A stretch of 64,000 nt of DNA from an uncultured bacterium. Lineage in GTDB: Bacteria; Verrucomicrobiota; Kiritimatiellia; RFP12; UBA1067. The DNA lies in contig CADCGZ010000012.1 in NCBI GenBank assembly GCA_902801025.1, positions 29,830 through 93,829 on the forward strand, read 5' to 3'. Position 1 is the first letter of the stretch. Each line of letters opens with the position of its first letter. The position numbers and the translations under genes were made by a program. This document shows, one piece after another, positions 1-64,000 of this stretch. The notes below the pieces were generated by a model, which ran no database searches, had not been told where the DNA came from, and saw only the letters and a program-made list of their open reading frames with translations.

Positions 1-754
1 GTCCCGTGGTGCCGCGCTTGCGCATGTTCTCGGGGAGAAATGTATAGCAGCAAGGCCAGGGATTGTAGGCGCGAATCCTGCGCTCAATCTCGATCACCGG
101 CTGGTCCCAGTCGATAAGCCCGTCCGTCTTCTTGAGCTTGCGCGCGTAGGTCGCGGAGCCCTCGTCCTGCTTGACCTCAGGGGGAAGCGCGTTTGCACCG
201 AGAAGCCGAAGCGCCTTTGCAAGCGTGACGCCACCCGCTATCGCGAGATCGTCCATCAGCTGGCCGCCAGTCGTGTCGGGGTATATCGGCTCAAAGCTCT
301 GGAGCATGATCGGCCCGTCGTCAAGCCCAACTCCCATCTTCATAACGGTGACGCCCGTCATCCTCTCGCCCGCCTCGAGGGCTGCAACGACAGGAGCCGC
401 GCCGCGGTACTTTGGGAGAAGCGAGAAATGGCAGTTGACGCAACCAAAGAGAGGCAGGTCAAGAAGCGGCTTTTTAAGAATCTGGCCGAAGGCGACCACT
501 ACGACGACATCTGGCTTCCACGCGCGAATCTTCTCCATTGGCTCTGGGTCGTTGACGCGCTCTGGCTTTATGATGTCGCGAAGCCCCATGTCGGCGGCGT
601 ATTTCGCGAGGGCGCACGGCGACAAGACCTTGCCGCGGCCCGTAGGGCGGTCTGGCTGGGTTACGACCCCGACGACTTCGAACTCCTTTTCGCGCAATAG
701 CGCGTGGAGGCATTCGGCCGACGCCGAGGACGAACCCATGAAGACTACGCGCAC
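1..754 (-). CDS. fmt: Methionyl-tRNA formyltransferase (runs off the left edge)
   Basis: Not in the ORF track. Manual translation from GTG at 754 gives MRVVFMGSSSASAECLHALLREKEFEVVGVVTQPDRPTGRG, the typical Fmt N-terminus. Starts 4 nt after the infB stop. Confidence 0.93.
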   Translation of the reverse strand, partial: MRVVFMGSSSASAECLHALLREKEFEVVGVVTQPDRPTGRGKVLSPCALAKYAADMGLRDIIKPERVNDPEPMEKIRAWKPDVVVVVAFGQILKKPLLDLPLFGCVNCHFSLLPKYRGAAPVVAALEAGERMTGVTVMKMGVGLDDGPIMLQSFEPIYPDTTGGQLMDDLAIAGGVTLAKALRLLGANALPPEVKQDEGSATYARKLKKTDGLIDWDQPVIEIERRIRAYNPWPCCYTFLPENMRKRGTTG

Positions 755-758
755 GAAA

Positions 759-3248
759 CTACAGGCTCCTTGGCAGCTCCTCGAGCGTGTAGCACTCGAT
801 AATGTCGCCGACCTGGAACTCCTCGTAGTCCGCGAAGCACACGCCGCACTCCTGCTGGCCTGTGACCTGGGCTACTTCGTCCTTGAAGTGGCGGAGCGTC
901 TGCACCTTGCCGTCCCAAATCTGCTGCTTGTTGCGGAGGATGCGGTACTTCTCCTTGGCGATGAGCGAGCCGTCGAGCATCTGGGAGCCCGCGATCTTGC
1001 CGAGCTTGCCGATGTCGTAGATCGCCTTGATCTCCGCATGGCCCTTGATGACTTCCTTGTACTCTGGCGGCAGGAGGTCGAGCATCGAGTTCTTGACGTG
1101 GTCGATGAGCTCGTAGATGATGCGGAATGAGTTGATCCTGACGCCGTCGTGGCGCGCCTGCTGCTGGACGCCGGAGTCGTTGGAAATGTCGAAGCCGACG
1201 ATAATTGCCTTGCCGGCCGCCGCGGTTTTGACGTCCGTAAGAGACACGTTGCCAGTACCTGTCCCGATGACGTTGAGCCCCACCTTCTCGGACTTGATTT
1301 CCTGAAGCGCTGCGACAACCGCCTCGAGCGTGCCCTGGTTCTCGGACTTCACGATGACATTGAGCTCGCGCTTGCCCTCGGCCGCCATGCGGCGCATGAG
1401 GGCGTCGAGCGTCGTCGCCTTGGAAGACGAAAGCTCCTGCTCCTTGCGCTCCTGCGCGGTCTGCTCGGCAAGAGTCCTTGCACGCTTCTCGTCAAGCATT
1501 ACGCGGAACTCCGCGCCCGCCTCGGGAACGCCGGAAAGACCGGTGCACTTGACTGGCATCGCGGGCGGCGCTTCCTTGATGCGGCGACCGTGGTCGTCGA
1601 TAAGAGCGCGAACCTTGCCGAAGTGCTCGCCGACGAGAATCGCGTCGCCGACCTTGAGCGTGCCGCCGGTGACGAGGAGAGTCGCGCAGGGGCCGAGCCC
1701 TTGCTGGAGCTCCGCCTCAATGACGTAGCCATTCGCGCGGCGATTTGGATTCGCCTGAAGCTCAAGCACCTCGGCCTGGACGAGAATGTTCTCGAGAAGA
1801 GCGTCAACGCCCTCGCCAGTCACGCCGGAGACAGGGCAGCAGATGATGTCGCCGCCCCAGTCTTCAGGTGTGAGGCCACGCTTCTGGAGCTGCTGCTTTA
1901 CGCGGTCAACGTTGGCCGTCGGCTTGTCGCACTTGGTGATGGCGACCATGATCTGGACGCCAGTCTGGCGCGCGACCCTGATGCACTCCTCGGTCTGCGG
2001 CATGATGCCGTCATCTGCCGCGATGATGAGCACCGCGATGTCGGTGAGCTGTGCGCCGCGAGCGCGCATCGCGCTGAACGCGGCGTGGCCGGGGGTGTCG
2101 AGGAAGGTGATCTTCTTACCGGCGATCTCAACCTGGTAGGCGCTGATCTGCTGGGTTATGCCACCCGCCTCGCCGGCTGCGACATGCTCCTTGCGGATCC
2201 AGTCCATGAGCGTCGTCTTGCCGTGGTCGACGTGACCGAGGAACGTGACGACTGGAGCGCGGGGCTTCAGCGTCTCGGGCGGATCCTCCGGAATGAGATC
2301 GTCGGCGTCGATCGCCTTGAGGACGGGCTTCGCGGCGGCCTTGTCGCGCGCATGCTCGATCGTCACCTTGAAACCGTATTTCTCCGCAACCTTCGTCGCA
2401 ACGTCAGGTTCGACGCGCTGGTTGATGGACGCGAGTATCTTGAGGCCCATCAGGTCCGCGATAAGGCGGTTCGGCTTGATGTTGAGCTTCGCGGCGAGAT
2501 CCTTGACGATCACTGCGCCGCGAATCGAAATCTCCTTTGCCTCCTCGTCGACCGAGATGCGGCTGCCCTGCTGGGGAACGACCTGGGCGACGCGCGGCAC
2601 CCCGCCGCGCTGCTTCTCGAACGCCTTCTGCGCGTCGCGGCCCTTCTTCCCCTTGCGGCCGCGCTCGTCCTCGTAGTCGTCGACCTTGGGCGACTTCGGC
2701 GGCTTTGGCTTTGCGGGCGCAGCGACGGAAATGGAAATCGAATGAGCGGGTGAGGCGTGCTGAAGAGGCCTAAAGCCGGACGCGGCGGTGAGGCCGGTCT
2801 TTGCGGCGCTCACGGGGGCGACGGTCTTCGGCTTGTAGCCGGGCGCCATGCGGATGGCGGGCTTTGCCGGCGCGGCAGGCGCATCCTTCGCGGAAGCGGC
2901 CTGGGGCTCACTCTTCGATGGCTCCGCGGCAGGGGTCGGCTCCACGGAAACCGCGGGCACGGGCTTCCCTTCTGCGGCGGCCTTGGCTATCGCGAGATGC
3001 CTCTCGAGCTTGGCCCGCTGCTCGGCGAAGAACTTGGCGTTGAGCTCAGCCGCGAGATTGCGCTTTTCGGAGCGCTTCGCGACGCGGCTCGCGCCTGCGT
3101 CCTTGCTGATGGCGGCCTTGAGCGCCGCCGCTTCTCCGTCATCGACGGAGCTAATGGCGCTCGTGGCCTCCATCCCGGCGGCTTCGGCCGCCTTGAGAAC
3201 CTCGACGCTCGTCACGCCGATTTCCCTTGCTATTTCGTATATTCTCAT
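759..3248 (-). CDS. infB: Translation initiation factor IF-2
   Basis: [14 protein letters not shown] and DTPGHAAF GTPase motifs; N-terminal [13 protein letters not shown]2_N domain. Confidence 0.99.
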
Positions 3249-4540
3249 GCGTCAACGGCCTCCTCGCCGGCCATGAGCTTGGCGACGGCCTGCGCCGCCG
3301 CGTAAATGCCCTTCGCCGTAACCTCGTCGAGACCGGTCGCCGCGATGAAGCTCGCTTCGTCCTCGCCGACAATCCCGTCAACCGAAAGGAAGCCCGCGTC
3401 GGCCATCTGGGTGGCGACCGCCGTCGAGACGGAGAACGTCTCGGCGAGCTCCTTGATGGCAGCGGCCTTCTGGTCCTCGAACGAGGCCGTCGCCATCGAC
3501 TTGCGGATCTCCACATGCCAGCCGGTGAGCTTCGTCGTGAGCCGGACATTCTGGCCCCTCTTGCCGATCGCAAGCGAATACTGGTCAGCCGCCGCGACGA
3601 CGTGGACCGTGTTAGGAAGCACAGGATCGACCTCGATCGACTCGAGCTTCGCCGGCGCGAGCGCCTGGGCGACGTACTGGCGGATGTCGTCGTTCCAGCG
3701 GACAATGTCGATCTTCTCGCCGTTGAGTTCGTTGACAATGGCCCTGACGCGGCTACCGCGCTGGCCGACGCACGCGCCGACGGGGTCGACGTTCTCGTTG
3801 GAAGTCCTGACCGCGAGCTTGGCGCGGTAGCCAGGGTCGCGGCTCACGCCCATGATCTCGACGATGCCGTCGGCGATTTCGCTGACCTCGAGGCGGAAGA
3901 GCGCTTCGACAAACTTGCCGCTAGCGCGGGAAAGGACGACGCTCGGCCCCTTCGCGCTCTTGTCATCGGAGGAAACGACACGAAGGATGATCGCGCGGAT
4001 GGGATCGCCCACCTGGAATTCCTCGGTCGGGATGCGCTCCTTGCCGGGGAGGATCATCTCGGTCTTGCCGACTACGACATAGATGTCGCGGTGGGAAACG
4101 GCGGAGACGGTGCCGGAGACGATGTCGCCGACGCGATCCTTGTATTCGGAGAATGTGTTGGTGCGCTCGGCTTCGCGAATCTTCTGCATGATCATCTGGC
4201 GCGAAGTCTGCGCAGCGATGCGGCCAAGCCGAGAGGCAGGCATCTCGATTTCAATCGTATCGCCCTCTGCGACGGGCTTTCCGTGGTTGGCGCGGGTGGC
4301 TCTCGCGATGGAAATGAAGCCAGGGCCCGTATCCTCGTCGGAAGCCACTAACGTGTCAAATACATGCAAGGAGAGGTCTTTGCGGTCAATTACGACACGC
4401 AGATCGTTGGTGACGTCACGGTTTTTGCGCGCGGCCTGGCTGATTGCCTGCTCAATCGCCTGAAGGACGATTTCACGGCTTACGCCACGCTCGCTCTCAA
4501 TATGCTGGACAACCGCCAGCAGCTGACTGTTCATCGCCAT
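3245..4540 (-). CDS. nusA: Transcription termination/antitermination factor NusA
   Basis: LGRIAAQT, S1 domain, KH motifs DPVGACVG and SLAIGKRGQNVRL; ATGA overlap with infB. Confidence 0.98.
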   Translation of the reverse strand: MAMNSQLLAVVQHIESERGVSREIVLQAIEQAISQAARKNRDVTNDLRVVIDRKDLSLHVFDTLVASDEDTGPGFISIARATRANHGKPVAEGDTIEIEMPASRLGRIAAQTSRQMIMQKIREAERTNTFSEYKDRVGDIVSGTVSAVSHRDIYVVVGKTEMILPGKERIPTEEFQVGDPIRAIILRVVSSDDKSAKGPSVVLSRASGKFVEALFRLEVSEIADGIVEIMGVSRDPGYRAKLAVRTSNENVDPVGACVGQRGSRVRAIVNELNGEKIDIVRWNDDIRQYVAQALAPAKLESIEVDPVLPNTVHVVAAADQYSLAIGKRGQNVRLTTKLTGWHVEIRKSMATASFEDQKAAAIKELAETFSVSTAVATQMADAGFLSVDGIVGEDEASFIAATGLDEVTAKGIYAAAQAVAKLMAGEEAVDA

Positions 4541-4617
4541 TTCAACTCTCCTTTTTTGTCAAAAATCAAAACACACCTAACGGTACGGCCCATCCGAGCC
4601 GCCGAAAAGTTGTTGTA

Positions 4618-4646
4618 GTATAGCAAATAGCCCCCCGAGCGGTCAA
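4618..4646 (-). promoter_or_regulatory. Sigma70-like promoter of the nusA operon
   Basis: Minus strand reads TTGACC, a ~17-nt spacer ending TGC, then TATACT, about 80 nt upstream of nusA. Confidence 0.6.
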
Positions 4647-4708
4647 CCCGCAAAACTGCGATTTTTTATGCCCTAGATCAGTTGCAAATGAGCTGCATAC
4701 GCTGGACC

Positions 4709-6874
4709 TCAGCGGCAGGTAGAGCGGCGGACGATGGCGAGGGAGGCGGGAATGGCGACGGCGAGGGCGAAGACGATCGAGAAGAACGCGCCCTTCGCGA
4801 TGATTAGCATCGGCACGACGAAAGTCGCGGGGAGCCCCCAGTTCGCCATAGCCGCGCGCGTACCCGTCGTACAAAGCCAGCCAAGCGGCGCGCCAAGCGC
4901 AAGCCCAAGCGCGACGCCGACAATTGCAACCCCAAGCGCTTCGCCTATAAGCACCTTCGCAAGCTGGAACCGCGTCGCGCCGACCGCGCGAAGAACGGCG
5001 AACTCGCGACGACGCGACTCGAACGACGCAACAAGCATCGCGACGAAGCCAAGAGAGATGACGGCGACGAAAATGAACGGCACGCGCGCCATCGCACCCA
5101 CGAGATCGCTCCCATGCGCGAGCGTTCCGTCGGCAATCTCGTCGCGCGAATGGAGACGCACGGTGTTGCCGCGAATCTCGCCTTCGAAATCCTCGCTCCA
5201 GGCGCCGCCAAGCGCCTCGGCGATCTCGCGCTCCACAATGCGTCCAGACGGGAACACACCGTTTGCAGCGAGGAACTCCGGCTCGTAGTCGAGCCATACA
5301 TGCGTCATCTTCACGAAGTCCTGCGGCCTTGCGTCGCAGGCGGCAAGCGTGTCGAAAGAAACGAAGACGGGCCCATCGGTATTGACCGGCATCCTGTTCA
5401 TCCCACGCACGAGGGCGCGGCTCGTCACCATGTGCCAGTTGAGATCGACTACGCCGACTACCTTAAGAGGGATAATGAGCCCACGCCCAGCGTCCAGCAC
5501 AAGTTCGTCGCCGACATTTAGCTTGCGGGCGCGCGCCATCATCTCGGTTATGACGCAGTTGTCGCCTTCCGCAAGTGCTTTCTCCGCCGACTCGCGGTCG
5601 CCCTGCGAAAACTTGAAGTCGGGAAGCCACGCACTTGCAAGAAGTAGCGCGTTCCTGTACTGCTTCATTGGCCCACGTCCGCCGCGGCCGCCACCGCCGC
5701 CGCCGAAGCCCTTCAGCTCCTCAAGCGGCGAGATATTGACCTGAAGCGGTTGAAGTTCGCCTATGCGCTTCACGCCCTTGAGGTTGCGTAGATGCTCTAT
5801 GTCAAAGCTCGAGACGCCGCCAGGGAGTATCGAAACTATCGCATCTGGCCACTCGGGTGAAGGTATGAACGGCTTTGTGAGCGACGTGCCCCACGTCTCC
5901 ACGGCGACAAACGCGCCGAAGCCGCACGCGAACGCGATAATCATGCCAAGCTGCCTCTTGCGCGGCGCACGGCCTGACGCGGCCTCGAGCGGCCTGACGG
6001 CAAACGCCGGCTTTAGGGCGAAGAGAGCGCCAAATACTGCGACGACAGGCGCGACTGCTATGACGGCAATTACGCCCTTCATGCCGATTGCAGCACCTGC
6101 GGGAAAAGTCTCTGCGTCACAAGCGACGTATGCGAAGAGCGCGGTAATTGCGCCGCCGATGCCGAGCGCAAGCCCCGCGGCGACAAGCGCAAGCGCTTCG
6201 CGGACGATCATTTTCGCGACACCGCCGCGCGTCATGCCAAGAATCCGCAGCGTCGCAATTTCCATGCGGCGGGATTCGATCGTGAGAAAGAGAGTGTTTA
6301 CGAGCAGGCAAAGAGCCGTAAGCGCGGCGGCCCAAAGGAGAAGCGGCTTTGCGCGATCCATGTTGCGCCCTGCGTCGGAAAGGAACATCGGGGACAATTC
6401 CTCGGCAGAGACTGGCTTGAAGTCCTGCCATTCCTCGTCTATCTCTGCAACGGCAGACGGTGGAAGGAACATGTTGGGATAGCCGCGCGCAGGACGCTCC
6501 CAGTCGAGGTAGCCAGCGAGCTTCACGCGATACGCGCCCTTGCGACCGACGAGAGTAAGCTCTTCGCCTATCGCGGGGAGGTTCTTGACGCGGCGCTGGG
6601 CGAAAAGCGCCTTGGTGACGAGCGCGCCGTCGAGCCCTGGACGCGTCGCGGCGTACGCCATCATCGGCGGGCCCTGCAAAACGCGACCATCTGGACGGAA
6701 GTCGAGCTGGAGCTGCACTGTGCGGGCATCGGCGTCGACAGGAACGGCCTTGATAAGCCGCTCGGCAATTGCGACCGCCTGGGCGTCGTTGGTCTCCACA
6801 AGCGACTGCGTGAACACGACTGCCCCCGCAGCGGCGGCTATTCCGAGAACTGCACATATATGTCTTGCTCTCAT
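4709..6874 (-). CDS. ABC transporter permease, FtsX/MacB-like, with two permease domains
   Basis: Two RRxE(I/F)AxLRx(L/V)G motifs with flanking hydrophobic helices; adjacent to a LolD-like ATPase. Confidence 0.88.
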   Translation of the reverse strand: MRARHICAVLGIAAAAGAVVFTQSLVETNDAQAVAIAERLIKAVPVDADARTVQLQLDFRPDGRVLQGPPMMAYAATRPGLDGALVTKALFAQRRVKNLPAIGEELTLVGRKGAYRVKLAGYLDWERPARGYPNMFLPPSAVAEIDEEWQDFKPVSAEELSPMFLSDAGRNMDRAKPLLLWAAALTALCLLVNTLFLTIESRRMEIATLRILGMTRGGVAKMIVREALALVAAGLALGIGGAITALFAYVACDAETFPAGAAIGMKGVIAVIAVAPVVAVFGALFALKPAFAVRPLEAASGRAPRKRQLGMIIAFACGFGAFVAVETWGTSLTKPFIPSPEWPDAIVSILPGGVSSFDIEHLRNLKGVKRIGELQPLQVNISPLEELKGFGGGGGGRGGRGPMKQYRNALLLASAWLPDFKFSQGDRESAEKALAEGDNCVITEMMARARKLNVGDELVLDAGRGLIIPLKVVGVVDLNWHMVTSRALVRGMNRMPVNTDGPVFVSFDTLAACDARPQDFVKMTHVWLDYEPEFLAANGVFPSGRIVEREIAEALGGAWSEDFEGEIRGNTVRLHSRDEIADGTLAHGSDLVGAMARVPFIFVAVISLGFVAMLVASFESRRREFAVLRAVGATRFQLAKVLIGEALGVAIVGVALGLALGAPLGWLCTTGTRAAMANWGLPATFVVPMLIIAKGAFFSIVFALAVAIPASLAIVRRSTCR

Positions 6875-6909
6875 CTGACTCCTAACTACTAACTACTGAC
6901 CCCTGACCC

Positions 6910-7626
6910 CTAACTCCTATACGTCTCCAAATACCTCTTCGACACCATCTCTGCATCGCCCTCGGTAGCATACGAGGCGGCTATCTTGCCGTCCTTCAAG
7001 AAATGGACTTTGCTCGCCGTCGCAGCCACCTGCGGGTCATGCGTGACAACGAGGATCGCGCTCTTCTCCTTGCCGTTGAGATCGCGGAGAAGCGAACATA
7101 TCGCCTTTGACGCCTTCGCGTCGAGGTCGCCCGTCGGCTCGTCTGCGAGCACCACGTCGGGAGACGCGATGAGTGCGCGGGCAATCGCGACGCGCTGGCG
7201 CTCTCCACCAGAAAGCTCCTCAGGTTTCTTCGAGAGGATGTCCGCGATACCAAGCGCCGAGACGAGCGACTTAAGCCGCTCTTCGTCGACCTTCGCACCG
7301 TCGAGGCGAAGCGGAAGAACGATATTGTCACGCACCGTCTTCTCGTTCAGGAGATTGAACGACTGGAAGACGACTCCGATGTGGCGGCGGCGGAATTTCG
7401 TCGCGGCCGCGTCGCTCATCTTCACGATATCGCTTCCGCCGACGAGTATTTCGCCCGCGTCGGCGGAGAGAAGCCCCGCCGCAAGATGCAGGAATGTGGA
7501 CTTGCCGCTACCGCTTGGCCCCATCAGCGCCTCGAAGCTGCCAGGCGCCATCTCCAGGGAAAAGTCCTTGAGAACTTCCTGCTTGCCATACTTGCGGCAC
7601 ACGCCGCTTGCGTTAAGAGCTTCCAT
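6910..7626 (-). CDS. ABC transporter ATP-binding protein (LolD/MacB family)
   Basis: GPSGSGKST, LSGGERQRVAIARAL, DEPTG and VTHD motifs. Start moved to ATG 7626, which follows GGAGGA. Confidence 0.93.
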   Translation of the reverse strand: MEALNASGVCRKYGKQEVLKDFSLEMAPGSFEALMGPSGSGKSTFLHLAAGLLSADAGEILVGGSDIVKMSDAAATKFRRRHIGVVFQSFNLLNEKTVRDNIVLPLRLDGAKVDEERLKSLVSALGIADILSKKPEELSGGERQRVAIARALIASPDVVLADEPTGDLDAKASKAICSLLRDLNGKEKSAILVVTHDPQVAATASKVHFLKDGKIAASYATEGDAEMVSKRYLETYRS

Positions 7627-7655
7627 CACTCCTCCATAGAGCCAATTTTTGAGTT

Positions 7656-7686
7656 TAGCCGTGTAGAACGTGTAGATCGTGTAGAA
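7656..7686. repeat. 9-mer tandem repeat (GTGTAGAAC-like, x3)
   Basis: tagccgtgtagaacgtgtagatcgtgtagaa; an inverted copy lies at 38623-38653. Confidence 0.75.
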
Positions 7687-7857
7687 TTTCTGCATGTTAT
7701 ACCTTGGCTTATCCTTTTGACATATTAAACGCCCCTATTCACAAAACGGTTCATACGCGATATAAGTAGCAGATCACACCCGGCACAACTTCCCGCCTTC
7801 CGTCTTCACCTACCGCGCACCTTCAATCTGCCGCCGCTTCGCCAGCGGGTAACAACA

Positions 7858-7892
7858 ACTCGCCTAATCTGCATGTTGCAAATTAGGCGAGT
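7858..7892 (-). terminator. Hairpin downstream of the giant surface-protein gene; probable terminator
   Basis: actcgcctaat-ctgcatgttgcaa-attaggcgagt, followed by TTGTTGTT on the minus strand. Confidence 0.55.
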
Positions 7893-7977
7893 CTGACAGT
7901 CTTCCACCACTTCTACTTCTCGTGCCTACCGGTCGGGCCGCACGAGCCCCCGTCCGTGCAAGTCCGTGGTTAACACC

Positions 7978-10900
7978 CTACCGTTTGCCGAACACGAAGT
8001 CGCTGAAGTCGCTGTCGCAGGAGGTGCCGACGGCCTTTACCGAATAGTAGTAGGTCTTGTCTGCTGCGCCACTTTCATCGGCGTAGGTCGTCTCCGTGGT
8101 GGTGTCGATCTCGACTGCGTAGTCGCTGCCGGTCCGCGTGCCACGGTAGACCCTGTAGTACGCCGCACCGTCGACCGACTGCCACGAGACCGTCACCGCC
8201 GCCGCGCCCGAAGTGGTCGTCGCCGTGACGCCCGTCGGCGCTGGAATCGAGCGGAAGCCCGTCTCGACGGCGCTCTTCGCGCTCTCGGAGACCGCATTCG
8301 TCGCCGTCACCCAATAGAAGTAGAGCGTTCCCGGCGCGGCGGTCGTGTCGTCGAACGAGACGGACGGGACAGCAGGGACGGACGACACGACCTCTGCCGC
8401 ATCTGGATTGTTCGAGGTGCCGCGATAGATCTTGTAGCCCTCCGCGCCGGGCGTCGCGTTCCACGACACCGTCACGCCCGTCGCCGACGTGCCGTCCGTC
8501 GCGTACACGCCCGTCGGTGCGCCGATCTTGAGGCTGCCGGCCGCGCCCGCGCTGTAGCCGCTCGCGTTCCGGCCCTCGCCGTCCGCCGCCGCCACGACGA
8601 AGTACCAGTACGTCACGCCCGGCTCGGCGGTCGTATCGGAATAGTTGAGCGCCGTCTGCCAGCCGCTGACCGGCGTCTTCGAGCCGCTTGCCGACGCGCT
8701 ACGGTACACGCGGTAGTGGCTGGCCTCCGCCACGGCGTTCCACGCGATCTTGACGCGGTCGGCGAAGCCGCCGTTCGAAGCCGTCACGCCTTCCGGCACC
8801 GCAAGGCGCAGATAGCCGACGTCCGAAGCAGACGCCTCGCCCTCGAAGCTCGCGCCAACCGCGACGACCCAGTAGTTGTAGGTGACGCCGTTCGCCGCAT
8901 TGAGATCCATCCAGCTCGTGCCTGCCGAAGTCCCGACCTCGACGGCATCTTCCACGAACTCCGTCGTCGCGCGGAGAATACGGTACGAAACCGCACCCTC
9001 AACCGCGTTCCACGTCACCGTGATCCAGTCCGCGGACGTGCCGTCGGACGCCGCCACGTTCCTCGGTACGCCAATCTTGCGGTTTCCGGCCGCGCTTGCG
9101 CTCGTCATCCACTCGCCGCCGTTCGCCACGGAGACAATCCAGTAGTAGTACCACGTGCCGGGAAGCGCCGTTGCGTCAACGTACGCCGTGTCCGCCGTGG
9201 ACGCAAGCAACGTCGCCTGGCTGAAGTTGTCGACCGTCGAACGGTAGATGTTGTAGCCAACCGCCCAATCGACGGCGCTCCAGGAGATCGACACGTCCCC
9301 GGCGGATGTCCCCGCCGTCGCCACGACATCCCGCGCAACGCCAGGTTCGCCCATCGTAACTGTCACCTTGAAGAAGCGATGTTCCTCGTTCACCGGAATT
9401 ACCCACGCCGTATCGGTCAGGTTCGTCTTGCCCATCACCGTGTAGTGGCGCTTCGGTTCGGCGTTCGAGAGATCCGGCGTCCACGAGACCTCAACCTCGC
9501 CGTCCGCTCCAACATGAATGTCGGCCAGCAACTGCGAGTCGGGATCCCACGGATCGAATCCCGCGACCCACGATTCCCAGAGCGGAATGCCGTTGTCGCC
9601 AACCTGCACCATTTTCGACTGAAGCGACTCGGGCGTCGAATCTTCGTCCACGTACCCGTATGCGCCGAGCCATTCGACCGGCACCGCCGCGTCCGTCCCT
9701 TCCACAGGCACATTGCCCAGCCCCGTCGGGAGCGTGAACTCGTACGCGCCGATATCGACGATGCCGTTCTGGATGCGCGCGTTGCCGCGAATGTCCGTCT
9801 CGCCCGAGACATACCTGTTGTTGCCCATGTCGATGCACGGCGAGTCTCCCAGCAGACGGAAGTCGCCGTTCGCCGCATCCACGAAACGCGGATTGCCCGT
9901 GAAACTGTTGAAGGACGCCATGCGCGAGTCGATATTATTGTCCGAGGTGCCAGCGCTGTTTCCATAAACGATGCAGTTGTAGTTCGTGCTAACGGACACT
10001 CCATCAACAAGCCATGCATGCGTCCCGCCGCTATTGTAGCCGCAACGGTTATCGTAAATGGTGCAGTTCCGGCAAACAGAACGCGAAGCACCGCCACCAG
10101 CACCCTCGGTCGCGCAGTTCCCGTAAATGAGGCAATTCTCCAATTCTGAATCATACGCTCCGCCACCGTACCCCGTACTTATCAGTGCGCATTCGTTATC
10201 GGTAATAACGCATTTGGAAACTGTTGCACTATTAATTCCGCCGCCACTAACGGATGCAGTGTTGTTGCTGACGACACAGCCATACAGGCTTCCGCCATAG
10301 GCGCCACCTCCGTGTGTCAACGCCACGTTGCCCTGGAGGACACAGTTCGTCACAGCCGCAGCATACGTTCCGCCACCAGACTTCTCCGCGCGATTTGAAA
10401 TCACAGAACAGTTAACCAGCACACCGCCACTGGCACCCGCGCCATTTGTTGGGCAACTATTGTTGATGAACAAACAGTCGTAAGCCATCGCCGAATGTGA
10501 ACCTCCGCCACTGTTCCCGCACGAGTTCCCTTCCACCGTGCAATGATAAAGCGCAGAGTAGCAGGTACCGCCACCGCTACGCGCAGCACGGTTTGAGACA
10601 ACAAGACAGTCGTATAGCGAGCCACCATAAACGCCGCCGCCGTCAAACGGAGTTGAATATCCGTTCTGTATCGTAAATCCGCGAAGAACGGTATTCGTCA
10701 TGGATGCCGTTGCGGAATAACCCGACAACCTTGCGCACATCGCCGTGTTACCGCCGTCGATGATAGTCCGCTCAGCGCCGTTCACCGACTGGATGGTGAT
10801 CGACTTGTTGTTCGAGTTGATCGGGGCGTACGTGCCGTCCGCGACAATGATCGTCATTCCCGCAACCGACTGGTCGATCGCGTGCTGGATCGTCTTGAAC

Positions 10901-13900
10901 GGCTGCGCCGCGCTGATACCTTCGTTCGCGTCGTTGCCGTTCGTCGCATCCACGTACCACGTGTCCGTCCACTTGGCGGAGAGCGTCACCACCGCGCCGT
11001 CGTTCGTCGCGATGTTGAGCACCTGCTGCCTGTTCGTGTAGGACACGGTCGCCGAGTCCCCTCCCGTCGTCCAACCCACGAATCCGAAGCCTTCCTTCGT
11101 GAACGCATTCGCCTTGAGGTTGACCGCCGTGTCGTATGTCGCCGCCTGGTCCGACATCGCACCTTCCGCGCCGTTCGGCAGGAAGCGGATCGTGTAGGCG
11201 TTCGGACGCCACACGGCGTAGAGCGCGAGCGTACCGCCCGTCGCGAGGTTCGAGACGGATGCTCCGTCCGCGTAGGCCGCGCTCGTCGCCTGCGGGTTCG
11301 TGGACCAGCCGAGGAACGTGTAGCCCGTCCGCGTGTAGCTTCCGTTCGACAGGTTCTGCGCCGTGCCGTAGGTGAAGCCCTGCGAGGCCATCGCGGCGCC
11401 CGTGCCGCCGTTCGCGTTGAACGTCACCGTGTACGGATTCGCCGTCCACACCGCGTAGAGGTTGACCGTCCCGTTCGCCGTCGCTGTCAGGTTGCTCACC
11501 ATCTGCTTGTTGGCGTATGCCGCATCCCCGTCGGCGGACGTCGCCCAGCCCTGGTACGTGTAGCCCGTGCGCGTGAACGCATTCGCCGTCAGCGCCTTCG
11601 CGGCATCGTAGGTGAACGACTCGTTCGCCATCGTCCCCGTGCCGCCGTTCGCGTTGAACTTTACCGCGTAGGTGTTCGCCTTCCAGACCGCGTACAGGTT
11701 GATTGTCCCGTTCGCCGCCGCCGTCAGGTTGCTCACCGTCTGCTTGTCGGAATAGACCTTGCTTCCCGCAGCCGTCGTCGCCCAGCCCTGATAGGCGTAG
11801 CCTGTGCGCGTGAAGGCGTTCGCCGTCAGCGCCTTCGCGACATCGTAGGTGAACGACTCGTTCGCCATCGTGCCCGCGCCCTTGTTGGCGTTGAACTTCA
11901 CCGTGTAGCCGTTCGCCTTGTAGGTCGCGGTCAACGTCACCGCGCGTCCCGGCATCTTGAACGTGGTAGAGGCGGACGTCTTGCTCGTCACCAGCGCGAC
12001 ATCGGCCGCAGCGCCCGTCCACTCCTTGAACGAGTATCCCGTCGGCGCGGCGTTTGCGACGATCGGCACCGTGGTGTTCGCAAAGCAGTTCGTACTGCCC
12101 TTGCCGCCCGCGACTGTCAGCTGGTACTTCAACCGATAACCGGAGTCGCTTGCACTAACTTTTCCGCGCTTGCCGTCGACCTGAGCCTGAACCCAAAGCC
12201 AATAGAGATTTGTCGTGTTCGCACTCGTGTGATACATGTTCGTCGTCGACCAATTCATCGTCACGGCATCCGAAAAGTTTGGCGTCTCACTCTTCCATAT
12301 CAAATATTTCTCCGCACCAGGCACCGCCGTCCATGTAAGGAGAATACCATCCGGATCCGTTCCGTCAGACGCCGCAAGGTTCACCACCTGGTTCTGGCTG
12401 AAGTTCGCGAAGTTAACGACGGCGCGGAAACCACGTAGCGTGTCGGTAAAATATGCCTGATTCCTCAATCTGTGTGCACCCGAACGGCAATGCGAGGAAT
12501 AATTACCCCAGGTACCACCACGTATGCTTCTCTCGGACCCAGTTTCTCGGCCTACAGGATCCGTTGCAGTACTTGAAGTTACGGTCCCAAACCAGTCGAG
12601 GCAGAACTCGCCCACATTACCGTGCATATCATAGAGTCCCCAAGCATTGGGCAGATACGAACCAACCTTCGCCGTTCCCGTCTCATCCGTACTCCCATTA
12701 TAGTCATACGAATTATTGTATGATCCGCTGTTGTAGTAGTAACGGCCCACTTCAGCCATGTTGGCATCAACACCGGAAGCAGTCGAAAGGTTCTTACCGG
12801 AATTGAGCGCCGTCGTCGTTCCTGCACGGCATGCATATTCCCACTGCGCCTCGGTCGGGAGGTCGAAGAGCCGCCCCGTTTTTGTACGTAACTTGCCCAT
12901 GAAGCTCGTCTCGTCAACCGAATTCATCTGCGGCCAGTACTTGCCCATGTCCGAGCCACGAATCTGGTTATAGCTGACGCTTTCGACAGGGCGTGTCGCA
13001 TAGCAAACCGTGTTCGAGAATGCGCTCGGACGATTCCCCATCACCAATTCCCACTGGCGCTGGGTCAGTTCGAATACGCCAATGTAGTAGGAATGCGTCA
13101 ACGTCACCTGATGCGGCGTCTCATCGCTATCCAACCGTCCAGCCTCGCCAGTCGGCGCACCCATCGTGAACGTGCCTGGGTCGATGCGGCGGAGAACGAG
13201 CTTCGTCGTCTTGTACTCGTCCGTCCAGCCGCCGGACGGGATGTCCGTGAGGTTGCTGACGGGATACGACGCCGCGTTCGGTCCGCCGCTCAGGTCGATG
13301 ACGAGATACGACTGCAGGTCGTCGTACTCCGCCGTGAACGAGAGGTTGCGCGTGGGCATCGTGAACGTGTTCGTCATGCTGTTGGCGTTCGCGAGCACCG
13401 AGACGTCGCCCGTCCAGCGCGTGAAGGCGTAGCGCGGCGAACGGTCCTCGGCCGCCACGGTCACCGTGTCGCCCTCGTAGTAGATCGCGCCGCCCGTGCC
13501 GTTCGCCACCTGGACGGTGAAGTTCGTGTCGTCCGACGCGGAATACTCGTACGCGCCGATATCGACCGTATTGTTGTCGATGCGCGCGTTCCCCGCGAAG
13601 TCCACCGTGTTCGTCACATACGCGTTGTTGCCCGCGTTGATGCACGGCGAGTTGTACCGCAGGCGGAAATCCCCCGCCTCCGCGCGGATGAACTGCGGAT
13701 CGTTCGTGTAGCAGTTGAAGGACATAACGCGAGTGTCGATTTCATTGTCCGTCCCAGCCGTATTGCCATAAACGATGCAATTGAAGTTGGTTGCGCTCGG
13801 CACACCGTCCCAAAGCTCGCTGCTCACACCGCCACCGCGGCCACCACAAGAATTGTCGTATATTGTGCTGTTTATCGCAATGGCGCTGGCTATGCCGCCA

Positions 13901-16503
13901 CCATTTTCATTTGGTGCCTTGTTTCCATATACAATGCAGTTCTGCAATTCTCCGCGGAACACACCGCCGCCCCAGCGTCCACATTCATTATCGGCGATAA
14001 TGCAATTATAGCACTTGCCGCTACTAGTGCCGCCGCCATGAATTGTTGATTTATTGCTCGTGATTTCCGAATCGTAAATAGTCGCACCATACGCACCGCC
14101 GCCCCAGCCATACGACTCATTGCCGACGATAACGCTTTTTATAACGGTGCCGGCGCGCACACCGCCGCCATGCTGCCATGAGACATTATTGGTGACAATA
14201 CAACCATAAAGGCTGCTTCCATTAACACCGCCACCGTGTTCCAGCGCCTCATTACACTGAAAAACACAATTCGTAGCGAAACCGCCATACACACCGCCGC
14301 CGGTTTTTTCCGCACGGTTTGAGATCACCGAGCAGTTGATCAACACACTGCCATTGGCACCCGCGCCACTTGCCTCGCACCTATTGTTGGAGAGCAGACA
14401 GTTTTCAAGCTGGCTACGATATGCGCCGCCACCATCGGCCTGCGCGTCGTTATCGCAAATCGTACAGTCATACATCACGGAGTGTGCCACGCCGCCACCA
14501 CATCCGCCAGCATGGTTAGATTTTACAACGCAATCGTACAGCGTACCGCCTGCAACACCAGCGCCGTTTATTCCGCTTGAAAGTCCGACAGAGCATCCAT
14601 TCAGCATGGTAAATCCGCGAACAACCGTATTGGTCTTATCGTTATTTCCACCCGCATACACGCACCGATTCGTCACCGCCGGATATCCACCGTCGATGAC
14701 CGTCGTCGCCGCGCCGTTCACCGACTGGATGGTGATTGCTAGGTTATCCGTGCGAATCGGTGCATACGTGCCATCCGCTACGAAGATCGTCATCCCGGCC
14801 ACCGACTTGTCGATCGCGTGCTGGATCGTCTTGAATGGATCATTCTCGCTCGCGCCCTCGTTCGTGTCGTCGCCCGACGTCGCATCCACATACCAACGGT
14901 CCGTCCACTTGGCGTAGAGGTTCACCGTCGCGTTCATCTGGTTGGTCAGGTTCAGCACCGACTGCTTGTCCGTGTAGGCGACCGTCGTTCCGTTCGCCGA
15001 GGTCATCCAACCGACGAAGGCATGTCCCGTGCGGGTGAAGCCGTTCGCCGTGAGCGTCGCGTTCTGTCCGTAGGTGCAGGCGAGCTGGGCCGTCGTGCCG
15101 CTGCCGCCGTTCGCGTTGAACTTCACGGCGTAGGTGTTCACCTGCCACACGGCGAAGAGGGTGACCGTGCCGTTGGCCGTCGCCGTGAGGTTGCTGACGG
15201 ACTGTCCGTTCGTGTAGGCCGCGCTCGTCGCGCCGCTGGAGGTCGCCCATCCCTTGAACGTGTAGCCCGTGCGCGTGAAGGCGTTCGCCGTCAGCGCCTT
15301 GGCCGTGCCGTAGGTGAACGACTCGTCCGCCATCGTACCCGTGCCGCCGTTCTTGTTGAACTTCACGGAATACGTGATCGGCGTCCACTGGGCCGTCACC
15401 GTCTTCGCGCCGAAGCCGCCGGCGGGGATGCTGGCGGGGTTCCAGCCGTTGAACACGTAGCCCGTCACGTTCGCCAGAGGGGTGAAGGTGATGGAGCTGT
15501 CGATGTTGTACTGCGCGGGGTTTGAGTTCGCCGCCCCCTTCGTGTTCGCGTAGGTGATGGCGTAGTACCCCGAATGCTTGAACGTGGCCGAGTAGTTGGC
15601 CGTCCCCGCCGTGTAGGTCAGCTTCCAGTAGTTCGTCTGCTCCGAGTTGGGCGTCCACGAATAGGCGCCCTTGCTCGAAAGCCCCGACACCGCCGTGCCG
15701 TTGACCTTGAGCGTACCCGACGACGCCCCGCCCCAGGCCGTATCGTAGGCGATGGATTCCGTCGTCTTCGCGACGCGCGTCCCCGTGCGCGTATCGAGCG
15801 CAACCGCCGAAGCCGCCTTCGCCGCCGACATGGATTTTACCGGGCGGAGCGGGAAACCATAAATGCGAGAAGTCGTATTCGTTGCACGCCAAACTCTATT
15901 TCCAGAACCAACCGTAATCCTCCGGGTTCCTACAGAATCTGCGGTCGCACTCCACAAATAAATCGTGTCGACTTTATTGGTCGTTGTACCATCGCCATAT
16001 CCCATCGCCGGAATGAATACACTGTTGCCAGCATAGAGACCTTTGCCTACAATTGTATAACCAACCACCCCATTGTTGGTCGTCCAGTTCCATGAACATA
16101 GCGCCAACAGATTTTCTATCTCGGATGCCTTCGGCACGCGCCAGTCGTCACCCCATTGCTGCGCCGCAGCATCGTAGGCAGGCAGAAGATTGCCGTCCGC
16201 GCCTACAACACCCATCGACTGCAGCTGCGCGAGCGACTTCCCGTATGTCGGACAGTTCGCCGTGCTGAAGCTAAAGTTGTTCACCGAACTGTCGCTTGCG
16301 ACCCATTTGGAGTTCTGCCACTTGTAGCCGAGCGTATCGCCCCACCAGAAGTAGTAGCCCGTCTCCGTAGGCGAGTTCGCGCCGACATTAGTCTTGGCCC
16401 ACAGCAGACCGTTCTCCCAGAGCTGCACGCCCTCGTGCGTCGCGCCAAAGACGCCACACACCCAGGCCAGCACCGCGCCAAGCGCCATAATCTTTCTTTT
16501 CAT
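7978..16503 (-). CDS. Giant modular secreted/surface protein (~2,841 aa)
   Basis: Signal peptide MKRKIMALGAVLAWVCGVFGA after AGGAAA. Domains in order: DUF1566/Fib_succ_major-like N-domain, InlB-B/Flg_new-type repeats (YTVKFNANGG), two beta-helix domains each ending in a choice-of-anchor-Q-like DIGAYE segment, an FGE-sulfatase domain (LPTEAQWEYACRAG, GLYDMHGNV), and Fn3-like repeats. Confidence 0.88.
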   Translation of the reverse strand: MKRKIMALGAVLAWVCGVFGATHEGVQLWENGLLWAKTNVGANSPTETGYYFWWGDTLGYKWQNSKWVASDSSVNNFSFSTANCPTYGKSLAQLQSMGVVGADGNLLPAYDAAAQQWGDDWRVPKASEIENLLALCSWNWTTNNGVVGYTIVGKGLYAGNSVFIPAMGYGDGTTTNKVDTIYLWSATADSVGTRRITVGSGNRVWRATNTTSRIYGFPLRPVKSMSAAKAASAVALDTRTGTRVAKTTESIAYDTAWGGASSGTLKVNGTAVSGLSSKGAYSWTPNSEQTNYWKLTYTAGTANYSATFKHSGYYAITYANTKGAANSNPAQYNIDSSITFTPLANVTGYVFNGWNPASIPAGGFGAKTVTAQWTPITYSVKFNKNGGTGTMADESFTYGTAKALTANAFTRTGYTFKGWATSSGATSAAYTNGQSVSNLTATANGTVTLFAVWQVNTYAVKFNANGGSGTTAQLACTYGQNATLTANGFTRTGHAFVGWMTSANGTTVAYTDKQSVLNLTNQMNATVNLYAKWTDRWYVDATSGDDTNEGASENDPFKTIQHAIDKSVAGMTIFVADGTYAPIRTDNLAITIQSVNGAATTVIDGGYPAVTNRCVYAGGNNDKTNTVVRGFTMLNGCSVGLSSGINGAGVAGGTLYDCVVKSNHAGGCGGGVAHSVMYDCTICDNDAQADGGGAYRSQLENCLLSNNRCEASGAGANGSVLINCSVISNRAEKTGGGVYGGFATNCVFQCNEALEHGGGVNGSSLYGCIVTNNVSWQHGGGVRAGTVIKSVIVGNESYGWGGGAYGATIYDSEITSNKSTIHGGGTSSGKCYNCIIADNECGRWGGGVFRGELQNCIVYGNKAPNENGGGIASAIAINSTIYDNSCGGRGGGVSSELWDGVPSATNFNCIVYGNTAGTDNEIDTRVMSFNCYTNDPQFIRAEAGDFRLRYNSPCINAGNNAYVTNTVDFAGNARIDNNTVDIGAYEYSASDDTNFTVQVANGTGGAIYYEGDTVTVAAEDRSPRYAFTRWTGDVSVLANANSMTNTFTMPTRNLSFTAEYDDLQSYLVIDLSGGPNAASYPVSNLTDIPSGGWTDEYKTTKLVLRRIDPGTFTMGAPTGEAGRLDSDETPHQVTLTHSYYIGVFELTQRQWELVMGNRPSAFSNTVCYATRPVESVSYNQIRGSDMGKYWPQMNSVDETSFMGKLRTKTGRLFDLPTEAQWEYACRAGTTTALNSGKNLSTASGVDANMAEVGRYYYNSGSYNNSYDYNGSTDETGTAKVGSYLPNAWGLYDMHGNVGEFCLDWFGTVTSSTATDPVGRETGSERSIRGGTWGNYSSHCRSGAHRLRNQAYFTDTLRGFRAVVNFANFSQNQVVNLAASDGTDPDGILLTWTAVPGAEKYLIWKSETPNFSDAVTMNWSTTNMYHTSANTTNLYWLWVQAQVDGKRGKVSASDSGYRLKYQLTVAGGKGSTNCFANTTVPIVANAAPTGYSFKEWTGAAADVALVTSKTSASTTFKMPGRAVTLTATYKANGYTVKFNANKGAGTMANESFTYDVAKALTANAFTRTGYAYQGWATTAAGSKVYSDKQTVSNLTAAANGTINLYAVWKANTYAVKFNANGGTGTMANESFTYDAAKALTANAFTRTGYTYQGWATSADGDAAYANKQMVSNLTATANGTVNLYAVWTANPYTVTFNANGGTGAAMASQGFTYGTAQNLSNGSYTRTGYTFLGWSTNPQATSAAYADGASVSNLATGGTLALYAVWRPNAYTIRFLPNGAEGAMSDQAATYDTAVNLKANAFTKEGFGFVGWTTGGDSATVSYTNRQQVLNIATNDGAVVTLSAKWTDTWYVDATNGNDANEGISAAQPFKTIQHAIDQSVAGMTIIVADGTYAPINSNNKSITIQSVNGAERTIIDGGNTAMCARLSGYSATASMTNTVLRGFTIQNGYSTPFDGGGVYGGSLYDCLVVSNRAARSGGGTCYSALYHCTVEGNSCGNSGGGSHSAMAYDCLFINNSCPTNGAGASGGVLVNCSVISNRAEKSGGGTYAAAVTNCVLQGNVALTHGGGAYGGSLYGCVVSNNTASVSGGGINSATVSKCVITDNECALISTGYGGGAYDSELENCLIYGNCATEGAGGGASRSVCRNCTIYDNRCGYNSGGTHAWLVDGVSVSTNYNCIVYGNSAGTSDNNIDSRMASFNSFTGNPRFVDAANGDFRLLGDSPCIDMGNNRYVSGETDIRGNARIQNGIVDIGAYEFTLPTGLGNVPVEGTDAAVPVEWLGAYGYVDEDSTPESLQSKMVQVGDNGIPLWESWVAGFDPWDPDSQLLADIHVGADGEVEVSWTPDLSNAEPKRHYTVMGKTNLTDTAWVIPVNEEHRFFKVTVTMGEPGVARDVVATAGTSAGDVSISWSAVDWAVGYNIYRSTVDNFSQATLLASTADTAYVDATALPGTWYYYWIVSVANGGEWMTSASAAGNRKIGVPRNVAASDGTSADWITVTWNAVEGAVSYRILRATTEFVEDAVEVGTSAGTSWMDLNAANGVTYNYWVVAVGASFEGEASASDVGYLRLAVPEGVTASNGGFADRVKIAWNAVAEASHYRVYRSASASGSKTPVSGWQTALNYSDTTAEPGVTYWYFVVAAADGEGRNASGYSAGAAGSLKIGAPTGVYATDGTSATGVTVSWNATPGAEGYKIYRGTSNNPDAAEVVSSVPAVPSVSFDDTTAAPGTLYFYWVTATNAVSESAKSAVETGFRSIPAPTGVTATTTSGAAAVTVSWQSVDGAAYYRVYRGTRTGSDYAVEIDTTTETTYADESGAADKTYYYSVKAVGTSCDSDFSDFVFGKR

Positions 16504-16543
16504 CGTTTTTTCCTTTCTAAAACCTTTCATGCCGCCTCCTTTG

Positions 16544-16579
16544 CTTTGAACTTTCGTGCGTCCGCACAAAAGTTCAAAG
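16544..16579. promoter_or_regulatory. Inverted repeat between the divergent giant-protein and ATPase genes
   Basis: ctttgaactt-tcgtgcg-tc-cgcacaa-aagttcaaag. Confidence 0.5.
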
Positions 16580-16599
16580 TCCCACTGTCAAGCAAGCCA

Positions 16600-16628
16600 T
16601 TGACGCCGCACGCCGAAAATGCTATCAT
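16600..16628 (+). promoter_or_regulatory. Sigma70-like promoter of the AAA ATPase gene
   Basis: TTGACG-17 nt-TATCAT with an extended TG. Confidence 0.6.
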
Positions 16629-16643
16629 ACCATCAAACTTCCA

Positions 16644-17888
16644 ATGCCAGACAAGGATTCTTCCATGTACGATAGCAAGATCAGGAGAAAATGGTTCGTC
16701 GACTGGCTCGCAAGATGGCGCGACAAAGACGTCATCAAAGTCGTGACCGGCATACGCCGTTGCGGGAAAACCACGCTTTTTGAGCTTTTCCGCAAACAAC
16801 TTGTTGAAAGCGGACTTGCCGCAGACAGGATAATCGCAATCAATTTCGAGGATCCCGACTGCGCCTCCTTCGCAGGCTGGCGCGAGGCATGGGAGTTCAT
16901 CAAGCCCAATATCAAGCCAGATGGCAGAACATACGTTTTTCTCGACGAGGTACAGAACGTTCCGGAGTTCGAAAAGCTCGTTGACGGGCTTTACTCCCGC
17001 AAGAATCTCGATGTCTATATCACTGGCTCGAACGCCAAGTTCCTCTCCGGCGAACTGGCCACGTTCCTCACCGGACGCTATGTCGAAATACGCCTCCAGC
17101 CACTTCACTTCACGGAATACATCACCCTGTTCCCCGACAGGGACGCGCATTCCGTATTCAACGACTTTCTGCGTTTCGGCGGCTTCCCGTTCGCCGCCCA
17201 GCTTGCCAACGGCTCGCGCACTCAGCTCGACTACCTCTCCGGCATCCTCGATACGGTTCTCTACAAGGACGTTATGGCCCAGAACGGCTACCGCGACGCC
17301 GCCACGCTCAAGCGCATCGTCCGTTTCCTCTTCGACAACATCGGCAATCTGCTTTCGGTGAACAAGATCGTCGGAATGTTCAAAAGCGAGGGCTTCTCCG
17401 TGCCCCACGCGACGCTGGACACCTACATCGACGCACTCTGCCAGACATTCCTCCTCGACAGGGTGGACCGTTACGACATCAAGGGGCGTCAGTATCTCAA
17501 GACAACGGCGAAGTACTACGTCGCCGACACGGGGCTTCGCCGCACCCTTCTTGGAACGAAAGGCGAAGACTTCGGCCATCTGCTTGAAAATGTCGTTTAC
17601 CGTGAACTGCGCCGTCGGTTCCGCGAAATCTATGTCGGGATGCTCAACAACGGAGAAGTCGATTTCGTGACGCTCGAAAACGGACTCCCCCTCTACTTTC
17701 AGGTGGCGCACACGGTCCGCGACGAAGCCACGCTCACGCGCGAACTCGCCCCGCTCCGCGCCATTCGCGACAACCACCCCAAGTTCCTGCTCACGCTCGA
17801 CAACGACCCGCCGCTCGACCATGACGGCATAAAGCGGATGAATGTTGTCGAATTCCTCCTCGACCCCAAGTCGCTGGAAACGCTGTAG
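16644..17888 (+). CDS. AAA+ ATPase, AAA_14 plus DUF4143 family
   Basis: GIRRCGKTT, FLDEVQ, ITGSN, GGFP, KYYVADTGL, LENVVY and EVDFV motifs. An alternative start at 16665 follows AAGGA. Confidence 0.92.
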   Translation: MPDKDSSMYDSKIRRKWFVDWLARWRDKDVIKVVTGIRRCGKTTLFELFRKQLVESGLAADRIIAINFEDPDCASFAGWREAWEFIKPNIKPDGRTYVFLDEVQNVPEFEKLVDGLYSRKNLDVYITGSNAKFLSGELATFLTGRYVEIRLQPLHFTEYITLFPDRDAHSVFNDFLRFGGFPFAAQLANGSRTQLDYLSGILDTVLYKDVMAQNGYRDAATLKRIVRFLFDNIGNLLSVNKIVGMFKSEGFSVPHATLDTYIDALCQTFLLDRVDRYDIKGRQYLKTTAKYYVADTGLRRTLLGTKGEDFGHLLENVVYRELRRRFREIYVGMLNNGEVDFVTLENGLPLYFQVAHTVRDEATLTRELAPLRAIRDNHPKFLLTLDNDPPLDHDGIKRMNVVEFLLDPKSLETL

Positions 17889-17889
17889 C

Positions 17890-18050
17890 AAACCACAGAT
17901 CAACGCAGACGCGCGGCGCGCGGTCTCTTGCGACTTTGCTTCGCAAAGCTCCTCGCTTCGCTCGTCGGGCAACCTGACGGCTTCGCCGCAGGCGCATCTA
18001 CGCTTGCGCCGTTCCGAGGCCCACAAAGCAAGGGGCATTCTGGCTGAGCC
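17890..18050. repeat. REP-like cluster of TTCG-loop hairpins between convergent genes
   Basis: ctttgc-ttc-gcaaag, ctcgcttcgctcg and cggc-ttc-gccg. Confidence 0.5.
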
Positions 18051-18055
18051 GTAAC

Positions 18056-18892
18056 TCACCCGTCCACCTCCCCAAACATCGTTATGCCAAACTCATTCAT
18101 GAACTTCAACACCGCCTTCAACGAGGGCGTCTTGCCACCCAACGTCTCAGCAAGGTAATTGAAGTTAATTGAATCCGTACAAATACTTTTTTCACGAACA
18201 AAATCCTTGAACGACTTATCCAAATCGCTCTTGTCTTTAAGTGCTTCTCCGTAGACACTTACGCTATGTGCAGCATCTTTTACGCACTCATCCAAAAATT
18301 GAGTGTCACCTAGTTTATTTGCTAGCACCAATGTTTCCACTGTTCTGTAAAGCGGCAGAACAATATCGCGATCTTTTGCATTTCCACTTTGAACTATATG
18401 AAGAAACTTCACCCATTCAAGTTTCATCGTAGAAGACGAGTGTTTCGCTTGCATCCGCTGAAATTGAGAATCAGATTTGAGAAGCTCACCAAGCCGACGT
18501 TTCAGATTACGAACTTCTTTCATCATTTTCTTTTCTCTCCAAACTGACAGAAGCGGAACAACAACTCCTAACAAGGCAACAAGTCCAGAGATTACCCAAA
18601 GTGAAATATTCAGCTGCAACATAAACCTATCATGTGCCGTCTTCAACTCCTCATACCGATCCTTATACTCTTCCTTCGCGTCATTCACGGCCGCCTTCAA
18701 TTCTGCCCTTACCGCCCTATCAAACGCCGTATCCCCTACCGGCGCCATGGTAACCACATTCACAGAAGCTACAGGTGGACACTTCTCCGCCGTCGCAACA
18801 ACAGCATTCGTATCTGCCACCACCGCGAAATTCACAGCTGTTACTGCGAACACAATCAATATCATTCTACTTCTGCTCTTAAGAAATGACAT
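18056..18892 (-). CDS. Hypothetical membrane protein (signal peptide, coiled coil, one TM helix), low GC
   Basis: 278-aa ORF with AAGGAG RBS; hydrophobic segment ISLWVISGLVALLGVVVPLLSVW. Confidence 0.7.
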   Translation of the reverse strand: MSFLKSRSRMILIVFAVTAVNFAVVADTNAVVATAEKCPPVASVNVVTMAPVGDTAFDRAVRAELKAAVNDAKEEYKDRYEELKTAHDRFMLQLNISLWVISGLVALLGVVVPLLSVWREKKMMKEVRNLKRRLGELLKSDSQFQRMQAKHSSSTMKLEWVKFLHIVQSGNAKDRDIVLPLYRTVETLVLANKLGDTQFLDECVKDAAHSVSVYGEALKDKSDLDKSFKDFVREKSICTDSINFNYLAETLGGKTPSLKAVLKFMNEFGITMFGEVDG

Positions 18893-18910
18893 ATTAGCAC
18901 GCTCCTTATT

Positions 18911-19198
18911 TCAGAACTCTTTACAATCTGGCATTTTCGATACTGACTGCTTCATTCTATCAATCTCTTTAATCCCAATTTCTGTCAATCGGTACTGATT
19001 AACACCAACTCTTTCTGCAAATCCAAATTCTATTTGCTCAATTAATTCATCCGCCTCAAAAGGATCAATGTTAAATTCCTGCATAATCTCATTTCTGGAC
19101 GTCGTGACAACGTTTCGGTTATCCATGTGAAGTGACATGAACCACAACAAGTGACCAACATGTGGTCCACAACTTGCAGCTTGGTGTTCTCCATTCAT
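18911..19198 (-). CDS. Small hypothetical protein, possibly winged-helix, low GC
   Basis: MNGEHQ start after AAGGA; C-terminal GFAERVGVNQYRLTEIG resembles a wing motif. Confidence 0.55.
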   Translation of the reverse strand: MNGEHQAASCGPHVGHLLWFMSLHMDNRNVVTTSRNEIMQEFNIDPFEADELIEQIEFGFAERVGVNQYRLTEIGIKEIDRMKQSVSKMPDCKEF

Positions 19199-19274
19199 TG
19201 ATTGAATCCTTCTTGAAATGATTTGCATTTACTGGTTTATACTTCAAACCACCCAGTCTTTCAGGCGATCGCTC

Positions 19275-19607
19275 TTACCATCCTTTTAGACGATCATTGA
19301 CAATACGAAGCTTTCTCTTCGCTCCATCAATAACCTCTTGTGAATTATCTGCATATTCCGCATCACCAACAACACTCACACAGGCTTCAATCGCAACAAT
19401 TGCATTTTCAATGTCACCATAGAAATCATTGACAGTATTTTCTTCAAGCACCTGTGGGCGTAGTTCAGTTAGAAATATCTTCGCCCTTGCAAACAATTCT
19501 ATGAATTTAGATGTTGTGACAATACTTTTCACAGCATCTTCCTGCAAAAACATTTCTTCAAGGGCCCTAAATGTCTCTTTGATTTCTTTTCGCTTTTCTT
19601 TTGTCAT
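19275..19607 (-). CDS. Small helical hypothetical protein, low GC
   Basis: MTKEKRKEIK start after GGAG; 110 aa. Confidence 0.6.
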   Translation of the reverse strand: MTKEKRKEIKETFRALEEMFLQEDAVKSIVTTSKFIELFARAKIFLTELRPQVLEENTVNDFYGDIENAIVAIEACVSVVGDAEYADNSQEVIDGAKRKLRIVNDRLKGW

Positions 19608-19677
19608 CGTTGTTTCTCCGTAATTGTCTTGGCAACACCGCCTCCCAAAAGATCTGTTTGGAGTAGTCTCTTTTATG

Positions 19678-22254
19678 CTAATTTCCATAACTTATGATTG
19701 GGCGGATTTGGTATCCAGCGTATCTAGCAAAGGTCTTGGAAGTAATTGTCCAGTCGTATTCATAAAGTTGGTGCCCATCTGCATCTTCATGCCTATGAAA
19801 CATCCCCCATGCGCCAGTAGAAGTCGCTATAGCAGAAGAAGTAGGAGTATCGGAACACCAACCAAAAAGCAATTGCCCCCCGCCATTTCGCGTCCACCCA
19901 GATTTGAATGATGTCCCTGTACCAACACCTGCAAACGGAATGAAAATACTCTTCGATGCATAATCCCCCTTGCCAGTGATAAGCACTCCACTCACCCCGT
20001 TACGAACAGTACATTCGCAAGTTGTGTTAGCACGAAGTTCCGAAACATCACTACTAGTCGGCATTCTCCACGGAGCGCCAAGGTATTTGGTCGCCGCATC
20101 ATGGGCCGCAACTAGGCTACCATTGCCATCAACCCAACCAGAACTCTGCAATTGTGCAAGTGATTTGTTGTAATTGGGACAATTTGTGCTTGCGAACGAA
20201 AAGCCTGTCACGGAGCCATCAACCGCATTCCAACTATCTCCAACTCGTTTATATCCAACCGTGTCCCCCCACCAGAAGAAGTATCCTGTTCCTTGCGGTG
20301 TTGTTGCACCAAGATTGTTCTTAGCCCAATACGGACCGCCTTCCCATAGCTGCACGCCTTGAGGATCCCACACCGCGTACAGGTTTTTCGTGCCAGAAGC
20401 CGCAAGGTTCTTCACGGTCTGTCCGTTTGTGTATTTCGCAGAGGTTGCATCGGCAGTGTCGGCCCATCCCTTGAAGGTAAAACCATTTCGCGTAAACGCA
20501 TTTGCAGTGAGCGCCTTCGAGACGTCGTAGGTGAAACTCTCGACCGGCATCGTGCCGGAGCCGCCGTTGGCGTTGAACTTGACGGTGTAGGTGTTGGGCG
20601 TGTAGGTTGCCTCGTACGCCACGTCGCGCGACGGGATGGTGAGCGTTGTACTCGCTGATGTCGCGCTCGCAAGGAGACCCGTGTCGGCAGTTGTGCCAGT
20701 CCAGCTCGCGAAGGTGTAGCCCGTCTTGGCCGCCGCTGCGATCGTGACGGACTTACCCTGCACGAACGACCCGGATCCCGTGCCGCCCGTCACGTTCACC
20801 TGGAAGTTCTTCTCCGTCACCTTCGCGGTCACGGCGAAGGAGGAAAGCGTTACCTGCCCCAAGTCGGCGAAGGCGTCCCACACGAACCGCCGCGTGCCGG
20901 GCTGGACCTCCAGCGTGCGGTTGTTCTCACTGGGATTGCCGACGTAGAATGTCCGCGCATTGAGGTTCGTGTTGCCCTTCGTGTCCTTAACCTCGAACGA
21001 GACAGTGCTCAGTCCGCTCGCCGCAAAGGTGACGTCTATGTCGACGAGTCCGTTCCACGGATACCGCTGGCGCGCCGTGACCGAGGTGACCTCAAGGACG
21101 AGTTTCCACACCGCATAGAGATTCACCGTGCCGTCCGGCGTCGCCGTGAGGTTGCTGACGCTCTGCTTGTTGCTGTAGGTCGCCGTTGTCGCGCTCGCCG
21201 ACGTTGCCCATCCCATGAACTTGTAGTTCACGCGCTGGAACGCGTTCGCCGTCAGCGCCTTGGCCACATCGTAGGTCATCGCGAGGTTCGCCATCGTGCC
21301 CGTTCCGCCGTTCTTGTTGAACTTGATGGTGTAGGCGTTCGCCTGCCACACCGCATAGAGATTGACCGTTCCGCCCGAGGTCGTCGTCAGGTTCTTGACG
21401 CTCTGCCCGTCGTCATACGCGGTGGTGGTAGCGGATGCACTCTTAGCCCAGCCGATGAATATGTAGCCCGTGCGCGTGAAGGTGTTGAGCGTAAGCGCCT
21501 TCGCCGTGCCGTACACAAAGCTCTCGTTCGCCATCGACCCCGTGCCGCCGTTCGCGTTGAACTTCACCGTGTAGGGCTGCCCGTCGTACGAAGTGCCGCC
21601 GCCAGATTCACCGCCGCCCGATCCGCCGCCCGAGGAGCTCGCGCGGTAGCCGGTGTTGTAGGAGCTCGTGATGTTTCCGGACGACTTCACGGCAACAATC
21701 CAGTAGTAGTAGGTCGTGCCGGCCACTGCGGTCGTATCGGTATAGGAGGTTCCAGTGACCGTCGTGAGCTGGTTAGCGTACTCGAAGTTGGAAGTATTGC
21801 CGCGCACTACGCGATAGCTCGTCGCGCTAGTCTGCGCCGACCAAGTGATGATGACGCCGGCCGTCGACGTGCCGTCCGAGGCATTGATCGAAAACGACCC
21901 GCCGGACGATCCGCCGCCGCCGCTGCCGCTTGCCGCAGTGGCCATGCCGCTGATCGCATGAGCGCCAGAGCTGTCCCAAGCCTCGACCCAGTAGTAGCAG
22001 GTGTCGACTCCGGCCTGGCTGTCGGTATAGGATGTGCCTGTCGGGGTTCCCAGCGTTGATGCAGAACTAGACGACGCGGTCCAGCTGCGCTTGACAACAT
22101 AATAGGAAGCGCCGCTGACCGACGTCCACGCCAGGCTTACGGACGTCGATGAAGTCCGTGTACAGGACGTTATGCTCGGAGCCGAAATGGCCAGGGCATT
22201 AAAGCCCACGAGCGCCAGACCCAACAGGATCAAACCGCGAATTTTGTTCATCAT
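19678..22254 (-). CDS. Modular secreted/surface protein (858 aa)
   Basis: Signal peptide, two Fn3-like units, Gly/Ser linkers, three InlB-B-type repeats, a RQRYPWNGLVD module, and a C-terminal domain homologous to the N-domain of the giant protein. Confidence 0.88.
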   Translation of the reverse strand: MMNKIRGLILLGLALVGFNALAISAPSITSCTRTSSTSVSLAWTSVSGASYYVVKRSWTASSSSASTLGTPTGTSYTDSQAGVDTCYYWVEAWDSSGAHAISGMATAASGSGGGGSSGGSFSINASDGTSTAGVIITWSAQTSATSYRVVRGNTSNFEYANQLTTVTGTSYTDTTAVAGTTYYYWIVAVKSSGNITSSYNTGYRASSSGGGSGGGESGGGTSYDGQPYTVKFNANGGTGSMANESFVYGTAKALTLNTFTRTGYIFIGWAKSASATTTAYDDGQSVKNLTTTSGGTVNLYAVWQANAYTIKFNKNGGTGTMANLAMTYDVAKALTANAFQRVNYKFMGWATSASATTATYSNKQSVSNLTATPDGTVNLYAVWKLVLEVTSVTARQRYPWNGLVDIDVTFAASGLSTVSFEVKDTKGNTNLNARTFYVGNPSENNRTLEVQPGTRRFVWDAFADLGQVTLSSFAVTAKVTEKNFQVNVTGGTGSGSFVQGKSVTIAAAAKTGYTFASWTGTTADTGLLASATSASTTLTIPSRDVAYEATYTPNTYTVKFNANGGSGTMPVESFTYDVSKALTANAFTRNGFTFKGWADTADATSAKYTNGQTVKNLAASGTKNLYAVWDPQGVQLWEGGPYWAKNNLGATTPQGTGYFFWWGDTVGYKRVGDSWNAVDGSVTGFSFASTNCPNYNKSLAQLQSSGWVDGNGSLVAAHDAATKYLGAPWRMPTSSDVSELRANTTCECTVRNGVSGVLITGKGDYASKSIFIPFAGVGTGTSFKSGWTRNGGGQLLFGWCSDTPTSSAIATSTGAWGMFHRHEDADGHQLYEYDWTITSKTFARYAGYQIRPIISYGN

Positions 22255-22601
22255 CTCTTCATTCCCCCGCGCCTTTCCTTTACGAGGCCCGACACCCTCG
22301 GCGCAGAAAAGAAGAGTGGCGTGCCTTTAAATCCATGTCTTGTAGAGGCATCGCCAAACGCCCGTAGTTAAACACGATTATAAGACACGCCACGTGATTG
22401 CACACGCGACGCATCTCACATACTCGGCTTAACTACTGAAAATTGGCGATTTTCTACAAAGCCAAATACGCAAGATTGCGTACGTCGGCGGATGTTGCCA
22501 CCCGCCCTTGGCGGACTCCGCGTTTCGCGTGCCGCCGCTCCCGGGCCATCCTGCACCCGGGAGTATGGGAAAGATCAATGTCGTGCGGTTTCCCGCAAGA
22601 C
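22255..22601 (-). ncRNA. Candidate ~350-nt structured 5' leader RNA
   Basis: Five consecutive hairpins plus two crossing long-range helices, lying between a predicted promoter and the ATG at 22254. Confidence 0.6.
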
Positions 22602-22607
22602 GGTGAA

Positions 22608-22637
22608 ATTATACTACATCCGCCCTTCCGCCGTCAA
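22608..22637 (-). promoter_or_regulatory. Sigma70-like promoter
   Basis: TTGACG (22632-22637), 18-nt spacer, TATAAT (22608-22613). Confidence 0.7.
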
Positions 22638-22694
22638 ATCGCAAAATTAAAAAATCAAAGCGCGGTTAAATGAGATTATGGTGCGGACGAAATC

Positions 22695-23020
22695 ACATAT
22701 CCCCCGACGACCGAAGGGAGGAGCCGCGAAGCATATCCACCGACCGAAGGTCGCTGCCGAAGGCAGTCGCTAGAGTGGTGGCGCTATGCGGGGTGCGGAT
22801 GTGTCGCGGCAAGGTTAAGCGAGCTGACGGAACGTCGGCGAGCGCAGATGCTGCGAAGAAAAACGCACCTTATGGAAGGTGAGGCAAGGGACGAGGGGGC
22901 GAGTGCCGAACTGAGCGACATGCAACGACGCGGTTCTTCGGATGCGCGGTGAGACACGTCGCAAGGCGAGGAGGTGTATTCACCGACGAAGCATTGCGGC
23001 GCGTATCGCCGCGAAGACGA
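22695..23020. repeat. Cluster of REP-like palindromic elements
   Basis: gaccgaaggtc and ctgccgaaggcag hairpins, plus a long imperfect palindrome centred on ggtgtattcacc. Confidence 0.5.
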
Positions 23021-23095
23021 CGAGAGCGGCGGCGCAGGGAGCGTGAGAGAGGCCGAGACCCCGAGCACCGCGCCGAACTCCCGAGGGTGCCAAGC

Positions 23096-23277
23096 GCGGC
23101 CACGGTTCGGGTCGGTTAGCGGAACGGACCGAAGCAGGGGGAGGCGAGTTGCGCAGGACTCGACCCCGACGGCGTATATGTATACGCCGAGCGGGTCGAA
23201 GGACGCGCAAATCGCCCGCCCTGCACAGGGAGTACCGTTACCCGAACCGTGGCCGCACACCCGAACCGTGGCCGCAC
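23096..23277. mobile_element. MITE-like palindrome with 17-bp terminal inverted repeats and a duplicated right arm
   Basis: gcggccacggttcgggt (23096-23112) matches acccgaaccgtggccgc (23240-23256, repeated at 23259-23275); centre ggcgtata-tg-tatacgcc. Confidence 0.6.
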
Positions 23278-23347
23278 GTTGACAGGCAAACCAGCACAGC
23301 TAGCGAGCGCTAAACCGAAACACGCCCCGCCGCGGACGCGCCACCAC

Positions 23348-24520
23348 TTACAAACTCGCTATGCGCTTGGCGAGACGGGGGAGGCCGGGGTCGCGCGCAC
23401 CAGCCGTCGCAAACGCGGCGTATTTGCCGCGGCGAGCCGCAATCCAGTCGAACGCCGCATCAAGATCTCCGACGAGCTCGACGCGCGAGGGGTCAAGCTT
23501 AGCCGCAAGCGCGTCGGAGTTTATCGAGCGGTCGGTCGTGCCGCCCGCATCGTAGACGGGAAGCAAAAGCAGCTTGTCCTGCGGGCGAATCACCTCGGCA
23601 AACATGTCGGCGAGATCGTCCTTCATCTTGCGAAGTGGCGCGTAGCCGTGGGGACGCCAAACGACGCAAAGTCCGCCCGGATAACGCTCGGCAAGCGTCA
23701 GCCACATCGCGCGAAGCTTCTCGGGATTGTGCGCGTAGTCATCGTAGACACATTCGCCATACTTCTGCAACCGGCGCTCGACGCCGCCAAAACTCTCCAT
23801 CGCCTTCTCCGCCTCGGCGCGGTCACAGCCAAGCGCGACTGCCATGCGGACTGCGAGCGAGGCGTTCTGGCTGTTGAAGTCCTGCGGGCGGTAGGTTTCG
23901 CCGCGAGCGTCGACGACGGGACCTGGGCAGTCCTTCACGAAAGCGTCGAAGACTTCGTCCATCTCCTCCTTCGAGTAATGGTCGGCTGAAGCGTTCGTCA
24001 CGATTGCGGCATAGGGGCTAAACGCGACGAGAGACTTGTCGCTTTCATCTACCTCTGCAACGGCATATTCTCCCTTCCCGAACCTGACAGCCCCCTGCCA
24101 GCCGGGGACGTTCGCGCCGTTGACGCACATCGGGTCGAGCCCACATGTCGAAAGCACGTGGCCGAGCATCGCGGTGACGGTTGACTTGCCGCAAGTGCCG
24201 ACTACGGCGACGAGCTTGTAGCCGGAGAGCGCGCGGGCGAGGGCCTTAGCACGATGGGTCACAGGGATTCCAAATTCCTTGGCACGCGCAAGCCCGGAAT
24301 TCGTGTCCTCAATCGCAGTAGAAACAATTACCTCGTCAGTGGACGCGTCGATTCCGCTGCCGTCGTCAGGGAAGCAGCGGATGCCAAGAGAGCCGAGAAA
24401 TCTTATGTTCGGAGTGTCGAGATTGCGATCGGCGCCGGTCACTTCGTCGCCGAGACGGACAAGCGCCGTCGCGAGCGCACTCATGCCGACGCCGCCGATT
24501 CCGATAAGATGTCGCTTCAC
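23348..24520 (-). CDS. murC: Mur ligase, UDP-N-acetylmuramate-L-alanine ligase-like
   Basis: GTG start overlapping the upstream stop; HLIGIGGVGMSALA, GTCGKSTVT, EVDESD, GVERR and DDYAHNP motifs. Short (390 aa). Confidence 0.75.
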   Translation of the reverse strand: MKRHLIGIGGVGMSALATALVRLGDEVTGADRNLDTPNIRFLGSLGIRCFPDDGSGIDASTDEVIVSTAIEDTNSGLARAKEFGIPVTHRAKALARALSGYKLVAVVGTCGKSTVTAMLGHVLSTCGLDPMCVNGANVPGWQGAVRFGKGEYAVAEVDESDKSLVAFSPYAAIVTNASADHYSKEEMDEVFDAFVKDCPGPVVDARGETYRPQDFNSQNASLAVRMAVALGCDRAEAEKAMESFGGVERRLQKYGECVYDDYAHNPEKLRAMWLTLAERYPGGLCVVWRPHGYAPLRKMKDDLADMFAEVIRPQDKLLLLPVYDAGGTTDRSINSDALAAKLDPSRVELVGDLDAAFDWIAARRGKYAAFATAGARDPGLPRLAKRIASL

Positions 24521-24948
24521 TGCACCTGTATCGTGCGCTGCTCGTAGTGCCCGGGCTGCCAAGTCCTGAGAACAGTGCCGTTCGGCTGAACCGTGTCGAC
24601 ATAGCGCCCCTCGACCCAGACGTTCTGTGTCTGGTAGACCGGCTGCTGAACGACGACGGGCGCTGGAGCCACGACGACAGGCGCGGGCTGCACGACGACA
24701 GGCGCGGGCGTCACGACAGTCGGAGCTGGCGTCACGACCACCGGCGCGGGAGTCGACACTGCGCTTGCGACAAGCCCGCCGAGAAGAGCGCCGCCGACAA
24801 TGCCCGCGGCAATTGCGCCGCCGCTGCCGTGGTGGTGATGGTGGCTCGTGTGAACCGAGACGTGCGGTGGCCTGTAGGGGGCATGCCCCCTGGCGAAAAG
24901 CGTTGAAGCAGCAACAAGCGCCATCGCGAAAACAATGATCCTCTTCAT
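24517..24948 (-). CDS. Secreted Pro/Val-rich protein with His tract and glycine zipper
   Basis: Signal peptide, HHHHH, AIAAGIVGGALLGG, PAPVVV repeats, WVEGRY/WQPGHY motifs; GGAGGA RBS. Confidence 0.8.
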   Translation of the reverse strand: MKRIIVFAMALVAASTLFARGHAPYRPPHVSVHTSHHHHHGSGGAIAAGIVGGALLGGLVASAVSTPAPVVVTPAPTVVTPAPVVVQPAPVVVAPAPVVVQQPVYQTQNVWVEGRYVDTVQPNGTVLRTWQPGHYEQRTIQVQ

Positions 24949-25019
24949 GGTGGCATCTCCTCCTTAAAAGTTTACGTTCGTGTAAATTATACCATAATTC
25001 CGCCGTCGCTTGGCGGGAA

Positions 25020-26420
25020 TCACTCGAACTGGTATGTCTGGCCTGGCATCGGCGCGACGACATTGCGGATGCCATGCTCCTTGAGGATGTCGGCCATCGC
25101 CGCCACCTTCTCCGGCTCGCCGTGGACAGCGAACGCACTGCGCACGTTGTCCTTCACCTCGTTTATCCAGTCGATGAGACCGGCGCGGTCGGCATGCGCG
25201 GAGAGCGCGTTGATGATCTCGACGCGGGCTCTAAGCGGAACTTCTTCGCCAAAGACCTTGATCGTCTCGCGCCTCTCGACGATGCGGCGGCCGAGCGTGT
25301 TCTCCGCCTGGAAGCCGCAGATGAGGATGATGTTGTCCTCGTCCTGAACGCAGTGCTTCAAGTGGTGGAGAACCCGCCCGCCTTCGCACATGCCTGACGC
25401 CGCGATGATGATCATGGGGCCGGGAGTGTCGTTGAGCGCCATCGACTCCTCGGGCGTGCCGACGAACACCATGCCCGGGAACTCGAGCGGGTCCTTGCCC
25501 TCGGCAAGCATCCTCTTCGCCTCGTCGTTGTAGACTTCGCGGTGCTTCGCGTAGATGCGCGTCGCCTTCTGGGAAAGCGGCGAGTCGATGTAGACCTTCA
25601 CCTCGCGCGGCACCTTGCCCTTCTCGCGCAGCTTGTTCAGGTAGTAGATGATCTGCTGCGTACGGCCGACCGAGAACGCGGGAATTAGCAGCTTCGCGTT
25701 ATGTCGGTCGATGTACTTGAGATACTTCTCGAGCCGTAGCTCGACGTCGTCGGCCGACGGGTGGAACTTGTCGGCGTAGGTCGACTCGATGATGAGGATG
25801 TCCGCGCCGGCGGGATACTCGTAGTGGCGGAGTATCGGCTGGTTCGGCTGGCCGAGGTCTCCGGAGAAAAGCAGGCGGTGGTTGTGGCCGTGGTCGGAGC
25901 GGATGTCGAGCTGGACGAGGGCGGAGCCGAGGATGTGCCCAGCGTTGAAGAACTCGAGCGTTATTCCGCGGCATATCTCCCGCGGCTCGTGCATGTGCGT
26001 CGGGACGAAAAGCTGCATCAGCGCGTCGACGTCGCTCTCCTCGTAAAGCGGCTCGAAAAGCTTCTTGCCTTCCTTGCGGCGCTTCTTGTTGATGTATTCG
26101 AGGTCGCGCTTCTGGAGAAAGCACGAGTCTCTCAGCATCACGTCGCAGAGGTCGGTCGTGGACTGCCTTGCAAACACGCGTCCGCGGAAGCCCTGCCTTA
26201 CGAGCTGCGGGAGGTTCCCACTGTGGTCGATGTGCGCATGCGAGAGAATGACATAGTCAATCTTCGCTGGGTCCACCGGAAGGTTGCGGTTCTTCTCGAA
26301 CGCCTCCTTGCGATGTCCTTGGTACAGCCCGCAGTCGAGCAGTATCCGCTTGCCGTTGGCCTCTACGAGATGCATGGAGCCGGTCGTCGTCTGCGCCGCT
26401 CCGTAGAAAGTTATTCTCAT
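25020..26420 (-). CDS. MBL-fold/beta-CASP RNA-metabolising hydrolase
   Basis: SHAHIDH, AGHILGSA, FSGDLG, ESTY, GRTQ, SGMCEGGR, SAHAD and VHGE motifs. Confidence 0.93.
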   Translation of the reverse strand: MRITFYGAAQTTTGSMHLVEANGKRILLDCGLYQGHRKEAFEKNRNLPVDPAKIDYVILSHAHIDHSGNLPQLVRQGFRGRVFARQSTTDLCDVMLRDSCFLQKRDLEYINKKRRKEGKKLFEPLYEESDVDALMQLFVPTHMHEPREICRGITLEFFNAGHILGSALVQLDIRSDHGHNHRLLFSGDLGQPNQPILRHYEYPAGADILIIESTYADKFHPSADDVELRLEKYLKYIDRHNAKLLIPAFSVGRTQQIIYYLNKLREKGKVPREVKVYIDSPLSQKATRIYAKHREVYNDEAKRMLAEGKDPLEFPGMVFVGTPEESMALNDTPGPMIIIAASGMCEGGRVLHHLKHCVQDEDNIILICGFQAENTLGRRIVERRETIKVFGEEVPLRARVEIINALSAHADRAGLIDWINEVKDNVRSAFAVHGEPEKVAAMADILKEHGIRNVVAPMPGQTYQFE

Positions 26421-26519
26421 GCCATGATTATATCAAAATTTACACCATGCGGCTATTGCAAAACGCAAATGCGGACATGACCCGCGGACGGCGAGAACCG
26501 ATTTCGCAATAGATGCACG

Positions 26520-27797
26520 TCAAGCGCGAGAATCGACATCCGTGACGCGATCGCGGCGGAAGAACAAAAACCGCGCAAGCAGGACGGCGACCGCACCGAG
26601 GGCGTAGGTGCCGCCGAAGATCGCGATGCCGTGCTGGTAGGAGAAGTGCTGTCCGACATAGCCAAGGACCGCCGTCGCGGGGCAGCCAATCAGGAACGCT
26701 CCGCAGAGGTACACTCCCATCGCGGCGGCGCGGTAGCGCGGCGCCACGACCTCGAAGAGGCCCGAGTAGAGCGAGCAGTCGAAGAGTCCGCCGCCGATGC
26801 CGAAGAGGAACATCATGAAGCAGCAAAGCGCGAAGTTCGGCATGTAGACCATCGCCGCCATCGCGGGGGCGGAGAGCGAGAGTCCGAAGATGAGCATGTT
26901 GATGCGGATCGCCGGGAAGCGGTGCACGAGCCGGTCGGAGAGGCGCGCGCCAGACGCGATGCCGATGAACGAGCCGACGTAGAACCAGAAGACCGCGTGG
27001 AACGCGGCAGAGCCGCCCTCGAGTCCGAAACCGCCCTCCGAGCCCGGGATGCGAAGGAAGAGCGGCATGAAGGTGCGGAAGCAGTTGGAGCCGAAGACCA
27101 GCATGCCGAACGCAAAGGTGAGGAGCAGCGCGGTTGGCTTGGAGACCATGGCGAAGCACGCCTCCTTGAAGCTCGCGCGCTCGAGCTCGCCCGCACGGTG
27201 GTTCTGGATGAGCGGCGGCGTGTCGCGCATGAAGATGCATAGGATGACCGTCCACACGACGCCAAGGGCGCCGAAGCCCCAGAACGCCCAGCGCCAGCCC
27301 TCCTGGGAATGCGCGCCGAGGAATCCGGCGAGAACGGACGAGACGATGATGCCGAAGTAGAGTCCGGTCTGGTAGATGGAAAGCGCGGTCGAACGCGTCT
27401 CGTGGTGATACTGTGCAATCAGCGAACTCGACGAAGCGGGAATCATGCACTGTCCGATGCCGTTCATGAGTCCGTACATGATGAGCATTCCGACGAAGCC
27501 GTCGACAAAGCCCGTTCCGAGGACGCTTGCGGAAAAGAGGAATGCGCCAACGACGACCACCCACTTGCGGCGGAGCATGTCGGCGGCAATGCCGGCGAGC
27601 GGAACGGCGAGTCCGTAGGCGAAAAGAAACGCGGTGCGGGTGAAGCCCCACTGAGCATCGCTCGTCCCCGGGAGAGACGCCTTGATGTCCGGCAGCGACG
27701 CGTTGAAAATCTGACGCGTCGCATGCATCAGAAAATAGGTGAAGGCCAGGAGCCCCAGCAAGAGCCACTTGTAGTTCTTCCCCTCCTGTTTCTCCAT
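26520..27797 (-). CDS. MFS transporter (sugar-acid/ACS-like)
   Basis: About 12 hydrophobic helices and a GIAADMLRRK loop motif; start MEKQEG after GGAGG. Confidence 0.9.
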   Translation of the reverse strand: MEKQEGKNYKWLLLGLLAFTYFLMHATRQIFNASLPDIKASLPGTSDAQWGFTRTAFLFAYGLAVPLAGIAADMLRRKWVVVVGAFLFSASVLGTGFVDGFVGMLIMYGLMNGIGQCMIPASSSSLIAQYHHETRSTALSIYQTGLYFGIIVSSVLAGFLGAHSQEGWRWAFWGFGALGVVWTVILCIFMRDTPPLIQNHRAGELERASFKEACFAMVSKPTALLLTFAFGMLVFGSNCFRTFMPLFLRIPGSEGGFGLEGGSAAFHAVFWFYVGSFIGIASGARLSDRLVHRFPAIRINMLIFGLSLSAPAMAAMVYMPNFALCCFMMFLFGIGGGLFDCSLYSGLFEVVAPRYRAAAMGVYLCGAFLIGCPATAVLGYVGQHFSYQHGIAIFGGTYALGAVAVLLARFLFFRRDRVTDVDSRA

Positions 27798-27843
27798 GGC
27801 CTCTACCTCCTCTGTACCGGGATCCAGTCCGGCGCCGGCCGGG

Positions 27844-28671
27844 TCATCGCCCGGCAAAGAACTTCACGAGACGCTGCACGTGCGCGGCGCACTCGTCGAT
27901 GATCGGGTCTGCGAGCTTGTCGGGCGGTACGAACGCGCCGTTCAAGTCACCGTAGACCTTGAGCGTAGACTTGATGTACGTGTCGAGGAACTCGGTCGCG
28001 ATGTTCACTTTCGCGATGCCGCATTCTATCGCGCGCCGGACGTCCGCGAGCGGAGTTCCGCTGCCGCCATGCAGGACGAGCGGCGTATCGGGAAGCGACT
28101 CCGCAATCGCGGCGCAGCGCGGGATGTCGAGCTTCGGCTCCGCCTTGTAGTAGCCGTGAGCCGTGCCGATCGACACCGCAAGCGCGTCTACGCCAGTATC
28201 CTTCGCAAAGGACACCGCTTCGTCGACATCGGTAAGCGCGGTCTCGTCGCCCTGCGCGACATGGCCAATCTCGCCTTCGCACGTCGCGCCGAGCGCGTGC
28301 GCGTAGTCGGCGACGAACTTGGTCCACTTCACGTTCTCTTCGTAGGAAGAGCGCGAGCCATCGTACATCACGGAGGTGTAGCCCCACGCAAGCGCGTCCT
28401 TCGCCTGCTTTACGGTCGAGCCGTGGTCAAGGTGAAGCGCAACGGGAACCTTCGCGCGGAACGCGAGTCGCTGAAGCGTTCCAGCGAGGTCATACGCCTT
28501 CCCCGTGTCGAAGAGGCGCATATAGAGCTGGATGATGACCGGCTCGTTCTCGGCCTCGGCGGCCTTGAGCACCGCAGCGGCCGTTTCGTAGTTCGTGATG
28601 TTGAAAGCGCCGACGGCCTTCTTGGCCTTGCGGGCGCCGTTCAGCATCTCCTTCATGTTGACTAGAGACAT
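27844..28671 (-). CDS. Class II fructose/tagatose-bisphosphate aldolase family protein
   Basis: HLDHG, SVMYDGS, EGEIG, IGTAHG, LVLHGGSG and KVNIAT motifs. Confidence 0.92.
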   Translation of the reverse strand: MSLVNMKEMLNGARKAKKAVGAFNITNYETAAAVLKAAEAENEPVIIQLYMRLFDTGKAYDLAGTLQRLAFRAKVPVALHLDHGSTVKQAKDALAWGYTSVMYDGSRSSYEENVKWTKFVADYAHALGATCEGEIGHVAQGDETALTDVDEAVSFAKDTGVDALAVSIGTAHGYYKAEPKLDIPRCAAIAESLPDTPLVLHGGSGTPLADVRRAIECGIAKVNIATEFLDTYIKSTLKVYGDLNGAFVPPDKLADPIIDECAAHVQRLVKFFAGR

Positions 28672-28722
28672 TCTCCTCCTTTTTGGAGAGTGGAAAATAG
28701 GTCAGACCTAAATTCCACTCTT

Positions 28723-29757
28723 TCACAGGCAGCTGGCGGCAAGCTCTTCCATCGTGACGACGTTGAGCTTGCCGTACTTCGCGAGACACTTCTTCGTGTA
28801 GACCGAGAGGACGACGATCCTGTCCTTCTTCGGATTGTCCGCACGCGCGGCGACATACTCCGCAAGCGCCTTGACGAGCGCGGGATTGAGCTTGTCGAGG
28901 ACAATCGCGCCCTCGCCGCAGCAATACGACTCCTCGTCGTTCGTGCCGAACGGCCTCAGATCCGCCTTGAGCGTCTTCAGCAGCCTCTCGGGGCATTCGC
29001 AGCCGTCGTAGTTGCGCATGAAGTCGTCCGCGAGATAGTAGAGCTCGCCCGCCTTCTTCGTGAACTTCACCTTCGCCTGGTTGAGGAAGCCGGAGAAGCA
29101 GAACACCTTGCAAGGGAGCTTCACGCCGAACTCCGGGAAGTCCTTCGTGAGCGCGTCGAACGCCGCAGGGTTCGAGACGACGAGCGTCTTCACACCCTCG
29201 GCCTTAAGGAACGCAGCGAACTTCTCGGCGGCGGCCTTTGCCTCGGGGAGATACCCGAGCACCTTCAGCACCTTGCCGATGGTGTCGCCAGTAATCGTCT
29301 TCGGCGCGACCTTCGCCGCCGCGAAGAGCTTCTTCACCGCCGCGACAACCTGCTTGTCGGACGCGGTCGTCTCGTCGAGGAAATAGGCGACGTCGCCCTT
29401 ACCGGACGCGCTCCAGCCGATCGTCTTCGCGAACTTCGCGGCGAGCTTCTTCACCGCCTCGGGCTGCTTGCCGGCCTCGACGACATCGGCGCGTGCCGCA
29501 AGAGCGAGTCCGTTCTCGTCGTAGTGGTTGACGCAGTGGTGAGTGCAGCACGCGGAGAGCTCCTGGCGATAGAGCGCGTCGACGAAATCGGAGTCGTCGA
29601 ACGAGTTCGTCCCGGTCTTGAGGCCGTAGAGCATCGCCGCGCGAACGCGGGGCGTATCGACCTCTGTGCAGCGCACCTGGCCGATCGTCGAGAGGTGCCG
29701 GCACATAAAGCAGAACCGGCAGTTCATCATCGCTTCTTCGTACTTGTCAATATGCAT
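28723..29757 (-). CDS. Fe-S/CCG-domain protein (GlcF/GlpC-like partner subunit)
   Basis: CRFCFMCRH, CCTHHC and YCCG cysteine motifs; directly follows the FAD oxidoreductase. Confidence 0.75.
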   Translation of the reverse strand: MHIDKYEEAMMNCRFCFMCRHLSTIGQVRCTEVDTPRVRAAMLYGLKTGTNSFDDSDFVDALYRQELSACCTHHCVNHYDENGLALAARADVVEAGKQPEAVKKLAAKFAKTIGWSASGKGDVAYFLDETTASDKQVVAAVKKLFAAAKVAPKTITGDTIGKVLKVLGYLPEAKAAAEKFAAFLKAEGVKTLVVSNPAAFDALTKDFPEFGVKLPCKVFCFSGFLNQAKVKFTKKAGELYYLADDFMRNYDGCECPERLLKTLKADLRPFGTNDEESYCCGEGAIVLDKLNPALVKALAEYVAARADNPKKDRIVVLSVYTKKCLAKYGKLNVVTMEELAASCL

Positions 29758-29773
29758 TTGAAAACTCCTTTCC

Positions 29774-31231
29774 TTACCAGCAGCCAGGAAGCCCCATCTT
29801 GCCGGGATTCATGATTCCGTTCGGGTCGAGCTTCGCCTTGAGGCTCTCGAGAATCGGCATCGCGGTGCCGTAGAGGTCCTTGACGTAGCGGCCGAGCTTG
29901 AGCCCTACGCCGTGGTGCTCGTTGATGACGCCGCCTTCGCGGATTGCCGCGCGGATCGCCTTGTCCCACACCGCGTTGTAGAGCGCGGCCGCCTCCTCGG
30001 CGTTCGGCGGAACCTTGTCGCCAGGGAAGATGAAGCGCGCATAGAGCATGCAGCCCCAGTCGTACCAGTGCGAGAAGTGTCCGATGAAGCGGGCATCGGG
30101 GAACTCCTTGTTCACGACCTTCTTCATCGCCCAGTAGACGTTCTCGATGTGCGAGAAGTCCGCAACCGTGTCGAGCGTTCCGAACGCCTGCGGAACGTGG
30201 AACATGTAGCCCGGGTAGAAGAACTTGTACTTGTTCTCCCACCACCACTCGCCGCCCTTCGAGCCCAAGTCCTTGCCGTGGAACTGCTTCTCCATGATTT
30301 CGCGTGCGTACTGCATCTGGAGGTCTACGATCTTCTCGCGTCCGTCGAAGCCGAACACGAGGTACGCGCCCTTGTCGAGGTCGATGCCGAAGACCTTCGA
30401 GACGTGCGTCTTCGTCTCGGTCTCGTCGTAGAGGCGCATCGCGCAGGGCCCTAGGCGCGAGCGCATGAGCGTCTGGCCGGCCTGCATCGCGGTGTGGAAG
30501 TCCTTGAAGATGTAGGCGCGGAACTTGCGGGCCTCGGGCTGTGGATGGATCTTGAGCGTCACCTCGGTGATGACGCCGAGCGTGCCCTCGCTGCCAAGGA
30601 ACATCATCGTGAGGTCTGGGCCCGACGCGTGGCGCGGCACCGGGAGCGTGCGGATGATCTCACCGGTCGGAGTGACGACTTCAAGCGACATCACCATGTC
30701 CTCGATCTTGCCGTACTTCGTCGAAAGGACGCCAGTTCCGCGGTGCGCGAGGAAGCCGCCGATCGTGGAGCACGAAATCGAGGCGGGAAGGTGCATCGTC
30801 GAAAGGCCCTCCTTGTTGCAGCCCCACTCAAGGTGCTTCGTAATGATGCCGGTCTGAGCGGTGACGGTCAGCGCCTCCTTGTCGATCTTGATGATCTTGT
30901 TCATGCGCTTCATGTCGAGGACGATGCCGTTGTAGATCGGAAGCGCACCGCCCTGCGAACCCGAACCGCCGCCCCACGGAACAACGGGAATCTTGTACTG
31001 GTTCGCGATCTTCATGACGCGCGCGACTTCCTGGGTCGTCGCGGGATGGACGACGAAGTCGGGCTTCGGGCACTCTCGGCCGCGGTCGTGCCACATCTCT
31101 GGAATCCAGTAGTAGTCGATGGAGTGGCCGAACTTGTCCGCGAACTTCACGTCCACGAACTCGTCGCCCACGACGTCGGTGAGCTCCGTCCGAATCATCT
31201 CGAACATGTAGCTGTCAGGCTTGATCTTCAT
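29774..31231 (-). CDS. FAD-binding oxidoreductase (GlcD/alkyl-DHAP synthase-like)
   Basis: PWGGGSGSQGG, TIGG, GSEGTLGVITE, HHGVG and DPNGIMNPGK motifs. Confidence 0.9.
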   Translation of the reverse strand: MKIKPDSYMFEMIRTELTDVVGDEFVDVKFADKFGHSIDYYWIPEMWHDRGRECPKPDFVVHPATTQEVARVMKIANQYKIPVVPWGGGSGSQGGALPIYNGIVLDMKRMNKIIKIDKEALTVTAQTGIITKHLEWGCNKEGLSTMHLPASISCSTIGGFLAHRGTGVLSTKYGKIEDMVMSLEVVTPTGEIIRTLPVPRHASGPDLTMMFLGSEGTLGVITEVTLKIHPQPEARKFRAYIFKDFHTAMQAGQTLMRSRLGPCAMRLYDETETKTHVSKVFGIDLDKGAYLVFGFDGREKIVDLQMQYAREIMEKQFHGKDLGSKGGEWWWENKYKFFYPGYMFHVPQAFGTLDTVADFSHIENVYWAMKKVVNKEFPDARFIGHFSHWYDWGCMLYARFIFPGDKVPPNAEEAAALYNAVWDKAIRAAIREGGVINEHHGVGLKLGRYVKDLYGTAMPILESLKAKLDPNGIMNPGKMGLPGCW

Positions 31232-31262
31232 TTGAGTTCCTTCCGTAAGCTTTTATGGGCAC

Positions 31263-31326
31263 ATTATACAAAACTTGCAGTGAGAGTTGGATGGTATATT
31301 CTGATATTTAATGAGAAGAATTGAGA
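31263..31326 (-). promoter_or_regulatory. Promoter (-10 TATAAT) with three TGAGA boxes; candidate DeoR operator
   Basis: attata at 31263-31268; TGAGA at 31281, 31312 and 31322. Same geometry as 39576-39639. Confidence 0.65.
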
Positions 31327-32945
31327 GGCGCGGAAATCAACTCGTAGCGCGGCAATCGCGCGAGTGGAACGCCTTCAAGTTGCACCGTCTTGGGGCCGAC
31401 GAACTCCTGCCCGAGGTCGTCGCGCCACTTCCCGGCGGGAAGCTCAACCGTCTTCGCATCGTCCGGTGTGACAACTGGGGCTACGAGCCAGCGAGGCCCA
31501 AGCATAAACTGCTGCATAGGGCGATTGAAGCCCTGGTGCGGGAACTCGTATTCCATAGCGCGCACGATCGGCTCGCCAGTCGTCGCAGCGTGCCGCACCT
31601 GTTCCATTATGTAGGGCGCGAAGTCTACGTGAAGCTGCGCGAACTCGCGGCAGAGCTTCACGCCCTCGGGCGAGAGGTGACGCGCCGGGAGAAGGGAAAA
31701 CTGCACCATCGGCATCAGCGCCTGCATCGCGGCAGAACGGACAAACAGCTTCTCGTCTATCTCCTTGCCTACGAACGAGACTTCAAGTCCGCCGCCAACC
31801 ATGTCAGCGACGAGATACGGACAGCCGAGGAGCCCTGCGGCAACGACCTGCGGGATAACGGTGTCCTGTGCGTTCTTGCCAGTCCACGCATGGGCGCGGT
31901 CGTTGAGCCGTGTCACGAGCGGAAGCCCGCCGCACTTCCAGCTGACGCGTATTTCGTGAAAGGGAAACTCGCGCGCGGCGAGTTCTGCGTAGAGGCGCGT
32001 GTAGTCGACCGGCTCCGCCTTCTCATCGTGGAATCGGCAGTCCTCGGCAAAGAAGCGCGGATCGCCAGCATCGAACTTAAAACCCTTGATGCCGTACTTG
32101 TCTGCAAACTCGTGTAGTATCTTCGCGTAGTACGCGTTGGCCTCGGGCTTCGTGAGATCGTAGATCGCGCTGATGCCGCTCCACCAGCGGACAACCGCCG
32201 CCGCGCGCGAACCCGGCGCCTTGCGGTAGGCGAGATAGTCGAGGCAGTTGTGAGTGTCGTGATAACGAAGCTTCTTGTACTCGCGGCTGTCTGGCGAGAC
32301 GAAGTGGGCCGTCCAGATAAGCGGCGTCCAGCCATGCGCGTTGATGCGGTCGAAGAGCCCCTTCGGGTCGGGGAAGTCCTTCTCGTAGAACTCGTAGGAA
32401 CCCTGATGCGAAAGCCATCCGCCATCCATCATGTATACGCCGCACGGGAAAGCGCTCTTCGCGAGATCGGCAGTGTAGTCGTCCGCCGCCTTCTGGTTCA
32501 CCCCGTTAAGGAATATCTCGATCCAGTTGTTCCACTGAGGGAGCGTGAAAAAGACGTCGGGCGGCGCCTTCCCCTCGAAGCGCATGTGGTCTTTTGCCGC
32601 GGCGAGATAGGCGTCCTTGAGGGTCTTCCCCCCGACCGTCGGCTCGATCTTCTCGAAATCAGAGTCGAGGACAAGCTTGCCGTCCTTGAACTCGTAGCCG
32701 AACGGCTTCTCGCTCCAGACATAGCGGCCACACGACGAGACGAGCAGTGGAGAGGAAGTGTTGCCGTGGACTCGCAGATCAATGCGCTTGTGGGATGACG
32801 CGCCGTAGGGCTGACTCTGGCCGTCACCACCGCCACCACCCCACCAGCGCTCAGATTCGATCAACGGAATTTCGGAAACAAAGGTCTCCGCTGTTGCGGT
32901 AAACGCGGAAAGTGCAACGGCAGCAACGATGCATGCGTGCTTCAT
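31308..32945 (-). CDS. Secreted glycoside hydrolase family 31-like protein
   Basis: Signal peptide, MDGGW, GFKFDAGD (nucleophile motif), DMVGGG, GEPIVRAMEYEFP; ATGA overlap with the kinase gene. Confidence 0.85.
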   Translation of the reverse strand: MKHACIVAAVALSAFTATAETFVSEIPLIESERWWGGGGGDGQSQPYGASSHKRIDLRVHGNTSSPLLVSSCGRYVWSEKPFGYEFKDGKLVLDSDFEKIEPTVGGKTLKDAYLAAAKDHMRFEGKAPPDVFFTLPQWNNWIEIFLNGVNQKAADDYTADLAKSAFPCGVYMMDGGWLSHQGSYEFYEKDFPDPKGLFDRINAHGWTPLIWTAHFVSPDSREYKKLRYHDTHNCLDYLAYRKAPGSRAAAVVRWWSGISAIYDLTKPEANAYYAKILHEFADKYGIKGFKFDAGDPRFFAEDCRFHDEKAEPVDYTRLYAELAAREFPFHEIRVSWKCGGLPLVTRLNDRAHAWTGKNAQDTVIPQVVAAGLLGCPYLVADMVGGGLEVSFVGKEIDEKLFVRSAAMQALMPMVQFSLLPARHLSPEGVKLCREFAQLHVDFAPYIMEQVRHAATTGEPIVRAMEYEFPHQGFNRPMQQFMLGPRWLVAPVVTPDDAKTVELPAGKWRDDLGQEFVGPKTVQLEGVPLARLPRYELISAPLNSSH

Positions 32946-34534
32946 CTGTCTCCCTTCCTTTGTACGTATGTGGGCGCAAGTGCGTCGTGGATGCGACGAT
33001 AGCACGTGAAAAGGTGGTCATACTTGACCGCTGCCGCAGGATCGGGCTCGATGGTGCGGTCGATGTGCAGGCATTTTGCGACAGCTGCCTTCACGTCGGG
33101 GAAAACGCCGATTCCAGTTCCTGCCAGGAGGCACGAGCCAAAGCTCGCGTCGCCCGGCTGGGGCACAGATACCGGACGATTGAAAACATTTGCGACAATC
33201 TCGCTCCAGAGCGGCGACCTTGCGCCGCCGCCGATCAGGAAGATGCGCTTCACTGGAAGCTTCATCTCCTCAAGCGTTCGGTAGCAGTCCCTTAGCGAAA
33301 ACGCGACGCCTTCCATCAGCGCGCGCGCGAAGTCGCCCCTGGCCGACGAGATCGACACGCCCGTGAACGAGGCGCGCAAGTTCGAGTCCCAGTAGGGGCA
33401 CCGTTCGCCCTGGAGATAGGGATGGAAAAAGACGCCGTTCGCGCCGATTGGCGATTTTGCTGCTTCTGCGTCGATTAAGCCATACAAATTCCCCGTTCCC
33501 ACCCCTGCTAGGGCATCGCCTTCGGCGACTCGCTTCGCTCGGGGGATACGTTCCCCATTCCCCGACTCGACCGCCATAGCCTTGGCGTCGGCGGTTCCCC
33601 ATTCCCCGTAAAACGTGTCGCGGAACCACCGCATGCAGAGCGCGGCGGCGTTCGTCGCCGAGACCGAGTACCACATGCCGGGCACGATGTGCGAGTAGGT
33701 GAGCGTCTTCGGATGTGGATGCGCAGCGGCCGTCATGGCGTTGACGTTACCCGCCGTCGCGAGCTTAAGAATGAGGTCCCCCGGCTCAACTGCACCCGCA
33801 CCGTAGTCCTCGACCGCGCTATCGGACGAACCGCAAACGACGGGCAGACCTTCTGGAAGGCCCGTGAACTCCGCCGCCAGGCGCGTTACATGCCCCGCGA
33901 CGTCCGTCGGCTCGATAAAGCGCGGGAGCTTCTCAAGCGACAGCCCGGCAAGCTCCACGAGTTCCCTATCCCAGTCACCCTTCGCCATGTCGAAGAAGAG
34001 CGTGCCCTGCGCCTCGATGCGGTCGGTCGCAGCCTCGCCCGTGAGCAGGTAGCGCACATAGTCCTTGACGAAAAGGACATTGCTCGTGCGCTCAAGCGAG
34101 TCTGGCTCGTTTGCCTTAAGCCACATCATCTGCGGAAGCGTCCATGTCGGCGCAGGCATCTGGTAGCAAGTAGAGAAGATCTTCTCTCCCCAGCCCGCCT
34201 TCAGCGCCTCGCACTCCGCGGTCGCGCGCTGGTCCGTCCACATGATCGTGCGGCGAACTGGACGGAACTCCGCGTCCAACAGCACGGCGTTGTGGGTCGA
34301 GCCGTCGAGCGCACAGGCAACAATGGACTTGAGGTCCACGCCTTTCGCGGCAAGTTTCTTCAGGGACTCAGCCAACGCATTCCACCAGTCAGATGGCTCC
34401 TGCTCGCTCCACCCGGGGTGGTCGTGATAGGTCTCGAACTCGGTCGACGCTTCGCCGATGAATGAGCCGGCCTCGTCGATTACCGTCACCTTGCACCCGC
34501 CGGTGCCGTAGTCTATACCCAAAAGTAGCTTCAT
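32942..34534 (-). CDS. FGGY-family sugar kinase (xylulokinase-like) with an in-frame insertion
   Basis: GIDYGTGGCK, EQEPSDWW, KDYVRYLLTG, PYLQGER and GGGARSPLW motifs; about 38 extra aa at 33489-33607. Confidence 0.9.
   Translation of the reverse strand: MKLLLGIDYGTGGCKVTVIDEAGSFIGEASTEFETYHDHPGWSEQEPSDWWNALAESLKKLAAKGVDLKSIVACALDGSTHNAVLLDAEFRPVRRTIMWTDQRATAECEALKAGWGEKIFSTCYQMPAPTWTLPQMMWLKANEPDSLERTSNVLFVKDYVRYLLTGEAATDRIEAQGTLFFDMAKGDWDRELVELAGLSLEKLPRFIEPTDVAGHVTRLAAEFTGLPEGLPVVCGSSDSAVEDYGAGAVEPGDLILKLATAGNVNAMTAAAHPHPKTLTYSHIVPGMWYSVSATNAAALCMRWFRDTFYGEWGTADAKAMAVESGNGERIPRAKRVAEGDALAGVGTGNLYGLIDAEAAKSPIGANGVFFHPYLQGERCPYWDSNLRASFTGVSISSARGDFARALMEGVAFSLRDCYRTLEEMKLPVKRIFLIGGGARSPLWSEIVANVFNRPVSVPQPGDASFGSCLLAGTGIGVFPDVKAAVAKCLHIDRTIEPDPAAAVKYDHLFTCYRRIHDALAPTYVQRKGDR
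33489..33607. repeat. Intragenic composite repeat: TTCCCCA/G heptamers with two REP-like hairpins
   Basis: ttccccgttccc at 33489; ttccccattcccc at 33551 and 33595; tcgccttcggcga; ccgccatagccttggcgtcggcgg. Confidence 0.75.
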
Positions 34535-34577
34535 TATTTTATTTTCCTCGGCATGATCTTACCCTAAACCCGTTTTT

Positions 34578-34615
34578 CTCTGCGCACTTTGCGTCTCTGC
34601 GCCTCTGCGTTAAAA
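34578..34615. repeat. CTCTGCG-type short tandem element, copy 1
   Basis: ctctgcgcactttgcgtctctgcgcctctgcgttaaaa. Confidence 0.75.
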
Positions 34616-34640
34616 TTTGAATTGATGTATTATATTGAGT

Positions 34641-36368
34641 TCACTTCTTTAGGTTGAAGTACTTGCGAACGGTCTCCGCCGAAAGCTTCGGACGGCGCAG
34701 ACGGTCGAATACGCCTGCAATCGACCCTCCGAACATCGCGGAGACGGCGTTGCCACCAAACCGCTCGCGCGTCCGCCCATCGTTCAGCTGCCAGATCGAG
34801 AACCCGACGATGTCAGGATTCGCCCACAGCGTCTCGAAGACGTTGGTCAGGTATTCGTTCTGGAACTCCTCCGTGTTCGGCGATGCGTATTCGCCGCGCC
34901 GCCCGAATTCAGCGCCGCAACCCGTCTCGGAAACCATGATGGGCTTGTCGGGGTAGCGTGCGCGGAACTTCGCGACTATGCCGTCGAACTTGCCTTTCAC
35001 CAAATCCTCTAGCCCCTTTTCCGTGCCGGGCTGCATCGGTATGACCCCTGGATAGGCGTTGAACGAAACGACGTCCATGTTGGTGCAGCAGATGTCCCTG
35101 TCCGTGATGTTGCAGGCAAACGTCACGAGCCGTCCCGAATTCTCGGCGCGTATCGTCTCCGCAAGCTTGTCGACGAGCGCCTTGCATTCCTTCTTGTCGC
35201 TCGCGCACTCGTTGAGGAATCCGTAGATGATGACGGACGGATGGTTGAAGCTCGCCCGAACCATGTCGCGCGTCTCCTTCACCTGCATCTCGCAGAACTC
35301 CGCGTCCTTCAGCTCGCTCGGCGGGAAGTTGTTGTTCACGTATCCCTGACCATTGCCCCAGCCAAGAGACTCCTCCCATACGAGAACGCCGTTTTCGTCG
35401 CAGAGGTCGAGGAAGCGTTCGCACTGCTGGTAGTGCGCGCCGCGGATGAAGTTTCCGCCGAGCGCCTTTAGGCGCTGTATGTCCTGAAGCATGAGCGCTT
35501 CGCCCGTGGCCGCGCCGTTGAGCCAGTCGGACTCGTGGCGATTGAAGCCCTTGAGGAAAAGCTCCTTGCCGTTGAGGTAGATCTTGCGGTCCTTCGCCTC
35601 GATCTGGCGGATGCCAAAGCGAGTTGAAAGGTTGAAAGGTTGAGAGGTTGAAAGGTTGATGGAAACCTTGTGAAGCGCGGGCGACTCTGGAGACCAGAGG
35701 CGGAAGCCGGGAACGGTGCTTGTAACTCGACCGTTGCTCAATTTGGCATTGACCACCTCTCCGCCGTCAAATGCAAGCGTCACCGCGGAATCGCCGCCAT
35801 TCTCAATTTCAATCTCGACCTTTCCTGTCTTGTAGTCGAGCGTACGGACAAAGACCTTCGGCTCGCGCTCCACAAGCTTCACGCCGTGGTAGAAGCCGCC
35901 GTAGAAGTAGAAGTCGTAGTACGGACGCGCCAGCTTCACGCGAGGCCACGAAAGGATGTTGTCGACCGCCGCGAAAACCGTGTGCTCGCCAGCCGAGAGA
36001 GGTCCGACCGGAATCTCGAGCCGCGCGTACGGATACGGATGAAGTCCCAAGTCCTTGCCGTCCATCTCGAACTTCGCCCTGACGCCCATTCCGTCCACGA
36101 CGAGAACCGCGTCCTTCATCGGCTTCGCGAGCGTGAAGACGCGTCGGTAGAGCCCTGTGCCGCGCTTCATGTACCACTTCGGCATCATGTCGTAGCACGC
36201 AGGAACAGGAATTACGTCGGTCGCGGCGAACTCAACCGTCGCCACAGATTCGAGTGGCTTTCCCTCCTCAAAGCGGAATTCCCAGCTTCCGTCGAGAGAC
36301 AGCGACTCGGCCGCCATGCCGCACACAGCGGCCATCCCAGCGAACAACGACAAAATACAAGATTTCAT
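34641..36368 (-). CDS. Secreted glycoside hydrolase family 2 (beta-galactosidase/beta-glucuronidase)
   Basis: SLDGSWEF, LWSPESPAL, LKGFNRHE, IRGAHYQ, NHPSVIIYGFLNE and SETG motifs. Confidence 0.92.
   Translation of the reverse strand: MKSCILSLFAGMAAVCGMAAESLSLDGSWEFRFEEGKPLESVATVEFAATDVIPVPACYDMMPKWYMKRGTGLYRRVFTLAKPMKDAVLVVDGMGVRAKFEMDGKDLGLHPYPYARLEIPVGPLSAGEHTVFAAVDNILSWPRVKLARPYYDFYFYGGFYHGVKLVEREPKVFVRTLDYKTGKVEIEIENGGDSAVTLAFDGGEVVNAKLSNGRVTSTVPGFRLWSPESPALHKVSINLSTSQPFNLSTRFGIRQIEAKDRKIYLNGKELFLKGFNRHESDWLNGAATGEALMLQDIQRLKALGGNFIRGAHYQQCERFLDLCDENGVLVWEESLGWGNGQGYVNNNFPPSELKDAEFCEMQVKETRDMVRASFNHPSVIIYGFLNECASDKKECKALVDKLAETIRAENSGRLVTFACNITDRDICCTNMDVVSFNAYPGVIPMQPGTEKGLEDLVKGKFDGIVAKFRARYPDKPIMVSETGCGAEFGRRGEYASPNTEEFQNEYLTNVFETLWANPDIVGFSIWQLNDGRTRERFGGNAVSAMFGGSIAGVFDRLRRPKLSAETVRKYFNLKK
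35623..35659. repeat. Intragenic 8-mer tandem repeat (GTTGAAAG, ~4.6 copies)
   Basis: gttgaaag gttgaaag gttgagag gttgaaag gttga, read as INLSTSQPFNLST. Confidence 0.8.
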
Positions 36369-36386
36369 TTCTTTAGACTTTGCGCT

Positions 36387-37184
36387 TCACGCCTTCTTAA
36401 CCCAGGCGTGCGCCGGATCCATCGACGAGATGAGCCCGCGGCCCTGTGCGCCGGCCATCGTCCAGAGGTAATACATCTGGTAGCCAGGTGCGCCGACGAG
36501 AGGATGGTAACCCTCCGCAATCGCGACGGTGTCGTAGTTCTGAACGCGATACGCCTCATTCAAGGAGCCATCGGGCTTGTAGACGCTCTGGAACCCGAAG
36601 CCCTGCGGCGGATCGAAGAGGTAGAAGTAAGTCTCCTCCATGTCAAGCTCGGCGGGCGGGTTGTTCACGTCGTGGCGATGCGACGGATAGCCCGACCAGT
36701 TGCCGGACGGGATCATCCCCTCGCCGATGTAGAAGTGCTCGGAGTCGAACTTCTCGTCGAGGATGATTTCCGAAGTGCGCGTCCAGTTGCCCTTGCCGAG
36801 CGCGATGTGCCGAGTGTCATCGGGTTTGATGAGCGTCGGCTTCGCCGTGTCGCGCGTGACGGGAGAGCCGTTGTACGCGAGCTCGACGTCCGACAGCGCG
36901 GTGATCACGTACTTCGTGCGGCGCGGGAGATACAGGCAGTGGGGCTTTCCGGTGAACGGCGACTTGCGCCCGTCCGTCACATCGAACGACCACCCGTCGC
37001 CCTTCGCGGCGAAGTTGCCGCCCATGAGTACGAACGCGACTTCCGTCTCGCCCGTGTCGCCTTCGTAGACGCCTCCCTTCGCGAGCTTCAGAAGCCCGAA
37101 CTTCGTGAGCTTCATTCCATACTCACCAACGTCAAAAATTTTGTTGTAGCCATCCTGCGGCTTCAGCGCGATCTTTAGGTTCAT
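36387..37184 (-). CDS. iolB: 5-deoxy-glucuronate isomerase (IolB/KduI family)
   Basis: GNWSGYPSHRHD, EETYFY, GFGFQ, GYHP and YYLWTMAG motifs. Confidence 0.85.
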   Translation of the reverse strand: MNLKIALKPQDGYNKIFDVGEYGMKLTKFGLLKLAKGGVYEGDTGETEVAFVLMGGNFAAKGDGWSFDVTDGRKSPFTGKPHCLYLPRRTKYVITALSDVELAYNGSPVTRDTAKPTLIKPDDTRHIALGKGNWTRTSEIILDEKFDSEHFYIGEGMIPSGNWSGYPSHRHDVNNPPAELDMEETYFYLFDPPQGFGFQSVYKPDGSLNEAYRVQNYDTVAIAEGYHPLVGAPGYQMYYLWTMAGAQGRGLISSMDPAHAWVKKA

Positions 37185-37197
37185 TTTTCTCCTTTCA

Positions 37198-38562
37198 CTA
37201 TTTCACTAAATGCATCTCGATGTTCATGTTGCGGCAGAAGGCGGTGAGCTCGTCAACGCGGTCGCCGTACATGAGCGCATAGTGGTGCTCCCAACCGTTC
37301 TCCATAACCTCGCGGCGGACCGCCTCGCAGCCCGCGTCGAACTTGACGTTGAGCGGAGTGCCGCGCACGAAAAGATCGGTGTCGATTCCCGTGCCGGGGC
37401 AGACGAGCATCCGGAAGCCCCTTCCGTCGCGCGTCTCGCCGAGGCGCGCCAGCGTGACGCGTCCGGGCTTTAGCGGGAACTCTCCCGTGCAGCCCTTCAC
37501 TCCGCCTCCTTCGACGGTCGCGGAGCAGTGGAGCTCCGGCGTGCAGCCGGGCTTGGCGAGCCCGCAAGGAGCCGCGCCGCAGTGCCAGACAGTCCCGTGG
37601 TCGCCTTCGCAGATGATCAAGTCGCAGAAGAACGGAAGCTCGCCGGAGATTATCTGTCCGATGCGCATCATGACCGCGCCGTACACATCGCCTTCGCACG
37701 CAGTGAGGTAGCCGTGGTTCGTAAGGTGGCCAAGCGTAGAACAGACAGCGATTCCGTAGAACTCGCTCAAGATCACCTCCGGCCAGCAGCGCATCGCGAA
37801 CGTGTCGACGAAGAACTTCTCCTTGAGCTTCATCACGGCGGCGATGAGACGGGCCGACTTCTCCTTCTGATCACCGCTAGGAGCGTCCGCCGAAGGCGTC
37901 TTCAGGTCTTCGTCGATGATGGCAATCCCCTTTGCGACCTCGTCGGCGGTGAGGTTCTTCGCGACGGTGAAGAGCTCGTGCTCAGTGATGATCTTGACCT
38001 CGGGCCCGAGCGTGCGGCGGAGCATCATCTCGTCCACGCAGCTCGTGAAGAAGCCGGGGACGCGTCCGCCGATAAGTCCGATGCGCATCCTGCCGAGCGC
38101 CTTCATCGCCTGCGCGACGCGGATCTGCTTCATGAGCTGCGTTTCCGCTTCCTTTGTCCCCGCCTGGGCGTGGACGTAGAAGTACGGGATGCCGAGCCGC
38201 CACATGTGGTGGGCGTTCATGTTCGCCGCGCAGAACGAGTTGTTCTGGAGGCGCCCGCCCTTCGGATCGGGCTCCGGCTGCGACCAGAGGAGGATCGGCA
38301 CCTTGAGCCGCTGCGCGAACATAGGCGGAACGACGCCGAGCGAGAACGTGAGGAAGTGCGCGACGATGAGGTCGGGACGGTCCTTCTCCCACTGGTCGAG
38401 GACCTCGATTGCCTCGCCTTCGAGCGCGAGCATGTGGTCGGGCGCGATCACCTCGACGTCGGGTAGCGTCTTGAGGAACGCGATTGCGTTTGCGCGCGCG
38501 GCCTCGAGAGTGTCGTTCGTCCAGTTGACTTTGCTGAGCGGTAGGTATCCAATCTTGAACAT
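37198..38562 (-). CDS. L-fucose/L-arabinose isomerase family protein
   Basis: NSFCAANM, RCWPE, ACEGDVYG, WHCG, KPGRVTLARL and WEHHYALMYG motifs. Confidence 0.85.
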   Translation of the reverse strand: MFKIGYLPLSKVNWTNDTLEAARANAIAFLKTLPDVEVIAPDHMLALEGEAIEVLDQWEKDRPDLIVAHFLTFSLGVVPPMFAQRLKVPILLWSQPEPDPKGGRLQNNSFCAANMNAHHMWRLGIPYFYVHAQAGTKEAETQLMKQIRVAQAMKALGRMRIGLIGGRVPGFFTSCVDEMMLRRTLGPEVKIITEHELFTVAKNLTADEVAKGIAIIDEDLKTPSADAPSGDQKEKSARLIAAVMKLKEKFFVDTFAMRCWPEVILSEFYGIAVCSTLGHLTNHGYLTACEGDVYGAVMMRIGQIISGELPFFCDLIICEGDHGTVWHCGAAPCGLAKPGCTPELHCSATVEGGGVKGCTGEFPLKPGRVTLARLGETRDGRGFRMLVCPGTGIDTDLFVRGTPLNVKFDAGCEAVRREVMENGWEHHYALMYGDRVDELTAFCRNMNIEMHLVK

Positions 38563-38591
38563 TGCTAAGTTCCTTTTTTGATATTTAAAGT

Positions 38592-38653
38592 TTTTAACGC
38601 AGAGGCGCAGAGACGCGGAGAGCTCTACACGTTCTACATGTTCTACACGGTTA
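38592..38653. repeat. Adjacent CTCTGCG-type (copy 2, inverted) and TTCTACACG-type short tandem elements
   Basis: ttttaacgcagaggcgcagagacgcggagag followed by ctctacacgttctacatgttctacacggtta. Confidence 0.75.
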
Positions 38654-39568
38654 GACCTCTTTATGATTTATTAGAAATTCCTCCACTTCGGGGCGGGTGG
38701 GTGCGGACGGCGGGCGCCCGGAGAGCCCACGGCACTTGATCGCCGAGACCGCCGCGCCAAAGCGCTGGCATTCGAGAAGATCATGCGTCTCAAGCCAGCG
38801 GACGGCGAACCCTGTATGGAAGAGATCGCCGCATCCCGTCGTGTCGACGACTTTCTCGACCTTGAACGCAGGGCACTTCACGAAATCCTTGCCGTCAAAC
38901 GCCATCGACCCACGAACGCCCATCGTCGCGCCGCAGACCTTCGGGCGGTACTTTGCGTAAACCTGCCTCACCGCCTCCTCGGCGTCCTTCAAGCCAGTGA
39001 GCTTTAGGATGAACTCCTCCGAGCAGATAAGCAAATCGGCAAGCGGCAAAAGTTCCACCATGCCATCACGATGGGTGCCTGCGTCGTACATGACAGTGAC
39101 GCCCGCCTCGCGCGCGACCTTCGCCGCGGCAATCGCGCCGCCCGCGTTGTGTCCGTCGAGATGGAGCACCTTCGCGGCGGCGATCCTCTCGGCGTCTATC
39201 TCGTCCGCCGTCAGCTCGTCCAGCCCCTCGCGCGTCCACGCGCAAGACCTGGCGCCAGTCTTCTCCTCGATCCAAAGGTACGCAATCGCGCTCGTCGCGC
39301 CCTTCCTGATCTTCACCATCGAAGTGTCGACGTTCTGCTTCGCAAAATCGTCGAGGATCATGCGACCGTCCGCATCGTCGCCGACGGTTCCGACGAACGC
39401 CGCGCGCATTCCAAGCGCCGCGGCGCCCGCCGTTGAGTTCGCGGCAGGTCCGCCGCCCATGATCGCATGCGAGAGCATCCTCACCTTCGTGTCCATCGGA
39501 ATGAACGGCAGCACCGCGAGGTGGTCGTTCGAACAAAAGCCGAGGCCGATGTAATCCGCATCTTTCAT
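38651..39568 (-). CDS. PfkB-family carbohydrate kinase
   Basis: GGGPAAN, GTVGDDADG and VDTTGCGDLF motifs; start reassigned to MKDADYIG. Confidence 0.92.
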   Translation of the reverse strand: MKDADYIGLGFCSNDHLAVLPFIPMDTKVRMLSHAIMGGGPAANSTAGAAALGMRAAFVGTVGDDADGRMILDDFAKQNVDTSMVKIRKGATSAIAYLWIEEKTGARSCAWTREGLDELTADEIDAERIAAAKVLHLDGHNAGGAIAAAKVAREAGVTVMYDAGTHRDGMVELLPLADLLICSEEFILKLTGLKDAEEAVRQVYAKYRPKVCGATMGVRGSMAFDGKDFVKCPAFKVEKVVDTTGCGDLFHTGFAVRWLETHDLLECQRFGAAVSAIKCRGLSGRPPSAPTRPEVEEFLINHKEV

Positions 39569-39575
39569 CACAGCA

Positions 39576-39652
39576 ATTATACCACAAACACCATGAGAGT
39601 GGCGAGTGGTCCCCTGAAACGAGATGAGAAAACATGAGAAATATGGTAAACT
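39576..39652. promoter_or_regulatory. Divergent promoters for pfkB and deoR with three TGAGA boxes
   Basis: Minus-strand TGGTATAAT with hexamer at 39576-39581; plus-strand TGGTAAACT with hexamer at 39647-39652; TGAGA at 39594, 39625 and 39635. Confidence 0.7.
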
Positions 39653-39659
39653 ATCCCGC

Positions 39660-40388
39660 ATGGACAACCTACGCATACGCAAGATAATCAACTTCGCGAA
39701 AGAACGCAAGTCGTGCTCTATCGCCGAACTCATGGAGGAGTTTGGCGTAAGTTCCGCGACAATACACCGCGACATAGAGCTTCTCGCAAAGCGCGACGCC
39801 ATAGAGCGCGTCCGTGGCGGCATAATCTACAACGACGCGCCGAACGCCCGCGCAACTTCTGCAAACTACCAGGAACGCGTCGTCGCGAGGCGCGCGGAGA
39901 AAATCGCGGCGGCACGACGGGCGCTCGCTCTTGTGGAAGAGGGAGACATCGTGTTCCTCGACTCGTCAACGACCGTCTACGAGCTTGCGCTACTTTTGGT
40001 GCAAAGCAAGTTCGACCACCTGACCGTAATCACAAACGCGATTCCGGTGATGCATCTCTTCAGGAAGTTTCCGCCGCACTGGTCGATGATCGGGCTCGGG
40101 GGAAACTTCGACCCGCAGCTCAACTCAATCCTCGGCGCCGCGGCGCTCGAGCATCTGTCGCACTTCAATGTCACGAAGGCGTTCGTCTCGGCCTTCGGGC
40201 TCGACGACAAGACGGCCACAACAAACCACGAGCAGCAGGCCGAGATACTGCGCAGAGTGCTCGATGCCGCAGACAAGCGCTATCTAATCATCGACCACAC
40301 GAAGATAGGGCGAAAGGGAATCTACCGCATCGCCGCCCGCGGCGGATTCGACGCGATCCTGACGGACAGGGCAAAGGACAGTCGATAA
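39660..40388 (+). CDS. DeoR/GlpR-family transcriptional regulator
   Basis: FGVSSATIHRD HTH, RVRGG, VFLDSSTT and VITN motifs. Confidence 0.95.
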   Translation: MDNLRIRKIINFAKERKSCSIAELMEEFGVSSATIHRDIELLAKRDAIERVRGGIIYNDAPNARATSANYQERVVARRAEKIAAARRALALVEEGDIVFLDSSTTVYELALLLVQSKFDHLTVITNAIPVMHLFRKFPPHWSMIGLGGNFDPQLNSILGAAALEHLSHFNVTKAFVSAFGLDDKTATTNHEQQAEILRRVLDAADKRYLIIDHTKIGRKGIYRIAARGGFDAILTDRAKDSR

Positions 40389-40477
40389 TCGCGGCAGCGT
40401 CCGAATGCTCCTCCTCGGGGACCCTCGGCGAATACGCCGTATCCCCTCGCTCGGACATTCGCTCCGCCGCCACGATT
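40387..40477. repeat. ~90-bp palindromic element, copy A
   Basis: Core gctcctcctcgggg-accctcggcgaatacgccgtatcccctcgctcgga is the reverse complement of 45435-45520. Confidence 0.85.
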
Positions 40478-41423
40478 AGACGCGGACGCGGCCTGAGGCA
40501 ACCTCGGCGCGGTATTCGTCGACGGTGCGGCGAAGGCCGGCGGCAAGGTCAATCTTCGGCGCCCAGCCGAGCTTGCGGATGAGCCGCGTGTCGCAGAGCT
40601 TCCTCGGGGTGCCGTCGGGCTTCGTGCGATCCCACTCGATGAACGCCTGGGAGCCCGTCGCCTCCTTCACCATATCCGCAAGCTGGCGTATCGTCACTTC
40701 GCGGCCAGAGCCGACGTTTACGAGGTCTGGCGGGTTCTCCATCTCAAGGAGGAAGAGACACGCCGACGCGAGATCGTCCACGTGCAAGAACTCGCGAAGA
40801 GGCGAACCCGATCCCCAGAGCGTTACCTTCTGGTTGCCGTTGACGCGAGCCGTCTCGAACTTGCGTATCATCGTCGGAAGAACATGCCCATGCTCCGTGT
40901 CGTAGTTGTCGCCTGGCCCGTAGAGATTCGTCGGCATGAGGGAATGGTAGACAAGCCCCCTTTCGCGGCGCAGGAACTCGCAGAGCTTAAGCCCCGAGAT
41001 CTTCGCGAGCGCATAGCCCTCGTTCGTCTTCTCGAGCTCCGAGGTGAGAAGCGCCGACTCGGGGATCGGCTGCGGCGCCATGCGCGGGTAGATGCACGTC
41101 GAGCCGAGGAAAAGAAGCCGCTTAACGCCAGTCTCGGCAGCGGACCAGACGGTGTTCAGCGCGATAAGCTCGTTCTCGTAGAGAAACTGCGAATTCGCCG
41201 CGCTGTTCGCGCCGATGCCGCCGACACGCGCCGCCGCGATTATGGCGACGTCTGGCTTCTCCGCTTCGTAGAACGAGCGGACAGCAGCCGGATCGAGGAG
41301 ATCGAGCTCGGAATGTGTGCGCATGACGATGTTCTCGAAGCCCGCCGCCTTCAGCGCGCGGACGCACGCCGAGCCCACCATGCCGCGATGTCCCGCGACG
41401 TAAATCTTGTCGGTCTTAAGCAT
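40476..41423 (-). CDS. fcl: GDP-L-fucose synthase
   Basis: [36 protein letters not shown] and REFLHVDD motifs. Confidence 0.96.
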
Positions 41424-42423
41424 CCTTGAGCGCCCTTTCCTTGCGGGCGAGCTCAAGGTCGGACTCGACCATCATCTTCACGAGGTCGTGGAACTTGACC
41501 TTCGGCTCCCAGCCAAGCTCGCGCTTCGCCTTCGACGCATCGCCGAGAAGCTGGTCGACCTCGGTTGGGCGGAGATACCTCTTGTCGCACTCGACGTACT
41601 TCTCCCAGTCGAGGCCAACGAGGCCGAACGCCTCCTCAAGGAACTCCTTTACCGTATGCATCTCGCCGGTCGCAAGGACGAACTCGTCGGGCCGCTCGTG
41701 CTGCATGATGCGCCACATGCCCTCGACGTAGTCGCCTGCAAAACCCCAGTCGCGGAGCGAGTTGATGTTGCCCATGTAGAGCTTGTCCTGGAGCCCCATC
41801 TTGATGCGGCCCACGGCGCGCGTGATCTTGCGCGTCACGAACGTCTCACCGCGGCGAGGCGACTCGTGGTTGAAGAGTATTCCGTTCGAGGCGAAGATGC
41901 CGTAGGCCTCGCGGTAGTTGCGGACAGCCCAGTATGCGTAAAGCTTAGCGACGGCGTAGGGCGAGCGCGGGTAGAAAGGCGTAGTCTCCTTCTGGGGGAC
42001 TTCCTGCACAAGGCCGAAAAGCTCGGAAGTAGACGCCTGGTAGAACTTCGTCAGCTTGTCGCGGCCCGTCAAGTGGATCGCCTCGAGAAGACGCATCGCG
42101 CCAAGCGCATCGACGTCGCCTGTGAACTCTGGCGAATCGAATGACACGCGCACGTGGCTCTGCGCCGCGAGGTTGTAGATTTCATCGGGCTGGATCTCGT
42201 AGACGAGCTTTACGAGGTTCGCGCTGTCCGCAAGGTCTCCATAGTGAAGGAAGAGTCGGACACCGTTGATGTGTGGGTCCTGATAGAGGTGGTCTATCCT
42301 CTCAGTATTGAACGTCGACGCGCGGCGGATTATGCCGTGGACTTCATAGCCCTTGTCGAGCAACAGCTCCGTGAGATAGCTGCCGTCCTGCCCCGTAATA
42401 CCGGTGATTAGTGCTTTCTTCAT
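41416..42423 (-). CDS. gmd: GDP-mannose 4,6-dehydratase
   Basis: [29 protein letters not shown] and [15 protein letters not shown] motifs. Confidence 0.98.
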
Positions 42424-42523
42424 TTTGTCCTCTTTCCTTGGGACATGTATTATACCAAATTCACGGGCCCTAAGGCCTACCCCCTAACCCAAACTAAAAT
42501 CTCCACCGCTCTCCAACAAAAAC

Positions 42524-42563
42524 CTCTCTGCGTACTCTGCGTCTCTGCGTCTCTGCGTTAAAA
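42524..42563. repeat. CTCTGCG-type short tandem element, copy 3
   Basis: ctctctgcgtactctgcgtctctgcgtctctgcgttaaaa. Confidence 0.75.
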
Positions 42564-42612
42564 ATTCTAATAAAAAAGATATCAATTCCATTCTCCAACT
42601 CCTAATCCCTGC

Positions 42613-45378
42613 CTACTTCGCGAGTTCGTACATCATCGTCGGGGCGTCCTTGCCCTCGCCCGCCGCGACGCTAACCGTGAAGGCATACGCGCCGTTGGCG
42701 TATTTGGCGGGGACTTTCCTCAGGCGCGTGCCGTCAGAGGCGAGCGCGTAGAGCGAAAGCCCCGCGTTAGCGTTCTTTAGCGAGACCTTCGCGGAACCAG
42801 TCTTCGCGAGATATGGAAGCTTGCCCCACGCCTTTGTGTCGGTCCGCTTGTCGTTCGTAAAGGACATGTCGGTGTTCACGACGTCGGTGATGTGCAGGAC
42901 AAGGACGCGGCGCGACTTCGCAAGCTCGGCACCGTCCATCGACGAAGCCGAGACGCTGCAGAACGTCGTCGCACCCGAAACGGCGAGCGGCCCCGCAGAG
43001 AGGTCGTGCCTGTCGATCGAGCAGACCGCGGCAGTGCGCGGCGAATTAACCGAGAGGTCGCCAAGCTTCGTGCTGATGCGGATCTCCTTCGTGTCCGAAA
43101 CCGTCTCGCCCGTGAACTTCGGAATGGCGTTCTTCGTCGCGGCCGTCCAGGTTTTCGTACAGGCAAGCTTCGGGCTTTCGCCGTTGTCGGCCGTGTAGGA
43201 GCCGATCCGAGAGGTGTAGCCGAGCTGCGTGAACGGATGCGGGAAAAGCCCGTTCGCCCACATGTCGCCGAGACCGCGCCCAAACGCTTCGCCCTTTGTG
43301 ACGCCGTAGCCGTAGATCTCCTTGGCGGGCGCAACGTCGCCGCGGCCGAACATCAGCACGACCTGGCGCTCCGTGAGCTGCCCGATGGGGTCGCGGCAGA
43401 TGTCGAAGCCCCTCACCGCGTGGTCGCCAAACATCCCGTCGCGCGAATGGCTCCAGGCGAAGCGGTAGAGCGCGTCCCAGTCCTGGAGCGAGGCGTAGGC
43501 GCCCATCATGAGGCCGCCGTCGCCGCGGAACTTGTTCGGCGGGCAGTAGTTGTACTCGGTGATAGTGAACGGCTTGCCGAGGATGCGCGTCGGCGCCTTC
43601 ATCATCGGCTCGTTGTACGTCGGGTTGCCGCTCTTGATGTCGGACACCTGGTTGACGTGGAACGGCAGCTTCTGGTAGCTGGGCTGCGGATGGTCGCCGT
43701 AGCCATGGTTGTCGACTACCTCAAGCGTTTCGCGCTCGTAGGCCTGCGCCGTGTTGTCCCACCAGTTGCCGCCCGAGATGAGCGCACGGACGCCGGCGTC
43801 CTTCAGGCGCTTGGCCATGCGGACGTTTGCATCGGCCTTGACCTTGTAGAGGAACTCCGCAAACTCCTTCTTCTTGCCGATGTCCTTGGCGGGGTACTCG
43901 GGATAGCCCTTCCCCTTCGCCCACTCGTTGTACTTCTTGACGTACATGTCGGCCGCGCCCCACCAGACCGTCGCTATCGAGTCCTCGTTCATCAGCGTGA
44001 CGAAGAGCACCGCGGGGTCGTCCTTCCACTTGATGCCGGTGTAGGGGTTTACGTGGTCGAAGATCTCCATCGCGCGACGGAACCACTGGTCCTCGGCCGG
44101 CTTGTGGATCGGCACAATGGCCTTGACCGTATTCGAGTTAAGCGGCTTGTCGAAGCCCTCGCAGCTGCCAAGGCCGCCCATCGCGTAGAGGTCGAACGTC
44201 GCGTAGATGCCAGCCTTCTTGCACTCCGCGAACAGGTAGTCGAGCTGGTCGAGGCGCGCGGGGGATATCTCGGGATAGGTCTTCCGGTTCCAGAGGTTGT
44301 TCCACTCGTCCTTCGTTATCGTCACATCGATGTGGTGGAAACGCACCGTGTTCCAGCCACGGCGTACGAAGTCCTGAACGACCCGTTTGCACTGCTCCTT
44401 CGAGAGGAAGTTCGCGTCGAAGCAGAGATTTCCGCCGACGAAGCGGACGGGCTTGTTGGGACGCTTGTCGAAAACGAAATGGCCGTCCTTCGTCACCTTG
44501 GCGAAACCGTACTTGCCAGCCGGGGCGTCGGCGGAAACCATGTTGGAGAAGTCGAGGATCGAGCCCTCCTTGATGTCGTTCTGGAACGGGAAGACGCACC
44601 AGTCGGCGTTCGCCACCATCTTCGCGGGCGGCGGAGGAAGGTCGAGTTTCACCTTGCCGGCGGACTTCTTCAGCGAATCGGCAAACGCACCGTAGAACTC
44701 GAACTCGATCGTCGAGCTCGTCGCGGCCTTGGCGTCCGGGAAGTCGACGCGCAGCTCGAAGCGATCCTGCTTGTCCTTGCGGCCATCCCACAGGACGGGA
44801 TTGCCCTTGGAGACGGAGAGTCCGAGCGTCTTGGCGCCTTCTTTTGACACGATCTTTATCGCGCCCTTTTCGCCGACGCCGATCCACTCGTCGCCGTACT
44901 CGGCGGGAATAGGCTTGCCCGACACGGTGCCGCCCGCGAAGTCGGAGAGAGGAAGCGGGAAGCGGATGTAGGCGCGTTCAAGCGCCATCGGCTTGCCGTC
45001 AAGCGAGGCAATCTTCCAGCGGGCACGTGCCTTTGCCTCGCCCTGCTTCGAGACGTCGTAGAACTCCTCGCGAATCGAAAGTCCACGTGACCCGGCCCAT
45101 ATCTTCGCGGTGAAGAGAAGGCCCCTTCCGAGCGCAGGATCGTCTATCGGCTCCTTCTTGTGCTCCTTCGCGGCGTAGTCCTGTGCGGTGTACGCCCAGT
45201 TGGGACCGAACGCGACGAAGTTCACGAATCCCCACTCTACCTTCGAGCTGTCGCGGACGATCCCCTGCACCTGCGGAAGTCCGCGGCCTTCGACGGAGAT
45301 GTTCGCGGGCGTGTCCGCAAACGCGATATGCGCAGCAAGCGAAACAGCAGCAACGTAAACGAGATTTTGAGTTTTCAT
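42613..45378 (-). CDS. Secreted clan GH-A (GH5-like) glycoside hydrolase
   Basis: Signal peptide, GWNTVRFHH, NPYTG..WKDDPA, MNED (acid/base) and TITEY (nucleophile) motifs. Confidence 0.75.
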   Translation of the reverse strand: MKTQNLVYVAAVSLAAHIAFADTPANISVEGRGLPQVQGIVRDSSKVEWGFVNFVAFGPNWAYTAQDYAAKEHKKEPIDDPALGRGLLFTAKIWAGSRGLSIREEFYDVSKQGEAKARARWKIASLDGKPMALERAYIRFPLPLSDFAGGTVSGKPIPAEYGDEWIGVGEKGAIKIVSKEGAKTLGLSVSKGNPVLWDGRKDKQDRFELRVDFPDAKAATSSTIEFEFYGAFADSLKKSAGKVKLDLPPPPAKMVANADWCVFPFQNDIKEGSILDFSNMVSADAPAGKYGFAKVTKDGHFVFDKRPNKPVRFVGGNLCFDANFLSKEQCKRVVQDFVRRGWNTVRFHHIDVTITKDEWNNLWNRKTYPEISPARLDQLDYLFAECKKAGIYATFDLYAMGGLGSCEGFDKPLNSNTVKAIVPIHKPAEDQWFRRAMEIFDHVNPYTGIKWKDDPAVLFVTLMNEDSIATVWWGAADMYVKKYNEWAKGKGYPEYPAKDIGKKKEFAEFLYKVKADANVRMAKRLKDAGVRALISGGNWWDNTAQAYERETLEVVDNHGYGDHPQPSYQKLPFHVNQVSDIKSGNPTYNEPMMKAPTRILGKPFTITEYNYCPPNKFRGDGGLMMGAYASLQDWDALYRFAWSHSRDGMFGDHAVRGFDICRDPIGQLTERQVVLMFGRGDVAPAKEIYGYGVTKGEAFGRGLGDMWANGLFPHPFTQLGYTSRIGSYTADNGESPKLACTKTWTAATKNAIPKFTGETVSDTKEIRISTKLGDLSVNSPRTAAVCSIDRHDLSAGPLAVSGATTFCSVSASSMDGAELAKSRRVLVLHITDVVNTDMSFTNDKRTDTKAWGKLPYLAKTGSAKVSLKNANAGLSLYALASDGTRLRKVPAKYANGAYAFTVSVAAGEGKDAPTMMYELAK

Positions 45379-45434
45379 GACCGCATTTTACCAAATGCCG
45401 CGCACATTGGGAATATACGATGGTATATGCGAAA

Positions 45435-45520
45435 AGAGGCAACGGAGCGAAAATCCGAGCGAGGGGATACGGCGTATTCGCCGAGGGTTCCCCGAGGAGG
45501 AGCTTTCGGCCGTTGCCTCT
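45435..45520. repeat. ~90-bp palindromic element, copy B
   Basis: Arms agaggcaacgg/ccgttgcctct; core matches 40387-40477 in inverted orientation. Confidence 0.85.
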
Positions 45521-45524
45521 ATTA

Positions 45525-46151
45525 TCAGGCGCGAGGCGGTATTAGACCGCGCTCCACGGCGCGATTCACCGCGTCTACGCGGTCGCGGGCGCCAAGCTTG
45601 GCGAAGACGCTGGAAAGGCGAACCTTCACCGTTATCTCGCTGACCTCAAGCGCCTCTGCAATCTCACGGTTCTGCTTACCCTCCGAGACGAGGCGCAGCG
45701 TATCGATCTCCTTGTCGGAAAAAGTCGGCGAGGCCGCACGACGTTCGTAGATGACGCGCACGGGCTCTGGGATATAGCGATCTCCGCCTGCTACGGTGCG
45801 TATCGCATCGACAATGTCGTCGGCCGCCTCGGTCTTGAGGACATACCCCTTCGCGCCGATCTCAAGCGAACGATAGATGTCTTCGTCGGTTCCGCTCGTC
45901 GTGAGCATCACCACTTTTGCCTTGGGGTTTGCAGCAAGAATCTCTTCGAGCGCAGCGATTCCGTCGGTCCCCGGCATCCTGATGTCGAGAAGCGTGACAT
46001 CGGGCTTTACGCGCGAGACGAAATCCGCGGCACCTGCGCCGCTGTCGTGTTCGCCGACGAAGTCAAGGTCCTTGAAGAGCCGCACAGTAAACTTGAGGCC
46101 CATTCTCACGACCGAGTGGTCATCTATCACCGCGACACGTATGCGCTTCAT
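45525..46151 (-). CDS. NarL/LuxR-family response regulator
   Basis: IDDH, LLDIRMP and GYVLK motifs with a C-terminal LuxR HTH; ATGA overlap with the kinase gene. Confidence 0.94.
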   Translation of the reverse strand: MKRIRVAVIDDHSVVRMGLKFTVRLFKDLDFVGEHDSGAGAADFVSRVKPDVTLLDIRMPGTDGIAALEEILAANPKAKVVMLTTSGTDEDIYRSLEIGAKGYVLKTEAADDIVDAIRTVAGGDRYIPEPVRVIYERRAASPTFSDKEIDTLRLVSEGKQNREIAEALEVSEITVKVRLSSVFAKLGARDRVDAVNRAVERGLIPPRA

Positions 46152-47932
46152 TTCCGCTCCTCCAAGATTACAGAACGCCATTCACCGTCATCGTTGAACG
46201 ACACCGAGAAACCGCTTCGCGCCCCACGCTCGCGCATTCCCTCGAGCCCGAAATGCCCGGGGCCGCCGGCGCTCGCCTCAGGGTCGAAGGCACGGCCGTC
46301 GTTCTCGATCGACACGCGAAAACCGCCGTTCTCGCCCTTCCCGCAAGTGACACGCACGTTCACCGCCTTGCCGTGGCGCACGGCGTTCGTTACGGCCTCC
46401 TGCACGACGGCCATTACGTCGCCCTTGACCCCGGTCGGAATGCCGCCTGAAAGCGGCTCGAGGCGAGACTCCATCGCGACGGCGCGCGACGCAGAGATGC
46501 GACGCGCATAGAGCGCAAGAATCTCGTCGAGGCGCATCGTCAGTATCTCGTCGTTGCGGAGATTGTGGATTGCGTTCCCCACTTCGATGCGCGAGAGGTC
46601 GAGCATCTCGCAGGCGGCCGTCAGCGCCTCCTTCTGCTCTGGCGGCAGCGAAGACTCGACAGCGACGACGTTGCGCAGGAGAAGCTGGGTTCCCGCGATA
46701 TACTGCGAAATGCTGTCGTGAAGTTCCGCGGCGATGCGACGGCGCTCGTCGGCAACCGCGAGGTCCCTGATGCGCTTGCGACGGCGCTCGAGGAGAAGCC
46801 AGAAAAACGCCACCAGGAGAGGCACCGACATGACTATCGCGGCCGTGCGGAGAAAGGCCGTCGCCCCGGCGACCCATCTGTTCCACCCCGGAAGCAGGTG
46901 GATCGACTCGTCGCCTATCGCCTCAAGCACCGGGGCAAGCTCGATTCCCGACGAGCTGACATACGGCATCATCACGCCGTCAATGTATACCATCTCGCCT
47001 GCAAATTGTTGAATGGCCTCTTCGCTAAGGCCGTGGACGCGCAGGGGCCCCTCGTCCGTCTCGAGGACAAGCTCCGGCATCTTGTGTTCGAACGCCGCAA
47101 TCATCTTGAGCTCGCCGACGATTCCCTCAAACCGCACACGGGTATTGGACTTCTTGCCGTCGACGGCATCGCGAAGCCGCGTCAGCGGCGGCGGCGGCAG
47201 TTCCGCCTGGCCGATCTTCGTGATGCGCGCGGCGGTGACGCCCTGACGCACGATGAGGGGGTCTACGTAGCCGATCACTTCGACAATGTCCCCGACGCGC
47301 AGCCGATCGTAGCCGACGCGCACGGACTTCGGCACTTCGGGCATCGCACCAGACATGTACATTCCAATTCCGTTGGGATCGCGTTCATCCACAAGGACTG
47401 CCGTGTCGTTGATGAATGCGTGCGCAAACGCAACGACGCCGGTCACGACGCAGGGCGGCTTGTAGCGTATTGCGACGCGGTCGATCGACATGATCTCCGC
47501 GATGGTCGTCGGCCTTGGCATGACCTTGAGCTCCACAAGATCACCCGCCGTCGGAAGAAAGGAATTCTCGTCGACCGTCTCGACAACAAGCTCGTTCTCG
47601 CCAACGCGCATGAACGGCGTGATATCGCAAATGTAGGGCGGGGACGACAAGGTGCAGACGCTCTTGTCGTTCAGCACTACCTCGAACGAACCGCCGGCAC
47701 CGGCGAAGTTGATGCCGTACCTCGTGCCGGGGCGGTTGTGCATTTCGAACTTCGCGGACATTGAATGCTCCGCGCCATCCTCGGCTTCGAAGTCTCCCGA
47801 GGCGAACACAATCGGCCTCGCGTAACGGCTGTTGGCGTATTTCGGCTCGACTTCAAGCGGATCGGTCAGAGCCACCGCAAAAACGGTGACCACAGGAAAT
47901 GTCAATGCAATAATCGCCGCGCCGAGCTTCAT
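46148..47932 (-). CDS. Membrane sensor histidine kinase (HisKA_3)
   Basis: ERRRIAAELHD, QEAVTNAVRH, NDG and HFGLEGMRER motifs; signal peptide plus one TM helix. Confidence 0.92.
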   Translation of the reverse strand: MKLGAAIIALTFPVVTVFAVALTDPLEVEPKYANSRYARPIVFASGDFEAEDGAEHSMSAKFEMHNRPGTRYGINFAGAGGSFEVVLNDKSVCTLSSPPYICDITPFMRVGENELVVETVDENSFLPTAGDLVELKVMPRPTTIAEIMSIDRVAIRYKPPCVVTGVVAFAHAFINDTAVLVDERDPNGIGMYMSGAMPEVPKSVRVGYDRLRVGDIVEVIGYVDPLIVRQGVTAARITKIGQAELPPPPLTRLRDAVDGKKSNTRVRFEGIVGELKMIAAFEHKMPELVLETDEGPLRVHGLSEEAIQQFAGEMVYIDGVMMPYVSSSGIELAPVLEAIGDESIHLLPGWNRWVAGATAFLRTAAIVMSVPLLVAFFWLLLERRRKRIRDLAVADERRRIAAELHDSISQYIAGTQLLLRNVVAVESSLPPEQKEALTAACEMLDLSRIEVGNAIHNLRNDEILTMRLDEILALYARRISASRAVAMESRLEPLSGGIPTGVKGDVMAVVQEAVTNAVRHGKAVNVRVTCGKGENGGFRVSIENDGRAFDPEASAGGPGHFGLEGMRERGARSGFSVSFNDDGEWRSVILEERK

Positions 47933-47975
47933 GTGGATATTTTACCATATCCAAGCGGCAAATTGACACAGAGAC

Positions 47976-48584
47976 TCAAATCACATTCAGAGAGCGGATG
48001 CAGGGTATGAGAGTGTTTGCGAGAACTTCGGAATTCAACTGATGTCCGCCGGGGAAGGTCTGGGACATGCCAGGGTAGTGTTGTTCAAAAGCCTCCCTAG
48101 ACTCCGGGCCGACGAGCGTGTCGGCGTCCCCGAAGAGCCCGTGGCAGAGCATGCGGTCGTCATCGTCGATACCGTCGAACTGGCGCGATTCAAGTTCCTG
48201 AAAATGGGCAACCGTCTCCTTGGTGACATGGAACTCGGTTTCGCCGTCCTTGCGCTTGTTTAGCCACTTGTGCTTGCCGACGTAGAGAATGTCGTACTTC
48301 TTGGACGTCCAGAACGACGGGTTCACGCAGATGCGCGTAAAGCCGTGGAGCATCTGTGCGTACATCCCGCCCATAGAGGTGCCGATGACGAGATCTGGCA
48401 TTTCGTCGTAGGCAAGCGCCTCGAGCGTCTTCTCGGCGACAAGCGGATCGAGCGGGATGTCCGGCGCAACCACGACTGCCCGATGCGCCGGTTCCGCCCG
48501 CTCCCAGAACCACTTCCGCAGCAGCTCGACAGTCCCGCTCGCACCCGACGACGCAAAACCATGAAGATACAGAATCTTCTTCAT
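47976..48584 (-). CDS. YqiA/YcfP-family alpha/beta hydrolase (esterase)
   Basis: LYLHGFASS, GTSMGG, VNP and GGH motifs. Confidence 0.88.
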   Translation of the reverse strand: MKKILYLHGFASSGASGTVELLRKWFWERAEPAHRAVVVAPDIPLDPLVAEKTLEALAYDEMPDLVIGTSMGGMYAQMLHGFTRICVNPSFWTSKKYDILYVGKHKWLNKRKDGETEFHVTKETVAHFQELESRQFDGIDDDDRMLCHGLFGDADTLVGPESREAFEQHYPGMSQTFPGGHQLNSEVLANTLIPCIRSLNVI

Positions 48585-49558
48585 CAGCGGCGGTAGTACC
48601 TGACCCAGTCGATCTTCATCTCCATCGGGAACTTCGCGGCGGGGATGACCTTGCCCGTCTTCTCGTCCTTCGTGTCTTCGTCCACGACCTTGTTGCCGTA
48701 GCCGCCGAGCGCAATGTTCATGATGATGAACATGGGCTTGCGGAATGGATTCTGACCGTCGGGCCAGTCGCTGCGCGAGAGGTTGATGTCGGCGTAGAGC
48801 TTGCCGTCATAGAACATGTACAGGCGATCCTCGTACCAGTCGAGCGTGTACGTGTGGAATCCGTTCCACGGCTCCATCCCGGGCTTGTTCGCCCTGATTT
48901 CGCCACCGCCCGTCACCTTGTGGTGCTCGTTGGCCTTGTAGTTCTTCTCGCCCGGCTTCGGCCCGCGGTCGGCGGAATGCAGACACGCCGCGACGCGCGT
49001 CGGGTTGTTGCCCCATATCTCGACGAGGTCGATCTCGCCGCACGCGGGCCAGTTGAGGTACTTCGGGTCGTCCTTCGGCAGACGAAGATTGTCGCCGAGG
49101 AACCAGAGCGCCGGCCACGCGCCCCATCCGCCCGGCATCTGCGCGCGGAACTCGACGCGTCCGTAGTGGAACGTCCGCACCGACTGGAGGTCCGCCGAGG
49201 TGTATTTCGCAAACTCCTGCTGGCGGTACCATCCGCCGAGGTGGCGGTCCTTGTAGAGCGGATTCGGCCACTGCTCCTTCCGCGCCGTGATGGTGAGAAC
49301 GCCGTCCTTCACGCAGCAGTTCTCGACGCGATTGGAGGTGTAGTACTGCGGCTCCTGGTTGCGCAGGAACCCGACCTCGGGCTTCCAGTTCGCGGCGTCC
49401 GGCGCCGTGCCCTTCCCGTCGAACTCGTCGCTCCATTCAAGCTTCCATCCATCGGACGAGTAGCTCCGCCTCGGATCCTTCTTGGGGTCTTTAGCATCTG
49501 CGGCAACAGCCGCGAGAGCGCACGAAAGCACCGCCAATGCAGTCATCGCCTTTTTCAT
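48584..49558 (-). CDS. Secreted glycoside hydrolase family 16 (laminarinase-like)
   Basis: WSDEFDG, WPALW, GEIDLVE and IDWVRYY motifs. Confidence 0.93.
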   Translation of the reverse strand: MKKAMTALAVLSCALAAVAADAKDPKKDPRRSYSSDGWKLEWSDEFDGKGTAPDAANWKPEVGFLRNQEPQYYTSNRVENCCVKDGVLTITARKEQWPNPLYKDRHLGGWYRQQEFAKYTSADLQSVRTFHYGRVEFRAQMPGGWGAWPALWFLGDNLRLPKDDPKYLNWPACGEIDLVEIWGNNPTRVAACLHSADRGPKPGEKNYKANEHHKVTGGGEIRANKPGMEPWNGFHTYTLDWYEDRLYMFYDGKLYADINLSRSDWPDGQNPFRKPMFIIMNIALGGYGNKVVDEDTKDEKTGKVIPAAKFPMEMKIDWVRYYRR

Positions 49559-49581
49559 CGTCCCTGCTACCTGCCTGCGAA

Positions 49582-52500
49582 TTATCTCACAATAACCATA
49601 AACGAAACACCCTTCACGACAAGTTCACCGCCTGCGCCTTCGGCCGTGTCCACGAGATAGTCGCCGAGCGACCCCTCGCCGATTGCGACATCCGACCCCG
49701 CCGCGTATGTGCCGGGCGAGAGCTTAACGCCGTTGATCTTCGCGGACTTGACGGTGAGCGTATGGCCAAACAGGTCAAGCTGCCCGGTCGAGTCGATTTC
49801 GACGGAGTTCATCGCAAACTTGCCCTCGGCGTCTGCCGCCGTCACCTGGCCTTTTGCCTGCTGCTTGATCACAAGACTGGCCTTCTTGAAGTCTGCAACA
49901 TCATCAGCTTCATAGCCTGTCGCGCAGATAGGCGTGTATGTCGTGCAGGTCACGCCGTTGTCGTCGAGGACGATGGTGCCGCGCCCCTCGCCGTCTGCGG
50001 CGGTCTGAATGTAGACGGAGCCGCAAGAGCCGACGCTGTTGGCTCCCATCGTGGCGCAGTTGATGGCGCCGTCGAAGTCGTCCAAGGTCGCCCCGGCACC
50101 CGTCAGGCGGATTGCGATGCGGCCGCCCGGCTGGCCGTTCTTGATGGCGCCGGCCGTGATCGTTCCGGTGCCGACGAGCCTCCCGGCGGAGATGTCGATG
50201 GAGCCGCCGGCGCTCTGGGAGACGATGCCGTCGCCGCCCTCATAGCCTGTCGACGTCACAGTGCCGCCGAGCATGAATGTCCCGGAGACCGAGAGCTCGA
50301 CCGCGCCGCCGGGGATGATGTGCCCGTAGCTGTTCGACTGGCCGTGGGGAAGCGTGCGGGGATGGAACACCGAGCCGATAGTCTTCATCGTGTTCGAGCG
50401 GCGCCCGCCGTGCGCCCCCTGCGGGTAGTCAGCGGGCACGCCGTTGCTGTCCTGCATGGCGCCGGCCTTGTTGACGTTGACCGAGCAGCCGGACGGGATA
50501 GTCAGATTGCCGTTCACGCTGCACTGGATCTTGTCGAGCTTGTCAGGATAAGCGTTGTTGGCGATCTTTTGCGTGTATTTCCCGCCGAAGCCGATCGCGG
50601 CGCCGTCCGCGAGCGAGACGTTCGCGTTGAACACGTAGTTCGAAATCGGGGCGAAATACCAGTGGCCGGCAAGCGAGACACTGGCGGCGGAGCCGAAATC
50701 GAGCGTTCCGCCTCGGTAGATGAACCCGGACGGCGTTCCGGTGCCTGTGCTGTTGGCCGGGGCCGTCACGCAGTCCCAGCCGGGGAGCGTGAGGGTCGTT
50801 CCGCAGGGAACGGACAACTGCACCCCTCCTCCCAGCTCGAGACGGTCGAAGGTCCAGTCGCCTTCGGCCGTGACATCAGTCCGGCGTCCCGATGCGTCTT
50901 CGGCGAATGTTAGGTCGAAATTCCGCACGATGAGGACGCCGTTCGCCATCGTGCCGTCCTTGACATAGACCGTGCCGCACCCGCCGTATGTCGAGCTTTG
51001 CCCGTTGTTGTTGTTGAACGGATAGACCGTTGCCTTGAGCTGGAGTGTCGTGTAGTCAATAGGGGTTGTTGATGTTGCAATGACGGCAACACGACCTCCG
51101 ACACCGCGTTTGTTCTGGTCACCCGTCTTCAGCGCGCTCGCGGAGATCGTGCCGGTGCCGGTGACGGAGGCGCCGCGGACATAGACGGAGCCCGCCGCCG
51201 CGCCGCCGCGGAGCGTGTAGCCGCGGTTCCATGTGTCGGACCCAGTGTCGGCTCCGATATAGCCGTTCACGACGATGGCACCGGTCGACGTGAGATAGAT
51301 GGCGCCGCCGCCGATGCCGACGGTGTAGGTGCCGCTATCCCGCTTGTAGGGCATGCCGATGTGGATTGGCTCCTTGACGTCGTCGTAGGGGGCCTGACCG
51401 GAATCGGAGAGACGTCCGCCGTGGGAGGGCTCGGGCGACGTGTGGCTGCCGGTGTTGGAGTGGTAGTAGCCCTTGTTGAGGGCGTCGATCCGGCCGTCCG
51501 GTCCGACGACGATCGACCCCGCATCAATGCGGACGCGGTAGGTCTCGTTGTCGAGGAGGTCCTGTAGGTAATCCGTCGCACTCTGGCTCTGCGTCCGAGA
51601 CTGCGGGTGGGTGATGGTGCCGCTCATGACCGCCATCGGCCCGGTGACCGTCAGGCACTGGAAGTTCCCCTTGCCGGGATAAACCGTTTTCAATGTTATC
51701 ACACCAGAGTAGTCATTCGTCTGCGTCCATGAGGCAACGGTCGCAGATGCGGCAGCGTCCCACTCGCAGTTCGCCGAAGAAAAGCGTCCATCGAAGAGGA
51801 CGTGTTCGGAGTCGGTCGGCGGGTGGCCAGCGGACCAGTTGTTGCTGACGGACGCGAGGCCAGCCGCAGATGCGACCCACGTGTTGAAGCCCGTGGGGGC
51901 GTTCAGGTTCGCGATCGTCATCGTCGCCGTGCCGGCAGATGCCGAGATGCCGTAAAGTCCGACCGCGAGAGAAAGCTCAACCGACACGTTCTCCGTAACG
52001 GTCGGGTCGTTTAGCGGAGTCACGACGACATCGACGTACGTCTCGCCCGCAGGAATCGTCGCCGTGCCGGAAAGCGCCGCGTAGGTCTGCCCGGCCGTGG
52101 CGGTGCCGCCGACCGTGTAGGAGACGACGAGATCGTGCGCCGTGTCGGCGCGCGAGATGCGGAACATGCCCGGGACAAGGCCGTTCTCGGCGGCGTCGGA
52201 GACTTTTTCGACCGTCAGCTCGCCGTTGTAGAAGGCGCCGCCCGCCTTGACGACCTCGGTGCCGTTCGCGTTCTTTCCGTAGGCGGAGAATGCGTAGGTC
52301 GTGTCCGCCGCCAGGTTCGCCGGCGTGTCCGTGTATGTGCCGGGCGTGGCGGCGGTCGCGACGATGTTGGTGACAGGCGCTGCGCCGCCCTCGTAGATCA
52401 CGCCGACGTCGCCATTGTAGGCGGAGAGGACGACCGTGACCGTAGTCGAGCCGTTCGCGTTTCGCACGGCGGTCGGCGTCTCGAAGACCTGCGCCGTCGC

Positions 52501-53598
52501 ATCCACGGTCTCAATCGCGCCGGCGTCGAAGAACGCCGCATCGGCCATCGTCGCGTATTCGAGCGCAGTCTCCGCCGCGCTCGCAGCGCCGGCGCGGACG
52601 CGGTATTCGTCGGAGCAGCCGTCCTTGCCGCAGATCAGGAAGACCTTGCTGCTCGCCTTGACCTTGTAGGATACCGATTTGGCTGCGCTCGTGGAGCCGT
52701 TCATGTAGACCTTCACCGTCGAACCGTCCGAAACGAGGTGGAAGTAGTTCCAGTTCGCCGAGACATCCGGAATGGTGAAGTTGTTCGACCCTGTGAGAAC
52801 GAGGTTCGCCTTGGTCTTGCCTTCGGACATTTCGACATACCATCCCTTGTCGGTGTTCCATGTCAGATTGTCCTTCTTCGATACGAAGGAGTGGTATTGT
52901 TTTGTCCCTCCCGCGTAGCTCGGTGCCTTGAACCAGCCGGAGACGCTGAACTGCGCTACGTTGGAGAGACGCGAATCGTAGTCCGGCGCGTTGATTTTCT
53001 CGGTGCATTGGAGAGTGTCGCCGCCGAACGGGCCGGCGTAGGTCGAAATCGTACCCGTCGTCGTGCCGTCGAGCGAGTGTCCGGTCGCGTCGGCGACGGT
53101 CGTCGTGCCGGCGGCCGAGGCGGGGAAGTGCCACACGCCGACGTAGTTCGACCAGACGACGGTCGGGTCGTTGTCGACGTTCGCCTGACCGCCAAAGAAA
53201 ACGGTGAGCGCCGTCGCGGACGAGAGCGACGGGACCTTGACCCAGACGAGCGTCGTGCCGGCCGGGTCAAAGGACTCGACCTCGAACGCAAGCGGGGCTT
53301 CGCTCTCATCCTCAAAGTAAAGGTCTGTGCCATCCGCGGCCTGCAATTGAGACGACACCGCAGCAGGAAGCCGCACAAGAACCGGGAAGTCCGTCCATGC
53401 CGTTTCGCCTATCTTTGCAAGCGCGGTGGACGAGGGGGTGAAGGCAATCTTCTTTTCGAAGTCGGTGCCTTGGACCGTGGCGCGCGCAGACGGCGCGACG
53501 AGCGCGCACGCGAACAACACCGCTACGAGCGGGAGCACTCCGCGCGCGAAACGCGATTTTAGAATCGAACCTGGACCTTCGGTATGAGTATGTTTCAT
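49582..53598 (-). CDS. Large secreted protein (DUF2341-like, concanavalin/LamG-like, Calx-beta-like and Gly-rich regions)
   Basis: DFPVLVRL...LAFEVESFD...VWVKVP, YVGVWH, SYTVGGTAT...LSGTATIPAG; ends GVSFMVIVR. Start MKHTH after AAGGAG. Confidence 0.8.
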   Translation of the reverse strand: MKHTHTEGPGSILKSRFARGVLPLVAVLFACALVAPSARATVQGTDFEKKIAFTPSSTALAKIGETAWTDFPVLVRLPAAVSSQLQAADGTDLYFEDESEAPLAFEVESFDPAGTTLVWVKVPSLSSATALTVFFGGQANVDNDPTVVWSNYVGVWHFPASAAGTTTVADATGHSLDGTTTGTISTYAGPFGGDTLQCTEKINAPDYDSRLSNVAQFSVSGWFKAPSYAGGTKQYHSFVSKKDNLTWNTDKGWYVEMSEGKTKANLVLTGSNNFTIPDVSANWNYFHLVSDGSTVKVYMNGSTSAAKSVSYKVKASSKVFLICGKDGCSDEYRVRAGAASAAETALEYATMADAAFFDAGAIETVDATAQVFETPTAVRNANGSTTVTVVLSAYNGDVGVIYEGGAAPVTNIVATAATPGTYTDTPANLAADTTYAFSAYGKNANGTEVVKAGGAFYNGELTVEKVSDAAENGLVPGMFRISRADTAHDLVVSYTVGGTATAGQTYAALSGTATIPAGETYVDVVVTPLNDPTVTENVSVELSLAVGLYGISASAGTATMTIANLNAPTGFNTWVASAAGLASVSNNWSAGHPPTDSEHVLFDGRFSSANCEWDAAASATVASWTQTNDYSGVITLKTVYPGKGNFQCLTVTGPMAVMSGTITHPQSRTQSQSATDYLQDLLDNETYRVRIDAGSIVVGPDGRIDALNKGYYHSNTGSHTSPEPSHGGRLSDSGQAPYDDVKEPIHIGMPYKRDSGTYTVGIGGGAIYLTSTGAIVVNGYIGADTGSDTWNRGYTLRGGAAAGSVYVRGASVTGTGTISASALKTGDQNKRGVGGRVAVIATSTTPIDYTTLQLKATVYPFNNNNGQSSTYGGCGTVYVKDGTMANGVLIVRNFDLTFAEDASGRRTDVTAEGDWTFDRLELGGGVQLSVPCGTTLTLPGWDCVTAPANSTGTGTPSGFIYRGGTLDFGSAASVSLAGHWYFAPISNYVFNANVSLADGAAIGFGGKYTQKIANNAYPDKLDKIQCSVNGNLTIPSGCSVNVNKAGAMQDSNGVPADYPQGAHGGRRSNTMKTIGSVFHPRTLPHGQSNSYGHIIPGGAVELSVSGTFMLGGTVTSTGYEGGDGIVSQSAGGSIDISAGRLVGTGTITAGAIKNGQPGGRIAIRLTGAGATLDDFDGAINCATMGANSVGSCGSVYIQTAADGEGRGTIVLDDNGVTCTTYTPICATGYEADDVADFKKASLVIKQQAKGQVTAADAEGKFAMNSVEIDSTGQLDLFGHTLTVKSAKINGVKLSPGTYAAGSDVAIGEGSLGDYLVDTAEGAGGELVVKGVSFMVIVR

Positions 53599-53820
53599 TG
53601 CCTTCGCTCCTTGATGCATCGTTTCGTCTCTGGCGACATTCTACCGTCTCGGGAAAACATCGCCAATGACCTGAACCATCGTTCGCCGACATTCTACCAA
53701 AAGCGGGGAGGGATTGGAATATACGAAAGTATATGTCGGGTTGGAAAGTTGAAAATTGAAAGTTGTGGGGCGGAGCGGGACGTTCCACCTCCTTGCACTC
53801 ACTGCACAATCAACGAAAGC

Positions 53821-55083
53821 CTATCGCTCGTCTATAAGGACGCGTAGCGCAAGCGCGATGTCGCGTCCGAACGTGCGGCACTTCTCCGGCGTCACCACGG
53901 CTCCGTTGGCGTTGGCGAACGGGAACTCCATCGCGCGGCAGACCTTAGGTTCCTTCACATTGTGGCAGGCCCATATCACCGACGACCAGCCCTGCGCAAA
54001 GTTTACGCCCTTGTTCCACGCCTTCCCGAACGGCAGGTCATTCGCCGCCTTGTACCGGAGAGCCCCAGACTGAATCTTTTCGAGAATCTCGGAGAAGCGA
54101 TCCTCCTGCGCGGTCGGCGGCGTGATCTTAGGATCCTTCCGAGTTGCGTACACGAACTCGTTGTAGTCGCCGCGTATCCACGGACAATGCAGGTCGATGA
54201 ACGCGTCGAGTCTCCCCTGCGCGTGCTCGCCGATCCACTCCGTCAGCGCCTTTGTCTCGGGATAGATGAACTCCGAGTAGTCCCGGTTGTGGTCGTGGGG
54301 CTTGCGGTTCTTGCCCTGGTCACCGGCCTGCACGCCGTCGTAGTCCACGAACGGAACGCCCATGAGCTCCACGTTTGCGCGCAGCCACGCGCCGAGATCG
54401 TCATCGGCGAGGAACGCGTCAACGATCCCCTCGAACACCCAGCTCGCCGTCGTCTCGGAGCAGTGGTGGCGCGCCGTGAACATGAACCTGTGCTTCGGCT
54501 CACCACTAAGACACCCCGCTCGCACGCGCGGCACCTCCGCCCCGGCGCGCGACCTGCACAACGTCTCGACGGCAAAGACCCCTTTCGCCGCGTCCGCCGC
54601 ATGCCGTGCGACGAACGCATCCCAGTCCGCGCGCACATACGGATGGCATTCGTAGAAGAGCGTCTCGTTCTCATCCGGCGCAAACGTATAGGTGAAGCCG
54701 CATGTCGTCGCCTTGCCGTCGAGCGGATACGAGAACGTCTTTCCGCCGTCTGTAGACACGACCGGCCCCCTCACGCCGACGATGTCGAGCGCCGTTCCGT
54801 CCGGCTTGCGGAAGTCAAAGCGGACGGTCCTGCCGGCCGCACCCTTCACGCGGAACGCCCAGTAGAACCATTCGCCCTTCGTGTCGCGCAGATCCTGGCG
54901 GATGCTCACCGTGTCGCCCTCAATCGAGTTGACAATCGCGTTTCCAGCTGGAATCTCCGTATCAATGGTGAAACCGGGCACAGCGGCACCGCATATCGAT
55001 ACTGCGCCGAACGCGACAAGCAGGAACATTCCGCGCGCCAAGCGCGATTTCAGAATCGAACCGGAACCTTCGACATGTTTCAT
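53821..55083 (-). CDS. Secreted M14-family zinc carboxypeptidase-like protein
   Basis: WFYWAFRV N-domain, ARHHCSE (HxxE), DHNRDY and IDLH motifs. Confidence 0.8.
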   Translation of the reverse strand: MKHVEGSGSILKSRLARGMFLLVAFGAVSICGAAVPGFTIDTEIPAGNAIVNSIEGDTVSIRQDLRDTKGEWFYWAFRVKGAAGRTVRFDFRKPDGTALDIVGVRGPVVSTDGGKTFSYPLDGKATTCGFTYTFAPDENETLFYECHPYVRADWDAFVARHAADAAKGVFAVETLCRSRAGAEVPRVRAGCLSGEPKHRFMFTARHHCSETTASWVFEGIVDAFLADDDLGAWLRANVELMGVPFVDYDGVQAGDQGKNRKPHDHNRDYSEFIYPETKALTEWIGEHAQGRLDAFIDLHCPWIRGDYNEFVYATRKDPKITPPTAQEDRFSEILEKIQSGALRYKAANDLPFGKAWNKGVNFAQGWSSVIWACHNVKEPKVCRAMEFPFANANGAVVTPEKCRTFGRDIALALRVLIDER

Positions 55084-55209
55084 TTCAATCCCCCTTAATG
55101 CATCGTTTCGTTTTTGGCGGTATTATAGGCACTACTATTCAGTGCCTCGTGCTCGATACGCCGATGCTCGTCTGCAACCGCTCTGCGATAGAGCTCGGCC
55201 GCTGACTCG

Positions 55210-56640
55210 TCAGAACGCGAAGTCGATCTGCCAGCGGAAGAAGTAGCCGGGCTTGTCGGTGTCGTAGTAGTCGCCCGGATTGAATAGCTCGGCTATGACA
55301 TGCCCGTAGATCTCGAAGCGCTCGCCCTTGTCCCTGGCGGGCGTCCAGATCGGGAACGTGTAGAGGGCGCGGGAAAAAAGCCCCTTGAAGCGGCCATTGC
55401 CGCCGCCGACACCGTCGCGATCTGCCGCGAAGACAGGTCCCGTGGAGACTACGACCTTGTGGCGAGGCGCGAACTCCACGCCGCCCCAGAGCTTGAGGTA
55501 GTGCTGGTTCGACCACCAGCCGACGCCATTGTGCGTTCCGTAGAGGTACATCTCCGACTCGATCGCGTCGCGGCCCCACATCGGGTCCCACTTGCCGCTC
55601 ATGTATCGGTAGTACGCGCCGCAGAGGGGCTTCCAGCCATCGCGCGAGCTCTTCCAGTCGATTCCGGCGAAACCGCTCCACTCGCCGCACCTCTGGTACA
55701 TCAAGTCGAAATCGGCTTTGACCGTCTCGGAAAGCCGCGGCTGGACGCGCGCGCCTAAGAGATCCGTGCGACGGCTCTTCTGAGGCAACTGCGTCTCGCG
55801 CAGGCGCTTGGTAACGGCGAACACCTGGTATTCAAGCCACTCCACGGGCTTCTGCCCCCACACGACGCCCGCGCCCCAGTCGTCCTGGTTGCCCGAGCCG
55901 TCGGGGAAGCGCGACGAGAGCGAGGAGAGGCGATGGCGGTCGTCGCCGATGCGGAAGTCGCTCGCCGAGTCGAAGTTGTAGAGTCCGAAGACATCGAGCG
56001 TCGATGTCTCGTTCACGTGGAACCTGACGGACGCCATGTCGGTGTAGAGCGTACGCGACCCGTCGCCCGGAGTGCCGTCGACGAAGATGCGGTCAAGCCC
56101 GCAGAGCCCGCGCAGGTTCTGGCGACCAACCTTCAAGTCGAGGAAGCCGTCAAACACGTCCTTTCCTTCGAGATAAAGATTGTCGAGGACGATTTCACCC
56201 GGCCACGCAGTCGTGCGGTTCGCAGGGCGGCTGTTCCAGCGGAACTCGTCTGCGAGACGGCCATAGAGCGTCCAGAGGCCGGCCGAGCCCGCATCCCCCT
56301 TCACCTCTGCCCACACGCGCGGACGGAAGCGGATGTGGTTGCGATAGCCCGATTCGCGAAAACGAAACGCGCGGAAGCCGCCGTACGGGTTGCCCGGAAC
56401 ATGGTCCATTATCTCCTGGCGAATGCGAAGGTCCGCGCCCGCGTTGAAGCTGAGTCCCGAATCATCGGATTCCTGAACAACGGCTTCAGGTGCAGTCGCT
56501 GCCGGGATGGCGACTTCCGAAGCAGTAGGTTCCGAAGCAGTGGCTTTCGGGGCAGCGGGCTCTTGATCGGCCGCCGCGCAGTGAGAGAAAAGCGCGAGCG
56601 CGGCGCTCGCAAAGCAAATGCCGCGGAAGGGAATCGTCAT
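55210..56640 (-). CDS. Outer-membrane beta-barrel protein (alginate-export-like)
   Basis: Signal peptide, DLRIRQE, LKVGRQ and a C-terminal FRWQIDFAF beta-signal. Confidence 0.7.
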   Translation of the reverse strand: MTIPFRGICFASAALALFSHCAAADQEPAAPKATASEPTASEVAIPAATAPEAVVQESDDSGLSFNAGADLRIRQEIMDHVPGNPYGGFRAFRFRESGYRNHIRFRPRVWAEVKGDAGSAGLWTLYGRLADEFRWNSRPANRTTAWPGEIVLDNLYLEGKDVFDGFLDLKVGRQNLRGLCGLDRIFVDGTPGDGSRTLYTDMASVRFHVNETSTLDVFGLYNFDSASDFRIGDDRHRLSSLSSRFPDGSGNQDDWGAGVVWGQKPVEWLEYQVFAVTKRLRETQLPQKSRRTDLLGARVQPRLSETVKADFDLMYQRCGEWSGFAGIDWKSSRDGWKPLCGAYYRYMSGKWDPMWGRDAIESEMYLYGTHNGVGWWSNQHYLKLWGGVEFAPRHKVVVSTGPVFAADRDGVGGGNGRFKGLFSRALYTFPIWTPARDKGERFEIYGHVIAELFNPGDYYDTDKPGYFFRWQIDFAF

Positions 56641-56655
56641 CGGGATGTTCCTTTC

Positions 56656-57939
56656 TTACTTGACGGGTTCGAGGCGTTCCTTGCCGCCCATGTAGGGGCG
56701 AAGCACCTCGGGAATCGTCACCGAGCCGTCGGCGTTGAGGTGCTGCTCGAGGAGCGCGACAACGAGGCGCGGGAGAGCCACGCCAGAGCCGTTCAGCGTG
56801 TGGACGAGTTTCGTCTTGCCGTCGGAATCCTTGAAGCGGCAGTTGAGGCGGCGCGCCTGGTAGTCGGTGAAGCAGCTGCACGAGCTGACTTCAAGCCACT
56901 GCTGTTCGCCAGGAGCCCAAAGCTCGAGGTCGTAGCACTTCGCGGCCGAGAAGCCCATGTCGCCCGACGAAAGCATGATGACGCGGAACGCGAGGCCGAG
57001 TCCCGTAAGGACTTCCTCTGCTTCCTTCACAAGCGTCTCAAGCTGCTGGAACGAGACGGACGGATGGACAAAGTTGACCATCTCGACCTTGTCGAACTGG
57101 TGGACGCGAAGCATGCCGCGCGTCATCTTGCCGGCAGACCCCGCCTCGCGGCGGAAGCACGGCGTGTAGGCCGTGAGCTTGACGGGCGTCTCGGGCGTGA
57201 TCTTCGGGAGGTTCACGCCGTCGAAGATATCGTCGCGGTAATAGTTGGTGACAGGCACCTCGGCCGTCGGGATGAGCCAGAAGTCGTCGATCTGGCAGTG
57301 GTAAAGGTCTTCCGCAAACTTCGGGAGCTGGCCAGTGCCGGTCATCGAGTCGCTGTTCACGACGAACGGCGGCAGCATCTCGGTATATCCCTGCTTCTGG
57401 CAGTGGAGGTCGAGCATGTACTGGATGAGCGCGCGCTGGAGCTTCGCGCCCTGACCGAGAATCACGGGGAAGCCCGTGCCCGTGAGCTTGACGCCGCGCG
57501 GGAAGTCGAAGATGCCGAGTTTTTCGCCGATCTCGATGTGCGTCGGGATCTTGAAGTCGGGGTCCTTCCACTCGCCGACCATCCTGACGACCTTGTTCGT
57601 CGAGCTGTCGGGGCCGGTAGGAATCTCGGCCGCGGGGATGTTCGGGATCATCAGAAGCGTCTCGCGGAGATCGACGTCTACTTGCGCGAGTTCGCGGTCG
57701 ATCTCGGCGATGCGGTCACCAACCTTGCGCATCTCGTCCTTCGCCGCGGCGATGTCGCCGCCCTCCTTCGCGATCTTGCCGATCTCCTTCGAGGCGGCGT
57801 TGCGCTTCGCCTTCAGCGTCTCGGTCTCGGCGATGAGTGCGCGGCGCTTCGCGTCGAGGTCCTTCGCCTTTTGCAGTTTCTCGATCTCGACTCCGCGGCG
57901 GCCAAGCTCGGCCGCAGTCGCGTCGAATTCATCCCTCAG
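56656..57939 (-). CDS. serS: Serine--tRNA ligase (no ATG/GTG/TTG at the 5' end; CTG at 57939 proposed)
   Basis: LIPTAEVP, CFRREAG, RVHQFDKVE, EVSSCS and HTLNGSG motifs. The frame stays open upstream of the track start through the coiled-coil arm. Confidence 0.92.
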   Translation of the reverse strand: MRDEFDATAAELGRRGVEIEKLQKAKDLDAKRRALIAETETLKAKRNAASKEIGKIAKEGGDIAAAKDEMRKVGDRIAEIDRELAQVDVDLRETLLMIPNIPAAEIPTGPDSSTNKVVRMVGEWKDPDFKIPTHIEIGEKLGIFDFPRGVKLTGTGFPVILGQGAKLQRALIQYMLDLHCQKQGYTEMLPPFVVNSDSMTGTGQLPKFAEDLYHCQIDDFWLIPTAEVPVTNYYRDDIFDGVNLPKITPETPVKLTAYTPCFRREAGSAGKMTRGMLRVHQFDKVEMVNFVHPSVSFQQLETLVKEAEEVLTGLGLAFRVIMLSSGDMGFSAAKCYDLELWAPGEQQWLEVSSCSCFTDYQARRLNCRFKDSDGKTKLVHTLNGSGVALPRLVVALLEQHLNADGSVTIPEVLRPYMGGKERLEPVK

Positions 57940-57994
57940 CTTTCGTTCCTTCGGCGGCCTCCCGCCGCTTTAGACGGAAATTATACCATATTTC

Positions 57995-59293
57995 TTAGTG
58001 CCTAAAGCTGCGCTGGCCGGTGAAGACCATTGCAACTCCGGCGTCGTTCGCGCAGTCGATCACGTCCCAGTCGCGGATCGCGCCACCGGGCTGCACAACA
58101 GACGTGATTCCCTGGCGAATGCCGACCTCGAGTCCGTCACGGAACGGGAAGAACGCGTCAGAAACCATCGCACAGCCAGGGAGCCCGCCCTTCTCGGCCT
58201 TCGTCTGCTCCATGATCTCCGCCTGCTTCTTCGCGCCGTCGTCCTCGCCGAACTTGAGGCGGAGGTCGTTGAACGGAAGCTGGTACTTCTCCCACGCGAT
58301 CCAGTCGGCGTGCTTCGTGTACGCCTTGTCGCGCGCAATCTCCGCGACGCCGACGCGGTCCTGCTCGCCAGTGCCGATGCCGACCGTCGCGCCGTCCTTC
58401 ACGTAGAGGACGGAGTTGGACGTTACGCCCGCCTCGACAAGCCAGCCGAACACGAGATCCTCGTACTCCTTCGCCGTCGGGAGGCGCTTAATCTTGTGCT
58501 CTTCAAAGGTCACTTCGCCCGTCGCCTTGTTCGTGATCTTGCGGTTGCAGTAGGCGGGCATGAAGTCCTCGGGCTTGCGGGCGTTCGCGCTGAACGACGT
58601 CTGCGCGACAATGCCGCCGTCGATCAGCGACTTGAAGTCGACGACATGTTTCGCGACAAAGTCGGTAAGGCGCGCCATGTTCTTGATGCGGAAGACGCGC
58701 AGGTTCTTCTTCGTGGCGAAGAGATCCATAACACCTGGCGCAAAATCGGGAGCGACGACGACCTCAGCGTAGTTCTCGACGATGAGCTTCGCCGTCTCCA
58801 TGTCGCAGTCGCGGTTAAGCGCAATCGCGCCGCCGAACGCAGCGAGACGGTCGGCCTTGTTAGCGCGGAAGTACGCCTCGGCGAGCGTGGAGCCAGTCGC
58901 AACGCCGCACGGATTGTTGTGCTTGACGATGACGGCGCAGGGCTTGTCCATCAGGTAGCGGAGGATATTGAGCGCGTTGTCCGTGTCGGTGACGTTCGTC
59001 TTTCCGGGATGCTTGCCAGACTGGAGAAGCTCTGGAACGGATGCGAGGAACTGACCTGGCTGAAGCATCTCGACGTCGCCAAGGACGAGGTTGCCGTTCA
59101 CAAGCTTGTAGAGCGCGGCTTCCTGGCCGGGGTTCTCGCCGTAGCGAAGACCCTTTTCCTCGCCGCCGATGTTCCACGTCACCTTCTCGTAGTGGAAGGT
59201 CTGGCGGTTTGCACCGTCGATGAACGAAATCTCCATCGAGGGTGCAAAGTGGTCGGCCTCGATCGTCTTGTATGCTTCCTTCAGGTCTTTCAT
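57995..59293 (-). CDS. purH: AICAR transformylase-domain protein (PurH-like, lacking the N-terminal MGS/IMPCH domain)
   Basis: LRYGENPGQ, VKHNNPCG, AFGG, SDAFFPFRD, QPGG and RSFRH motifs. Confidence 0.85.
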   Translation of the reverse strand: MKDLKEAYKTIEADHFAPSMEISFIDGANRQTFHYEKVTWNIGGEEKGLRYGENPGQEAALYKLVNGNLVLGDVEMLQPGQFLASVPELLQSGKHPGKTNVTDTDNALNILRYLMDKPCAVIVKHNNPCGVATGSTLAEAYFRANKADRLAAFGGAIALNRDCDMETAKLIVENYAEVVVAPDFAPGVMDLFATKKNLRVFRIKNMARLTDFVAKHVVDFKSLIDGGIVAQTSFSANARKPEDFMPAYCNRKITNKATGEVTFEEHKIKRLPTAKEYEDLVFGWLVEAGVTSNSVLYVKDGATVGIGTGEQDRVGVAEIARDKAYTKHADWIAWEKYQLPFNDLRLKFGEDDGAKKQAEIMEQTKAEKGGLPGCAMVSDAFFPFRDGLEVGIRQGITSVVQPGGAIRDWDVIDCANDAGVAMVFTGQRSFRH

Positions 59294-59318
59294 GGCTTTT
59301 TTGTTTTTAGGTTTTTTA

Positions 59319-59356
59319 TTTTAACGCAGAGTCGCAGAGACGCAGAGAACGCGGAG
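59319..59356. repeat. CTCTGCG-type short tandem element, copy 4 (inverted)
   Basis: ttttaacgcagagtcgcagagacgcagagaacgcggag. Confidence 0.75.
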
Positions 59357-59359
59357 TGT

Positions 59360-60730
59360 TTACGGTGCGAAGGCGTCGCCTGCGAAGAGGTTGCGCGAAA
59401 CGCCATTGAAGTAGAACTCCTGGCCGGTTGCGTCGAGGACGCTGCGCCAAGACTGGCCGTCGGTATCGAGCTTCTGGCGCTCAATCGTCGCAAGCGCGAT
59501 CGGCACGAGCGCGAAGCTCTCGCCGATGTTGCCGACAACGCAGTCGGTGCGACCGGCCATCGCGGCGTGAACTGCGGCGCGCGCAAGCTCGTAGCAGCGA
59601 ATCGCATCGGTGCCGCGCGCGGGGCAGCTGCGAATGATGTAGCTCGGGTCGATATACTTGACGCTCGCGTTGAAGCCCTTTTCCTTGAAGTGCGCGGAAA
59701 TGCGGCGCTTCAGGAACTCTCCGATGTCCTTCTTGAGAATGTTGCCGCTCGCATCGCGCTCCTCAGCGCCTTCCATCAGTTCCTGGCCGGCGCCCTCGGC
59801 GGCAACAATGACGGCGTGGGATTTCCCTGCTGCGAAGCGGCGCTCGAGCGCCCTGAGAAGCCCGCGTTCGCCTTCGAGCTCGAACTTTACTTCAGGAACA
59901 AGGCAGAAGTTCACGACGGGATTCGCCACCGTCGCGGACGCGGCGATGAAGCCGGAGTCACGGCCCATGAGCTTCACGAGGCCGATGCCGTGGGGCGTTC
60001 CCTTCGCCTCAACGTGTGCGCTCCTGATGACCTCTGCGGCCTGCGCGACCGCGCTCTCGAAACCAAAACTGCGGCCTACGAACATCAGGTCGTTGTCAAT
60101 CGTCTTCGGGATGCCGACGACGGAGATCTTTAGCCCGCGCTTCAGCACTTCCGCGGCAATATCGCTCGCGCAGCGCAAGGAGCCGTCGCCGCCAATGCAG
60201 AAGAGGACGTTGATGTTCATCCTCTCGAGCGTGTCGACCATCACATCCGCCGGCTGCTGGCCACGGCTCGAACCGAGAACCGTGCCGCCCGCCTCGTGGA
60301 TCGTGTCCACCGCGTCGGGGTTGAGGAGCATCGGCTCGTAGCCATACTTCGGGTTGAGCCCCGCGTAACCATAGCGGATGCCAAAGACCTTCTTTACGCC
60401 GTAGTCAAACTCGAGGATCTCGACAAGCCCCTTGATGACCGTATTGAGCCCCGGGCAGAGCCCGCCAGCCGTCACGATGCCGACGCGCGTCCAACGCGGG
60501 TCGTGGAATATCATTTCCTTTGGCCCCGCCTTTTCGAACGTCGGCATGTGCCCGAGCTTCGTCTCGGCAAAGCGCGCATACGACTCGCTTTCCGTGGCGA
60601 AGACCCGCTCTCCTTCCGCGACATACTTGCGGTGGCGGACGGGCGACGGCAACTTGCAGGCCCCGAGCGTCTTTACAGTGCAGACAAACTTCTCGCGGTC
60701 GGACAGTATCTTGTCGAGTATGGCGGACAT
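59360..60730 (-). CDS. pfkA: ATP-dependent 6-phosphofructokinase
   Basis: GGLCPGLN, GGDG, PKTIDND, MGRDSGFIA and YIDPSYIIR motifs. Confidence 0.93.
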   Translation of the reverse strand: MSAILDKILSDREKFVCTVKTLGACKLPSPVRHRKYVAEGERVFATESESYARFAETKLGHMPTFEKAGPKEMIFHDPRWTRVGIVTAGGLCPGLNTVIKGLVEILEFDYGVKKVFGIRYGYAGLNPKYGYEPMLLNPDAVDTIHEAGGTVLGSSRGQQPADVMVDTLERMNINVLFCIGGDGSLRCASDIAAEVLKRGLKISVVGIPKTIDNDLMFVGRSFGFESAVAQAAEVIRSAHVEAKGTPHGIGLVKLMGRDSGFIAASATVANPVVNFCLVPEVKFELEGERGLLRALERRFAAGKSHAVIVAAEGAGQELMEGAEERDASGNILKKDIGEFLKRRISAHFKEKGFNASVKYIDPSYIIRSCPARGTDAIRCYELARAAVHAAMAGRTDCVVGNIGESFALVPIALATIERQKLDTDGQSWRSVLDATGQEFYFNGVSRNLFAGDAFAP

Positions 60731-60733
60731 GCG

Positions 60734-61720
60734 CTACCTCTTTGACTTGAAATAATCTATCGTCTTGGCGAGGCCGACTTTGAGCGGGACTTTCGGTTCC
60801 CAGCCAAGCAACGCCTTCGCAAGCGTGATGTCGGGCTTGCGGCGCTTCGGGTCGTCTTCAGGCAGTGGCTTGTAGACGATCTTCGACTTGGACCCGGGAA
60901 GCTGGCGAAGGGTCTCCTCTGCAAGCTCCTTGATCGTATACTCGCCGGGGTTGCCGGTGTTGATCACGGGCACGGCGGGCGTGACGCGCCCCTTCACCTT
61001 CTTGCCGCCGAAGAACGCCGCGATCTTCTTTGGCGAAAGATCCATATAGCGGCGAAACGCCTCGACGAGATCGTCGCAATACTGGAACGAACGCGTCTGC
61101 TTGCCGTCGCCAAAGAGCGTGATGTCACGGTTAGCGAGCGCCTGCATGATGAAGTTGGAAATGACGCGGCCGTCGTTCGGGTGCATCTTCGGCCCGTAAG
61201 TGTTGAAGATGCGCACCATGCGCACGTCGACGCCATACTGCCTGCGGTAGTCGGCGCATAGCGTCTCCGCGACGCGCTTCCCCTCGTCGTAGCAGCTCCT
61301 GACGCCGATCGTGTTGACGTTGCCCCAGTATTCCTCGACTTGCGGATGGACGAGCGGATCGCCGTAGATCTCGCTTGTCGAGGTGTGGAGCATCCGCGCC
61401 TTGGTCTTGAGCGCGAGCTCAAGCATGTTCATCGTGCCGAGCACCGAGCTCTTCGTCGTCTCGATTGGGTTCTTCTGGTAGTGGATGGGCGAGGCGGGGC
61501 AGGCGAGGTTGTAGATTTCGTCGAACTGCCCCCAGAACGGCTGCGTCACGTCGTGAAGAACGAACGAGAAGCGCTTGTCGCCAAGGAGCTCGTAGATGTT
61601 CTCCTTCGTGCCCGTGAAGAGGTTGTCCAGCGCCGTCACCTCGTAGCCATCGGCAAGCAGCCGCTTGCACAGATGGCTTCCGAGGAACCCCGCACCACCA
61701 GTTACCAATGCCTTTTTCAT
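60734..61720 (-). CDS. UDP-glucuronic acid decarboxylase (UDP-xylose synthase)
   Basis: [33 protein letters not shown] and IFNTYGP motifs. Confidence 0.93.
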
Positions 61721-61761
61721 TTCGTTGCAGCCAAGGTCTCGCGTAATGACGTGTCCGGTCG

Positions 61762-62169
61762 CTACTGCAGTATCAGGCACTGCGTGCGCACTTCGTGGCG
61801 GTTCACTATGAACAGGCTCCAGAAATAGTCGTTGTCGACCTTCGTGTGCAGCTGCGTAACGCGGCGCGAGCCGCCGACGCGGTCGAGCGCGTGCCTAAGC
61901 GAGAGCAAGTTGTTGTCGATCGTCGCCTCGTCCGCGAAAAACCGCACGTTGAATTCGTCCATAATATCCTCGTCGCCCTCGGTCCAAGGCAGACCTGTGC
62001 AAAGCGGGATTACGCCGAAGAGCTGGTAGGAGAAGTTCTGGGTGATGAACGTCGCCGCCGGCTTTTCGCCGTCGTTGGTCAAGGTATCGGAATCCCACCG
62101 CGCAATTTCGCTGTAGGAACTGCATCCCGCAAGCGCGAGAGCCACCGCCGCATAGAGAAACTTCCTCAT
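61762..62169 (-). CDS. Small lipoprotein
   Basis: LALAGC lipobox; similar to the neighbouring lipoprotein ([12 protein letters not shown] versus YHFLWTVPLFSG). Confidence 0.75.
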
Positions 62170-62705
62170 TTCGCACCGCCTTTCTGTGTCTCAGATACCT
62201 CCTGCGACTCTGGTTGCGCCTTCTTCGGCACCAACACGCCGGACACGCCCATATGCGAAGAGCCAAAGAACAACCCGATGGCTCCGCCTTCGCTCACGCC
62301 GGCGTAAGAGGTGTCAGAATCGTCGAACACTATGTCAATCACGTCGCAGTTACGGCGCTCGGCGATCTTGAGCAGCGCGTTTTGCAACTCGTCCGCACCG
62401 ACCTGGTCGCTGAAGAGGCACGTGCCGCCGTTGATCGACTGCTTCTCCTCGTTCCAGCGCAGGTCGCCAGAAAAGAGCGGAACCGTCCACAGGAAGTGGT
62501 AACCGGTCGTCGTTATGTACACTTGTTCCAGCGGAGTGTCGTTCGCTCCCTTGTAATCTATGCTCGTGAGCGAGCCTGGCGTAGTCCTGTATACCGTGGC
62601 GCAGCCTGTCAAACCGACAAGCAACATCGCCATGATGCCAACAAGGGGAAGCGGCTTGTGCCGCACCTGCCTTGTCCCTGCTGAAGTGCATATTTTCGTT
62701 TTCAT
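62166..62705 (-). CDS. Small lipoprotein
   Basis: GLTGC lipobox; ATGA overlap with the downstream gene. Confidence 0.75.
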   Translation of the reverse strand: MKTKICTSAGTRQVRHKPLPLVGIMAMLLVGLTGCATVYRTTPGSLTSIDYKGANDTPLEQVYITTTGYHFLWTVPLFSGDLRWNEEKQSINGGTCLFSDQVGADELQNALLKIAERRNCDVIDIVFDDSDTSYAGVSEGGAIGLFFGSSHMGVSGVLVPKKAQPESQEVSETQKGGAK

Positions 62706-62807
62706 GTCGTATATTATACCACAATCTACCGCCTGTCATTTACCGCATAAGCGCTTTTTGTCTGCGGCAACTCACGGCCTCAGCCGCGTTCGAGGTGGCC
62801 GCCGTGC

Positions 62808-63281
62808 CTATTTTACCTCGGGATGCGGCACGGAAATCGGCGTTCCACTCTGCGAGACATAGTACATGTCAAGGACCACGGTCTTGTCGCCGCGGTTCTC
62901 GCCGTGGTGGATTGCGCCGACCATCTCGACGACGGCTTCCCCGGCGCGGACGGTCTTCTCCTTGCCGTCAAGTCCGATGATCGTGAGCTCGCCCTGCTGC
63001 ATCATGCCATAGTTCATGACAGGATGGTGATGCCACCCGAGCTTGCTGCCGCGCGGGAACACATAGCGCTTCACGATAAGCTCCGGCTTGCCGACTGGAT
63101 AGTCTGGCAGCTCCGCGCCGTCCCAGCTTTGCGACGTCCGCGCGAGTTCAAACGTCTGGACCTCCTTGACGTCGTCGTATTTGGCAAACGGGGCGTCGGT
63201 GCGCGGCGACGCGCATCCAGCCACAATGCCAAGCGCTATCGCGCCAATAAACCGCATGCTCTTTGATCCCATCACGTTCAT
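62808..63281 (-). CDS. Cupin-domain lipoprotein
   Basis: VAGC lipobox, GWHHHP, GEL and HHGEN motifs. Confidence 0.85.
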   Translation of the reverse strand: MNVMGSKSMRFIGAIALGIVAGCASPRTDAPFAKYDDVKEVQTFELARTSQSWDGAELPDYPVGKPELIVKRYVFPRGSKLGWHHHPVMNYGMMQQGELTIIGLDGKEKTVRAGEAVVEMVGAIHHGENRGDKTVVLDMYYVSQSGTPISVPHPEVK

Positions 63282-63288
63282 GCCTCCT

Positions 63289-63786
63289 TTACGCCTGATG
63301 GATGCGGTCGTTCGCTGCGGCTACCTTGGCGCGGAGCTCTTCCTTGTGGGCGCGGAACTTCTCGCGAAGGCCGGCGTCCGCCGTGCCGAGGATCTGCACC
63401 GCGAGAAGCGCGGCGTTCGTGGGGCCAGCCGAGCCGACGGCGACAGTCGCGACGGGAACGCCAGAGGGCATCTGCACGGTCGCGTAGAGTGCATCGAGTC
63501 CGTTCAAGGCACCGCCCGCGACGGGAATTCCGATGACAGGGAGGACCGTCGCCGCGGCAAGTACGCCGCCGAGATGCGCCGCGCCGCCGGCGGCCGCGAT
63601 GATGACCTTGAGCCCGCGCGACTCGGCGGTCTTCGAATACTCAATGGCGACATCGGGCGTCCTGTGCGCGGAGATTACGCGCGTCTCGTAGGGAACGCCA
63701 AACTTGTCGAGCGTCTCGCACGCCTTCTTCACAAGCGGCCAGTCCGAGTCCGACCCCATCACAATTCCCACAACTGCGTCTGCCAT
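63289..63786 (-). CDS. purE: N5-carboxyaminoimidazole ribonucleotide mutase
   Basis: [21 protein letters not shown] and [10 protein letters not shown] motifs. Confidence 0.98.
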
Positions 63787-63816
63787 ATCGTCCTTCCTTT
63801 CCTTGGTAATTAAAGA

Positions 63817-64000
63817 TTATTTCAGCGGCGCGGCAGGATTGCCGAGCACCGTGACGCCTGGATCGACGTCGACAAAAACGGCCGAGCCAGCCCCGACAAC
63901 TGCTCCGGCGCCTATCTTGCGGCGCGGCGCGACGACTGAGCCAGGATATATCACAGCCCCTTCCCCGACCTTCACGGCGCCGCCAACCGAGCACTGCGCG
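63817..64000 (-). CDS. Hexapeptide-repeat acetyltransferase (NeuD/PglD-like), 3' end only
   Basis: Manual translation: ...VKVGEGAVIYPGSVVAPRRKIGAGAVVGAGSAVFVDVDPGVTVLGNPAAPLK-stop. Confidence 0.8.
   Translation of the reverse strand, partial: AQCSVGGAVKVGEGAVIYPGSVVAPRRKIGAGAVVGAGSAVFVDVDPGVTVLGNPAAPLK

Follow-up and report, generated by a model that had tools for sequence, protein, structure and literature searches.

In Rhs and other polymorphic-toxin genes, a conserved, GC-rich core is joined to variable, AT-rich C-terminal tips, and small genes follow. The targets of diversity-generating retroelements (DGRs) include C-type-lectin or FGE-sulfatase folds, and the variable regions of DGRs usually lie where a C-terminal patch of the FGE-sulfatase domain sits.

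The type of gene considered here is familiar, and P0001 and P0002 are an unusually clear example of it. Like Rhs genes, they display a sharp within-ORF drop in GC where a hypervariable C-terminal module begins, and the genes that follow P0002 are small, low in GC and poorly conserved. Unlike Rhs genes, they yielded no match to toxin or immunity families in Pfam, NCBIfam or PADLOC, either for a C-terminal toxin of P0002 or for an immunity gene behind it; the C-terminal module of P0002 is instead a copy of domain A with weak Lcl_C-type leads, and most of the variable cassettes are internal, not terminal. As in DGR targets, a large putative surface protein has a hypervariable patch at the C-terminal edge of its FGE-sulfatase domain; contrary to them, the locus lacks both a reverse transcriptase (RT) and a template repeat, and its differences show no adenine-specific pattern.

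Replacement flexible genomic islands and hypervariable surface loci, as outlined by Lopez-Perez et al. (2014, PMC4033161), swap their contents through homologous recombination at boundaries that are conserved. The present locus resembles them in that related genomes hold divergent versions at one and the same position, near-identical versions recur in divergent backgrounds, exchange appears to proceed through conserved boundaries without a dedicated recombinase, the product is presumed to lie on the surface, and divergence is raised at one boundary next to the shared core, in this case at the N-flank of beta-helix 1 between the window and the related locus L034. Unlike those islands, which are outlined in that source as gene clusters, the cassettes here are sub-domain units of ~100–300 codons inside one reading frame; five of them, in two genes, seem to assort independently, and most of their flanks exceed genome-average conservation across species and not within one (PMC4033161).

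Recombination has been positively linked to GC across bacteria; the link has been read as biased gene conversion by Lassalle et al. (2015, PMC4450053) and as more effective selection in PMC11879095, and it is still debated which of the two raises bacterial GC. As in those studies, GC3 in P0001 and P0002 is elevated in segments with evidence of recombination and low elsewhere, and young changes are mostly GC to AT despite the high GC3. The comparisons outlined there are between genes, whereas the contrast here (0.45 versus 0.95) lies within one transcript, and expression level is therefore held constant (PMC4450053, PMC11879095).

Genes and domain architecture

The window, i.e., the whole 64,000-nucleotide stretch of DNA that was analysed, belongs to an uncultured Kiritimatiellae bacterium of the ruminant gut; the organisms concerned have no cultured representative in the data set. 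P0001 and P0002, both encoded on the minus strand, are probably secreted multi-domain surface proteins with putative ligand-binding roles. Hints of surface exposure are a hydrophobic N-terminal leader, read by eye, and repeat families of the adhesin type, while surface location, binding function and selective agent are all deduced from domain types only. Pfam matches comprise Flg_new (InlB B-repeat type), Flg_new_2, fn3, two DUF1565 beta-helices and FGE-sulfatase. The features are as follows, where allele classes are clusters at at least 90% base identity among 11 alleles of P0001 (unless another count is given) from ruminant-gut Kiritimatiellae metagenome-assembled genomes (MAGs) and metagenome contigs.

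7978..16569, minus: P0001, predicted giant secreted multi-domain protein, 2863 aa as listed
16153..16440, minus: domain A, N half (aa 44–139), GC3 ~0.8, conserved among alleles
15805..16152, minus: domain A, C half (aa 140–255), low-GC3 hypervariable core, 11/11 classes
14908..15804, minus: Ig-like region and Flg_new repeats (aa 256–554), GC3 0.82–1.00, scaffold
14698..14907, minus: beta-helix 1 N-flank (aa 555–624) with PFKTIQHAID, high GC3
13765..14697, minus: beta-helix 1 coil core (aa 625–935), GC3 0.40–0.65, 9/11 classes
13186..13764, minus: beta-helix 1 C-cap (choice-of-anchor Q type) and Flg_new_2 (aa 936–1128), GC3 0.85–0.97
12400..13185, minus: FGE-sulfatase domain (aa 1129–1390), GC3 from ~0.75 down to 0.35–0.45
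12415–12582, minus: hypervariable FGE C-terminal patch (aa 1330–1385)
12118..12399, minus: single Fn3-like module (aa 1391–1484), GC3 ~0.6, 9/11 classes
10870..12117, minus: Flg_new_2 and five Flg_new repeats (aa 1485–1900), GC3 0.80–0.97, scaffold
10738..10869, minus: beta-helix 2 N-flank (aa 1901–1944)
9910..10737, minus: beta-helix 2 coil core (aa 1945–2220), GC3 0.42–0.65, 6/6 classes (long forms)
7981..9909, minus: beta-helix 2 C-cap, linker domain and six Fn3-like repeats (aa 2221–2863), GC3 0.72–0.97, scaffold
16644..17888, plus: AAA_14/DUF4143 ATPase between the two surface genes, matching the PADLOC candidate defence family PDC-S01
18056..19688, minus: P0004, P0005 and P0006, three small genes of no known family in a 42–44% GC stretch
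19678..22254, minus: P0002, 858 aa
20503..22254, minus: P0002 scaffold (aa 1–584) with signal peptide, Fn3-like modules, Flg_new and Flg_new_2, GC3 0.65–0.95
19681..20502, minus: P0002 C-terminal copy of domain A (aa 585–858), GC3 0.30–0.60

The likely start of P0001 is Met22 at 16506, ahead of the signal-peptide-like MKRKIMALGAVLAWVCGVFGA. An ORF at 16527–18059 on the minus strand was discarded as a gene, being a spurious antisense frame of the AAA_14 gene (GC1 0.8–0.9; Pfam). P0004, P0005 and P0006 are shared, among 10 related loci, with L034 only.

The C-terminal module of P0002 is 42–45% identical to domain A of P0001 and hypervariable over 6 alleles. With regard to the identity of domain A, the idea of a Fibrobacter-type (FISUMP) domain was dropped, as NCBIfam yielded no hit of that type; in Pfam, the sole hit was Lcl_C at E 0.098, under its cut-off, and PDB sequences gave no match. 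The Atlas provided leads only, i.e., DUF8237 on 11–31% and Lcl_C on 11–15% of cluster members, and an AlphaFold2 model built from a 13-row alignment was unusable (mean pLDDT 44.6).

A synonymous mosaic within single genes

The first-pass annotation had described an alternation of GC-rich repeats with low-GC3 cores, and this holds. In 40-codon windows, GC3 within the 2863-aa ORF of P0001 swings between 0.90–1.00 and 0.40–0.60, a profile that is far from uniform; none of 2000 shuffles of synonymous codons within each amino acid reached the observed between-window variance, and P0002 behaved likewise. High values (0.88–1.00) characterize Flg_new, Flg_new_2 and most Fn3-like repeats, and low values (0.40–0.60) are found at aa 140–255, 625–935 and 1945–2220 of P0001 and at aa 585–858 of P0002. 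Both states are extreme for the genome, because its ORFs have a median GC3 of 0.73 (5–95% range 0.52–0.86) and its 60-codon windows span 0.38–0.95 from the 1st to the 99th percentile. Four of the five low-GC3 stretches named in that annotation (9930–10750, 13720–14690, 15835–16135 and 19680–20510) match the computed profile, whereas 12130–13140 is mixed (0.42–0.80); its example of A/T-ending codons, gtt ggt tat aca att gta, is present on the minus strand, with a match from plus-strand position 16048.

The switches fall inside domains, as had been noticed: GC3 is high in the N half and low in the C half of domain A, high in the caps and low in the coils of the beta-helices, and high at the N-terminal and low at the C-terminal end of the FGE-sulfatase domain. 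In P0002, the switch begins within the last Flg_new repeat. Between low and high segments, GC3 changes from 0.536 to 0.885, while GC1/GC2 are 0.505/0.552 and 0.521/0.536, respectively; GC1 and GC2 are thus unchanged, and the shift is therefore purely synonymous.

Codon usage of the scaffolds correlates with that of the most biased housekeeping genes of the genome (r 0.93–0.94), somewhat more G-ending codons being present in the scaffolds, and that of the cores correlates less (r 0.49–0.52). Along a single mRNA, expression is necessarily uniform. Import of the cores from lower-GC donors into native scaffolds, with amelioration still incomplete, would be consistent with core codon usage that is unlike both the genome (r 0.69) and the housekeeping genes, with the position of the P0002 core next to a 42–44% GC stretch of orphan genes, and with a spacer whose content varies among loci. 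Nevertheless, we regard such a foreign origin as unlikely, in view of the unshifted GC1 and GC2 and of the allele comparison: all 11 alleles lie on contigs of 56–61% GC and all have low-GC3 cores, and core synonymous differences are saturated (pS 0.60–0.69), which points to long separate histories during which GC3 never rose. Moreover, the beta-helix 1 core finds its nearest counterparts in cores from its own gene family (identity 100, 100, then at most 66%); in this comparison, which covered proteins of 1574–5011 aa, those lacking the Pfam architecture of the family reach at most 42% among the 120 matches listed.

Divergence of cores and scaffolds

The same GC3 mosaic is present in 11/11 alleles of P0001. 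The scaffolds, which comprise Flg_new, Flg_new_2 and Fn3-like repeats and domain caps, are common to related species at 85–98% base identity. The presumed binding cores, i.e., the C half of domain A, the coils of both beta-helices, the FGE-sulfatase C-terminal patch and one Fn3-like module, form many old discrete allele classes that are 55–70% identical and saturated at synonymous sites. Over the 11 alleles, the domain A C half falls into 11 classes (the window allele being 57–62% identical to every other), the beta-helix 1 core into 9 and the FGE C-terminal patch into 10. The scaffolds fall into 1–3 classes, with 2 for the Ig-like region plus Flg_new and a single class, at a median identity of 0.95, for the beta-helix 1 C-cap plus Flg_new_2. 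Median base identity is 0.59–0.70 in cores and 0.82–0.95 in scaffolds, and the corresponding amino-acid medians over 26 family members are 48–60% and 77–96%. The cores and flanks of orthologues thus diverge very unequally, and with swaps, as the first reading of the sequence had anticipated.

Its description of homogenised flanks applies between genomes and fails between repeats in a gene, where Flg_new copies are 60–87% alike in bases. Similarly, the near-identity that it reported for the flanks of the two beta-helices extends to a motif of ~20 residues (FKTIQ at aa 579 and 1891), whereas the N-flanks as a whole (alignment columns 30–90) are 73–77% identical in amino acids and 77–78% in bases. 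The two cores are 37–67% identical in amino acids and 48–67% in bases. The beta-helix 2 N-flank of the window bears the motif that is found at beta-helix 1 in most other alleles.

Mean GC3 follows mean pairwise base identity along P0001 (Spearman 0.88 over 144 windows; 0.875 over 72 non-overlapping windows) and along P0002 (0.90 over 22 windows and 6 alleles). Low-GC3 and low-identity states are concordant in 86% of 576 overlapping windows, the discordant ones being 54 with high GC3 and low identity and 24 with low GC3 and high identity. Exceptions to the coupling are the Fn3-like repeats at aa 2416–2471 and 2561–2616, which are variable but GC3-rich, and FGE aa 1256–1315, which is conserved but low in GC3.

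Strong codon bias caps synonymous divergence, and part of this correlation is thereby built in; the confound was controlled with one genome pair, G000 and G016. These share 104 reciprocal best hits with a median amino-acid identity of 64.6%, and their 1186 windows of 40 codons have a median base identity of 0.675 (99th percentile 0.868), with a mean of just 0.71 in windows of GC3 at least 0.9. Against G016, the scaffold windows of P0001 reach 0.94–0.98 and its cores 0.55–0.68. Genome-wide, GC3 and similarity are weakly coupled in this pair (Spearman 0.17–0.34 over the 1186 windows). The tight coupling is a property of the P0001/P0002 locus.

The value of pS is 0.60–0.69 in cores and 0.13–0.36 in scaffolds, while dN/dS is similar (0.18–0.41 and 0.07–0.28, respectively), a combination that suggests cores that are old and not fast-evolving. 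Pervasive positive selection in the cores was considered and set aside, as none is seen at segment level in that dN/dS range. The body of the FGE-sulfatase domain (FGE_main) is conserved as a protein (pN 0.065), deep in its synonymous divergence (pS 0.53) and intermediate in GC3 (0.69); therefore, GC3 follows divergence depth and not protein variability.

The FGE body also bears on whether rare A/T-ending codons are selected in the cores, where they might slow ribosomes during the folding or secretion of beta-helix and lectin-like domains. The retention of the mosaic in 11/11 alleles despite saturated divergence, and the position of the switches inside domains, would suit such an effect on translation kinetics. 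However, GC3 tracks synonymous divergence even in this protein-conserved body, and between alleles the codon identity of cores at the same amino acid is 0.33–0.5, i.e., codon choice is not conserved. In place of the beta-helix 2 core, the alleles L036, L039 and L116 carry a short form with GC3 of 0.8–0.97, and a beta-helix core can therefore do without low GC3. The spacer and its unrelated genes are low in GC as well, and we consider the kinetic explanation improbable.

Probable exchange of cores between backgrounds

Judged from identity matrices of the segments, cores and scaffolds appear to assort independently. The beta-helix 1 core is 98.8–99.9% identical in three alleles, and in two of these the repeat scaffolds match those of the window at only 78–81%. 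Between the window and L116, this core is 98.8% identical over 295 codons, while the Ig-like region plus Flg_new is 78.5% and the Fn3 array 81.0% identical. L034 is ~91% alike to the window over the whole locus and its neighbours and has a beta-helix 1 core that is 99.9% identical, and yet its domain A C half is 57.9–62.4% and its beta-helix 2 core 69% identical; thus, in sister genomes that are ~91% alike, other cores differ by 30–40%. Beside the core at 0.999, the beta-helix 1 N-flank drops to 0.785 in the same pair, against a locus-wide value of ~0.91. A further switch is seen between L115 and L116, where the Fn3-like module is identical (1.000) and the adjoining FGE_main is at 0.82. Divergent versions at the same position, conserved boundaries and a near-identical version in divergent backgrounds, which characterize a replacement-type surface locus, are all found here. 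The exchange of cores between flanks proposed earlier is supported on both sides, since the same core occurs in different scaffolds and the same scaffold with different cores.

Mosaics of this kind could in principle be generated by assemblers that join the contigs of co-occurring organisms at conserved repeats. Every sequence compared is a MAG or a metagenome contig, scaffolds are 95–98% alike between species, and contigs of another sample from the same study (X3) end within Flg_new repeats, leaving those joins unbridged. An artefact is nonetheless very unlikely: the in-frame GC3 mosaic recurs in 11 separately listed contigs, chimeras fail to explain low GC3 in every core allele, and X3 contigs bridge core-flank junctions with 0 differences at 7900–10902, 11819–14365 and 17975–20583, a check that covered the junctions of the window itself. 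For annotators, this implies that a sharp compositional break inside a gene need not indicate a foreign insertion or a misassembly.

Short pieces of the window's beta-helix 1 core allele were also recovered from samples of three other studies (X5–X7), with 1–6 differences in 351–586 bases when matched at 90% likeness. Contig depth in X5–X7 is low across the two beta-helix cores and nil at 18064–19031; it stays nil to 19999 in X5 and X7, with traces of 0.45–1.07 in X6, and is 0.32–0.75 in the 20000–20483 bin. These being contigs, gaps in depth are not evidence.

Search for a dedicated diversification system

Consistent with the first-pass annotation, which had seen neither a recombinase nor an RT nearby, a scan of 20 neighbouring ORFs detected no family of recombinases, integrases, transposases or RTs. 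Matches to the RT family PF00078 occur on contigs C60 and C31 only and not on the window's contig, C12. By blastn, the 82.6%-complete assembly contains no template-like or silent copy of the five cores; the cores retrieved themselves and weak matches within the two genes, with the beta-helix cores mutually 72–77% and the P0002 core and domain A of P0001 71% identical. A second copy of the FGE patch was likewise absent from this assembly, and differences in the patch affect all codon positions, include indels and follow no adenine-specific pattern. Hence, neither the nearby RT and the template repeat with adenine-specific changes of a DGR nor silent donor cassettes of the pilE/pilS type were found in the same assembly.

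Diversification in place within each genome, whether by a DGR-like retroelement, gene conversion from silent cassettes or local AT-biased hypermutation, had been raised together with exchange. In its favour are the DGR-like position of the hypervariable FGE C-terminal patch and the two RT-family genes of the genome; however, the location of these genes on other contigs, the lack of a template or silent copy in the 82.6%-complete assembly and the changes at all codon positions of the patch argue against it. Furthermore, the cores behave as stable, discrete alleles, with identities of 99.9% and 98.8% in genome pairs whose flanks are 9–21% different, and with zero differences in another sample. 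We therefore consider diversification in place highly improbable.

Proposed origin of the mosaic

We consider it reasonably probable that the cores are exchanged as cassettes via homologous recombination in conserved flanks and that the GC3 mosaic is a by-product. Whole cores would be replaced by the general homologous recombination of the cell, with crossovers in the conserved flanks, and neither a dedicated enzyme nor an in-genome donor cassette would be needed. Exchange would probably be driven by frequency-dependent selection on surface binding or recognition, e.g., involving phages, host factors or glycans. Mutation at P0001/P0002 would be AT-biased, and a recombination-linked fixation bias favouring GC, whether through GC-biased gene conversion or through more efficient selection of preferred G/C-ending codons, may lift GC3 to 0.9–1.0 where alleles are similar enough to recombine. 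The cores, whose mutual divergence would prevent heteroduplex formation and whose alleles are scattered over many small lineages, would escape this bias and sit near a mutational equilibrium of ~0.4–0.55.

Singleton synonymous changes in the scaffolds comprise 196 GC-to-AT and 12 AT-to-GC changes (795 GC sites and 41 AT sites), which imply an equilibrium GC3 of 0.38–0.54 against the current 0.95, in a test that has only 41 AT sites and ignores multiple hits. The same singleton pattern would be expected if the scaffolds were merely decaying from a higher GC3. As GC-biased gene conversion predicts, GC3 rises with evidence of recombination, which includes nearest neighbours that differ from segment to segment, and young mutations are AT-biased while composition is GC-rich. 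ORF-free DNA was rejected as a proxy for neutral GC: its GC of 0.50 derives from 1.6% of the genome, in a set biased to stop-rich sequence.

We also envisage, as a doubtful extension, that the architecture is itself an adaptation, i.e., a population-level device for shuffling cassettes in which second-order selection also maintains the high-GC3 scaffolds, whose synonymous sites barely differ from species to species. Lineages with recombination-proficient flanks would then acquire new binding cores, and the five cores would constitute a combinatorial repertoire common to a guild of ruminant-gut Kiritimatiellae.

In the cassette-exchange reading that we prefer, the P0001/P0002 pair offers a contrast in GC3, from 0.45 to 0.95, that parallels recombination history at constant expression, strand and chromosomal position. 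The cores would mark those parts of large Kiritimatiellae surface proteins that are under pressure to vary, probably contacts with ligands, phages or hosts. The near match of codon usage between scaffolds and housekeeping genes (r 0.94) is compatible with codon selection too.

Gene pair and genomic setting

The labels of the sequencing runs that contain this DNA point to an uncultured ruminant-gut member of Kiritimatiellae. Two large secreted repeat proteins are encoded by P0001 and P0002. Between these genes is a 3.1-kb spacer (49% GC) with an ATPase gene on the plus strand and three small orphan genes. The features are as follows:

7978-16569, minus strand: P0001, large secreted repeat protein of 2863 aa
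12415-12582, minus strand: C-terminal patch of the FGE-sulfatase domain (P0001 aa 1330-1385), hypervariable among alleles, median base identity 0.59, with indels
16644-17888, plus strand: AAA_14/DUF4143 ATPase, between P0001 and P0002
18056-19688, minus strand: three small genes of 278, 105 and 137 aa, in a stretch of 42-44% GC
19678-22254, minus strand: P0002, large secreted repeat protein of 858 aa

Pfam and NCBIfam assign to P0001 Flg_new and Flg_new_2 repeats of the InlB B-repeat type, fn3-like repeats, one FGE-sulfatase domain, and two DUF1565 beta-helices, each with a choice-of-anchor-Q cap. A domain with no family name, domain A, forms the start of P0001 and the end of P0002, the copies being 42-45% identical. 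The housekeeping neighbours include infB, nusA, an FtsX/ABC pair, a Mur-type ligase, and a beta-CASP nuclease; no recombinase, integrase, transposase, or reverse-transcriptase families were found in the 20 neighbouring ORFs scanned. A 510-aa ORF at 16527-18059 (minus strand) was rejected as a gene: it is the AAA_14 gene's antisense reading frame (GC1 0.8-0.9, GC2 0.25-0.4).

Codon usage along the genes

Computed in 40-codon windows, GC3 swings between 0.88-1.00 and 0.40-0.60 along P0001 and P0002, which bears out, in place as well as in kind, the sharp alternation claimed by the first-pass annotation. Genome-wide, ORF GC3 has a median of 0.73 (5-95% range 0.52-0.86), and 60-codon windows span 0.38-0.95 from the 1st to the 99th percentile; the observed GC3 variance was reached by none of 2000 synonymous-codon shuffles in P0001 and none of 2000 in P0002. 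GC1 and GC2 are equal in the two states; thus, the shift is purely synonymous. Codon usage in the scaffolds (the GC3-rich repeats and domain caps) correlates at r 0.93-0.94 with that of EF-G plus RpoC and of the 20 most GC3-rich long genes, whereas the cores (the low-GC3 segments) reach only 0.49-0.52 against the same housekeeping-type sets. Pfam families occur in 18 of these 20 genes, mostly of housekeeping or central metabolism, and GlnA, GroEL, NrdD, RpoA, and glycogen phosphorylase are among the most GC3-rich long genes.

Alleles in related genomes

A same-genus genome, G016, has both surface genes in a different neighbourhood. Between it and the window's own genome (G000), the single pair serving as baseline control, amino-acid identity has a median of 64.6% over 104 reciprocal best hits, 40-codon windows have a median base identity of 0.675 (99th percentile 0.868), and windows with GC3 of at least 0.9 have a mean of 0.71. 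In P0001, base identity with G016 reaches 0.94-0.98 in scaffold windows and 0.55-0.68 in the cores. G016 keeps the GC3 mosaic with one exception, beta-helix 2, which is shorter there and has a GC3 of 0.8-0.97; low GC3 is thus not needed for the beta-helix fold, and a folding requirement was rejected as its explanation.

Two collection scans supplied further alleles, comprising five full-length genes from species-representative MAGs and four from metagenome contigs, three of which are truncated by the contig end. One related locus, L034, is colinear with the window and about 90-91% alike, neighbouring genes included, and therefore represents a sister species. The surface-gene locus adjoins infB, nusA, and the FtsX/ABC pair (window 759-7695) in both the window and L034; its neighbours on contig C9 of G016 match other G000 contigs (C1, C3, C35, C160), so its position is not conserved within the genus. 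Alleles also vary by gain or loss of whole repeat units (L013/L039 versus window aa 330-475 and 2046-2180). The G016 allele is without about two Flg_new-type repeats and roughly 130 aa of coils in beta-helix 2, and the missing stretches are in register with the repeats.

Assortment of cores and scaffolds

Mean GC3 follows mean pairwise identity among 11 P0001 alleles (Spearman 0.88; 0.875 over 72 non-overlapping windows), and P0002 obeys the same rule (rho 0.90, six alleles), although part of the correlation is mechanical because synonymous sites can diverge less far where codon bias is strong. In P0001, runs of low GC3 span aa 165-245, 638-946, 1256-1379, 1409-1472, and 1951-2206, and runs of low identity aa 180-240, 633-951, 1316-1389, 1414-1477, and 1901-2226. 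Two Fn3-like repeats that are GC3-rich yet variable, and FGE aa 1256-1315, conserved yet low in GC3, are exceptions.

When clustered at 90% identity, the 11 alleles form 9-11 classes in the cores and 1-3 in the scaffolds, and 26 family members have a median identity of 48-60% in the cores versus 77-96% in the scaffolds. It is plain from the pairwise identities tabulated below that cores and scaffolds assort. All alleles are metagenome assemblies, and contigs of another sample leave the joins across the Flg_new repeats unbridged.

Base identity by segment between P0001 alleles (L115 and L116, like L034, are related loci)
Window-L034; beta-helix 1 core; 0.999
Window-L034; domain A C-half; 0.58-0.62
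Window-L034; beta-helix 2 core; 0.69
Window-L034; single Fn3-like module; 0.65-0.70
Window-L116; beta-helix 1 core; 0.988
Window-L116; repeat scaffolds; 0.785-0.81
L115-L116; single Fn3-like module; 1.000
L115-L116; FGE body adjoining that module; 0.82

Searched against 5.8 billion protein clusters, limited to proteins of 1574-5011 aa, the beta-helix 1 core matches the window's own entry and one more at 100%, followed by family members at up to 66% and, among the non-family proteins listed, up to 42%. The two beta-helix N-flank motifs of the window (about 14740-14850 and 10760-10860, minus strand) are swapped relative to most alleles, which suggests exchange between the two beta-helix positions. 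Among the other flanks compared, PINSNNKSITIQ occurs at beta-helix 1 in five of seven and PIRTDN.AITIQ at beta-helix 2 in four of six.

Between genomes with flank differences of 9-21%, cores are the same or almost the same, and another sample contains no core differences, its contigs bridging the window's core-flank junctions; hypermutation was rejected on the grounds of this constancy. DGR variable regions usually lie at the C-terminal end of an FGE-sulfatase domain, as does the hypervariable patch of P0001. No DGR signature was found at the patch, and a DGR was rejected: neither the patch nor any core has a copy elsewhere in the assembly (82.6% complete), reverse-transcriptase matches in G000 are on other contigs only, and the patch differences are spread over all codon positions. 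The two reverse-transcriptase (PF00078) genes of G000 are at C60:4967-5620 and C31:38866-39324.

Origin of the GC3 contrast

Synonymous divergence (pS) is 0.60-0.69 in the cores versus 0.13-0.36 in the scaffolds, with similar dN/dS (0.18-0.41 versus 0.07-0.28). The FGE body is conserved in protein but synonymously deep (pS 0.53), with an intermediate GC3 of 0.69, indicating that GC3 follows the time for which alleles have been separate and not protein variability. Singleton synonymous changes in the scaffolds, where AT sites are few, number 196 GC-to-AT versus 12 AT-to-GC; the equilibrium GC3 that they imply is 0.38-0.54 versus a current 0.95, and the cores are approximately at this equilibrium. 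Since one mRNA entails the same expression throughout, the simplest account is a GC-favouring fixation bias, which, being dependent on recombination between similar sequences, would raise scaffold GC3. Such a bias may be either biased gene conversion (PMC4450053) or more effective codon selection (PMC11879095), each of which has been discussed for bacteria.

Comparison with known loci

P0001 and P0002 are a clear case of an already known kind and provide a useful natural experiment on recombination and base composition. A GC contrast resembling theirs is found in Rhs-type genes. Their nearest known counterparts are hypervariable surface loci that homologous recombination replaces at conserved boundaries (PMC4033161); by comparison, the cassettes here are sub-domain parts within one reading frame, number five in two genes, and are common to several species.

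The intergenic spacer

The three small genes match no family in Pfam, NCBIfam, or PADLOC and, among 10 related loci, are present in L034 only. The AAA_14/DUF4143 ATPase has a PADLOC match to PDC-S01, a candidate anti-phage family (E 2e-144); its amino-acid identity is 98% in L034, and only distant relatives occur in L114 (30%) and L039 (36% over 130 aa, at another place in the locus). At five other loci that were examined, the spacer is likewise GC-poor (0.48-0.56).

Follow-up and report, generated by a model that had tools for sequence, protein, structure and literature searches.

What is the function of the two long inverted repeats that cross each other just upstream of a surface-protein gene in an uncultured bacterium of the class Kiritimatiellia? 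The locus lies in the window, that is, the whole stretch of 64,000 nucleotides of contig CADCGZ010000012.1 that was analysed. A sequence-only reading had proposed a terminator/antiterminator or translational switch at this place. The analysis presented here uncovers an uncatalogued, many-copy leader RNA family of gut Kiritimatiellia, whose members are likely to be cis-acting, bistable leader RNAs that serve as attenuators and/or translational switches, in this case cotranscribed with the surface-protein gene.

Organization of the leader region

A repeat finder recovered both crossing repeats where they had been reported. The arms of the first, I1, are 22350-22371 and 22429-22450 (22 nt, 77% complementary, 57 nt apart), and those of the second, I2, are 22316-22333 and 22376-22393 (18 nt, 83% complementary, 42 nt apart). 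On the minus strand I1 extends to three perfect segments, A1:A1', A2:A2' and A3:A3', split by 2x3 and 6x6 internal loops, in agreement with the earlier pairing of 22429-22458 with 22341-22371. The two helices are indeed interleaved, in the order A, B, A', B'. As also reported, the second helix is followed by a U-rich tract, with TCTTCTTTTCT (22305-22315) adjoining B' (22316-22327), and a last stem formed by GCGCC (22300-22304) and GGCGC (22269-22273) encloses a purine-rich tract; the repeat finder detected this region as I6 (22255-22270 and 22301-22316). The motif core is an RNA of about 190 nt (22486-22300, minus strand) in the sense-strand 5' leader of the gene for an 858-aa protein, the start codon of which is the ATG at 22252-22254 on the same strand and the N-terminus of which resembles a signal peptide. 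The individual elements are as follows:

22608..22637, minus strand: promoter-like site TTGACG-18-TATAAT, 11/12 matches, predicted start near 22601
22487..22600, minus strand: upstream leader module ("module 1", type c) with three hairpins, delineated by BLAST and consensus
22466..22483, minus strand: P1 hairpin, GTACGCA / TGCGTAT, 96.1% paired; both arms are absorbed into extended Stem I in fold Y (see below)
22424..22465, minus strand: Stem I, 22459-22465 with 22424-22430, enclosing strand A, 90.5% paired
22453-22458 with 22341-22346, minus strand: A1:A1', 6 bp
22443-22450 with 22350-22357, minus strand: A2:A2', 8 bp
22429-22436 with 22364-22371, minus strand: A3:A3', 8 bp
22382..22417, minus strand: P4 hairpin, B0 (22403-22417) with B (22382-22396), 96.3% paired; proposed antiterminator
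22316..22393, minus strand: Stem II, proposed terminator, made up of B:B', B2 and P5 and enclosing strand A' and P6
22382-22393 with 22316-22327, minus strand: B:B', 12 bp, 97.0% paired
22376-22379 with 22330-22333, minus strand: B2, part of Stem II
22370-22375 with 22335-22340, minus strand: P5, the end of Stem II that is 96.2% paired
22359-22362 with 22347-22350, minus strand: P6, a small hairpin inside Stem II, 99.1% paired
22300..22315, minus strand: U-rich tract TCTTCTTTTCT (22305-22315) with GCGCC (22300-22304), candidate terminator tail and/or anti-Shine-Dalgarno strand
22285..22299, minus strand: B'', tentatively a third partner of B'
22255..22273, minus strand: GGCGC (22269-22273) and purine-rich tract, the ribosome-binding region, pairing with the U-rich tract
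19678..22254, minus strand: ORF of the presumed controlled gene, an 858-aa protein with Listeria-Bacteroides repeats (Flg_new 2e-30, Flg_new_2 5.8e-12)

The 201-nt stretch examined for folding has a minimum free energy of -87.2 kcal/mol as against -58.1 +/- 4.2 in 200 shuffles, none of which was as low (z = -7.0). This, taken together with the compensatory changes that preserve both helices in homologues, indicates that the crossing repeats are beyond chance. The promoter-like site (one found, versus 0.3 +/- 0.6 in shuffles) has a TATAAT that is invariant in all 8 aligned copies of the upstream module, and its predicted start fits the transcript start near 22601 suggested by the sequence-only reading. 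The upstream module itself is separable from the switch module, having its own BLAST hits to query 33-176, and at other loci its place is taken by several alternative module types. Its consensus consists of three hairpins with few covarying pairs. The possibility that the upstream modules of some loci are domains 5 and 6 of group II introns was considered and dropped, as neither an intron nor any other Rfam family was matched, whether 20 loci were searched with the gathering threshold or 10 loci with E up to 1.

Distribution of the motif

A search with a covariance model, R1, over 151 genomes of the same order detected the motif in 99 of them, including 72 of the 94 high-quality genomes, and in 28 of 42 genera. 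There are about 385 matches in all, with up to 11 copies per genome and 5 in the genome from which the window derives; in a BLAST search, 34 of 61 related genomes proved to carry the leader. Weaker matches occur in other classes of the phylum, including one in a Victivallis vadensis MAG. The element can be assigned to no catalogued family: a search of Rfam release 15 with window positions 21500-23500 at E up to 10 gave nothing between 22255 and 22700, 20 homologous loci yielded no hits at the gathering threshold, 10 loci had no match on the motif at E up to 1, and the motif was likewise unmatched in 14 distant loci, including that of Victivallis. We found no paper on gene control or riboswitches in Kiritimatiellia and nothing relevant on Victivallis RNA motifs, although supplements of motif surveys could list the element under another name. 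For structured RNA in Lentisphaerae, a 2010 survey of 104 motifs (PMC2864571) was the one relevant paper, and the text of PMC11109978 contains none of the terms searched for.

Covariation of the helices

The comparison of homologues, which the sequence-only reading had named as a check, showed that both of its helices are preserved through compensatory changes. Across 81 distinct copies, the set comprising P1, Stem I, A1-A3 and Stem II is 90.8% paired, as against 80.1% in shuffles and 38-45% with slid partners, and in 41 of its 56 pairs both nucleotides have changed. None of 500 shuffles attained the covariation score of 0.360 (versus 0.169), a control that overstates significance since kinship among the genomes makes the sequences non-independent. 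Values from a structure-blind MAFFT alignment are similar (89.9% versus 80.5% paired; covariation 0.358 versus 0.197), and Stem I, Stem II, P6 and extended Stem I are all absent from the structure of the search model.

Double-sided changes are seen in 6/6, 7/8 and 5/5 pairs of A1, A2 and A3 respectively, with A2:A2' being 98.7% paired, and in 6 of the 12 pairs of B:B'. Stem I shows a GC/CG exchange at one pair (GC 44, CG 12), and the middle part of Stem II is only 70.1% paired. P4 has double changes in 7 of 15 pairs and many G-U pairs (e.g. UG 64, GU 69, UG 53). In extended Stem I, the three parts of which are 88.7%, 89.5% and 92.2% paired, 13 of 26 pairs have double changes. The third pair of P6 is C-G in 75, G-C in 8 and U-A in 3 sequences, without a mismatch in the 86 that fit the pattern (11 of 97 did not fit), and a small hairpin, Pa, is only 69% paired. 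Thus, the covariation supports two incompatible sets of helices. An extension of A3 into Stem I-3' / P5-5', suggested by the minimum-energy fold, was not retained, being by eye not kept in a divergent subgroup.

The reliance of P4 on G-U pairs and the low scores of the opposite strand (17-30 bits, as compared to 110-197 bits for the sense strand) together indicate that the structure is that of the RNA of the gene's sense strand.

Two alternative folds

The helices can be arranged in two folds. Fold X combines the hairpins P1 and P4 with the long-range helix A:A' in its three segments, whereas in the rival fold Y the P1 hairpin is opened into a 26-bp extended Stem I, in which forced folding makes the P1 region the alternative partner of B0, and Stem II is followed by the U-rich tract. 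The two helices of the sequence-only reading had been supposed to form a pseudoknot or to exclude each other; rival helix sets are real, but the direct rival of B:B' is P4, which had not been listed, and not A:A', which goes together with P4 in fold X. Almost all conserved nucleotides have a choice of two partners, and those in the internal loops of fold X are, in fold Y, taken up into P6, Pa, extended Stem I or Stem II.

When forced, the two folds are of similar stability. Their energies in the window are -73.9 kcal/mol for X and -71.8 kcal/mol for Y, and averaged over 77 copies they are -77.5 and -78.7, with a difference of -1.2 +/- 6.2; X is the lower in 42% of the copies, and the gap in individual copies spans -16 to +16 kcal/mol. 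The minimum-energy fold of the window contains P4 and the anti-Shine-Dalgarno hairpin together, and hence a simple ON/OFF chain is not predicted by thermodynamics alone.

These observations suggest a scheme in which fold X would represent the ON state: P4 sequesters B, the 5' arm of the proposed terminator, leaving B' free, and the polymerase would read on. The free B' may pair with B'', thereby keeping the U-rich strand away from the ribosome-binding site. In fold Y, the P1 region and B0 would zip into extended Stem I, freeing B to pair with B' in Stem II, whose closure might be seeded by P5 and B2. The GC-rich Stem II and its adjoining U-rich tract would then cause premature termination, giving the OFF state, and in transcripts that escape it the U-rich tract and GCGCC could pair with the purine-rich ribosome-binding region. 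The hairpins of fold Y carry complementary apical loops (A2, A2') and internal loops (A1/A3, A3'/A1'), and for this reason loop-loop kissing is a likely route from Y to X. The balance might be tipped by a signal in the form of a protein or small molecule, or by the kinetics of folding.

The helices might instead coexist in one compact, pseudoknotted sensor that binds a small molecule or protein, with only P4 versus B:B' switching, which would make the element a new riboswitch or protein-dependent attenuator. In such a model, Stem I, P5, A1 and A3 would be the helices of a four-way junction and A2:A2' would close a ring, giving an extended kissing complex within one molecule. It is true that separate nucleotides are occupied by Stem I, P5 and A1-A3, which are all conserved, their strands are connected by zero-length linkers exactly as in a perfect four-way junction, and the presence of many copies before recurring gene classes is regulon-like. 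However, all of the conserved loop nucleotides (GAAAA, UUUUC, GGCG, UGCC) have partners in the alternative local hairpins; P6, in which three pair types covary, is incompatible with the 8-bp A2:A2' helix unless the latter is a loop-loop kiss; and a single fold leaves the full-length complementarity of P1 and B0 unexplained. No conserved pocket is unpaired in every fold, with the partial exception of Pa, and the gene context indicates no metabolite, there being no single ligand or pathway common to the 72 downstream ORFs scanned. We therefore regard a sensor of this kind as rather unlikely.

Predicted output of the leader RNA

Features expected of an attenuator are present, namely a GC-rich stem with an adjoining U-rich tract upstream of the ORF and a conserved alternative helix, P4, that uses the terminator arm. 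The U-rich tract lies directly 3' of B' in nearly all aligned copies. Evaluated as per-sequence duplex energies against shuffles, its pairing with the downstream purine-rich tract in 73 copies has a mean energy of -17.9 kcal/mol and a mean z of -2.78. By the same measure B':B'' is weak (mean -13.1 kcal/mol, mean z only -1.17, z below -2 in 27% of copies), and the position of B'' is consistent across copies. RNAalifold found no consensus pairs in the 73 downstream segments, whose loops vary in length and are mis-aligned by MAFFT. Terminator-like sites in 20 kb of neighbouring sequence are at the level of shuffles, without enrichment (14 versus 16.6 +/- 4.2), and it is accordingly putative that this organism uses classical intrinsic terminators; Stem II also greatly exceeds a classical terminator hairpin in length and branching. 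Thus, of the earlier proposal of a terminator/antiterminator or translational switch, the structured leader RNA, the exclusive helices, the U-rich tract and the stem over the ribosome-binding region are borne out by the comparative evidence, and termination and switching themselves would be their predicted consequences, as would the direction of regulation.

Metatranscriptome contigs from two studies cover 22321-22521 (2 differences) and 22321-22517 (4 differences), this evidence consisting of contigs from RNA libraries, which can carry DNA. Both contigs end at 22321, a little short of the U-rich tract, although the end of a contig does not reveal the true end of an RNA, and the coding region is covered by none. 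Other metatranscriptome runs contained mainly the conserved parts of relatives and were left out as evidence.

The location of these contigs on the leader would also be consistent with a 5' UTR that is structured but constitutive, or with a separate small RNA set free at the U-rich tract, either of which would stabilize or process the mRNA, the alternative helices being only folding intermediates; base pairing alone could then account for all the conservation. Such a role appears improbable, given that 77 copies have retained two complete pairing sets that exclude each other and differ little in energy, that conserved positions have more than one partner, with changes in B being compensated in B' and tolerated in B0 by wobble, and that the U-rich tract is tied to the ribosome-binding regions of very different genes. 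The bistable leader RNA remains our preferred interpretation.

Genes downstream of the motif

An ORF on the same strand follows the motif in 77 of 81 distinct copies. Among the 72 downstream ORFs scanned, 38 contain Pfam domains and 34 have no Pfam hit. The domains recovered include BspA-type LRR (8), N6_Mtase/HsdM (5), SNF2/ResIII (3) and FRG (3), along with BrxA, Z1, SacI, SRA, NYN, Gp49, glycosyltransferases and AraC. The RNA probably switches adhesin-like surface-protein genes and anti-phage (restriction/defence) genes on or off.

A specialized NusG paralogue of the RfaH / LoaP / UpxY type was considered as a partner and rejected, as a second NusG-family gene does not track the motif. The window's own genome has two NusG matches; however, genomes G044, G135, G028 and G130, with 10-11 copies of the motif each, have one, and G047, G054, G059, G038 and G060, which have no motif match, have two.

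Relationship to known regulatory systems

Classical attenuators and the expression platforms of riboswitches are chains of alternative hairpins, such as 1:2 / 2:3 / 3:4 of trp or terminator versus antiterminator. The RNA described here resembles them in being a sense-strand 5' leader with a chain of two-partner segments (the P1 region, B0, B, B' and the U-rich tract), in its GC-rich stem followed by a U-rich tract and in its optional link to the ribosome-binding site. Unlike them, it has no leader peptide, tRNA-binding features, recognized aptamer or Rfam match; its proposed terminator is a branched stem of about 26 bp with a 29-nt loop complementary to a loop about 80 nt upstream; and the genes concerned are adhesin-like and defence genes rather than those of one metabolic pathway.

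A second likeness is to the antisense systems based on kissing hairpins, namely CopA/CopT of plasmid R1 and RNA I/RNA II of ColE1, with their four-way-junction "extended kissing complex". As in CopA/CopT, the apical loops of two hairpins (A2, A2'; 7-8 nt) are complementary throughout, and the adjoining complementary strands can extend the contact into helices beside intact lower stems; P6 presents A2' in a loop of 8-9 nt, and the apical loop of Stem I/Pa contains A2. Both hairpins are, however, in one transcript, with no antisense gene and no plasmid, pointing to a likeness of mechanism and not to membership.

Complementary leader sites linked to premature termination are also characteristic of the immunity RNAs CI of phage P4 and C4 of phages P1 and P7, to which the sequence-only reading had likened the locus. 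In a trans-acting RNA of this type, a processed piece of the leader would pair with nascent transcripts and cause termination. The present RNA does have complementary sites within one leader with a proposed link to premature termination, and A2/A2' occurs in few alleles common to several copies of one genome, on account of which cross-talk between loci is conceivable. Nevertheless, each copy has its own A1 and A3, which pair in cis; the element is cis-oriented and occurs in multiple copies on the chromosome, with no Rfam match; the 21 neighbouring ORFs scanned contain no phage genes; viral contigs gave no match with two patterns, the second of which recovered 74 of 172 known loci as a positive control; and phage and plasmid records contain no motif match. 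The proposed likeness to these RNAs thus has no support, and a trans-acting immunity-type RNA is very improbable.

The invertible promoters of Bacteroidales phase-vary surface and restriction-modification genes, and an inverton or recombination site at the DNA level would share with them the gene classes served (adhesin-like surface and restriction-modification/defence genes, which are typically phase-varied), the many copies per genome and the inverted repeats, which here flank a 57-nt segment with a TATAAT (22379-22384) in the window; yet this reading is hardly credible, because the middle segment has a single orientation in all 91 assembled sequences matching with at least 90 bits, the reverse-strand partial hits at the same places (17-30 bits) only reflect repeat symmetry, the TATAAT, which might also have suggested an internal promoter, is not retained by homologues, the repeat arms of different copies, including copies in the same genome, are hypervariable (those of A1 and A3 differ in all 16 copies from two genomes) with non-complementary internal loops being conserved, segments outside the repeats covary with segments inside (B:B'), the helices are G-U-dependent and strand-specific, and the same 21 ORFs include no recombinase domain.

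Implications

The gut and rumen Kiritimatiellia are mostly uncultured, and the proposed bistable leader RNA would add to them a widespread RNA family, absent from Rfam, with an unusually explicit two-partner architecture that precedes two gene classes controlled by DNA inversion in other gut bacteria. If it is a regulated switch, it would provide a testable handle on the tuning of phage defence and the cell surface, and if the proposed mechanism is true it would show that an intramolecular toggle of kissing hairpins occurs in nature. More speculatively, and with considerable doubt, one signal might flip the approximately ten copies in a genome at once, be it a second messenger, an RNA-binding protein dedicated to the motif or loop-loop contacts among leaders with a common A2 allele. 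In gut Verrucomicrobiota, adhesin-like surface proteins would thereby be co-ordinated with restriction-modification and further genes for defence against phages. We know of no earlier case of leader-RNA control of defence systems, and a regulon-wide sensor of this kind, if true, would be the first to our knowledge and a new class of signal-responsive RNA. Victivallis vadensis is a cultured species, and the homologue in its record may allow experiments in culture.

Setting and anatomy of the leader

The motif lies between a Mur-ligase-like gene ending at 23348 and an 858-aa ORF with Listeria-Bacteroides repeats and a signal-peptide-like start, both on the minus strand. This arrangement, together with the position of the ORF, indicates that the region is a 5' leader read on the minus strand. 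A repeat finder recovered both inverted repeats (I1 and I2) from which the sequence-only reading had proposed two crossing helices, acting as a terminator/antiterminator or translational switch akin to phage P4 CI and P1 c4 control. Extension of I1 yields three perfect segments, namely A1, A2 and A3 of 6, 8 and 8 bp, separated by 2x3 and 6x6 internal loops. Folding energy is lower than that of shuffled sequences both for a 201-nt stretch (z = -7.0) and for the whole leader (z = -6.4).

Features of the leader and its gene (window positions)
22637-22608, minus: sigma-70-like site TTGACG-18-TATAAT, the sole such site in 22100-23400
22477-22483 / 22466-22472, minus: P1 hairpin
22459-22465 / 22424-22430, minus: Stem I, with strand A inside
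22350-22371 / 22429-22450, minus-strand RNA: I1, 22 nt, 77% complementary
22403-22417 (B0) / 22382-22396 (B), minus: P4 hairpin
22316-22333 / 22376-22393, minus-strand RNA: I2, 18 nt, 83% complementary
22382-22393 / 22316-22327, minus: Stem II, part B:B'
22376-22379 / 22330-22333, minus: Stem II, part B2
22370-22375 / 22335-22340, minus: Stem II, part P5, with strand A' inside
22359-22362 / 22347-22350, minus: P6, small hairpin within A'
22305-22315, minus: U-rich tract
22300-22304, minus: GCGCC
22285-22299, minus: candidate B''
22255-22273, minus: GGCGC and purine-rich tract
22252-22254, minus: start codon ATG
19678-22254, minus: 858-aa ORF (Flg_new, 2e-30)

A simple scan flagged the P4 hairpin (22379-22420, minus) as terminator-like, with 18 pairs followed by ATCGTGTTTA; it is not taken as a terminator because the T-rich run behind it is the 5' arm of P5. 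A long GC-rich hairpin (23092-23260, minus) with weak, chance-level Rfam matches (MIR1437, E 0.015; h2cR, E 2) lies upstream of the promoter, within the same non-coding gap of 1.1 kb. Downstream of the 858-aa gene, co-oriented with it and separated by four unassigned ORFs, is a giant 2863-aa ORF (7978-16569, minus) combining Listeria-Bacteroides repeats with FGE-sulfatase, fn3 and DUF1565 domains, and the whole series may be a single long surface-protein operon controlled by this leader.

Covariation support

A covariance model of the motif, R1, was trained on 26 copies, and covariation was counted on an alignment based upon it (96 matches, 81 distinct rows). Taken together, P1, Stem I, A1-A3 and Stem II are 90.8% paired, as against 80.1% in shuffles and 38-45% with slid partners, and 41 of their 56 pairs show changes on both sides; none of 500 shuffles matched these values. 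Covarying pairs comprise 6/6 in A1, 7/8 in A2, which exists as a few alleles (one pair, for example, being CG in 46 and UA in 34), and 5/5 in A3, the low score of two A1 columns being attributable to alignment slippage in a hypervariable stretch. The alignment is biased toward the R1 structure (P1, A and P4); a MAFFT alignment unfitted to structure agrees with it (89.9% versus 80.5% paired; covariation 0.358 versus 0.197).

Stem I, B:B', the P5 end and P6 lie outside the R1 structure, and their support is therefore free of this bias. Stem I is 90.5% paired (one pair being GC 44, GU 13 and CG 12), B:B' 97.0% with double changes in 6 of 12 pairs, the P5 end of Stem II 96.2%, and P6 99.1%. The third pair of P6 is C-G in 75, G-C in 8, U-A in 3 and mismatched in none of the 86 pattern-fitting sequences (11 of 97 did not fit). 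P4, the rival of B:B' for strand B, is itself 96.3% paired, with 7 of 15 pairs covarying; changes in B are matched by changes in B', and pairing with B0 survives through tolerance of G-U (columns 174 and 175).

Two global folds

Forcing B:B' refolds the nascent 182-nt RNA of the window from fold X (P1, A:A' and P4) into fold Y, in which the whole P1 region and the 5' strand of Stem I pair with the 3' strand of Stem I, the joining region and B0 to form a 26-bp extended Stem I beside a complete Stem II. The two folds have energies of -73.9 (X) and -71.8 kcal/mol (Y) in the window, and constrained means of -77.5 and -78.7 kcal/mol across 77 copies (difference -1.2 +/- 6.2), with fold X the lower in 42% of these. 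The three parts of the extended Stem I are 88.7%, 89.5% and 92.2% paired, with both-side changes in 13 of 26 pairs, and its retention accounts for the strong sequence conservation of the P1 loop and joining region. The single-partner segments A1 and A3 are hypervariable, differing among all 16 copies from two genomes, and A2 again has few alleles. Nucleotides conserved in the internal loops of fold X form stems in fold Y (P6, Pa and Stem II, Pa being weak at 69% paired), and hence no conserved nucleotide is seen unpaired in both folds.

The best reading of the region is a bistable cis-acting leader RNA. The main rival takes Stem I, P5 and A:A' as coexisting in a single pseudoknotted four-way-junction sensor domain; a purely constitutive structure is unlikely beside two folds of such similar mean energy. 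In the bistable leader, fold X would hold B in P4, leaving no terminator, and fold Y would release B to form Stem II, followed by the U-rich tract. The A2 and A2' apical loops (of Pa and P6) and the internal loops are complementary in fold Y, which suggests that the change from Y to X could be started by loop-loop kissing. Such a motif resembles attenuators and riboswitch expression platforms in logic and kissing-hairpin antisense systems in architecture, although here within one molecule.

Output, strand and expression

The U-rich tract follows B' immediately in nearly all copies. Extended by the five bases behind it, it pairs with the purine-rich tract that lies 20-30 nt further on, directly before the start codon (73 copies: mean -17.9 kcal/mol, mean z -2.78, z < -2 in 63%). 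The closing pairs of this helix covary by eye (e.g. GCGCC/GGCGC versus CGTCA/TGACG), and the minimum-energy fold of the window combines P4 with this anti-Shine-Dalgarno hairpin. B'' is a weakly supported candidate for a third partner of B' (mean z -1.17). In fold Y the U-rich tract, left free, would cover the ribosome-binding region. Two observations speak against a classical terminator: terminator-like sites are not enriched in the 20 kb nearby (14 versus 16.6 +/- 4.2 in shuffles), and Stem II is atypically long. The main output may therefore be control of translation by way of the U-rich tract. A specialised NusG paralogue was considered as a partner and rejected, its presence not tracking the motif across genomes.

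The motif is an RNA structure rather than a DNA site, given that its helices rely on G-U pairs, that the sense strand scores 110-197 bits against 17-30 for the reverse, and that a same-strand ORF follows 77 of 81 distinct copies (downstream sequence being too short in the other four); DNA inversion is accordingly unlikely.

The stretch is present in DNA runs of bovine and other gut metagenomes. Among four metatranscriptome runs, available as contigs only, two from separate studies (X15 and X16) each contain one near-identical leader contig (22321-22521 with 2 differences and 22321-22517 with 4), both stopping at 22321, directly before the U-rich tract, and none of the four has contigs on 21900-22240. 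This is a weak hint of leader transcripts stopping near the proposed terminator, as the true ends of an RNA cannot be read from contigs and some DNA may have been carried over.

Phyletic distribution

Of 61 related genomes, 34 gave BLAST matches to the leader, often more than one each; the window's own genome has a second copy, 81% identical over the upstream part. R1 recovered five copies in that genome and about 385 matches in its order (150 listed and 235 beyond), spanning 99/151 genomes, 72/94 high-quality genomes and 28/42 genera; a single genome has as many as 11 copies. The 36 genomes that R1 matched in a phylum-wide sample of 151 include 13 belonging to other orders of the class and 8 belonging to other classes, where the matches are weak (E 1e-8 to 4e-4). 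Copies in distant genomes, one of them in a record titled Victivallis vadensis, retain the motif architecture.

An exact 25-mer occurs in 65 public stretches, whose titles name Kiritimatiellae or Kiritimatiellia MAGs (42), Lentisphaerae, Lentisphaeraceae or Verrucomicrobia (7), 'uncultured bacterium' (9) or other phyla (7); named hosts are ruminants or horses. The other-phylum stretches lie in Gemmiger, Bacteroides, Bacteroidaceae, Acutalibacteraceae or Alistipes bins, and as the distribution is otherwise strict, these seven contigs may be mis-binned Kiritimatiellia DNA. Viral contigs, phage records and plasmid records did not contain the motif in a pattern search whose positive control worked, and a phage-type immunity RNA, as the likeness to P4 and P1 would have it, is unlikely. 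The motif belongs to no catalogued Rfam family: no family matched the window's copy at E up to 10, nor the motif at 20 + 10 + 14 homologous loci. Literature search listings and one text search yielded no description of it.

Genes served

A Pfam scan (E up to 1e-5) of 72 downstream ORFs, excluding the window's own (scanned separately), one near-duplicate and three behind partial copies, gave matches in 38. These include surface or secreted types, namely BspA-type LRR_5 (8, one also with Flg_new), PA14, Sel1 and FGE-sulfatase, and restriction or defence types, namely N6_Mtase/HsdM (5), SNF2/ResIII helicases (3, one with PLD), FRG (3), BrxA, Z1, SacI endonuclease, SRA, NYN RNase, Gp49 and DUF2971. 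The remainder are a protein kinase, two glycosyltransferases, AraC, CBS, TM2 and DUF4236. The gene context of these 72 ORFs points to no metabolite. Of the five copies in the window's own genome, the two strong ones stand before secreted-looking proteins and the three divergent ones before genes of restriction-modification type, namely an N6 methylase, a SacI-type endonuclease and an unassigned ORF. For RNA biology, and for the question of how gut Verrucomicrobiota control their defence and surface genes, the motif is of high interest. The three divergent copies (contigs C51, C61 and C97; 31-38 bits) represent a subtype in which P1 differs and P4 is shorter.

Upstream modules

The BLAST matches split into two separable modules:

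22628-22485, minus: upstream module, including the promoter (query 33-176)
22484-22301, minus: switch module, the motif itself (query 177-360)

The upstream module (22487-22628, minus) is a separate repeated unit of three hairpins, with TATAAT invariant in 8/8 copies. Other loci have quite different structured modules in this position; one such type finishes with a hairpin whose loop is GGGTGGGCAACCTAACC, and GGAGCC...GAAA hairpins are present in another. Every upstream module type occurs before surface as well as defence genes, and the modules could be alternative sensors acting on a single switch. The region 22696-22790 on the plus strand contains two direct repeats (CATATCC-CCGAC-CGAAGG...; D1 and D3) and a stretch that, read in the opposite direction, resembles the upstream module of the leader at a different locus (L074). 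Metatranscriptome contigs of relatives stack up in this region (depth up to 248 in run X18), and it may be a leader-module remnant or a divergently transcribed copy.
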